Assembly: GCA_965224465.1 (NCBI GenBank)
Contig: OZ245049.1
Coordinates: 1,620,001 to 1,652,000, forward strand
DNA length: 32,000 nt
Direction of reading: 5' to 3'
Source of the DNA: Flavobacteriaceae bacterium
GTDB taxonomy: Bacteria > Bacteroidota > Bacteroidia > Flavobacteriales > Flavobacteriaceae
Shown here: positions 1 through 32,000 of the stretch, piece by piece
How the letters are laid out: every line of letters starts with the position of its first letter
How positions within the stretch are numbered: the stretch's first letter is position 1
The notes under the pieces: generated by a model
Databases searched by the model: none
Seen by the model: the letters and a program-made list of their open reading frames with translations, nothing else
What the model was told of the DNA's origin: nothing
Made by a program: the position numbers and the translations under genes

Positions 1-1
1 A

Positions 2-379
2 AGAAATAAAATAGATCCAAGTTTTAACATGTCCTCTATGACGGACATTGTATTTTTATTGTTGATTTTCTTTATGATTACATCTACCTTGGTCACTACC
101 AATGCATTGGATATTTTATTACCAAAAGCAAGTGGAAAAACAGAAAACAAGAAATCTGTAGCTGTTACTATTACAAAAAAACTGGTCTACTATATTGACC
201 AGAAAAAAACATCAGAAAAAAACTTAGAAAAACAACTGTTAACAACATTGAGCACATACGACAATCCAACGATAATTTTACGTGCAGAAGAAGGAGTTCC
301 CATAGAAAAAGCGGTTCGTATTATGGACATTGCTAACAGAAACAGGTATAAAGTAATTTTAGCCGTAAGACCAAAATAA
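2..379 (+). CDS. exbD: ExbD/TolR biopolymer transport protein, 5' end cut by the window edge
   Basis: The frame is open from base 2 (RNKIDPSFN precedes the listed Met). The MTDIVFLLLIFFM transmembrane motif and the C-terminal periplasmic domain are typical of ExbD. A tonB-like gene follows 2 nt later. Confidence 0.85.
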   Translation, partial: RNKIDPSFNMSSMTDIVFLLLIFFMITSTLVTTNALDILLPKASGKTENKKSVAVTITKKLVYYIDQKKTSEKNLEKQLLTTLSTYDNPTIILRAEEGVPIEKAVRIMDIANRNRYKVILAVRPK

Positions 380-381
380 CT

Positions 382-1266
382 ATGTCTATTATTGATACAT
401 CACATAAAAGAAAATCAGTCATACTCACCAGTATTATTATGAGCGTGTTGTTTGTTTGTATTTTCTTATTTGGATTGAAATACTTAGATCCACCTACTGA
501 ATATGGAATCGCCATAAATTTCGGAACATCCGATGTAGGCATGGGTACTATTCAACCTACAGAAGCCTTAAAAGCAAGCGTTCCCGAAACCACAGAAGCA
601 CAAGAAGAAACCATCCCACAAGAAGAAACAACTGTTGAAGAAACAGCAGCAGAGAAAGTAGAAAAAGCAGCAGAAAACACAGAAGATGTCGCTACTCAAA
701 ACCTCGAAGAGGCCATTGCTATTAAAAAACAGGAAGCTGCAAAAATAGCCCAACAAAAAGCCTTTGCAGAAAAACAACGCAAGGCAAAAGAAAAAGCTGA
801 TGCTCTCAAAAAAAAGCAGCAAGAAGAAGCTAAAAAACGAAAAGATTTAGATGCCTTAATGGGCGGGTTTAATAATGGATCTGGAAATGCTTCTGGCGGT
901 GAAGGCGATGACAACAGCCCTGGAGATAAAGGAAAAATTACAGGAGATATCAACGCAGAAGGATACACTGGTAATGGAGGTGGAAATGGTACTGGAAATT
1001 ACAATTTAGGAAACAGAAAACCATTAAACAGACCCAAACCACAGTATTTATGTGAAGAAGAAGGCTTAGTAATAGTCCGAATTGAAGTCAATAATACAGG
1101 AAAGGTAATTAGAGCTACCGCAGGAATTAAAGGCTCTACAAACACCGCTGACTGCCTTTTGTCTCAAGCAAAAAAAGCAGCACTTCAAACCAAATGGCAA
1201 GCTGATTCAAAGGCGCCTCAAAAACAAATAGGAACTATCAAATATAGATTTTCCCTATCCCAATAA
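382..1266 (+). CDS. TonB-like energy transducer: N-terminal membrane anchor, E/K/A-rich and G/N-rich linker, C-terminal TonB-type domain
   Basis: ATG lies 2 nt after the exbD stop. Hydrophobic anchor VILTSIIMSVLFVCIFLFGL, low-complexity charged linker, and a C-terminal GLVIVRIEVNNTGKV..IKYRF segment that resembles a TonB C-terminal domain. Confidence 0.7.
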   Translation: MSIIDTSHKRKSVILTSIIMSVLFVCIFLFGLKYLDPPTEYGIAINFGTSDVGMGTIQPTEALKASVPETTEAQEETIPQEETTVEETAAEKVEKAAENTEDVATQNLEEAIAIKKQEAAKIAQQKAFAEKQRKAKEKADALKKKQQEEAKKRKDLDALMGGFNNGSGNASGGEGDDNSPGDKGKITGDINAEGYTGNGGGNGTGNYNLGNRKPLNRPKPQYLCEEEGLVIVRIEVNNTGKVIRATAGIKGSTNTADCLLSQAKKAALQTKWQADSKAPQKQIGTIKYRFSLSQ

Positions 1267-1267
1267 A

Positions 1268-2485
1268 ATGACATACACGCAAACCATACACTGGATGTTT
1301 GAACAGCTTCCCATGTACCAACGTCAAGGAAAAACTGCTTTTAAAAAAGATTTAACAAACATTCTTGCATTTTCTGATCATTTAAAAAAACCAGAAACTA
1401 AATTCAAAAGTATCCACGTAGCAGGCACCAATGGAAAAGGTTCTACGAGTCACATGATTGCCTCTATACTGCAAGAAGCAGGTTATAAAGTAGGACTCTA
1501 CACCTCCCCTCATTTAAAAGATTTTAGAGAACGCATTAAAATTAACGGTCAAGAGATAACCGAAGATTATGTGGTCAAATTCATTTTAAAAAACAAATCG
1601 TTTTTAGAACAACAAAAACTATCATTTTTTGAAATGACTGTTGGTTTGGCTTTTGACTATTTCGCCAATAAACAGGTAGATTTTGCAATCATAGAAGTTG
1701 GATTAGGAGGGAGATTAGACTCCACGAATATCATTCAACCAGAAATGGCAATTATTACGAATATAGGTCTAGACCATACGCAGTTTTTAGGAACTACACT
1801 CCCCGAAATTGCTGCAGAAAAAGGAGGCATTATAAAATCCAATATCCCTACCATTATAGGTGAATTTCAAGAAGAAACCTTTTCTGTATTTGAACAACTC
1901 GCTTTTGACTTAGAAAGCCCCTTGTATTTAGCAGAAGTTTTAATAGAAGACAACTATGCGTGTGATTTAAAAGGAACCTATCAACAACACAACATAAAAA
2001 CTGCCGTAGCTGCCATAAGCGTCTTGAACGACACCTTAAAAACCATTACAACAGCTCAGATTACAACAGGACTTCTAAACGTAGTTAAAAATACACAATT
2101 ATTAGGGCGATGGCAAGAAGTACAAAGCAATCCTAAAGTTATTTGTGATACAGGACATAATAAGGAAGGGCTTCTTTATGTCTTAAAACAATTAGAAAAC
2201 GAAACATACCAAACACTGCATTTTGTATTTGGCGTAGTAAACGATAAAGAATTAAATACCATTTTAGACCTATTTCCAGAAAATGCCACCTATTATTTTT
2301 GCAAACCAGCAATTCCTCGTGGACTAGATGCGGTTTCTTTACAAAAACAATGTAAGGAATATAATCTCGAAGGAAACACGTATAATTCAGTAAATGAAGC
2401 ATATAAAACAGCCTTAAAATCTGCAAGCGACCAAGACTTGGTTTTTGTAGGAGGAAGTACCTTTGTAGTAGCAGAAATAATCTAA
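1268..2485 (+). CDS. folC: Bifunctional folylpolyglutamate synthase / dihydrofolate synthase
   Basis: P-loop HVAGTNGKGST, Mur-ligase-like GLGGRLDSTN and DHTQFLG motifs, 405 aa. ATG lies 1 nt after the upstream stop. Confidence 0.9.
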   Translation: MTYTQTIHWMFEQLPMYQRQGKTAFKKDLTNILAFSDHLKKPETKFKSIHVAGTNGKGSTSHMIASILQEAGYKVGLYTSPHLKDFRERIKINGQEITEDYVVKFILKNKSFLEQQKLSFFEMTVGLAFDYFANKQVDFAIIEVGLGGRLDSTNIIQPEMAIITNIGLDHTQFLGTTLPEIAAEKGGIIKSNIPTIIGEFQEETFSVFEQLAFDLESPLYLAEVLIEDNYACDLKGTYQQHNIKTAVAAISVLNDTLKTITTAQITTGLLNVVKNTQLLGRWQEVQSNPKVICDTGHNKEGLLYVLKQLENETYQTLHFVFGVVNDKELNTILDLFPENATYYFCKPAIPRGLDAVSLQKQCKEYNLEGNTYNSVNEAYKTALKSASDQDLVFVGGSTFVVAEII

Positions 2486-2503
2486 ATTTTCTCTAAAAAA
2501 TGG

Positions 2504-2533
2504 TTGTGTAATCTAAAAAACGTCTTATATTTG
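2504..2533 (+). promoter_or_regulatory. Candidate Bacteroidota-type promoter for the tRNA-Val cluster
   Basis: TTG at 2504-2506 and TAtaTTTG (fits TAnnTTTG) at 2526-2533, spaced 19 bp apart, ending 10 nt before the first tRNA. Confidence 0.4.
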
Positions 2534-2543
2534 CAACCGCTTA

Positions 2544-2618
2544 GGGCAATTAGCTCAGTTGGTTCAGAGCACCTCGTTTACACCGAGGGGGTCAGGGGTT
2601 CGAATCCCTTATTGCCCA
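2544..2618 (+). tRNA. tRNA-Val (anticodon UAC), copy 1
   Basis: Manual cloverleaf: acceptor GGGCAAT/ATTGCCC, D-arm GCTC..GAGC, anticodon stem CCTCG/CGAGG with loop TTTACAC, T-arm AGGGG-TTCGAAT-CCCTT. 75 nt, no encoded CCA. Confidence 0.95.
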
Positions 2619-2691
2619 CTAAGTTTCACCTTTTATTAGGTAGTGTAAAATTTGACATACGAATTTATAGTTTTACCGAAAACTTACATTC

Positions 2692-2766
2692 GGGCAATTA
2701 GCTCAGTTGGTTCAGAGCACCTCGTTTACACCGAGGGGGTCAGGGGTTCGAATCCCTTATTGCCCA
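2692..2766 (+). tRNA. tRNA-Val (anticodon UAC), copy 2
   Basis: Same 75-nt sequence as copy 1, after a 73-nt spacer. Confidence 0.95.
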
Positions 2767-2803
2767 CAAAGAGACATCCGATAGTCTCTCTAAAAACAAA
2801 TTC

Positions 2804-2878
2804 GGGCAATTAGCTCAGTTGGTTCAGAGCACCTCGTTTACACCGAGGGGGTCAGGGGTTCGAATCCCTTATTGCCCA
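2804..2878 (+). tRNA. tRNA-Val (anticodon UAC), copy 3
   Basis: Same 75-nt sequence as copies 1 and 2, after a 37-nt spacer. Confidence 0.95.
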
Positions 2879-2883
2879 CAAAA

Positions 2884-2912
2884 ATCCTATCATTTATGAT
2901 GGGATTTTTTTT
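2884..2912 (+). terminator. Rho-independent terminator of the tRNA cluster
   Basis: Hairpin ATCCTATCA..TGATGGGAT (one G-U pair) followed by eight T. Confidence 0.7.
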
Positions 2913-3023
2913 GTGCTTTCCTCAGAAAAAAATCAACATTACATTTTTTGATAAATAATTGTAAAACAAAAAAAGGCACTCCTCTTCTTTCAAATCCTTA
3001 CAGCAAATGCATTTCTAAAGGAT

Positions 3024-3150
3024 ACCAATTACAATCCAAAATAACCGATATAAATAGTTTATTAACGCCCTAGCGTTGTTAAAAAACAGAACGATAGCTA
3101 ATAGGGTATCCATCCATTTCTCGCCTAGCTGGCTAAAACAAAAATTAATT
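3024..3150. repeat. Diverged copy (head plus middle) of the 161-bp repeat family, interrupted by an IS
   Basis: ACCAATTACAATCCAAAATAACCGATATAAATAGTTTATT...CTAGCGTTGTT..AGAACGATAGC..TATCC.TCCATTT.TCGCCTAGCT aligns with the units at 12831-13436. The tail resumes at 4886. Confidence 0.6.
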
Positions 3151-4885
3151 AGGGTTTGCTGATTTTCAACTAAACACAACTTACATATTTGATTATCAGA
3201 ATATTAACTTGTATTTTGTGCTTTATTTTTTTTGATAAGTGCGTATGTTTTCGTATCTTTAGGTAATAAACTTGTGCACTTATGGTAAAATATACGCCTT
3301 CAAATCAGTTAACTTTATTAGGATTCTCTCATCCATTTGATCAGGAATTATCAAAAGAAAATCGTTGGGTAAAATTAGCTAAAGTGATCCCTTGGGATGC
3401 TTTAGCATCTGTATATTCAAAAGAGCTTAATTCTAGCTCTGGTAGAGAGAGTATAGATGTTCGTATGGTTATTGGTGCACTAATTGTAAAACATAAATTA
3501 AATTTAGATGACAGGGGAACTGTTGCTATGATTAGTGAAAACATCTATCTTCAATATTTTTGTGGTTTGAGAAATTTCCAAACAAAACCACCCTTCCATC
3601 CTACAGTTTTTGTTGATATTCGTAAGCGAATGGGTGCAAGTAATTTTGAAGCATGGAATGCACTTGTTATAGAAAGAGCAGATGAATTAAAACCTGATAA
3701 AAAGAAGAACATTAGTAAAAATAAGAATGATACTTCTCAAAACAAAGGCACACTAAAAATTGATGCCACCGTAGCGAATCAGAAAATAGCATTTCCTACT
3801 GATGCAGGATTGTTAAATGGAGCAAGAAAAGAGAGTGAGCGGATTATTGATTTATTATACAAAGAAGCTGGTTTGGATAAAAAGCCACGTGATTACCGTA
3901 GAATAGCTAGGACAGAATACTTAAACTTTTCAAAAAACAGAAGAAAGTCGCAAAAAGTAATTCGTAAATTTATTCGAAAACAGTTAGGTTATTTAAAACG
4001 TAATATCAGTTATATCGAATCACTTTTAGATCAGATCGAAGCTCAAAGAAAACAAAGACAATCAGTAGGAGTATTTCCCGATTTAAAAGATGCTTATCCA
4101 TTTAGGTTTCCAATTTCTAAACGAGATCAGAAAATATACTGGGTTGTACAACTTCTTTATGAGCAACAGCAATTCATGTATGATCAAAAAGTACATAGCG
4201 TAAAAGACAGAGTTGTTAATATCTATCAGCCTTACGTACGTCCCATAGCAAGAGGAAAAGACAATGCAAGAACAGAGTTTGGCGCAAAAATAAGCGGAAG
4301 CGAAGTAGACGGAATGAGTCGTGTAGAACACATCAGTTGGGATAATTTTAATGAATCCATAGACTTAGAACTCCAGATAGAAACCTACAAAACTACCTTT
4401 GGTAATTATCCAGAATTGTTATTGGCAGATCGTATTTATCTGAATAGAAAGAACAGGAAGTGGCTTAAAGAAAGAGAGATTCGTATTGTAGGAAAACCTT
4501 TAGGGCGTCCACCAAAACAAGAGCTCAATGCGTATCAGAGACGAAAACTAAAGAAAGAGCGAAACCAAAGAAATCTAATCGAAGGAAAATTTGGGCAAGC
4601 TAAAAATGGATACGGACTAAGCAATATAAAAGCCAAAACAAACGACACCTCACAAAGCTGGATTGGTGCAATTTTCTTTGTAATGAATCTAGTAACTTTA
4701 TTAAAAATAGCAGATCTATATGCTATTTTTTATGCCTTTTTTAAAAAAGGAATAAAAATAGTATTTGTTCAAAAAATGAATCAAATAAGTTCTTCTGTTT
4801 TTTTAATAGAAGTGGTTATTATCATGAAAATAGATATATATCTAATCTGAAGTTTAGTTAATCGCTTATAAAATCAGCAAGCCCT
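3151..4885 (+). mobile_element. IS5/IS1182-superfamily insertion sequence (1735 bp)
   Basis: Terminal inverted repeats AGGGTTTGCTGATTTT (3151) and AAAATCAGCAAGCCCT (4870-4885), 15/16 matches. Flanking direct repeat AATT (or TAATTA if the ends are taken as GGG/CCC). One transposase ORF inside. Confidence 0.85.
3282..4850 (+). CDS. DDE transposase, IS5/IS1182 type (InsH-like N-terminal domain)
   Basis: The N-terminal NRWVKLAKVIPWD...MVIGALIVKH...LQYFCG segment is typical of the DUF772/InsH N-domain. The C-terminal NLIEGKFGQAKNGYGL..SQSWIGAIFFVMNL segment is typical of IS5-type DDE transposases. 522 aa. Confidence 0.9.
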   Translation: MVKYTPSNQLTLLGFSHPFDQELSKENRWVKLAKVIPWDALASVYSKELNSSSGRESIDVRMVIGALIVKHKLNLDDRGTVAMISENIYLQYFCGLRNFQTKPPFHPTVFVDIRKRMGASNFEAWNALVIERADELKPDKKKNISKNKNDTSQNKGTLKIDATVANQKIAFPTDAGLLNGARKESERIIDLLYKEAGLDKKPRDYRRIARTEYLNFSKNRRKSQKVIRKFIRKQLGYLKRNISYIESLLDQIEAQRKQRQSVGVFPDLKDAYPFRFPISKRDQKIYWVVQLLYEQQQFMYDQKVHSVKDRVVNIYQPYVRPIARGKDNARTEFGAKISGSEVDGMSRVEHISWDNFNESIDLELQIETYKTTFGNYPELLLADRIYLNRKNRKWLKEREIRIVGKPLGRPPKQELNAYQRRKLKKERNQRNLIEGKFGQAKNGYGLSNIKAKTNDTSQSWIGAIFFVMNLVTLLKIADLYAIFYAFFKKGIKIVFVQKMNQISSSVFLIEVVIIMKIDIYLI

Positions 4886-4925
4886 AATTACATTTCTAAA
4901 AACTGTCACTTGGAAATGTAGTTGA
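4886..4925. repeat. Tail segment of the repeat-family copy split by the IS at 3151-4885
   Basis: AATTACATTTCTAAAAACTGTCACTTGGAAATGTAGTTGA matches the tail consensus AATAATTCTAATTCTAAACCGTCACTTGAAAATGTAGTTGG. Confidence 0.6.
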
Positions 4926-5328
4926 TATCCCTCGCTTCTTTAATTTGTTTTTTCGACGTTTATAGAGGTGTACAGAGAAGTAATTGGAGTTTTACTGTAG
5001 AGTTTATCTATGGCAATCGTTGTATAAAACACAGGGTAGCTTCTCCCCTTTTGCGTTTGGTTTTTGTGAGGCTTGTTTATTTACTTAAAGCATGGAAGCA
5101 TTTCTTTCTAGTATTTAAAGTTTTAGAAAACAGTACAAACTGATCCACACGAAAGCCTACGGATGCAAACATCCTAAAAGCAAGCAGTTATCTATTAAGG
5201 TCTTTATCGATGACCTCTTCATAAACTTCGCGCAATCCCCATAGCATCATCTTTTGAATCGATATCATCAACATGATGTTTATGCTGGGCGCTACGCACT
5301 GCACGAACACTTAGTTATTAGGTGTAGT

Positions 5329-5649
5329 TTATATTCCTGATATATCTATAACTTTTATTCCAAAACGTTGATAAGCTCTCATTTCTCTTACAGTTTGAAC
5401 TAAAGAATACTTAGCAATATTTGAATTACTTAATTCAATTTTATCAATTGGTGTATTTCCTGCATATGAGTAATTATTATAAGCCATAACAAACTCAATT
5501 TTCAATTCATTACTTATTATTTTTTTTAGTAAATCTTTAGCATCAATATTTGCTTTATTAATTGAGTTGTATTTTTCAATAGTCTTTGTGAAGTAACTAC
5601 TACCAGTATTATTAAATAAATCATTGTTCAATCTTTTTGCTGATAAGAT
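5329..5649 (-). pseudogene. C-terminal 106 codons of the TIGR04141/DUF6119-like gene split by IS30 copy 1
   Basis: The frame is open up to the IS boundary (ILSAKRLNNDLF...). It joins in frame to the fragment ending at 8015 once one copy of the TT duplication is removed. Confidence 0.7.
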
Positions 5650-5751
5650 TACTTAAATTCAACTAATAAACGCAACTTTTCGATTTGATTCTATGATGGT
5701 TATATTTTCAAAACAGAAAAGTAGGAAAACCTACCTTTCTTGTCTTGATGG

Positions 5752-6978
5752 CAGGGCAAACTCATACTATTTTTAAGTTAATTTCATTGAATTTAAGTTG
5801 CTTACCTCGTTAATTATCAGTATATTATGTTGATAATTAGATAGGTAACGATATGAATTCAGACAGTAAAATAATGAGTATTTTTGGCAATATAGAAGAC
5901 CCTAGAAGCGATATAAACAAGTTACACAACTTGGTTGACATCCTCCTTATTGGGATAATTTCAGTCATTTGTGGAGCAGAAACATGGAAACAAATGGTTG
6001 AGTTTGCTTGTTCAAAAGAAGGTTTTTTAAGGAAATTTCTACAATTACCAAATGGAATACCATCAGAAGACACTATTAACAGGGTATTCTCGTCGATAGA
6101 CAGTTCTCAGCTTGAAACATGTTTCATAGAATGGGTCAATTCTATTTCAACTATATCAAAAGGGCAGGTAATAGCTATTGATGGAAAAGCGCTTAGAGGA
6201 GCAAAATCAAATGGAAAAAAATCACCTGTACATATGGTGAGCGCATGGGCTGATCAAAACAATTTAGTTTTGGGTCAAATTAGAGTCAATGAAAAATCTA
6301 ATGAGATAACTGCGATCCCGGAATTACTTGATACTTTGTGTATAGAAGGCAATATAATTACAATAGACGCAATGGGAACTCAAACTGATATTGCGGATAA
6401 GATTATAAAAAATGATGCCAATTACATACTTGCCGTAAAGGGAAATCAAAAACAACTACTAGAGGAAATAAAGGACGAATTCAAATTCTCAAAAAACATA
6501 GAAATAGATACAGACTTTGACCTTGGTCATGGAAGAATTGAAACTAGAAAATGTAGCGTAATTTCTGATTTTCAATTTATTAAGAACGCAGATAATAAAT
6601 GGAATAAGTTGACTCAAGTTATAAAAATAGAAAGTATAAGGGAGTTCAAAAACAGTGATAAACAAACAGAAAAGGCAACTAGATATTACATTTCTAGCTT
6701 AAAAGATACCGCTGTAAATCATCAAAGTCATATTCGTTCTCATTGGGGTGTAGAGAATAAATTACATTGGACATTGGATGTTGCATTCTCAGAGGATGCC
6801 TCTAGAAAAAGAAATAAAAATGCAGCTCAAAACTATTCAATACTATTGAAAATTGCCCTGAATCTATTGAGAAACGAAAAAACGGAGAAACAAGGTATTG
6901 CTGGAAAAAGACTTAAAGCAGGCTGGAATCAAGCATATCTGTTAAAAGTATTAAGCATTAAAGTGTGAGTTTGCCCTG
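5752..6978 (+). mobile_element. ISAs1-family insertion sequence (1227 bp) nested in the left end of IS30 copy 1
   Basis: Inverted repeats CAGGGCAAACTCA (5752) and TGAGTTTGCCCTG (ending 6978). A perfect 10-bp target duplication GTCTTGATGG sits at 5742-5751 and 6979-6988. The uninterrupted target is visible in IS30 copy 2. Confidence 0.9.
5853..6968 (+). CDS. ISAs1-family (H-repeat-associated type) DDE transposase
   Basis: N-terminal FGNIEDPRS...HNLVDILLIGIISVICGAETWKQMVEF and C-terminal IRSHWGVENKLHWTLDVAFSEDASR are hallmark ISAs1 transposase segments. 371 aa. Confidence 0.9.
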   Translation: MNSDSKIMSIFGNIEDPRSDINKLHNLVDILLIGIISVICGAETWKQMVEFACSKEGFLRKFLQLPNGIPSEDTINRVFSSIDSSQLETCFIEWVNSISTISKGQVIAIDGKALRGAKSNGKKSPVHMVSAWADQNNLVLGQIRVNEKSNEITAIPELLDTLCIEGNIITIDAMGTQTDIADKIIKNDANYILAVKGNQKQLLEEIKDEFKFSKNIEIDTDFDLGHGRIETRKCSVISDFQFIKNADNKWNKLTQVIKIESIREFKNSDKQTEKATRYYISSLKDTAVNHQSHIRSHWGVENKLHWTLDVAFSEDASRKRNKNAAQNYSILLKIALNLLRNEKTEKQGIAGKRLKAGWNQAYLLKVLSIKV

Positions 6979-7029
6979 GTCTTGATGGATATGTATCTTA
7001 CGGTCTCAAATCTCGAAAAAAGAAGTTGT

Positions 7030-7986
7030 ATGAAACACATCACCCAAGCGCAAAGATACACAATTTGTTGCATGTTAAAACAAGGTTATAAACAGGTTGA
7101 GATAGCAGCTGCTATAGGAAAAGACAAGTCTGTTATTAGCAAAGAGATTAAGCGTAATTCAGACAAAAGAAATGGAGTTTACAAGCATGAATTAGCCCAA
7201 AAAAAGTATGCTAAACGTCATAAAGAAAAGCCTAAAAGAAAACGCTTTACAGAAGATATTCAACAAGCAATAGAGTTGTTATTGCGAGACGATTATAGTC
7301 CTGAGCAAGTAGTTGGTGTCCTAAAAAAACAAGGTAAAGAAACGGTGTCTATTGAGCGTATATATCAGCATATTAGGGAAGACAAGAGGAATGATGGTGA
7401 TTTACATACACACCTTCGCAGACAGGGAAGGAGATATAGAAAACGTGGCTCATCAAAGGATTCTAGAGGGGTTATAAAGAATCGTATTAGTATAGAACAA
7501 CGCCCTGAAGTTGTTGAACAAAGAAATCGATTTGGAGATTTAGAGGTCGATTTAATCATAGGTAAAAACCATAATCAAGCCATACTTACCGTAAATGATA
7601 GAGCTTCTGGAATGCTTAAAATGAAAAAAGTAAGCTCTAAAGAAGCAGTTGTTGTCACTAAAGCTATCAATGAAATATTAGAAGACTGGAAGCCTTATCT
7701 ACATACTATAACAGCTGATAATGGAAAAGAATTTGCAGGCCATGAGCAGGTTGCAGAAAATTTATGTATTGATTACTTTTTTGCGCATCCATATCACTCT
7801 TGGGAAAGAGGATCTAACGAAAATTTAAATGGTTTGATTAGACAATATTTTGCCAAAGGAAGTGACTTTACAAACCTAACAGATCAAAGAATCAAAGAGG
7901 TAGAAACAAAATTAAATAACAGACCTAGGAAGAGACATAAATATCAAAACCCTATATTTGTAATGGAACAATTATTATTTAACTAA
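7030..7986 (+). CDS. IS30-family DDE transposase (copy 1)
   Basis: HTH-like N-terminus MKHITQAQRYTICCMLKQGYKQVEIAAAIGKDKSVISKEIKRN and DDE core DLIIGK...ITADNGKEF...YHSWERGSNENLNGLIRQYFPK-like. The ORF track begins at an upstream TTG (6982), but ATG 7030 matches the usual IS30 start. Confidence 0.9.
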   Translation: MKHITQAQRYTICCMLKQGYKQVEIAAAIGKDKSVISKEIKRNSDKRNGVYKHELAQKKYAKRHKEKPKRKRFTEDIQQAIELLLRDDYSPEQVVGVLKKQGKETVSIERIYQHIREDKRNDGDLHTHLRRQGRRYRKRGSSKDSRGVIKNRISIEQRPEVVEQRNRFGDLEVDLIIGKNHNQAILTVNDRASGMLKMKKVSSKEAVVVTKAINEILEDWKPYLHTITADNGKEFAGHEQVAENLCIDYFFAHPYHSWERGSNENLNGLIRQYFAKGSDFTNLTDQRIKEVETKLNNRPRKRHKYQNPIFVMEQLLFN

Positions 7987-8008
7987 AAGTTGCGTTTGTG
8001 ACTTGAAT

Positions 8009-9475
8009 TCAGCTTACCTGAATATATAAATTTCTCATTTGAGTGGTAAATCCATTTTTCACGTGAACAAAGTATAATGTATTATTTTTATGAACTAGAA
8101 TATCACACAATTCGATATTATCTTCTAAAATTTTATCCAAAACTAAATAATTGTTTTGGTCATGACTTTTGTTATAAGTGTCTTCATCCCAATCTTTTTC
8201 CCATTGATTTAACGATATTCCTGAGAGTTCGTTCTGTTTATAAGTGTTTATTGCATCTTTATTTACTCTTTCTAAGAATTTATTTTCTAAATAATACCAT
8301 TTAGCATCAATCCTAAAATATTTTTTTGTCAGATAAGTTCTTTCACAGACTATATGAGAATAAAAATGACCAAAAGTCGAATCTTTTTCACTAATTACAC
8401 CAATTATATCTAAATCAAAAAGTTTTGATTTTATTTCAGTTTTATCCGTTATGCTCTTAAGACTGTTATATATATGTTTCGTGCATTCAAAGTACAAATC
8501 CTCTTTATCTGTAACAATCCTGTCATTTTTACTCCTAGTCTTTTTAAATCTAACTTTAAATTTATCACACTCATAGAATTTCTCTAACTTTTTCGGATTA
8601 ATGACCTCTATAATTCCTTGTTTAATTTTATATAATTCTTGAGGAGAATTATGTAATATTACATCAATTACTAATTCATCTTTAAGCCCATTATCTAACT
8701 CTGTTATTAAAGAACTATCGTCTATTTTTGAGAATAAAGTTAATTGAACATAATTTGACTTATCTGACCTAATTATTTGAATATCTTTAATTAATTCTTT
8801 AAGTTCTTCAAAATTTAATTTCTTTTTGAGAGCAAAGTATGAACCTATTTCCATTATTGATTTAACCTTGTCAAGGTCATATTTTTTGAAAATACCATTT
8901 TTTAGTTCTTCTCGAACTAATATCTTAAGTTTTTTCGGGATTTCAGAATATTCAAGAGATTCACTAATTCTTTGGTCATAGGTATAAGTATTATCCTTTT
9001 CCGAGATATTACTTGCAACACCTCTTGTTTGTACTTTAAGTAGTATATCTTCTTCAGGTTTTGCAAAATGCTGATAAAAATCAATACCAAAATTAGTATC
9101 AATAAATGCTTGAATAACATTAAAACCACTTCCTCCAACTGAGCAAAAAATATCGCCATTGTGTATCGAAAATAAAACAAAAGAGAATTCTACTATTTCA
9201 AAATTTTGATTTTCAATCAACTCATCAGGCAGAAATAATTCCCAGTAATCTTGTGTTTTAGGCTGATTGAAGCAATAAGTGTAAAATTCAAAATCTACTT
9301 CAGAAGAATGATTTAAGGATGGTTTGACAATATTAACATCTGTTTCTTCTGCGTATAAAGCCTTTTTATGATTGCCTCTTATATGCTCTATGATTTCTTT
9401 ATTGGTTTTACCTTTGAAGAAAAATAAGCTTTTGTCAATGAGAAAAATTTTTAAATTGAATCTTGTTTTATTCAT
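8009..9475 (-). pseudogene. N-terminal 487 codons of a TIGR04141/DUF6119-like protein, truncated by IS30 copy 1
   Basis: The ORF runs into the IS30 right end, and its last codon and its stop are IS-derived. The N-terminal LKIFLI.. segment and the C-terminal LYFVHVKNGFTTQMRNLYIQV segment resemble the family's conserved HVK...Q region. The family assignment is from memory, not from a search. Confidence 0.7.
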
Positions 9476-9697
9476 TGACGTGCTTTTTTTAATTACAGGT
9501 AACGTTTAGCTAAGCGCAGTACGGATTAGAAAGTACGGACTTTCAAGCTTGCACTTAGCCAAAGCTTTTTATTTTGTTTTATCTTTTTTATTGTAAAGCC
9601 AAATCAAAAGATTTGGCGGTCTTCGTTAAATGTACTGAACTTCGACATAAAAAACAAACCCGTATTGCGTTTAGGTACTGTTGTACAACGTATTACT

Positions 9698-10468
9698 CTA
9701 TAGGTCATTTACTAACAACTTAAATTCCTCAATTTTATAAAGTCCAGACTGTATAATTCGTTTATCAAATCCCATTTTGCGCGTTTCGATTTTTCTCTTT
9801 TCATATTCAACTTTATCCATTCTTGGGTCAAATACAATTTCATCAATTAATTCACTTGGATTTATATATAATTTAAAAACGTTTCCATTAGCATTTGGGT
9901 CTTGATTTCCATTATACATAAGCCTTACTTCGTTTTCGTGTCTAAATGCCCATCTTTTAAAATAAAAAGTGGATGCTTGTCCCCAACCACTTTGGTCATA
10001 AATTTTTCCACTCATCTTTTCTCTATCTGAAAGCATTTCTATTAAGGTTTTTTTGCCTTTATATTTTACTTTTCCAATAAAGGACTTTAAGTTGTACTCG
10101 TTTCCGTTCATTTTGTTATGAACACCACCTAATTCAAATAATGGGTTGAACAATTTTCGTAATGTAGTTTTTACTTTTACGCCATTTTTTTCTGGCGAGT
10201 AAATTCTCCACATAGCATCACTTTCTTTTGTGAGTGACCAACATTGTCCATAGAAACTATCTCTATTTCCAATAGTGAATTCTCGTCCGTCAGGCAATGT
10301 TCCTGTTGAATTCAATATGAAATTTTCAAAAGGGTCTTCCCAAAGCCTCGGTTTAACTAAAGCTAGTTTCTTTTCTTGAAAAAGTTCTTGTAATCTCGAA
10401 AAGCTAAAAATTCGATAAACATTTTTATCAAGTTCTTCATCTGTCAGAAATATTAAATTGTCATTCAT
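9698..10468 (-). CDS. DUF2971-family protein
   Basis: 256 aa. VYRIFSFSRLQELF..., EDPFE, YGQCWSLTKESDAMWRIYSPEKNGVKV and KRWAFRHENEVRL match the pattern I recall for DUF2971 (acidic-Pro-Phe-Glu box, MW..Y box, E.E.R box). Confidence 0.6.
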   Translation of the reverse strand: MNDNLIFLTDEELDKNVYRIFSFSRLQELFQEKKLALVKPRLWEDPFENFILNSTGTLPDGREFTIGNRDSFYGQCWSLTKESDAMWRIYSPEKNGVKVKTTLRKLFNPLFELGGVHNKMNGNEYNLKSFIGKVKYKGKKTLIEMLSDREKMSGKIYDQSGWGQASTFYFKRWAFRHENEVRLMYNGNQDPNANGNVFKLYINPSELIDEIVFDPRMDKVEYEKRKIETRKMGFDKRIIQSGLYKIEEFKLLVNDL

Positions 10469-10853
10469 TGGTTTTTTTCAGGTATGTTGTACAACACCCC
10501 TACATCCACAATAACAAGCCAAAACTTGACGTTATTTCCGTAATAGCTACAATAGCGGTGTGCTTACTTTTATTTTTAAATCCGCTATATATGGAATACA
10601 GCGTTCTTCAAATATACAAAAGACATCCTTTCAGCACACTACCCTTTTAATAATTTTTTAGAAAAGTTTTCAAGCATTAACTTCTGTTTTTCAGAACCTC
10701 AACAAGAGTACTAGTTCTTAGCCTAAACGTGGTGTTTTAAGATTAGATAGCATCGTTATTTTCAGGGGGAACAATTAGGCGTATTTAGTAGTTCTCAAGC
10801 GTTTACACCAATTACTTTTCCATATTCAACGTTGCTTGTATTTATTTAAGGTC

Positions 10854-10893
10854 AAAAAAAAAGCCCTTGAACGTATTGTCCAAGGGCTTTTTT
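10854..10893. terminator. Bidirectional Rho-independent terminator-like hairpin
   Basis: AAGCCCTTG-N11-CAAGGGCTT flanked by an A9 run upstream and a T6 run downstream. On the minus strand it lies about 108 nt after the GH20 remnant. Confidence 0.6.
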
Positions 10894-11001
10894 ACAGTCA
10901 ATAACCACGGGCAAGCCCACGAGGCATGAAAAAGAAAAAACCTTAATTATTTCGATGCAAGCATCGGGGAATTAAACCTACTGGTGGGATTAAAAATGAA
11001 T

Positions 11002-11221
11002 TTATTTTTCTTCAAACGTATGCGTTGCATAGTCCAACCTCAAGGCAACGTACATTTCTATTAAAGACAGTAGACGTTCACTAAAATTGTTCCAATATTT
11101 CCCATTTCCAGGCGACCAAACAACTTCTGACAAGGCAGACATACGCGGTAAAATCATATATTCTACATCATCTGTAGTTGCCATATATTCAGCCCATACA
11201 TTTGATTGAGCCCCTAAGATC
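11002..11221 (-). pseudogene. C-terminal remnant of a GH20 beta-N-acetylhexosaminidase
   Basis: The minus-strand frame reads ILGAQSNVWAEYMATTDDVEYMILPRMSALSEVVWSP..., which is the conserved C-terminal end of the GH20 catalytic domain. No upstream part of the gene is present. Confidence 0.6.
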
Positions 11222-12191
11222 TATTTTTGATCCGTTGGTATTACTACTTAGAATCAAAAGGATCAAGAAAAAATGTAAAAATGCATGTCTGATTTTACGA
11301 ACTAAAAAAACCACCTATTTTCATAGGTGGATATTCACTTATTTTAAGACCAATTAAAATAATAAACGGACCAATTATTAATTAAAATATCCGTTTTTTG
11401 TTGATATCGTTGTCTCTAAGCTTACAAAATGTTCAAACACATTTACGAAACCTTAAAAACCATATACAGAACCTCAACTTTTTAAAAAAAACTAACGCTG
11501 TATCGTATACATAACTACTTAAACCCATATTTAGTATTTGTATGCTCTAAATGCAAAAAGACTAAAACCACTCACTCGATTCTAATTTCAGAAAAATAAT
11601 TTAAACACATCTACAATACCTATTCTTGACACCTGCTTTTTTACAACATCATCTTTAAAACAAATACTATAGGGAAAGAAGAATTAAGGGAAAGGGATAC
11701 CTATTAACAATAGTGTTTACATACACTTTGTTTGAAGAGAAAATTTAAAAAAAATGACCTGCAGGTCTGGAAAATCGGGAAAATTAATTTATATCTTTAG
11801 TTCTAATTATACAGATGAATCAGCTGCTATTACAACCTATTATTTTAAAATTTAATGTCAAATTAATATTTAATTTTGACACTGCAAAAATACAACGAAA
11901 AAACAAATAACACAAGTTAATTTCACCATTTAATTAAAAAAACAAGCCGTTTGTACAATAAAACAAGCACTCAAACGATTGAGTAAGGCTAAAAAAAAAT
12001 GAGTTATAATTGAAATTCAAGCCCTCAATTCTTAATTATCTAAAAAAAGAAGTGAACCACAACAAGAAAAGCACTTTTTTAACAGGAATTCGAACACTTT
12101 CAAATTATCCCCTAGCAAACGAAACACACAAATAACAGGTCTTTTTAACGATACTTACTAATAAATTGTATTTTTGAATAAAAAAGACACT

Positions 12192-12737
12192 ATGAAAAGT
12201 ATACTTACAAGCCTCGCTATGTTCTTCTGTGCCTCCATTTCTTTTGCACAAAGCAATTCTGATTATCTAAAAATAATCATAGATGGAAAACCTGCATTTA
12301 TGCATGTAACTACAGGAATGGTGACCTACAATTTAGAAACCCATCCTAAAGACAGTGCAATTCATCAAAAAAGCAGCAATCAAGATCCAAGATTAAATGC
12401 CGATAAATTTCACCGTGTTGAACCTGGAGACACCTATTATGGTATTTCAAAAAAACATGGTATTTCTTTAGATCAATTATTAGATTGGAATCAAACATCT
12501 TTAAACACCGTATTATCTGTAGGGAAAATATTAAAAACGTCTCCAACAGTACCCTTCTCATCTATTACAAATACATACAGTCCCAACAGCATCAAAGAAA
12601 AAACACATACTGTGTTAAAGGGCGAAACTTTATATAATATTTCAAAAAGATACGGATTAACCATTCAGCAGTTAAAGTCAAAAAACAATTTAAAAGAAAC
12701 TTTAATTTCAATTGGTCAGACCTTATATATTGACTAA
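12192..12737 (+). CDS. Secreted protein with two LysM domains
   Basis: Signal peptide MKSILTSLAMFFCASISFAQ and two LysM repeats (HRVEPGDTYYGISKKHGISLDQLLDWN..., HTVLKGETLYNISKRYGLTIQQLKSKN...). I prefer ATG 12192 to the upstream TTG 12174 of the ORF track. Confidence 0.85.
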   Translation: MKSILTSLAMFFCASISFAQSNSDYLKIIIDGKPAFMHVTTGMVTYNLETHPKDSAIHQKSSNQDPRLNADKFHRVEPGDTYYGISKKHGISLDQLLDWNQTSLNTVLSVGKILKTSPTVPFSSITNTYSPNSIKEKTHTVLKGETLYNISKRYGLTIQQLKSKNNLKETLISIGQTLYID

Positions 12738-12752
12738 TATTTAAAAACAAGT

Positions 12753-12792
12753 ATCTCCCAAGAGCACTAAGTCTGCTTGGGAGATTTTTTTT
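12753..12792 (+). terminator. Rho-independent terminator of the LysM gene
   Basis: ATCTCCCAAG-N13-CTTGGGAGAT followed by a T8 run. Confidence 0.75.
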
Positions 12793-12830
12793 GACACTGT
12801 TTTTAAGTGAATCTATCAGAATTGACCATT

Positions 12831-13436
12831 GCACCAATTACAATCCCAAATGACAGATATAAATAGTTTATTTTATGTTCTAGCGTTGTTGAAAAATAGA
12901 ACGATAGCGAAGGCTATCCTTCCATTTTTCGCCTAGCTAGAATAAAAAATAATTCTAATTCTAAACCGTCACTTGAAAATGTAGTTGGTGCTGCACCATT
13001 ACAATCCCAAATGACAGATATAAATAGTTTATTTTATGTTCTAGCGTTGTTGAAAAATAGAACGATAGCGAAGGCTATCCTTCCATTTTCCGCCTAGCTA
13101 TAATAAAAAATAATTCTAATTCTAAACCGTCACTTGAAAATGTAGTTGGTGCTGCACCATTACAATCCCAAATGACAGATATAAATAGGTTATTTTATGT
13201 TCTAGCGTTGTTGAAAAATAGAACGATAGCGAAGGCTATCCTTCCATTTTCCGCCTAGCTATAATAAAAAATAATTCTAATTCTAAACCGTCACTTGAAA
13301 ATGTAGTTGGTGCTGCACCATTACAATCCCAAATGACAGATATAAATAGTTTATTTTATGTTCTAGCGTTGTTGAAAAATAGAACGATAGCGAAGGCTAT
13401 CCTTCCATTTCCCGCCTAGCTAGAATAAAAAATAAT
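12831..13436. repeat. Tandem array of a 161-bp non-coding unit (about 3.8 units); the fourth unit is interrupted by IS1595
   Basis: The marker CTGCACCAT recurs at 12991, 13152 and 13313, giving a 161-bp period. Units are nearly identical, and no ORF of 60 aa or more lies on either strand. Confidence 0.9.
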
Positions 13437-14424
13437 AGGGTTACCTATTTAAATCTCACTAATATTTTGTTTTTCTGAAAGGATTTTTTACTTTTAGAAA
13501 AAGAAAGCTATGAAAATATTAAAAGAATTATCTCGTAAAGAATTTCACACTAAGTTTGGAGAAGAGAGTTTATGTTTATCTTTTTTATCATCTGTAAAAT
13601 GGGAAGAAGGTTTTTCCTGTTTTAAATGTAAAAACACAAAGTTTTTAAAAGGAAAAAGAGCGTATAATAGACGTTGTACAAAATGCGGATATGATGAGTC
13701 TCCAACTGCGAACACTCTATTTCATAAAGTTAAATTTGGTATTGTAGAAGCCTTTGAAATGACTTATGATATAGTTACCAGTAAGAAAGGAGCGAATAGT
13801 ATTTGGTTAGCAGAAAGGCACGGTGTTAAACAGATGACAGCTTGGTTGTTTAGAAGAAAAGTACAAGAAGCAATGAAAAGTAGTGAGAAATATCCTTTAG
13901 AAAAAGAAGTTCATGTAGACGAGTTTGAAATAGGTACACCAAAAAAAGGAGAGCAAGGACGTAGTAAATCAGCTACTAAAATTAGAGTTGTAATTGCCAT
14001 TGAAAATAGAAATGGTAAACCAGGCAGAGCATACGCAAAGGTGATAGAAGATTATAGTTGCAAATCATTAAAACCAATATTTGAGAAACATATAAAGTTT
14101 GATGCCAATATAGTTACAGATGGCTGGTCAGGATATAAACCTTTAAAAAAGAACTTCCCAAATTTAACACAAATATTATCTAATAATGGTGAGAATTTTA
14201 AGATGCTACATTTTCAGATAAGAAACTTTAAAAATTGGTTAAGAGGCGTTCATTCGTATTGTGAGAAAGAGTATATAAATCAATACATTCAAGAGTATTT
14301 CTATCGATTTAATCGACTCAATTTTAGAGAAAACATCTTAGAAAACCTACTAAAAAGAATGTGTAAAGAAAAACCAATAACCTATAAATCAATCAAATAT
14401 ATTGCGACTTAAGAGGGTAACCCT
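13437..14424 (+). mobile_element. IS1595-family insertion sequence (988 bp)
   Basis: Ends AGGGTTACC (13437) and GGTAACCCT (ending 14424). The direct repeat AAAAAATAAT sits at 13427-13436 and 14425-14434, and this sequence occurs only once in uninterrupted repeat units. Confidence 0.85.
13510..14412 (+). CDS. IS1595-family transposase (N-terminal zinc ribbon plus ISXO2-like DDE domain)
   Basis: CxxC...CxxC zinc ribbon (CFKCKNTKF...RRCTKCGYDES) followed by VHVDEFEIG...IVTDGWSGY, typical of IS1595/ISXO2-like transposases. 300 aa. Confidence 0.9.
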   Translation: MKILKELSRKEFHTKFGEESLCLSFLSSVKWEEGFSCFKCKNTKFLKGKRAYNRRCTKCGYDESPTANTLFHKVKFGIVEAFEMTYDIVTSKKGANSIWLAERHGVKQMTAWLFRRKVQEAMKSSEKYPLEKEVHVDEFEIGTPKKGEQGRSKSATKIRVVIAIENRNGKPGRAYAKVIEDYSCKSLKPIFEKHIKFDANIVTDGWSGYKPLKKNFPNLTQILSNNGENFKMLHFQIRNFKNWLRGVHSYCEKEYINQYIQEYFYRFNRLNFRENILENLLKRMCKEKPITYKSIKYIAT

Positions 14425-14527
14425 AAAAAATAATTCTAATTCTAAACCGTCACTTGAAAATTTAATTGGTAGAATAAAAAATAATTCCTTTTCTAAAACG
14501 TGACTTGGAAATGTAGTTGGTGTTACA
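14425..14527. repeat. Remainder of repeat unit 4 (tail) plus a tail-only partial unit
   Basis: AAAAAATAATTCTAATTCTAAACCGTCACTTGAAAATTTAATTGGT is followed by AGAATAAAAAATAATTCCTTTTCTAAAACGTGACTTGGAAATGTAGTTGGTGTTACA. The last bases overlap the stop codon (14523-14525) of the convergent gene. Confidence 0.8.
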
Positions 14528-16103
14528 ATAAATCTCCACAAACTTTAACTTTCAATTTCAGAGCTCCAGGCAGGTACGCCAATGGGGAGGATTCTTTAAT
14601 CAATACTTGAATACTCTCGGGCACCGCTCCTTGATCTATTAAGTACTGAGTAGTTTTTGCTTGTAAAGTATCCATTCCACTTTGTTCATTTTGAGAAGAA
14701 GTATGTATTACAATTTCTTCTGTACTACTAATTTGAGCAATACAAGCTCCAAAGGCATTTGCAACCTCCATATGTTCTAAAAACAATACTTCTGATGCTC
14801 CCAAAATATTCTTTGGCAAAAGAAAAGCTCCTCCTCCACAAGCGATTACAGGAATATCTACCGCTTCTGTTTTTAACTTATCAACTAATTTTTCTATCTC
14901 CGATTGGAGTATTAATTTTACATGTTGTAATGCATCAGCATAGGAAACAGGCGTTATTTGATCAATCTTTTCTTTTAAAGTTGTCTGATCTAGAGCATTC
15001 CCTATAACTAACTGACCTTCCGCAATAAAAAAATCAGAAAGCGTCAATGTATCACCTCCAAAAGCAAGTGCTTGTTTCTTAAGTCTATAACCAACCGAAT
15101 CTGGTCCTAAAGTACAAACACCATTTACAAATCGGACAAAAGTACCACCACCTATACCTACGGAGACTACATCAGGCATTCTAAAATTGGTCAATACACC
15201 ACCAATCTGAGATGGCTTGGTACTTTCCCTTGGAAAAAACTGAACCAACACACCCCCATCAGAAGTGGTTCCACCAACATCTATTACAATTCCATTTGCA
15301 ACTTTAGACAAAGCTCCTGCACCACGTATGCTATTTGTGGGACCCGAAGAAATAGTAAGTACTGGAAAATCTTGAGCTTGTTTTAAAGACATTAACGTCC
15401 CATCATTCTGCCCTATAAATAATTGAGCATTCAAGCCTAAACACGCCACTGTTTCTTTAAACGCCTTTACCATTTTGGTTGCCACTCCTTGAAGTGATGC
15501 ATTTAAAATGGTTGCATTTTCACGTTCTAACAATCCCAATCCCCCTATTTGATAAGAACAACTTATTTTTACTTGCTCTCCTAAAATTTCTTGTGCCCAT
15601 GCTGCAACTTGTAGTTCTTGATCAGGGCAAATTTTAGAAAAAACCCCTGTGATCGCAAGGGAATCTATGTGTCCTTTCATTTTAAGTAAACAAGCCACGA
15701 CTTCCTCTTTATCAAGAGTACTTATTGGATCCCCATCAAACTCATAGCCTCCATGTACCATATACAAACGACCTCCAAGTAATTGCTTCAAGTCCTCAGG
15801 GAAATCACACATCATTGAAACAGCGCTACTTGCTGGTAAACAAATTCGCAATGCACCAATAGCATTCAATTCTTTGCGTTCCACCAATGCGTTTGTACAA
15901 TGGGTAGTCCCTAACATAATGTATTTTACACTTTCTTTAGGTATCTTTGTTTTTCTTAGAATATATTGAATCGCATTTTGAATACCAGTACTCACATCTA
16001 ATGTAGTTTCTTTTTTAACTTTTGCAATAATCTTATTGTTTTGATTTACTAACACGGCATCTGTATTTGTTCCTCCTACATCGATTCCTATTTTATAATA
16101 CAT
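14523..16103 (-). CDS. Hydantoinase/oxoprolinase-family protein (HyuA-like, the type usually paired with DUF917)
   Basis: The N-terminal IGIDVGGTNTDAVLV ATPase (ASKHA-type) motif and a second DVGGTTSD motif. 526 aa. The start overlaps the upstream DUF917 gene by 11 nt. Confidence 0.8.
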   Translation of the reverse strand: MYYKIGIDVGGTNTDAVLVNQNNKIIAKVKKETTLDVSTGIQNAIQYILRKTKIPKESVKYIMLGTTHCTNALVERKELNAIGALRICLPASSAVSMMCDFPEDLKQLLGGRLYMVHGGYEFDGDPISTLDKEEVVACLLKMKGHIDSLAITGVFSKICPDQELQVAAWAQEILGEQVKISCSYQIGGLGLLERENATILNASLQGVATKMVKAFKETVACLGLNAQLFIGQNDGTLMSLKQAQDFPVLTISSGPTNSIRGAGALSKVANGIVIDVGGTTSDGGVLVQFFPRESTKPSQIGGVLTNFRMPDVVSVGIGGGTFVRFVNGVCTLGPDSVGYRLKKQALAFGGDTLTLSDFFIAEGQLVIGNALDQTTLKEKIDQITPVSYADALQHVKLILQSEIEKLVDKLKTEAVDIPVIACGGGAFLLPKNILGASEVLFLEHMEVANAFGACIAQISSTEEIVIHTSSQNEQSGMDTLQAKTTQYLIDQGAVPESIQVLIKESSPLAYLPGALKLKVKVCGDLL

Positions 16104-17190
16104 GGTGCGTTTTTTTATTTAACAATTCAATAGGTACATAATCTTCTTTATAGCCAAACTTCTGAGGACCTCCCAAGGCTATACCTTCTGGGGTTCTCCA
16201 CTGTTGATCTGATTTCATTCCCAAAACAACAACTCGAGTTCCATAAGCAATGGTTTCGGCTGTAATAGGCAACCCGTTTTCAGCATCAATCAAAACAATT
16301 AAATCGGGAGTGATTGCTACAGGTATCCCATTTTTTTTCGCCATTAGAAACTCGTTTTGAAAATCCATAGTTAGTTGACTCCCATCATCCGTGCCCAATC
16401 CAGTAATTTCACAAGTCCCTTTATTCCAACGCCCATCAATTTTTATGGACACCTTACTTACTTTACCCGTAAATAATTCAATAGCGTCCGCCGCTTTTAT
16501 AAGGGCTTCAACAGGATTCTCTCCTTTTGATTTTGCATTCAAAACAGCATTTCCTAAATTTTGAGCGAATGTCACGACTCCTTTTACCGCAGCTTTTTTT
16601 ACTTCTTTTCCTGTCATCGGGTAACACCCCAAGGCACAACTACCACCCATTTTAATTGCCGTAGCCCCCACAAGAGTTTCTCCCCATACATTATCTATCG
16701 TATCATATATATTTTTATTCCCTTTTTCATCTGCTTGAGTAATGGGAGATGCGGAAATACCGTGCAAGGTAAATGTCACCATTTCTAACCTTGGAAACGC
16801 CCGTCCCATTCCGTCTGCGTCTAACAAAGGAATTCTTTTTTCTGCTGCAAGCCCAAAGGGTATCACTCCATTGATGCCTCCTGCTTCGATAGGTATCAAT
16901 GCATCTATTTTTTTATTAAGGTACTTTTCCATCATCTCAAAAGCATTTAAAAATTCAATACCAGAAAAAAGTTTTTCTAGCAAAATCATTGGAGCACCAA
17001 AGGCAGCAATCGCAACAATTAAAGCATCATCATCCAACTCATCTGTTGTTATCAACCGAACATCTCCATACGTTTCAATCGCGTGTTTGGCTACTAATTT
17101 ACCCACATAAGGATCGCCACCACCTCCAGTCCCCAATATTGTAGCTCCCAAAGAAATGGCATCTAAATCTTGTTTTTTAATTCGTCTCAT
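16093..17190 (-). CDS. DUF917-family protein
   Basis: The N-terminal LGATILGTGGGGDPYVGKL motif is characteristic of DUF917. 365 aa. The start overlaps the upstream permease gene by 14 nt. Confidence 0.8.
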   Translation of the reverse strand: MRRIKKQDLDAISLGATILGTGGGGDPYVGKLVAKHAIETYGDVRLITTDELDDDALIVAIAAFGAPMILLEKLFSGIEFLNAFEMMEKYLNKKIDALIPIEAGGINGVIPFGLAAEKRIPLLDADGMGRAFPRLEMVTFTLHGISASPITQADEKGNKNIYDTIDNVWGETLVGATAIKMGGSCALGCYPMTGKEVKKAAVKGVVTFAQNLGNAVLNAKSKGENPVEALIKAADAIELFTGKVSKVSIKIDGRWNKGTCEITGLGTDDGSQLTMDFQNEFLMAKKNGIPVAITPDLIVLIDAENGLPITAETIAYGTRVVVLGMKSDQQWRTPEGIALGGPQKFGYKEDYVPIELLNKKTHHVL

Positions 17191-18394
17191 CGCTCGTTTT
17201 TTTTAGTTGCTGAATTATTCCATATACTATTGCAGCTACTACAATCCCCAATACATATTTTATTTCTGAAGACATAAATAGCATTATTAAGACACCAATA
17301 CCCCATGAAAAAATTCCTACCCAATTAAATTTCTCTGTATTTTCTTTAAATGTTTTTGAGATATAAAAATCAGAAATCATAACTCCTGCAATGGGTGTAA
17401 TGGTAATTGTTAATATATTAATAAAGCTGGTAAAGCTCGATAACACGCCAATTGCAGCAATAATAACACCTACCAAACCAACAAGTAACGTAGTTTTGGA
17501 ACGTGCATCATTTTTAAGACTAAAAAGATTTAGAAAGGCCAATCCTGAGGAATATATATTCATAACATTAGACGTCCAAGTAGCAAGAATAAGTATGGAC
17601 ATGGCTAAAAAAGGAAAGCCTAAGGAGGAAAATATTTCCACAATATCATAGGTAGATTGTGTAATTGCAAAAACAGCTCCAATTGCCAACAAACATAATG
17701 CGGAAGGTATCACCCCTATAATAGACCCTAAAACAGCATCCTTTTTTGTAGCGGCAAAACGGTTATAATCTGGAGAGATTACACCTCCCACCGATATAAA
17801 ACCAATTGTAAATCCTATTGCTCTAAAAATAGACATGTTATTTTCTGGAACAAAATTTAAAATATCCTGAAAACTATGTGTTTGAAATGTGATTACCAAA
17901 CCATAGGCAAGTAAAAGTATAATCCCAGGTACAGCAAGATAATTAAGCCATTTTAAATATTTAAAACCAAAAACAGAGGTAGTCACCATAATTACCCCCC
18001 AAAAAACAGAGGATATCCAAACGGGAATTTCTGTACCATTAATTTCAACTATTATTTTTGAGAACGATACTCCTGCTATATTAGTTTGAATCCCAAACCA
18101 GCCCAAGGTGGATAAGCCAATAACCAATCCTACAATAATTTTAGCGCCTAATTCTCCAAAACTGCTGGAGGCTAATGAGACTGTTGTCATTCTTTTTTCT
18201 ACAGCAGCAATGCTCAATAAAGACATGAAAAACACCACAAAACAAAAGCCTATTAAGCCCACAAAAAGGGCCTTATAAAAAGTAAGCGAAGCAATTAATG
18301 TACTTCCTATCAATAAGGCAGGTATACTAACAATTCCCCCAAACCAAATACTAGCAAGACTATACCATTTGGTCGTATATTTTTCTGTTTCCAT
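17177..18394 (-). CDS. NCS1-type purine/cytosine (nucleobase-cation symporter) permease
   Basis: 405 aa, about 12 hydrophobic segments. The N-terminal WYSLASIWFGGIVSIPALLIG resembles CodB-like permeases. Confidence 0.75.
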   Translation of the reverse strand: METEKYTTKWYSLASIWFGGIVSIPALLIGSTLIASLTFYKALFVGLIGFCFVVFFMSLLSIAAVEKRMTTVSLASSSFGELGAKIIVGLVIGLSTLGWFGIQTNIAGVSFSKIIVEINGTEIPVWISSVFWGVIMVTTSVFGFKYLKWLNYLAVPGIILLLAYGLVITFQTHSFQDILNFVPENNMSIFRAIGFTIGFISVGGVISPDYNRFAATKKDAVLGSIIGVIPSALCLLAIGAVFAITQSTYDIVEIFSSLGFPFLAMSILILATWTSNVMNIYSSGLAFLNLFSLKNDARSKTTLLVGLVGVIIAAIGVLSSFTSFINILTITITPIAGVMISDFYISKTFKENTEKFNWVGIFSWGIGVLIMLFMSSEIKYVLGIVVAAIVYGIIQQLKKTSDETN

Positions 18395-18397
18395 AAT

Positions 18398-18721
18398 TTA
18401 TTGTTTAATTAAGGTATACATAAGACGAGTATCTTCCAATACATTTCCAGCCTGCGCCTCCAATGCTTTTATATACACCACATCTCCTGCATGTAAATAC
18501 CCTTTTACTGTTCCATCCTCAGAAAGCATTTCTATTTTCCCTTCCTGAATAACAGATATTTCATGACTTGGATTTTTAGTAAAACCTTGAGCAGGAATAC
18601 GTGTTCCTTTTTTTAGAAATACCGTCCCGAATTGAAATTCTACCTGTTTGTTTGTGATGTGAAAAAGCAATTTATTATAATGCTCTTCAGGAGACGGATA
18701 GGTAATTTTCTTTTTGTTCAT
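18398..18721 (-). CDS. Small cupin-domain protein
   Basis: 107 aa with a cupin-like core (G..IP...HSHE-like PSHEISVIQEG....G..V.I). It ends 3 nt before the permease start. Confidence 0.55.
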   Translation of the reverse strand: MNKKKITYPSPEEHYNKLLFHITNKQVEFQFGTVFLKKGTRIPAQGFTKNPSHEISVIQEGKIEMLSEDGTVKGYLHAGDVVYIKALEAQAGNVLEDTRLMYTLIKQ

Positions 18722-18769
18722 CCTCTTATCTATTTGTGTATTTATAATTTAAACAGCCCTCTCTTTCCG

Positions 18770-19564
18770 TTACTTAACAATGATTCTATTTCCGAAAACT
18801 TCTGCTTCAGAAAACAACGAAAATTGTTTCAACTCGACTTCCAAAGGACCTTTACAACTCCATTTACGGGAAGGCTTCCATCCATAATTATTTTTAAGCA
18901 TTGCGGCTTGCTCCGCCTGTTTAAGCGCTGCTAATGAAGGATCTATTACAGGCACGTCTAGTGCTTCCTGTAATTTTCTGTAAAATCCAAACTCAAGTGT
19001 ACAGCCCAAAATTATAGCTTCCGCACAATCATCTTGAATTGCTTTTTTTGCAGCTTCCATCAACTTTTGAGCGGTTACTTCATGGTCTTTTTGAAATTCC
19101 GTAACAGACATATCTACACTTCTAAACGATGCCAGTTGCGCTTCGTAGCCGTATTCTTTAATGGTCGTGTGCATTTCGTGTTCCCATTTCTTTTGCCCTA
19201 TGATTACAGAAAATTTATTCGACAATTTTAAGGCGATTTCGATCGAGGATTGGCAAGGACCTAAAACCACCATCTCACCAGATATCTCACGTGCAGCCAA
19301 CAATAAAGGATCGTAAAAACAACCAATAATCATCGCATCAAACCCTTCTTCAGCAGCACGCCTTGTCGCTTTAATTAGCGCTGAGGAAATCAATGCATTA
19401 TAAGTTCTATACTCCAAATTATCCATCAATCCAACACTGGAAGGAAGGGAAGCTACATGCACTTCCGTTCCTTCCAATTTTTCTTTTCGAAACATCTCGG
19501 CAAAAAATGCATCATAGGTATTGAACCCAACGGGATTCAAATACAATATTTTCACAGTACCCAT
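18770..19564 (-). CDS. Asp/Glu/hydantoin racemase-family protein
   Basis: 264 aa. IIGCFYDP and IILGCT segments are placed like the two catalytic Cys boxes of hydantoin/Asp-Glu racemases. The start overlaps the hyuB stop by 1 nt. Confidence 0.7.
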   Translation of the reverse strand: MGTVKILYLNPVGFNTYDAFFAEMFRKEKLEGTEVHVASLPSSVGLMDNLEYRTYNALISSALIKATRRAAEEGFDAMIIGCFYDPLLLAAREISGEMVVLGPCQSSIEIALKLSNKFSVIIGQKKWEHEMHTTIKEYGYEAQLASFRSVDMSVTEFQKDHEVTAQKLMEAAKKAIQDDCAEAIILGCTLEFGFYRKLQEALDVPVIDPSLAALKQAEQAAMLKNNYGWKPSRKWSCKGPLEVELKQFSLFSEAEVFGNRIIVK

Positions 19565-21231
19565 TATACATTTAAATTATAGAATTCTTTTGCCTCTTCC
19601 TTGCTGATATATCCGTTTTTAACATCCAACAGCACTTGCTCTTTATTCCTGTTTTTAGGCGCACCATATCCACCACCAGTTGCCGTAACACAACGTACAA
19701 TATCTCCTTTTTCTAAATAAATATTAGTCCCCAAACAATGCCTTGTTTTAGTCCCATCCTTTTTTCTGATTTGAAAATAGTTATAAGAACCATCATGTCC
19801 TCCATTCATTCCCCATGTTTTGGTTTTCTCCCCTAAAAAAGCTGCTGTTAGGTAGGCGCCATCAGACATAATTTTATAATCTAAATACTGTCCACTCCCT
19901 CCTTGAAACTCACCATAACCACCCCCTTCATTATGAAAGGCATATTGTTCTACTTGAATTCCATACCGCATTTCTCTAATTTCGATCGGAATGTTGTAGG
20001 ACTCTCCACTCCCACAGGATAGTTGCCCTCTGTTTCCGTCGTGGGTCGCAGCAGCACCCCAGCCACCAGCCAATGGTTCTGCCTGAATGTAAAATTGCCC
20101 TGTATCTGGATGGGTTCCAGAAATAAAAGTGGCGCAAACCGATCTCATGTGTCCCGCAGGTAATTTATCTGGAATTAATGGCGCCAATATCTTCCATATC
20201 AAATCGATGGAAGTAATCAGTACTTCATAGTAGACTGATACTGCCGAAGGTGCTTGTGCACTCACAATAGTTCCTGGATCACAAAGCACCTTCATCGGTC
20301 TAAAAGCCCCTCCATTTGCATCCATTTGTGGAGTGGTAATGGCTTTAAATAAACTCCTACAACCAGTCACCAATCCACTATAAGACAAATTTGTTGCTCC
20401 TTTAACTTGCGGGTGTGACCCATTAAAATCTGCAATAAACTCTGTATCCGTAACTGTAATTGTTGCTTTTATAGGAAAAGGTCCCTCTCCGAAACCATTA
20501 TCCTCAATTATTGATTCTCCTTTATAAACACCATTTGGAATCTCTTTTAAAGCTTCAATACACATGCGTTCACCATACGCTAAAAAATCAAGTATCGCTT
20601 TTTTATAAATTGATAAACCATATTTATCAATAATAGATATCACCCGTTTTGCGCCCACTTCTGCGGCCGCAATCCCCGCATACAAATCACCTAATGTACT
20701 GTCTGGTAAACGTACATTCACTTTAATCAAATCTACAATAGCATCATTTATAACACCTTCTGACTTAATTTTGATAAAAGGAAAATGCAATCCTTCTTGG
20801 TAAATTTCTGTAGCAACGGTAGATACCGACCCAGGAAACGTCCCTCCAAGTTCTGTCCAGTGAGCTTTATTCACCGTAAAAGCCACCAATTCTTTTTTAT
20901 AAAAAACAGGGTAGATAATAGAAACATCTGAAAGATGCGTACCACCACCAGCATAGGGCGTATTCGCAATTACAATATCGCCTTCTTTTAGAGCCCTATC
21001 GCCTGTAAATTTTTCTAATGTAGCAGTAACCACAGCGTCCAAAGCAGCTAAAAATGCAGTAACACCATTTCCTTGCGCCAATAACTCTCCGCGTATATTT
21101 GTGATTCCTACAGCATAATCCAAGGATTCATAAATAATAGGACTCATACTGGTACGCTCCATAGTCTTAAACATCTCATCTCCTGCTGCCACAAGGGCAT
21201 CCTGAATTATTTCTAAGGTAAATTTTTCCAT
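19564..21231 (-). CDS. hyuB: Hydantoinase B / 5-oxoprolinase B-type subunit
   Basis: The N-terminus LEIIQDALVAAGDEMF...MERTSMSPIIYESLDYAVG is typical of the Hydantoinase_B family. 555 aa. The start overlaps the hyuA stop by 1 nt. Confidence 0.85.
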   Translation of the reverse strand: MEKFTLEIIQDALVAAGDEMFKTMERTSMSPIIYESLDYAVGITNIRGELLAQGNGVTAFLAALDAVVTATLEKFTGDRALKEGDIVIANTPYAGGGTHLSDVSIIYPVFYKKELVAFTVNKAHWTELGGTFPGSVSTVATEIYQEGLHFPFIKIKSEGVINDAIVDLIKVNVRLPDSTLGDLYAGIAAAEVGAKRVISIIDKYGLSIYKKAILDFLAYGERMCIEALKEIPNGVYKGESIIEDNGFGEGPFPIKATITVTDTEFIADFNGSHPQVKGATNLSYSGLVTGCRSLFKAITTPQMDANGGAFRPMKVLCDPGTIVSAQAPSAVSVYYEVLITSIDLIWKILAPLIPDKLPAGHMRSVCATFISGTHPDTGQFYIQAEPLAGGWGAAATHDGNRGQLSCGSGESYNIPIEIREMRYGIQVEQYAFHNEGGGYGEFQGGSGQYLDYKIMSDGAYLTAAFLGEKTKTWGMNGGHDGSYNYFQIRKKDGTKTRHCLGTNIYLEKGDIVRCVTATGGGYGAPKNRNKEQVLLDVKNGYISKEEAKEFYNLNV

Positions 21232-23297
21232 TATAAGCTGTCTTTAATTGTTAAAATTAGATTTCCATATACATCTATATGTACATCATGAACTGGAGAA
21301 ACAACTGTTGTTGTCGCTTTTTCAGCAATAATCGCGGGGCCTTGAATGCGCATGTCTGTTTCTAATAAATGACGGTGATAAAAAGGAGTCTCCTGTTTTC
21401 CTAGGTCGTCAAAATCAACCTCTCTGACATCAAAAATAGCCGCTTCAACTTTCTTCCCACTAGGCTCTTGCTTTGGAAAATCTGGTTTGTCCACAAAAAC
21501 TTCCGCTACTAAGTGAAAATTCACCAATTCTACAGCGGTCTCTAATTCAAAAGAAAATTGCTTTTTATGTTCCTTATGAAAATGTGTAATAATACTCTCC
21601 AATGATGTGTTTTCTGAAAAATATTCCAATACTACTTTCACATAATGTTCTTGCCCTGCATATCTTAAATCTACATAATAGCTAAATTTAATCTCCTCTT
21701 TTTTGTAATTATCCAACTGAAAATTACCGATGGCTTCCAATTCAATTTCCAAAAATACAGCTTGAATCACTTGTAATTTTTCTGGAATTAACGTGAGAAC
21801 ATTGGTGCGAATATAATCTCTCCTAATATCAGACATTAACATTCCAAAGGCAGAAAACACCCCTGCATTCAAAGGAACAATCAATTCTTTTACTTGTAAC
21901 TCTCTTGCCAAATCAGCACCATGCATGGCTCCTCCTCCACCTATTACCATCAGCGTAAAATCTCTCGGATCATACCCTTTATTCACGGATATTAATTTTA
22001 AAGCGTTGATCATATTGGCATTGGCAACACGTATTATTCCTTTTGCAACATCCTCTTTACTTGCATTTAAACGGGAACAGATTTCTATAGATGCATGGTC
22101 TATACTTTCCATATCTGGAAGTAACTCACCTCCTAAAAAATAATCAGGATGCATTCTACCTGTAATAATATTAGCATCTGTAGTTGTTAACTGATTTCCC
22201 CCTTTCCCATAAGCAGCAGGACCAGGGACAGCACCAGAACTTTTAGGCCCCACATGCATTTTACCACCTGCATCAACCCAAGCAATACTTCCTCCTCCAT
22301 TACCAATTTCTACAATATCAATTACTGGAGTCTGGATAGGATAGCCTGCCTGAGTCCGTGAATGCTCAATCTTATAATTGGTCGTTATTTTTACTTGTCC
22401 ATCTTTTACCAATGCACATTTAGCTGTAGTTCCACCAATATCCAAGACCAACAAATCTGTTCTCCCTATCACTTTACCTAAAGCTATTGCACCAAAAACA
22501 CCACTTGCAGGGCCCGATTCTACCATGGTAATCGGGTTCTTTTTTACATCATTCACAGAAGTAATCCCTCCATTTGACTGCATGATAAAAGGCGGGTTTT
22601 TGAGTCCATTTTCCTTAAGTTTCCGTTCTAAATCAATCAAATATCTCTTAGCAATCGGCAATACATAAGCAGACAATACGGTACTACTCGTACGCTCATA
22701 CTCTCGCCATTCCCTAGTCACTTGATGAGAAGCAATCAATTCAACTTCTGGATACATTTCTTTCATTTTTTTAAACAACAATTGCTCATGTAACGGGTTT
22801 TTATACGCATGCAATAAACAGATTGCAATGGCTTCCACTCCTTCTTCCTTACACGTATTTATAATCTTACTTAATTGATCAAATTTTAAAGCAGATACTA
22901 CTTCTCCTTTATAATTCATCCGTTCGGCGACTTCAAAACGTAAATATCTAGGCACAAAGGGAGCTTGTTTTATAAAATTGAAATTAAAAAGGTCAGGCCT
23001 ATTACAGCGTGCAATTTCTAAAACATCTCTAAACCCCTTTGTAGTGATTAACGCCGTTTTAGCACCTTTACGCTCTGTCAATGCATTTATTACAACGGTA
23101 GTACCATGAGCAAAAAAATCTATGTTTTTAAGTTTTATAGCTCCTTTTTTGATTGTATTTAAAATTCCTTCTTCAAAATTTAAAGGAGTTGTGTCGGATT
23201 TTGCTACTTTTACACCAATAGGCTTGCCTGTTATTTTATCAAATTCTAGGCATACAAGGTCTGTAAAAGTCCCGCCTATATCTGTTGCGACTCTCAT
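21231..23297 (-). CDS. hyuA: Hydantoinase A / 5-oxoprolinase A-type subunit
   Basis: MRVATDIGGTFTDLV, HGTTVVINAL.ERKG, and a second LDIGGTTAKCAL motif. 688 aa, the usual Hydant_A_N plus Hydantoinase_A architecture. Confidence 0.85.
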   Translation of the reverse strand: MRVATDIGGTFTDLVCLEFDKITGKPIGVKVAKSDTTPLNFEEGILNTIKKGAIKLKNIDFFAHGTTVVINALTERKGAKTALITTKGFRDVLEIARCNRPDLFNFNFIKQAPFVPRYLRFEVAERMNYKGEVVSALKFDQLSKIINTCKEEGVEAIAICLLHAYKNPLHEQLLFKKMKEMYPEVELIASHQVTREWREYERTSSTVLSAYVLPIAKRYLIDLERKLKENGLKNPPFIMQSNGGITSVNDVKKNPITMVESGPASGVFGAIALGKVIGRTDLLVLDIGGTTAKCALVKDGQVKITTNYKIEHSRTQAGYPIQTPVIDIVEIGNGGGSIAWVDAGGKMHVGPKSSGAVPGPAAYGKGGNQLTTTDANIITGRMHPDYFLGGELLPDMESIDHASIEICSRLNASKEDVAKGIIRVANANMINALKLISVNKGYDPRDFTLMVIGGGGAMHGADLARELQVKELIVPLNAGVFSAFGMLMSDIRRDYIRTNVLTLIPEKLQVIQAVFLEIELEAIGNFQLDNYKKEEIKFSYYVDLRYAGQEHYVKVVLEYFSENTSLESIITHFHKEHKKQFSFELETAVELVNFHLVAEVFVDKPDFPKQEPSGKKVEAAIFDVREVDFDDLGKQETPFYHRHLLETDMRIQGPAIIAEKATTTVVSPVHDVHIDVYGNLILTIKDSL

Positions 23298-23321
23298 ATT
23301 ATAATTGTTTTATCTGTTGTT

Positions 23322-23351
23322 AAAAAAACCACTAAAAGTACAATCAGTGGC
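23322..23351 (-). terminator. Weak terminator or attenuator-like hairpin between the receptor gene and hyuA
   Basis: The minus strand reads GCCACT-N12-AGTGGT followed by T7. The stem is short, so this is tentative. Confidence 0.3.
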
Positions 23352-23405
23352 TTAAGATTCACTTAAACTATTAATGCATTACTAATAAATTAGAAAAACC
23401 ATCTT

Positions 23406-25757
23406 TTAAAATTTGTACGATAGATCCACACCAAACATGGCGGGATTTCCTTTCCAAACTAAATCTGATCCTCCATTTGAAAATGGCTGTCCAAAATATT
23501 CTGTAATATATTGTTGATCTAAAATATTCTTCCCCCATACGGTGAAAGTAACAGCATTAAAGGTCAATCCCATCCGTGCATTTAACAGGTTGTATCCAGC
23601 AGAAGAAGCTGCATTATCCTCATGCCAATAAATTTGTCCCGTTCCTTTTAGATGGACACCTGCATTAAAAATAATTTTCTCCGTTATATTAAATTTAGAC
23701 TCCAATCCCACAGAAAAACTACGCTGTGGTATTAGCGGAGTATTCATCCCTGAAACATCAAAGCTAGCATTCGGAGCAACACTATACGTAGAAGTGCCTT
23801 CAACAATCTTAGACTTACTCACCCCATAACTCGCAATAACATCAAGATATTTAGAAGGACGTAATTTTAAATCAACCTCAAAACCATAAGATTTACTTTT
23901 TTCAAAATTAAAATTCCCAATCAATATATTTCCGCCTCCATCAATAATTAAGGCATATTGTTGCTGATCGGTAAAATCAATATAATACATAGACATATTT
24001 AAAATAAGACGGTTATTCCAGTAGTTATTTTTAATACCAAACTCAAAATTATCTGTAATTTCTGCTCTAAAATCAGCATCAAAACGAATGGTTTTACCTT
24101 GGTTAAATCCACCATTTCTATAACCTCTTCCATAATTGGCATACATCATCATATTATCAGTTGCCTTTAATGCCAACGATAATTTAGGTTGCAATTGCGC
24201 ATCTGTTTTAGAAAAATTTGTTTTTGAAGTTCTATTATCCTGCGTTATTTTATCCTGATCATATCGCAATCCAGCAGAAATAGTGAATTTATCCGACACC
24301 TTAAAATCAGCAAAACCAAAAACTGCCACCGTATTATACGTATTTGTAAAATCGGAAACCGCAAAATCAGATTGTGTTCCTGTAGGAGCATAAGGAGGGG
24401 CAAAAAAACCAAAATCAGCGGTTGCCTTTGTATAAAGTAATCTATCAGACACTTGATAAAAACCACCTAAATCCCAATTAAATTTTGAAGATCCTTGATT
24501 TATAGAACTCAATTTCAACTCTTGGTTAATGGTTTTTGTATTACTATCTTGAATTTGTCTTAAAATATCTGCAGGACCAAAATCTAAGTCTCCAACATGA
24601 TTCCGATCACTCTTATTATAGGATGTAGAAGACACTAATTTTACCTTGTCAAATTTGAAATCTACTTTCAAATTCCCGTACACTCCCTTTAAGCTCGAAA
24701 CTCCAAACTGATCTCCAACAACTTGTTGATTGTCAAAATCATCCGGATCATAAGTACTCCCATTCACCGCAGTTGCAGAATAAACAGCCCCTCCTTTAAC
24801 ATCATTAAATTGCCCCGTAATAGTAGCCGTAATGTTATCTGACAATTTGGATTTAATCTGTGCACGCATCGTCAAGTCTTCTATAAAATCAACAGGTTTA
24901 TTCAGTGTTAAATTTTCAATAACCCCATCCCCTTTTTTATAAGAACCAGAAATCCTATAATACAATTTATCTTTCACCAAAGGTCCTGTAGATGAAAGTT
25001 GTGCTTTCATTTCATTACCACTAGCAACTCCTAATTTTAACTTATTTCTAAAACTATTTGTCGGTTGTTGTGTGGTGATATTAATTGCTCCAGCAATTGC
25101 ATTTTTACCATACAAAGCACCTTGAGGACCTTTTACAATTTCGATCATTGCCAAATCAAATAATTCCTGATTAATCATATTCGCATCTGGCAGTGTAACA
25201 CCATCTATTACAAAAGCAATGGGAGAATCTCCATTTCTAATATGTGAAATACCTCTTACTGTAATAAAATTATTCCCCACATTTTGAGACGTACTAAAAT
25301 TAACATTAGGAATATAATCGGAAAATGTCGCCAAATTTGTAATCCCTTTATCTTCTATGTCCTCAGAAGTTAATGTGACCACAGACTCTGGAATCCCTTG
25401 TACAGACTCCGCTCTTCTTCTAGCTTGTCCTATTACACCCGCAAAACCTTGGACAATTACTTCTCTTAACTGAGCCGCATCTTCCTTAAGTAAAATAGAA
25501 AATGTGGATTTTGATGCTATGTTAATTTCTTTTGAATGATAGCCCACAAACGAAATAATTAAAACATTCCCTTGAGCAGGCGTTTTTATTACAAAATTCC
25601 CGTCAAAATCTGTGACAGCACCAATGGACGTACCTTTAATTTTAATGGTAGCACCCGGCAAAGGTCCCTCTGCCGACTTAACAATTCCTGAGATTGTCCT
25701 TTGTCCGAAACTAAGCAACGGAAGAAAAAACAATGCGAATAAAATTTTCTTAATCAT
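23406..25757 (-). CDS. TonB-dependent outer-membrane receptor with an N-terminal carboxypeptidase-regulatory-like domain
   Basis: Signal peptide, then ISGIVKSAEGPLPGATIKIKGTSIGAVTDFDGNF (CarboxypepD_reg-like), a plug domain, a beta-barrel, and a terminal aromatic residue (..DLSYKF). 783 aa. No SusD-like partner is adjacent. Confidence 0.9.
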   Translation of the reverse strand: MIKKILFALFFLPLLSFGQRTISGIVKSAEGPLPGATIKIKGTSIGAVTDFDGNFVIKTPAQGNVLIISFVGYHSKEINIASKSTFSILLKEDAAQLREVIVQGFAGVIGQARRRAESVQGIPESVVTLTSEDIEDKGITNLATFSDYIPNVNFSTSQNVGNNFITVRGISHIRNGDSPIAFVIDGVTLPDANMINQELFDLAMIEIVKGPQGALYGKNAIAGAINITTQQPTNSFRNKLKLGVASGNEMKAQLSSTGPLVKDKLYYRISGSYKKGDGVIENLTLNKPVDFIEDLTMRAQIKSKLSDNITATITGQFNDVKGGAVYSATAVNGSTYDPDDFDNQQVVGDQFGVSSLKGVYGNLKVDFKFDKVKLVSSTSYNKSDRNHVGDLDFGPADILRQIQDSNTKTINQELKLSSINQGSSKFNWDLGGFYQVSDRLLYTKATADFGFFAPPYAPTGTQSDFAVSDFTNTYNTVAVFGFADFKVSDKFTISAGLRYDQDKITQDNRTSKTNFSKTDAQLQPKLSLALKATDNMMMYANYGRGYRNGGFNQGKTIRFDADFRAEITDNFEFGIKNNYWNNRLILNMSMYYIDFTDQQQYALIIDGGGNILIGNFNFEKSKSYGFEVDLKLRPSKYLDVIASYGVSKSKIVEGTSTYSVAPNASFDVSGMNTPLIPQRSFSVGLESKFNITEKIIFNAGVHLKGTGQIYWHEDNAASSAGYNLLNARMGLTFNAVTFTVWGKNILDQQYITEYFGQPFSNGGSDLVWKGNPAMFGVDLSYKF

Positions 25758-25871
25758 TTTGATATATGTTAGTTATAGTTTCCGTAAAATTAGACACTTA
25801 GCTCTGTTTATTTTTTACTTCCAATTACTTTATCATATCTTTATATTTCCAATATTAAAATCAGGAAACAA

Positions 25872-27113
25872 ATGGAAAATAAAAACAAACACGATTCTGA
25901 GCAATTGACACTTACTAAGTATTGTTTTCAAAAACTAATAGCAGCAATATTAAATACATTTAAACATAAGCATTCCATTACTACTATTAATGATTCTCAA
26001 CTATTTGGCTTTGGAAATTACAATTTAGAATCCCCTAGCCTACAAAAAGATTTTCAACAATTAACAAAAGGGTATATTAACGGAAAATATTTATACAATA
26101 AAAACAGAGAACAGAAACAAGGAAAACCGATTATTAAAATAAGTAAAGAATATAAACATGTATTTTTTACTTATTTAAACTACACAGGAATTGAGGAATT
26201 CTTAGAATCCGAAATAACTGACCCCTTAGAACATGAACGCCAAAAGGCACTTATAACAACAAACTATTCTAACGAAGACTACCATTATTGCTGTTACTAC
26301 TATGGTGAGGACAGGACAATGACAAAAGGAAAGCTTACCATTTTTAATAACTGGCATACCATAGAATTACAATTTGTATATTTTGATGATAAAAGCCATA
26401 AATACGAATACACATTTTATGGAAGCATTAAAATAAGTGAAGATTTCATACATATAACCACTAAATTTATTGTAAACAACAGTAAAAAAGAAGGCGCAAA
26501 TTTTATATTTTTTGTAGGGAAATCGAATCCAAAAGAACGCCCCTATTTAATTGGCACCTATTCAGGATTTGACAAGTACAATAGAGCCATTGCAGGTAAA
26601 ATAATTTTAAAGAAATTTGAAGGAAAAAAAGAAATGGAAGCTGAGTACGCAACAAAACTAGTAGATCCATTAATCACACAAGAACTACGAAGAGAACGCA
26701 TTATTGTAGAAAGTCAAGTACCAACAAGAGCCGCAAAAATATCAGAAAAAAGTCCCTATGCCTCCTTGTTTTCAAAATTATCTGGAAACTATACGTTTAT
26801 ATTCTACAATTCACAACAAGAAAAAATAGAAACCCTAGCCCTATTAATAGATGCTCGCAGCTATAATATAATGAGTGCTAATAACGACTTAATAATTGAG
26901 AATGATCACGTAAAACTAATGTACAAAGGACAAAGTATCCATCTAGATTTTGAAATATTAGGGATTTCCTTTTTACAAAAAGTAAGCATGTATATCAAAT
27001 CCTATGATTTATTTCACCCCGATAACGAAATAACAGGTCTTTATAGTGGTTTGGATAACAATAACAATCCCGTTTGTGGTGTTGTAAAAATAGCCTTTGT
27101 AAAACAAAAATAG
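25872..27113 (+). CDS. Hypothetical protein, 413 aa, with an apparent internal domain duplication
   Basis: Long ORF with an ATG start, divergent from the receptor gene. I recognise no family. Two segments end in a similar motif: LIGTYSGFDKYNRAIAGKIILKK and ITGLYSGLDNNNNPVCGVVKIAFVK. Confidence 0.7.
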   Translation: MENKNKHDSEQLTLTKYCFQKLIAAILNTFKHKHSITTINDSQLFGFGNYNLESPSLQKDFQQLTKGYINGKYLYNKNREQKQGKPIIKISKEYKHVFFTYLNYTGIEEFLESEITDPLEHERQKALITTNYSNEDYHYCCYYYGEDRTMTKGKLTIFNNWHTIELQFVYFDDKSHKYEYTFYGSIKISEDFIHITTKFIVNNSKKEGANFIFFVGKSNPKERPYLIGTYSGFDKYNRAIAGKIILKKFEGKKEMEAEYATKLVDPLITQELRRERIIVESQVPTRAAKISEKSPYASLFSKLSGNYTFIFYNSQQEKIETLALLIDARSYNIMSANNDLIIENDHVKLMYKGQSIHLDFEILGISFLQKVSMYIKSYDLFHPDNEITGLYSGLDNNNNPVCGVVKIAFVKQK

Positions 27114-27218
27114 ATGATGGCATCTGAGGCACACTTGCAATCCCCTACCTTATAACTAAGAAAATTCAACAATAGCAAATCGCAATTACAAGGAAAGCAA
27201 CAATACACTAAGCTGTGA

Positions 27219-27296
27219 CACCAATTAAAACCCAAAATAACCGATATAAATAATTCCATTTCTAAACCCTCAATTGGAAATGCAGTTGGTATTACA
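27219..27296. repeat. Internally deleted, diverged copy of the 161-bp repeat family (head joined directly to tail)
   Basis: CACCAATTAAAACCCAAAATAACCGATATAAATA is followed directly by ATTCCATTTCTAAACCCTCAATTGGAAATGCAGTTGGTATTACA. Confidence 0.5.
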
Positions 27297-27386
27297 GGTA
27301 TAATTAGACTATTTACGCAAACGTATTCTCAGCCCCAGAAAGCATGACTGATTCCATAGTATCAATACTTATAAAACAACTATTTT

Positions 27387-27499
27387 GGGCGTTCCCCAAG
27401 GGTCGGGCTATACGCTCATACGCTTCGGTATTTTCAGTTTGGAGTACTACTCCTCCAAACTGAAAATACCTGCAGGGTAACCGCTCCTATCCCTAACGC
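27387..27499. repeat. GC-rich palindromic element with a perfect 18-bp hairpin
   Basis: GGGCGTTCCCCAAGGGTCGGGCTATACGCT... flanks GGTATTTTCAGTTTGGAG (27427-27444), an 8-nt loop and CTCCAAACTGAAAATACC (27453-27470), then ...AGGGTAACCGCTCCTATCCCTAACGC. The outer GCGTT/AACGC can also pair. The GC content stands out from the surrounding sequence. Confidence 0.7.
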
Positions 27500-27876
27500 A
27501 AATGAGTATTGAGATATTAGAATGGAGAAATAATATAACATACATGAATCTTCCTAATGTAAATAACCAACAAATATTTAGGAAACGCATGCCAAAACGC
27601 TCCTAACAAACAGCAATCAATACCACAAACCGATGCATACGAAAGAACGTAAAAGTATATGACCTAAAAAAGAGGCATCTATCAAGGTTCGTTCTCGACA
27701 GCCTCTTTATTATTATTAAATGCACTCACTATTTTTATAGATTTTAAAGATAACAAAACTCTCACAGCTGTGAGAAAACTCACTCTTTCCATTATAATTG
27801 TTCCGTCTTAGGCAACTATTTAGATGAACTTGATCTTTTAAAACAGCACAAGTTCAACGGATTTAGTTTTTTATCT

Positions 27877-28515
27877 ATTAACTAAGTGGCACTGTTTGAC
27901 CATAATTGGTGGCATAAATAGAACTGTGGTAGTCAATTCTTCAGAAATATTAATATGAGTTGGATCTTTTACTAATTCCTTTGCATCTTTCACTTTCAAT
28001 AATTCTATTGGGTCTTTTAATAATACAACATCAATAGTGGTTTTAAAAATATAATAGCAATCTTCTAATACTGCTTTATACTCATTGTCCTCGTGTTCTA
28101 AATCTCTTCTTATTTCGTAACATCTATGAATACGTCTCCATTCAGATCGACTTAAGATTCCTATTCTGTAAGCTAAATCAATGGATTTAGAAACATTATA
28201 TTCTAAAATATCTTCTTCTCTATTTATTGATGGAAGTTTATAGTTTTGAGCAACTTCTTTCGCTAAATCGATTCCGACAACAATTACTCACTCTTTTAAG
28301 TCATGAACAGCAGCATTAAAGAGTCTTTGACAAGCACTACTCGCATCAATACGTAGTAATCTTTCAAGTCTTTGAATAAGATTTCTACCTTACCAGACAG
28401 GTCTGATATTATCCAGCACAGCCTGAATTCCACTTTTGCTAATTGGGGAGTCATTTACAGGAATTATTTTGAACCATATTATAAGTTTTGTGTTATCGTT
28501 TTTTGTATAAGGCAT
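27877..28515 (-). pseudogene. 212-codon ORF with two in-frame stops; hypothetical protein with an Rx4H (HEPN-like) motif
   Basis: I translated it codon by codon from ATG 28515-28513. It has a TAA at 28392-28390 and a TGA at 28290-28288, is otherwise open, and ends at TAA 27879-27877. It contains RRIHRCYEIRRDLEHED. Confidence 0.6.
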
Positions 28516-28622
28516 AACGATTGAAATATATGTAGTGCGGGGTTTATAGTACTACTTTTTATCTCAATCATAATGTTTGTTTATGGTTAAATTTTTTCTT
28601 TGTACTCAATTGCTTGCATTAC

Positions 28623-29263
28623 TTATATTTTCCTGTTGTGTGCAGGTTTTCTTATTGTAAATCTCCCTCCTTTTTCAGACTTCTCTCCTTTAAAACAAGT
28701 TACAAAAGCATAAACATAACCCTTACCATAATACCCTATAGGTCTAGGAGTCACAAAAAAATCTCTTAACTCTTCTGTATGCCATGTTCCCCCTTTGTCT
28801 TCACTCCAAACATAATTATAGTATATTCCGTCTTTAACCATAGTATGTAGATAGCTTCCATAAGCTACTATATAGGTCATTCCTTTTGGTAATTGAATTA
28901 TTTCTTGCGTATTGAGGTATTTTATAGATCTGTCGGTTTTATCATTTAGATTTTCAATAGATGTATAAAACCCCTTAGTCTTTAGGTCTTCGTAATATCC
29001 TATACACTTGTACCCTTTAGGAGCTATTTTTTCTATTATAACCTCCTTTTCTCCTGTGATAAAATTCAGCTTGACAAGCTTATTGTTTTCTATACTTTCA
29101 ATTTCTTCGGATGATATAAATCGAGAATTTGTAAAGCCATTTGAGTTATCATTATTTATTTTAACCCAATTCTGTCCTCCGTCAAGTGTATATTTATCTT
29201 CTTCTATATATTCTTGAGTGATAGGGTTTTCGTGACTAAAACTTGCAACTCCAATATTTGCAG
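28623..29263 (-). pseudogene. 5'-truncated gene for a protein with two Asp-box (BNR-like) motifs, cut by IS30 copy 2
   Basis: The listed start codon and the first 8 residues are read from the IS30 left end. The native part carries TLDGGQNW and SEDKGGTW, which fit the SxDxGxxW pattern. Confidence 0.65.
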
Positions 29264-29405
29264 ACTTAAATTCAACTAATAAACGCAACTTTTCGATTTG
29301 ATTCTATGATGGTTATATTTTCAAAACAGAAAAGTAGGAAAACCTACCTTTCTTGTCTTGATGGATATGTATCTTACGGTCTCAAATCTCGAAAAAAGAA
29401 GTTGT

Positions 29406-30380
29406 ATGAAACACATCACCCAAGCGCAAAGATACACAATTTGTTGCATGTTAAAACAAGGTTATAAACAGGTTGAGATAGCAGCTGCTATAGGAAAAGA
29501 CAAGTCTGTTATTAGCAAAGAGATTAAGCGTAATTCAGACAAAAGAAATGGAGTTTACAAGCATGAATTAGCCCAAAAAAAGTATGCTAAACGTCATAAA
29601 GAAAAGCCTAAAAGAAAACGCTTTACAGAAGATATTCAACAAGCAATAGAGTTGTTATTGCGAGACGATTATAGTCCTGAGCAAGTAGTTGGTGTCCTAA
29701 AAAAACAAGGTAAAGAAACGGTGTCTATTGAGCGTATATATCAGCATATTAGGGAAGACAAGAGGAATGATGGTGATTTACATACACACCTTCGCAGACA
29801 GGGAAGGAGATATAGAAAACGTGGCTCATCAAAGGATTCTAGAGGGGTTATAAAGAATCGTATTAGTATAGAACAACGCCCTGAAGTTGTTGAACAAAGA
29901 AATCGATTTGGAGATTTAGAGGTCGATTTAATCATAGGTAAAAACCATAATCAAGCCATACTTACCGTAAATGATAGAGCTTCTGGAATGCTTAAAATGA
30001 AAAAAGTAAGCTCTAAAGAAGCAGTTGTTGTCACTAAAGCTATCAATGAAATATTAGAAGACTGGAAGCCTTATCTACATACTATAACAGCTGATAATGG
30101 AAAAGAATTTGCAGGCCATGAGCAGGTTGCAGAAAATTTATGTATTGATTACTTTTTTGCGCATCCATATCACTCTTGGGAAAGAGGATCTAACGAAAAT
30201 TTAAATGGTTTGATTAGACAATATTTTGCCAAAGGAAGTGACTTTACAAACCTAACAGATCAAAGAATCAAAGAGGTAGAAACAAAATTAAATAACAGAC
30301 CTAGGAAGAGACATAAATATCAAAACCCTATATTTGTAATGGAACAATTATTATTTAACTCAAGTTTCGCACTTAGATAG
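29406..30380 (+). CDS. IS30-family transposase (copy 2), C-terminus extended by 6 residues because of the IS4 insertion
   Basis: Identical to copy 1 until ..MEQLLFN, then SSFALR is read from the inserted IS4 end instead of the native stop. Confidence 0.85.
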   Translation: MKHITQAQRYTICCMLKQGYKQVEIAAAIGKDKSVISKEIKRNSDKRNGVYKHELAQKKYAKRHKEKPKRKRFTEDIQQAIELLLRDDYSPEQVVGVLKKQGKETVSIERIYQHIREDKRNDGDLHTHLRRQGRRYRKRGSSKDSRGVIKNRISIEQRPEVVEQRNRFGDLEVDLIIGKNHNQAILTVNDRASGMLKMKKVSSKEAVVVTKAINEILEDWKPYLHTITADNGKEFAGHEQVAENLCIDYFFAHPYHSWERGSNENLNGLIRQYFAKGSDFTNLTDQRIKEVETKLNNRPRKRHKYQNPIFVMEQLLFNSSFALR

Positions 30381-31930
30381 ATTTACGCAACCTCTTGATA
30401 GTTAAGCTTGTGGATATTCACTAGGAATCCAAAATCTTCAATATTCGCTATTATTTTACGTGTAACCATTTCAACATCAATAGATTCAATCATCTTTTCC
30501 AAAATGTCAATCACCAAGCTGATAACTGCTAATATCCTGATGTTTAGCTTATTCTCTATATAATCTTGTTTTAAATCTTTAAACAAGCCTCCTATAGTTT
30601 CGTAGGCTTCCATTCTATATCGAATACTGGTGAGTAAATATTGAACCATTATAATGCTTATTTGTGCGATTTGAATATCGAAATTAGTAGACTGACATTT
30701 TCCAAGACCAAACAACTGCTTAGCTTCTTTAAAAAACACTTCTATGGACCATCTGATACTGTATATTTCAATAGCCTTTACAAATTTCAGTGTTGTATCC
30801 GTTGATATTAACGTGTGCCATTTGCCATTCTTTCCACGTTTTGAAATAAATACAGCAACCTTAAGACCATCAATTTCAGTTATGTAATGATGGTAGTAAT
30901 AATTGAATTTACGGCATCGTTTTGGTTTTATTTTCTGTTTTTTGAGTTGTGACAACGTTTTTATCTTTGATCGAACTTCAATCTTACTGTTGTATTTATA
31001 CATCCCAATAATATGAGTTGAACTACTAATGTTCCGTAGCTTTCTAAGTAATTTAACACTTGTAAACCAGGTGTCTATTAAGATGTAATCTATGGGGATT
31101 TTACGTTTTACAAGCCTTGAGAACATTTGAACTAGCAGGTCTGTTTTCTTTTTATTGAGTTCCTGATACCTCTTTGCTGCAATTGTTTTACTACATCTTG
31201 GAGTTTTCTTTTGAAGCCTACGTTGCTTCGCCGTTAGACCGTATTTTAATTTTGATGTTTTACTTTCACGATGCAAACTAAAGTCAACAGGGATAAATAC
31301 ACTTCCATTCCAATAACCAGCTACAAGTAGCTTAAAGCCTAGGTAATACGTTTTTGACACATGGTTGTATATTTTTGAAACACCTTCAATTGTCTTTCCT
31401 GTTTTAGAAAGATCAGTATCGTCAAAGATCAAGCACTTTGTAGCGTCTTGAGATGGAGTAAAGAACTCTTCTTTTAATAGATATTGCTTCACAAACTGAG
31501 CTAGAAAAACCCTCCAATTTATCTTTTGATTTGCTAGGATTCGATAGTATGAATCTTTACCCGACTGACCTAATCCCTTGTCTTTACTACTTGTAAGTCC
31601 ATGAATAGAATCAAATCCGATAATAGGTAAAATTAAAAGTGTAGAGATTAAATTACCGAATGAAATCCCCGATTTCTTACACCAACTAAACTTGTTTTTA
31701 ATTTTATTGAATCCTAAAATATTTAGATGTGCTTGTAGGTATTCTGAACTAAGCCAAATCTTATTAAATTTTCCTTTTATCTCCTGTGTTTTTGTGATAT
31801 CTTCGTGTTCTAGCATGTTTTGTACTTTCTTGTTCGTACTTAAAAGTACAATAAAACCAGGGGATTACCTTGGTTTTCATGCTATTTATTTTTACTTAAA
31901 CACCTGTAAATGATGGGTGCGAAACTTGAG
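30359..31930 (-). mobile_element. IS4-family insertion sequence (1572 bp) nested at the 3' end of the IS30 copy 2 transposase gene
   Basis: Perfect terminal inverted repeats CTCAAGTTTCGCAC (30359) and GTGCGAAACTTGAG (ending 31930). An 8-bp target duplication TTATTTAA sits at 30351-30358 and 31931-31938. The uninterrupted target is visible in copy 1 at 7974-7981. Confidence 0.9.
30383..31816 (-). CDS. IS4-family DDE transposase
   Basis: 477 aa. YSIRWSIEVFFKEAK fits the IS4 Y-x2-R-x3-E-x6-K signature, and DDTD.. and LIDTWF are candidate DDE boxes. Confidence 0.9.
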   Translation of the reverse strand: MLEHEDITKTQEIKGKFNKIWLSSEYLQAHLNILGFNKIKNKFSWCKKSGISFGNLISTLLILPIIGFDSIHGLTSSKDKGLGQSGKDSYYRILANQKINWRVFLAQFVKQYLLKEEFFTPSQDATKCLIFDDTDLSKTGKTIEGVSKIYNHVSKTYYLGFKLLVAGYWNGSVFIPVDFSLHRESKTSKLKYGLTAKQRRLQKKTPRCSKTIAAKRYQELNKKKTDLLVQMFSRLVKRKIPIDYILIDTWFTSVKLLRKLRNISSSTHIIGMYKYNSKIEVRSKIKTLSQLKKQKIKPKRCRKFNYYYHHYITEIDGLKVAVFISKRGKNGKWHTLISTDTTLKFVKAIEIYSIRWSIEVFFKEAKQLFGLGKCQSTNFDIQIAQISIIMVQYLLTSIRYRMEAYETIGGLFKDLKQDYIENKLNIRILAVISLVIDILEKMIESIDVEMVTRKIIANIEDFGFLVNIHKLNYQEVA

Positions 31931-32000
31931 TTATTTAACTAAAAGTTGCGTTTGTGACTTGAATTCAGCATATCGCCTAACTCATCAATATCTTCTCCTT

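Follow-up and report, generated by a model that had tools for sequence, protein, structure and literature searches.

The 161-bp tandem repeat at positions 12832-14522 of the window (the 32-kb stretch of DNA analyzed here) is best read as a locally amplified copy of a non-coding, hairpin-shaped MITE of about 159 bp that generates a TTA/TAA target duplication, a reading to which we assign a probability of roughly 0.8. The element has terminal repeats, 3-bp direct repeats at its flanks, dispersed copies, deletion derivatives, and no coding capacity. At 158-159 bp, the unit falls within the range of MITEs, which are non-coding and shorter than about 600 bp. The family is common to the window’s organism and to related MAGs from the North Pond aquifer, and it occurs in a small group of marine Flavobacteriaceae. 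It has not been described previously; the kind of element is well known, and it does not represent a new kind of system.

A preliminary description of the locus had reported about 3.8 tandem copies with a 161-bp period, and TRF returned the same values (12830-13436, period 161, 3.8 copies, 98% matches, score 1170). A repeat search of the window found 278-nt copies at a spacing of 161 nt and an identity of 98-100%. The sequence details given in that description are likewise present, namely the marker CTGCACCAT at 12991, 13152, and 13313, the quoted head and tail strings with their 19-of-25 end complementarity, the unit junction GGTGC-T-GCACC, the internal motifs GTTCTA-N14-TAGAAC and GATAGC-GAAG-GCTATC, and the listed differences between units. 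The claim that the interval 12831-14527 holds no open reading frame, however, proved wrong, as an element of the IS1595 family (transposase 13510-14412) lies inside it and splits unit 4. Since unit 4 resumes beyond this insertion, the array consists of four complete units plus an extra 51-bp tail rather than of 3.8 units.

Each unit comprises 158-159 bp followed by the 3-bp spacer CTG. Along the plus strand, the array begins after the left flanking triplet TTG (12829-12831), the counterpart of TTA at the right flank with two of the three bases equal. Unit 1 (12832-12990, 159 bp, CACCAATTAC...GTAGTTGGTG) is separated from unit 2 (12994-13151, 158 bp) by the spacer at 12991-12993, and the same spacer recurs at 13152-13154 and 13313-13315, on either side of unit 3 (13155-13312, 158 bp), which differs from unit 2 at one base. 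The head and centre of unit 4 occupy 13316-13435, and its tail (14434-14471, ...AATTTAATTGGTA), which has diverged further than its counterparts in units 1-3, follows on the far side of the insertion. Next comes the extra tail-only copy, a duplicate of the 51-bp tail (14472-14522, plus strand; TRF period 51, 1.9 copies, 82%), whose GTTGGTG end directly abuts TTA at 14523-14525. Read on the minus strand, this triplet is the TAA stop codon of a hydantoinase A-like gene (14523-16103, minus strand), and it doubles as the target triplet on the right flank. Identity among units 1-4 is 98-100%, their CTG spacers are the same, and the two inner units are most alike. The LysM gene has a strong terminator of its own at approximately 12755-12795.

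The IS1595-family element that interrupts unit 4 is a later insertion and lies outside the MITE proper. It spans 990 bp (13436-14425, plus strand; PF12762 and PF12760), has the ends TAGGGTTACC... and ...GGTAACCCTA, and is bordered by an 8-bp target duplication, AAAAATAA, at 13428-13435 and 14426-14433. A comparable nesting is found elsewhere in the window. Diverged or partial relatives had been placed at 3024-3150 plus 4886-4925, at 27219-27296, and at 14471-14527, and all were recovered by repeat and profile searches, with no further copies detected in the 32-kb window by the profile search. The first two pieces are a single solo copy (copy A), the head and centre of which (3023-3150, plus strand, about 80% identity to the array units) are parted from its tail (4890-4927, plus strand) by a 1735-bp IS with a DUF772 and DDE_Tnp_1_2 transposase (IS1182/IS5-like; 3151-4885, plus strand, ORF 3282-4850). 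This IS has inverted repeats within 3141-3166 and 4870-4895 and a 4-bp duplication, AATT, at 3147-3150 and 4886-4889. Copy C (27219-27291, plus strand) is an internally deleted derivative of 73 bp in which a short AAATA repeat marks the fusion of head and tail, with TGA and TTA as flanks. The element therefore occurs at three loci of the window. Preferential targeting of the MITE by IS elements was considered and rejected: two of about five IS insertions lie in MITE DNA, which is not significant (chance of about 0.24, a rough estimate in which MITE DNA makes up about 19% of the intergenic sequence that tolerates insertion).

Beyond the window, ten solitary full-length relatives are located at unrelated intergenic sites on different contigs of four North Pond aquifer MAGs, namely Flavobacteriaceae NORP129, NORP150, and NORP167 as well as NORP351, which is labelled Labilibaculum. 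The dispersed copies include six on six contigs of NORP150 and two in NORP129. Two copies at different loci of one MAG share 97% identity (L003 and L006), whereas coding sequence in these MAGs differs from that of the window by about 15%. Two subfamily copies carry an extra 23-nt insert. A further pair (L001 and L010) represents orthologous filled sites, at which the element has diverged about as much as its flanks and a 23-nt indel has been tolerated. Taken with the TTA/TAA repeats at the ends and the 73-bp deletion derivative, the ten solitary copies and the 97% identical pair bear out the earlier proposal of a MITE-like non-autonomous element. Matches to Paceibacterota (L008) and Xenorhabdus (L009) in the scan of genome contigs were dismissed as chance, as were all four metagenome-contig matches to the head pattern, which lie within coding sequence. 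The unit had no BLASTN match in plasmid or phage collections.

The FolC and hydantoinase neighbourhoods identify the NORP MAGs as the closest relatives of the window’s organism, a member of the Flavobacteriaceae whose nearest named genus is Lutibacter. In the closest relative (L017), the element is absent past the hydantoinase stop codon, where homology ends; because the DNA downstream is unrelated, this is not a clean empty site. No empty site was obtained through the relatives’ contigs with FolC, hydantoinase, or the 413-aa protein. The relatives’ contigs end before the other two sites, at tRNA-Val repeats or other repeats, and the search of relatives found no close homolog of the 413-aa protein.

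The flanks of the copies indicate how the element moves. Perfect 3-bp direct repeats (TTA/TTA or TAA/TAA) abut the inverted-repeat ends at 6 of 12 loci, or at 7 loci when the ortholog L001 is counted with corrected coordinates, and at four more loci the flanking triplets are equal at two of three bases. At control offsets of 3, 6, and 9, no matches were seen (0 of 12). All perfect duplications are TTA or TAA (i.e., TWA), and since the flanking repeats are direct and not inverted, they are not an extension of the palindrome. The flanks and spacers of the array (TTG, CTG, and TTA) show no perfect TWA duplication, and copy A has none. The ends themselves are imperfect inverted repeats that measure about 25 bp (TACCAATTACAATCCAAAATAACCG ... 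CGGTCACTTGGAAATGTAATTGGTA), and the terminal pairing is kept in all copies, the ends of the array units being complementary at 19 of 25 positions. A 3-bp TWA duplication is the signature of a MITE moved by a DDE transposase, as in Tourist/IS5-type elements, and we regard the present element as derived from a DDE-type insertion sequence. The same duplications bear on the idea that the repeat is a REP/REPIN-type palindrome whose single-stranded DNA hairpins are mobilized by a RAYT (Y1/HUH) transposase. Such an origin would account for the long imperfect palindrome of the unit and for the clustering of units and their location in intergenic 3' regions, but we consider it extremely improbable, given that REP/REPIN elements make no target duplications, that a Pfam scan of 26 window ORFs found no IS200/RAYT-type (Y1) domain, and that copies per genome are few.

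With respect to coding capacity, every unit contains a 28-aa ORF on the plus strand, the ATG of which is missing in 9 of 13 aligned copies. As most relatives lack this start codon, the ORF is not a gene, and no conserved ORF exists across copies. The imperfect palindrome extends beyond the ends to the entire unit, which can form about 55 of some 79 possible Watson-Crick pairs and folds as one long rod. The GTTCTA/TAGAAC hairpin is an alternative to this rod fold and has no independent support.

The fold is relevant to a second explanation, in which the element is primarily a structured RNA made from the minus strand at the 3' end of the hydantoinase operon, its transposon-like features being secondary. 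Each unit would then be a rod-like hairpin of about 75 bp with a role as an sRNA, as a substrate of RNase III, or in mRNA stabilisation. Consistent with this, the minus strand of the unit folds at -59.6 kcal/mol (z = -9.0), compared with -42.0 kcal/mol (z = -6.7) for the plus strand, and 14 of 15 copies fold better on the minus strand, which could mean RNA-level selection. Moreover, 96% of the cells are paired in the consensus fold, with many G-U pairs, and the array directly follows the upstream hydantoinase gene and is co-oriented with it. However, when the palindrome is aligned in a strand-neutral manner, the excess of G.U over A.C is only about 2:1 per copy (e.g., 6 versus 3), a non-significant bias, much of which goes back to a common ancestor; the argument from strand asymmetry is therefore downgraded. 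Two-sided changes affect 4 of 50 pairs, a count reached by 84 of 500 shuffles (13 related sequences, low power), orientation relative to neighbouring genes is mixed (about six copies co-oriented versus three to four opposite), and the orthologous pair L001/L010 has diverged in the element about as in the flanks, with the 23-nt indel. For the repeat, no Rfam family comes at or near its threshold: at the gathering threshold, only the three tRNA-Val genes of the window are found, and at a permissive E-value, the region 12700-14600 yields generic hairpin matches to miRNA models, the best at 31 bits against a threshold of 89. The Bacteroidetes-type promoter motif (TAnnTTTG) is absent from the consensus, as judged by eye. 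We therefore regard a primary RNA identity as unlikely, and an RNA function of any kind is conceivable but not supported. The preliminary description had held a structured RNA or a protein-binding array to be equally possible, a parity that the missing Rfam match, the mixed orientation, and the shuffling result do not sustain.

A related possibility is domestication as a signal at the DNA or transcription level, in which the element would serve between the convergent genes as an intrinsic terminator working in both directions or as an array for protein binding. The central hairpin GATAGC-N4-GCTATC is preceded by an A-rich run and followed by a T-rich one, and a terminator-like score is obtained on both strands of every unit (12 sites versus 1.0 +/- 1.0 expected). 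In addition, the copies are all intergenic, several of them just past stop codons, and the centre of the element is its best-conserved part. However, an intergenic position is expected of any tolerated insertion, and the conservation of the centre is partly a search artefact, since the pattern used to scan the genome contigs demanded AGAACGATAGC and CGCCTAGCT. The hairpin is also weak (6 bp, with three G-C pairs), its T run begins 6 nt past the stem, and the LysM gene is already served by its own terminator. We know of no binding protein or motif for the element, and we judge domestication as a signal to be very unlikely.

For the MITE reading, the source of the transposase may be narrowed by the duplication. 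As described earlier, no IS of the window has matching ends; the five IS types have other ends, and their duplications measure 4, 8, or 10 bp or are not evident. A fuzzy match of the terminal 13 and 25 nt against approximately 205 kb (the window plus related loci) returned MITE copies only and revealed no autonomous parent element. A resemblance of the MITE tail GTCACTTGAA to an IS30-like right end, GTGACTTGAA, was attributed to chance, as the matching stretch lies 12 nt inside the MITE but forms the very end of the IS. For some accepted families, Correia among them, no cognate autonomous IS is known either. Based on the TWA duplication, we presume that the transposase most likely belongs to the IS5 family (IS1031, ISL2, and IS427 groups, which are relatives of PIF/Harbinger), with IS30 as a weaker candidate.

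Tourist-like MITEs (PIF/Harbinger) and IS5-family derivatives resemble the present element in being small and non-coding, with terminal inverted repeats and a 3-bp TTA/TAA (TWA) duplication, and in having numerous copies dispersed over intergenic sites, along with deletion derivatives. The IS5 subgroups make short target site duplications. A 3-bp duplication is documented for PIF/Harbinger (PMC2213677, PMC2836001). The kinship proposed here is a candidate one drawn from the duplication. For the terminal sequence TACCAATTAC, we know of no counterpart among named ISs. We found no MITE described in the literature for this bacterial clade. Within the same phylum, MITE239, MITE700, and MITEPgRS of Porphyromonas gingivalis are also non-coding, with IS-type inverted repeats and variable copy number, and in MITEPgRS a MITE and tandem repetition occur together (PMC2575886, PMC4596501). 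The inverted repeats of the P. gingivalis MITEs, however, are common with ISPg1 and ISPg3, and the tandem repeat of MITEPgRS is internal, whereas here the whole element, with both inverted repeats and a 3-bp spacer, is repeated, and the sequences show no similarity. The Correia (NEMIS) elements of Neisseria and the enterobacterial ERIC elements are intergenic imperfect palindromes, about 100-160 bp long, that have inverted-repeat ends and no known transposase and are similar to the present element in size, ends, and location. Their co-transcription yields long RNA hairpins, and experiments have demonstrated effects of these elements at the RNA level. They differ in that Correia duplicates TA and ERIC has no consistent duplication, and both reach tens to hundreds of copies.

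The array itself most likely arose through unequal recombination or slippage. The 98-100% identity of the units, the identical CTG spacers, and the closer similarity of the inner units are the pattern expected from unequal crossing-over. It had been suggested that the element inserts next to itself. In favour of this, the 3-bp spacer has the length of the duplication, which fits one re-insertion into the flanking duplication; the part of the claim that implies repeated insertions is less well supported, as the identical spacers and nearly identical units are better explained if one junction was amplified locally. Abutted right and left ends with a 3-bp spacer are the structure that would result from insertion into an element’s own flanking duplication or from the circle or dimer junctions of copy-out-paste-in transposases. 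In (IS30)2 and in IS3-family circles, right and left inverted repeats are similarly abutted, with a spacer as long as the target duplication. Those junctions, however, are made by the element’s own transposase and are unstable, whereas here three identical junctions form a stable four-unit array of a non-autonomous element, for which unequal recombination is a simpler explanation than dimer or circle chemistry. The junction GGTG-CTG-CACC differs from GGTA-TTA-TACC by four A/T-to-G/C changes, and the palindrome is kept. That the MITE was turned into a satellite by transposition chemistry itself, possibly being also transcribed from the hydantoinase operon as a string of hairpins with an RNA-level role, seems improbable to us.

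Under local amplification, the hydantoinase-like gene would first have received one copy at its TAA stop codon, with the duplication leaving the stop intact, after which the 51-bp tail may have been duplicated. A head-to-tail junction with a 3-bp spacer would then have arisen and been amplified to four units via unequal recombination or replication slippage, and the IS1595-family element would have landed in the AT-rich part of unit 4. If the element affects its host, for instance through a long RNA hairpin or by weakly terminating transcription in both directions between the convergent genes, this would be a by-product.

Altogether, the analysis provides a defined MITE family (consensus, inverted repeats, and TWA duplication) for a little-studied clade of marine and subseafloor Flavobacteriaceae and explains three odd non-coding stretches of the window, while leaving the current understanding of transposons unchanged. 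Annotators can use the family to recognize contig breaks and small ORFs called in error. The two nested IS insertions indicate that MITE copies can serve as safe landing sites. A four-unit head-to-tail array with spacers of duplication length is unusual for a bacterial MITE, and it may help in studying how a MITE is converted into a tandem repeat.

The 161-bp repeat is real and lies well above chance expectation. Tandem Repeats Finder reports it at 12830-13436 (period 161, 3.8 copies, 98% matches, score 1170), and a repeat search of the window returns 278-nt copies spaced 161 nt apart with 98-100% identity. The marker positions, head and tail strings, 19-of-25 complementarity, GGTGC-T-GCACC junction, two small hairpins, and unit differences of the preliminary description were all found in the sequence. 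That description had noted no ORF in 12831-14527, but a 990-bp IS1595-family element sits within it at 13436-14425 (ends TAGGGTTACC and GGTAACCCTA; transposase ORF 13510-14412 with PF12762 and PF12760), flanked by the 8-bp duplication AAAAATAA at 13428-13435 and 14426-14433. Since removing this element rejoins unit 4 (13316-13435 plus 14434-14471), the array consists of four complete units and one extra 51-bp tail (14472-14522; Tandem Repeats Finder period 51, 1.9 copies). Each unit runs for 158-159 bp from a CACCA start to a TGGTG end, and the 3-bp spacer CTG is the same at every junction (158 + 3 = 161). The final tail stops right at TTA 14523-14525, the TAA stop codon (- strand) of the hydantoinase A-like gene at 14523-16103. 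Although gene callers could annotate a 28-aa + strand ORF in each unit (MTDINSLFYVLALLKNRTIAKAILPF..; 13011-13097, 13172-13258, 13333-13419, and also 12829-12936), 9 of the 13 copies aligned have ATA where its ATG start would be. It is therefore not a conserved gene. No ORF is conserved in the family.

To find relatives, one genome per species was screened with a pattern taken from the centre of the unit, yielding ten full-length solitary copies, all intergenic and each on a different contig; two further matches were rejected as chance. Nine come from the Flavobacteriaceae MAGs NORP129, NORP150, and NORP167 (six of the ten from NORP150 alone) and one from NORP351, a MAG labelled Labilibaculum. 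The inverted repeats of solitary copies terminate at TACC...GGTA, and the 3 bases outside them form direct repeats, TTA/TTA or TAA/TAA, that are perfect at 6 of 12 loci (seven with the ortholog L001 included at its corrected coordinates) and match at two of three bases at four more. At control offsets of 3, 6, and 9 bases, matching triplets occur at none of the 12 loci. Since a left TTA pairs with a right TTA and a left TAA with a right TAA, the triplets are direct repeats rather than an outward extension of the palindrome. They represent a 3-bp target-site duplication at TWA. Within one MAG, copies at two different loci (L003 and L006) are 97% identical, and the copies at L001 and L004 form a subfamily carrying an extra 23-nt insert; together with an internally deleted copy in the window, these are further signs of mobility and decay. 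Altogether, the family shows four defining features of a MITE: it is small and non-coding, ends in inverted repeats, is flanked by a duplication of fixed length, and is dispersed in multiple copies. This bears out the MITE-like reading first proposed. A search of relatives' contigs for the same sites without the element yielded no clean empty site.

A profile built from all copies detects no members in the window other than those already on the earlier list. A single copy, interrupted by a 1735-bp IS (3151-4885; DUF772/DDE_Tnp_1_2 transposase, 4-bp duplication AATT), accounts for 3023-3150 plus 4890-4927, and 27219-27291 is the 73-bp derivative with the internal deletion. A candidate lone end at 10806-10826 (CACCAATTACTTTTCCATATT), not recovered by the profile search, matches the tail repeat at 16 of 21 bases. 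It falls inside the first of two stretches of 1.3-1.5 kb (10651-12173 and 27295-28622) with no ORF of at least 60 aa and no Rfam match at gathering threshold.

How the array arose can be approached through unit divergence. Units 1-4 are mutually 98-100% identical with all three spacers alike, a single base separates the inner units 2 and 3, and the unit-4 tail and extra tail diverge by 14-19% from the unit-1 tail. From this pattern we infer that one junction was recently expanded by unequal crossing-over or slippage, and that the 51-bp tail duplication is older. Insertion of the element next to itself, as the preliminary description suggested, is plausible for one step only: the first head-to-tail junction, whose spacer has exactly the duplication length (3 bp), may be a second insertion into the first copy's flanking duplication; repeated insertion is disfavored by the near-identity of units and spacers. 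Four transitions, which may reflect selection, gene conversion, or chance, have turned the canonical GGTA-TTA-TACC at the junction into GGTG-CTG-CACC and keep the palindrome. Such whole-unit tandem arrangement is uncommon among bacterial MITEs, and known mechanisms account for it.

The preliminary description had also offered a structured RNA. The unit is an imperfect palindrome over its full length (~55 Watson-Crick pairs of ~79 possible) that folds as a single rod centred on GATAGC-N4-GCTATC, with a folding energy of -59.6 kcal/mol (z = -9.0) on the - strand versus -42.0 (z = -6.7) on the + strand. The - strand of the window is the better folder in 14 of 15 copies, and this predicted asymmetry could suggest RNA-level selection. 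However, G.U exceeds A.C mismatches only ~2:1 (each copy aligned to its own reverse complement, a strand-neutral comparison), and the consensus fold is paired in 96% of cells chiefly by invariance, with both-side changes in only 4 of 50 pairs, a count reached by 84 of 500 shuffles. The better-folding strand is oriented variably relative to neighboring genes, the element in the orthologous pair L001/L010 diverges about as much as its flanks, and no Rfam model comes close to threshold for the array. As these tests are all weak, an RNA role is possible but unsupported. Preceded by an A-run and followed by a T-run, the central hairpin is terminator-like by score on both strands of every unit. It is weak, however, and its apparent conservation is partly owed to the centre-based search pattern. 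Separately, the flanks of the orthologous insertion (L001 4300-4860 in NORP129; L010 320-860 in NORP150) contain long near-invariant non-coding stretches, e.g., GCAGCATAGCTGGTTTTGGAG.AGCAACTGCGGAG.AACTCACGAACACCCCTAAAATAAAA, that are more conserved than the element itself and could correspond to an RNA or a regulatory region not yet annotated.

As first described, the ends of the MITE match no IS type among the five in the window. Nor do these share its 3-bp duplication: the IS1595-family element has an 8-bp duplication; the IS1182/IS5-like element at 3151-4885, 4 bp; two IS30-like copies (5651-8016 and 29264-31972; HTH_38 + rve transposase), none seen; an ISAs1-like element nested in the first of these (5752-6978), 10 bp (GTCTTGATGG); and an IS701/IS4-like element (DDE_5, 477 aa) nested in the second (30359-31930), 8 bp (TTATTTAA). 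The last insertion also gives the IS30 transposase an altered C-terminal end (340 versus 334 aa). A fuzzy search for a parent IS, using 13 or 25 nt of the element's terminus against ~205 kb of DNA (window plus retrieved loci), returned MITE copies only. We take a 3-bp TWA duplication to indicate the IS5 family (IS1031, ISL2, and IS427 groups, PIF/Harbinger relatives), so that an IS5-family transposase would be the presumed mobiliser, with IS30 a weaker candidate. PIF/Harbinger elements make 3-bp duplications (PMC2213677, PMC2836001), and the three IS5 groups are present in Bacteroidota (PMC3196728). Two - strand genes at 8009-10468, adjoining the first IS30-like copy, encode DUF6119 (488 aa) and DUF2971 (256 aa) proteins and may belong to a mobile island as cargo.

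Beside the array lies a conserved - strand cluster (14523-23297) encoding hydantoinase A-like, S-Me-THD-like, cytosine/purine-type permease, Asp/Glu/hydantoin racemase, hydantoinase B, and hydantoinase A products, and a TonB-dependent receptor is encoded alongside. The cluster is syntenic with a North Pond relative. A separate short repeat family occurs at 27427-27502 and at 11653-11729 of the closest relative's contig (L017), where window and contig end share a 52-nt stretch (GCGTTAGGGATAGGAGCGGTTACCCTGCAGG...) at 96% identity beside an inverted repeat. The L017 copy sits just downstream of a hydantoinase gene, the position of the MITE array in the window, and the region has no Rfam family at gathering threshold.

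FolC identity to the NORP MAGs is 81-84%, versus 67-70% to Lutibacter, and the hydantoinase operon shares ~85-88% DNA identity with the North Pond contig; judged by these identities, no available relatives are closer to this organism than the NORP MAGs. Three identical tandem tRNA-Val(TAC) genes (2544-2879) lie directly upstream of the interrupted copy, a repeat that probably explains why related MAG and metagenome contigs all stop 37-370 bp past FolC, the gene before it. Neither a head-pattern scan of JGI metagenome contigs nor a search of plasmid and phage collections with the unit recovered the family, which appears to be clade-restricted.

In its mode of action the element is like Tourist/IS5-type MITEs, and its shape recalls that of Correia and ERIC elements. 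Its target duplications, and the lack of a RAYT-type gene among scanned window ORFs, rule out REP/REPIN identity. The closest elements described in the phylum, the Porphyromonas gingivalis MITEs (PMC2575886, PMC4596501), have known parent ISs and share no sequence with it, and no description of MITEs in Flavobacteriaceae turned up in a full-text literature search. The repeat is thus a new family of an already known kind of element.
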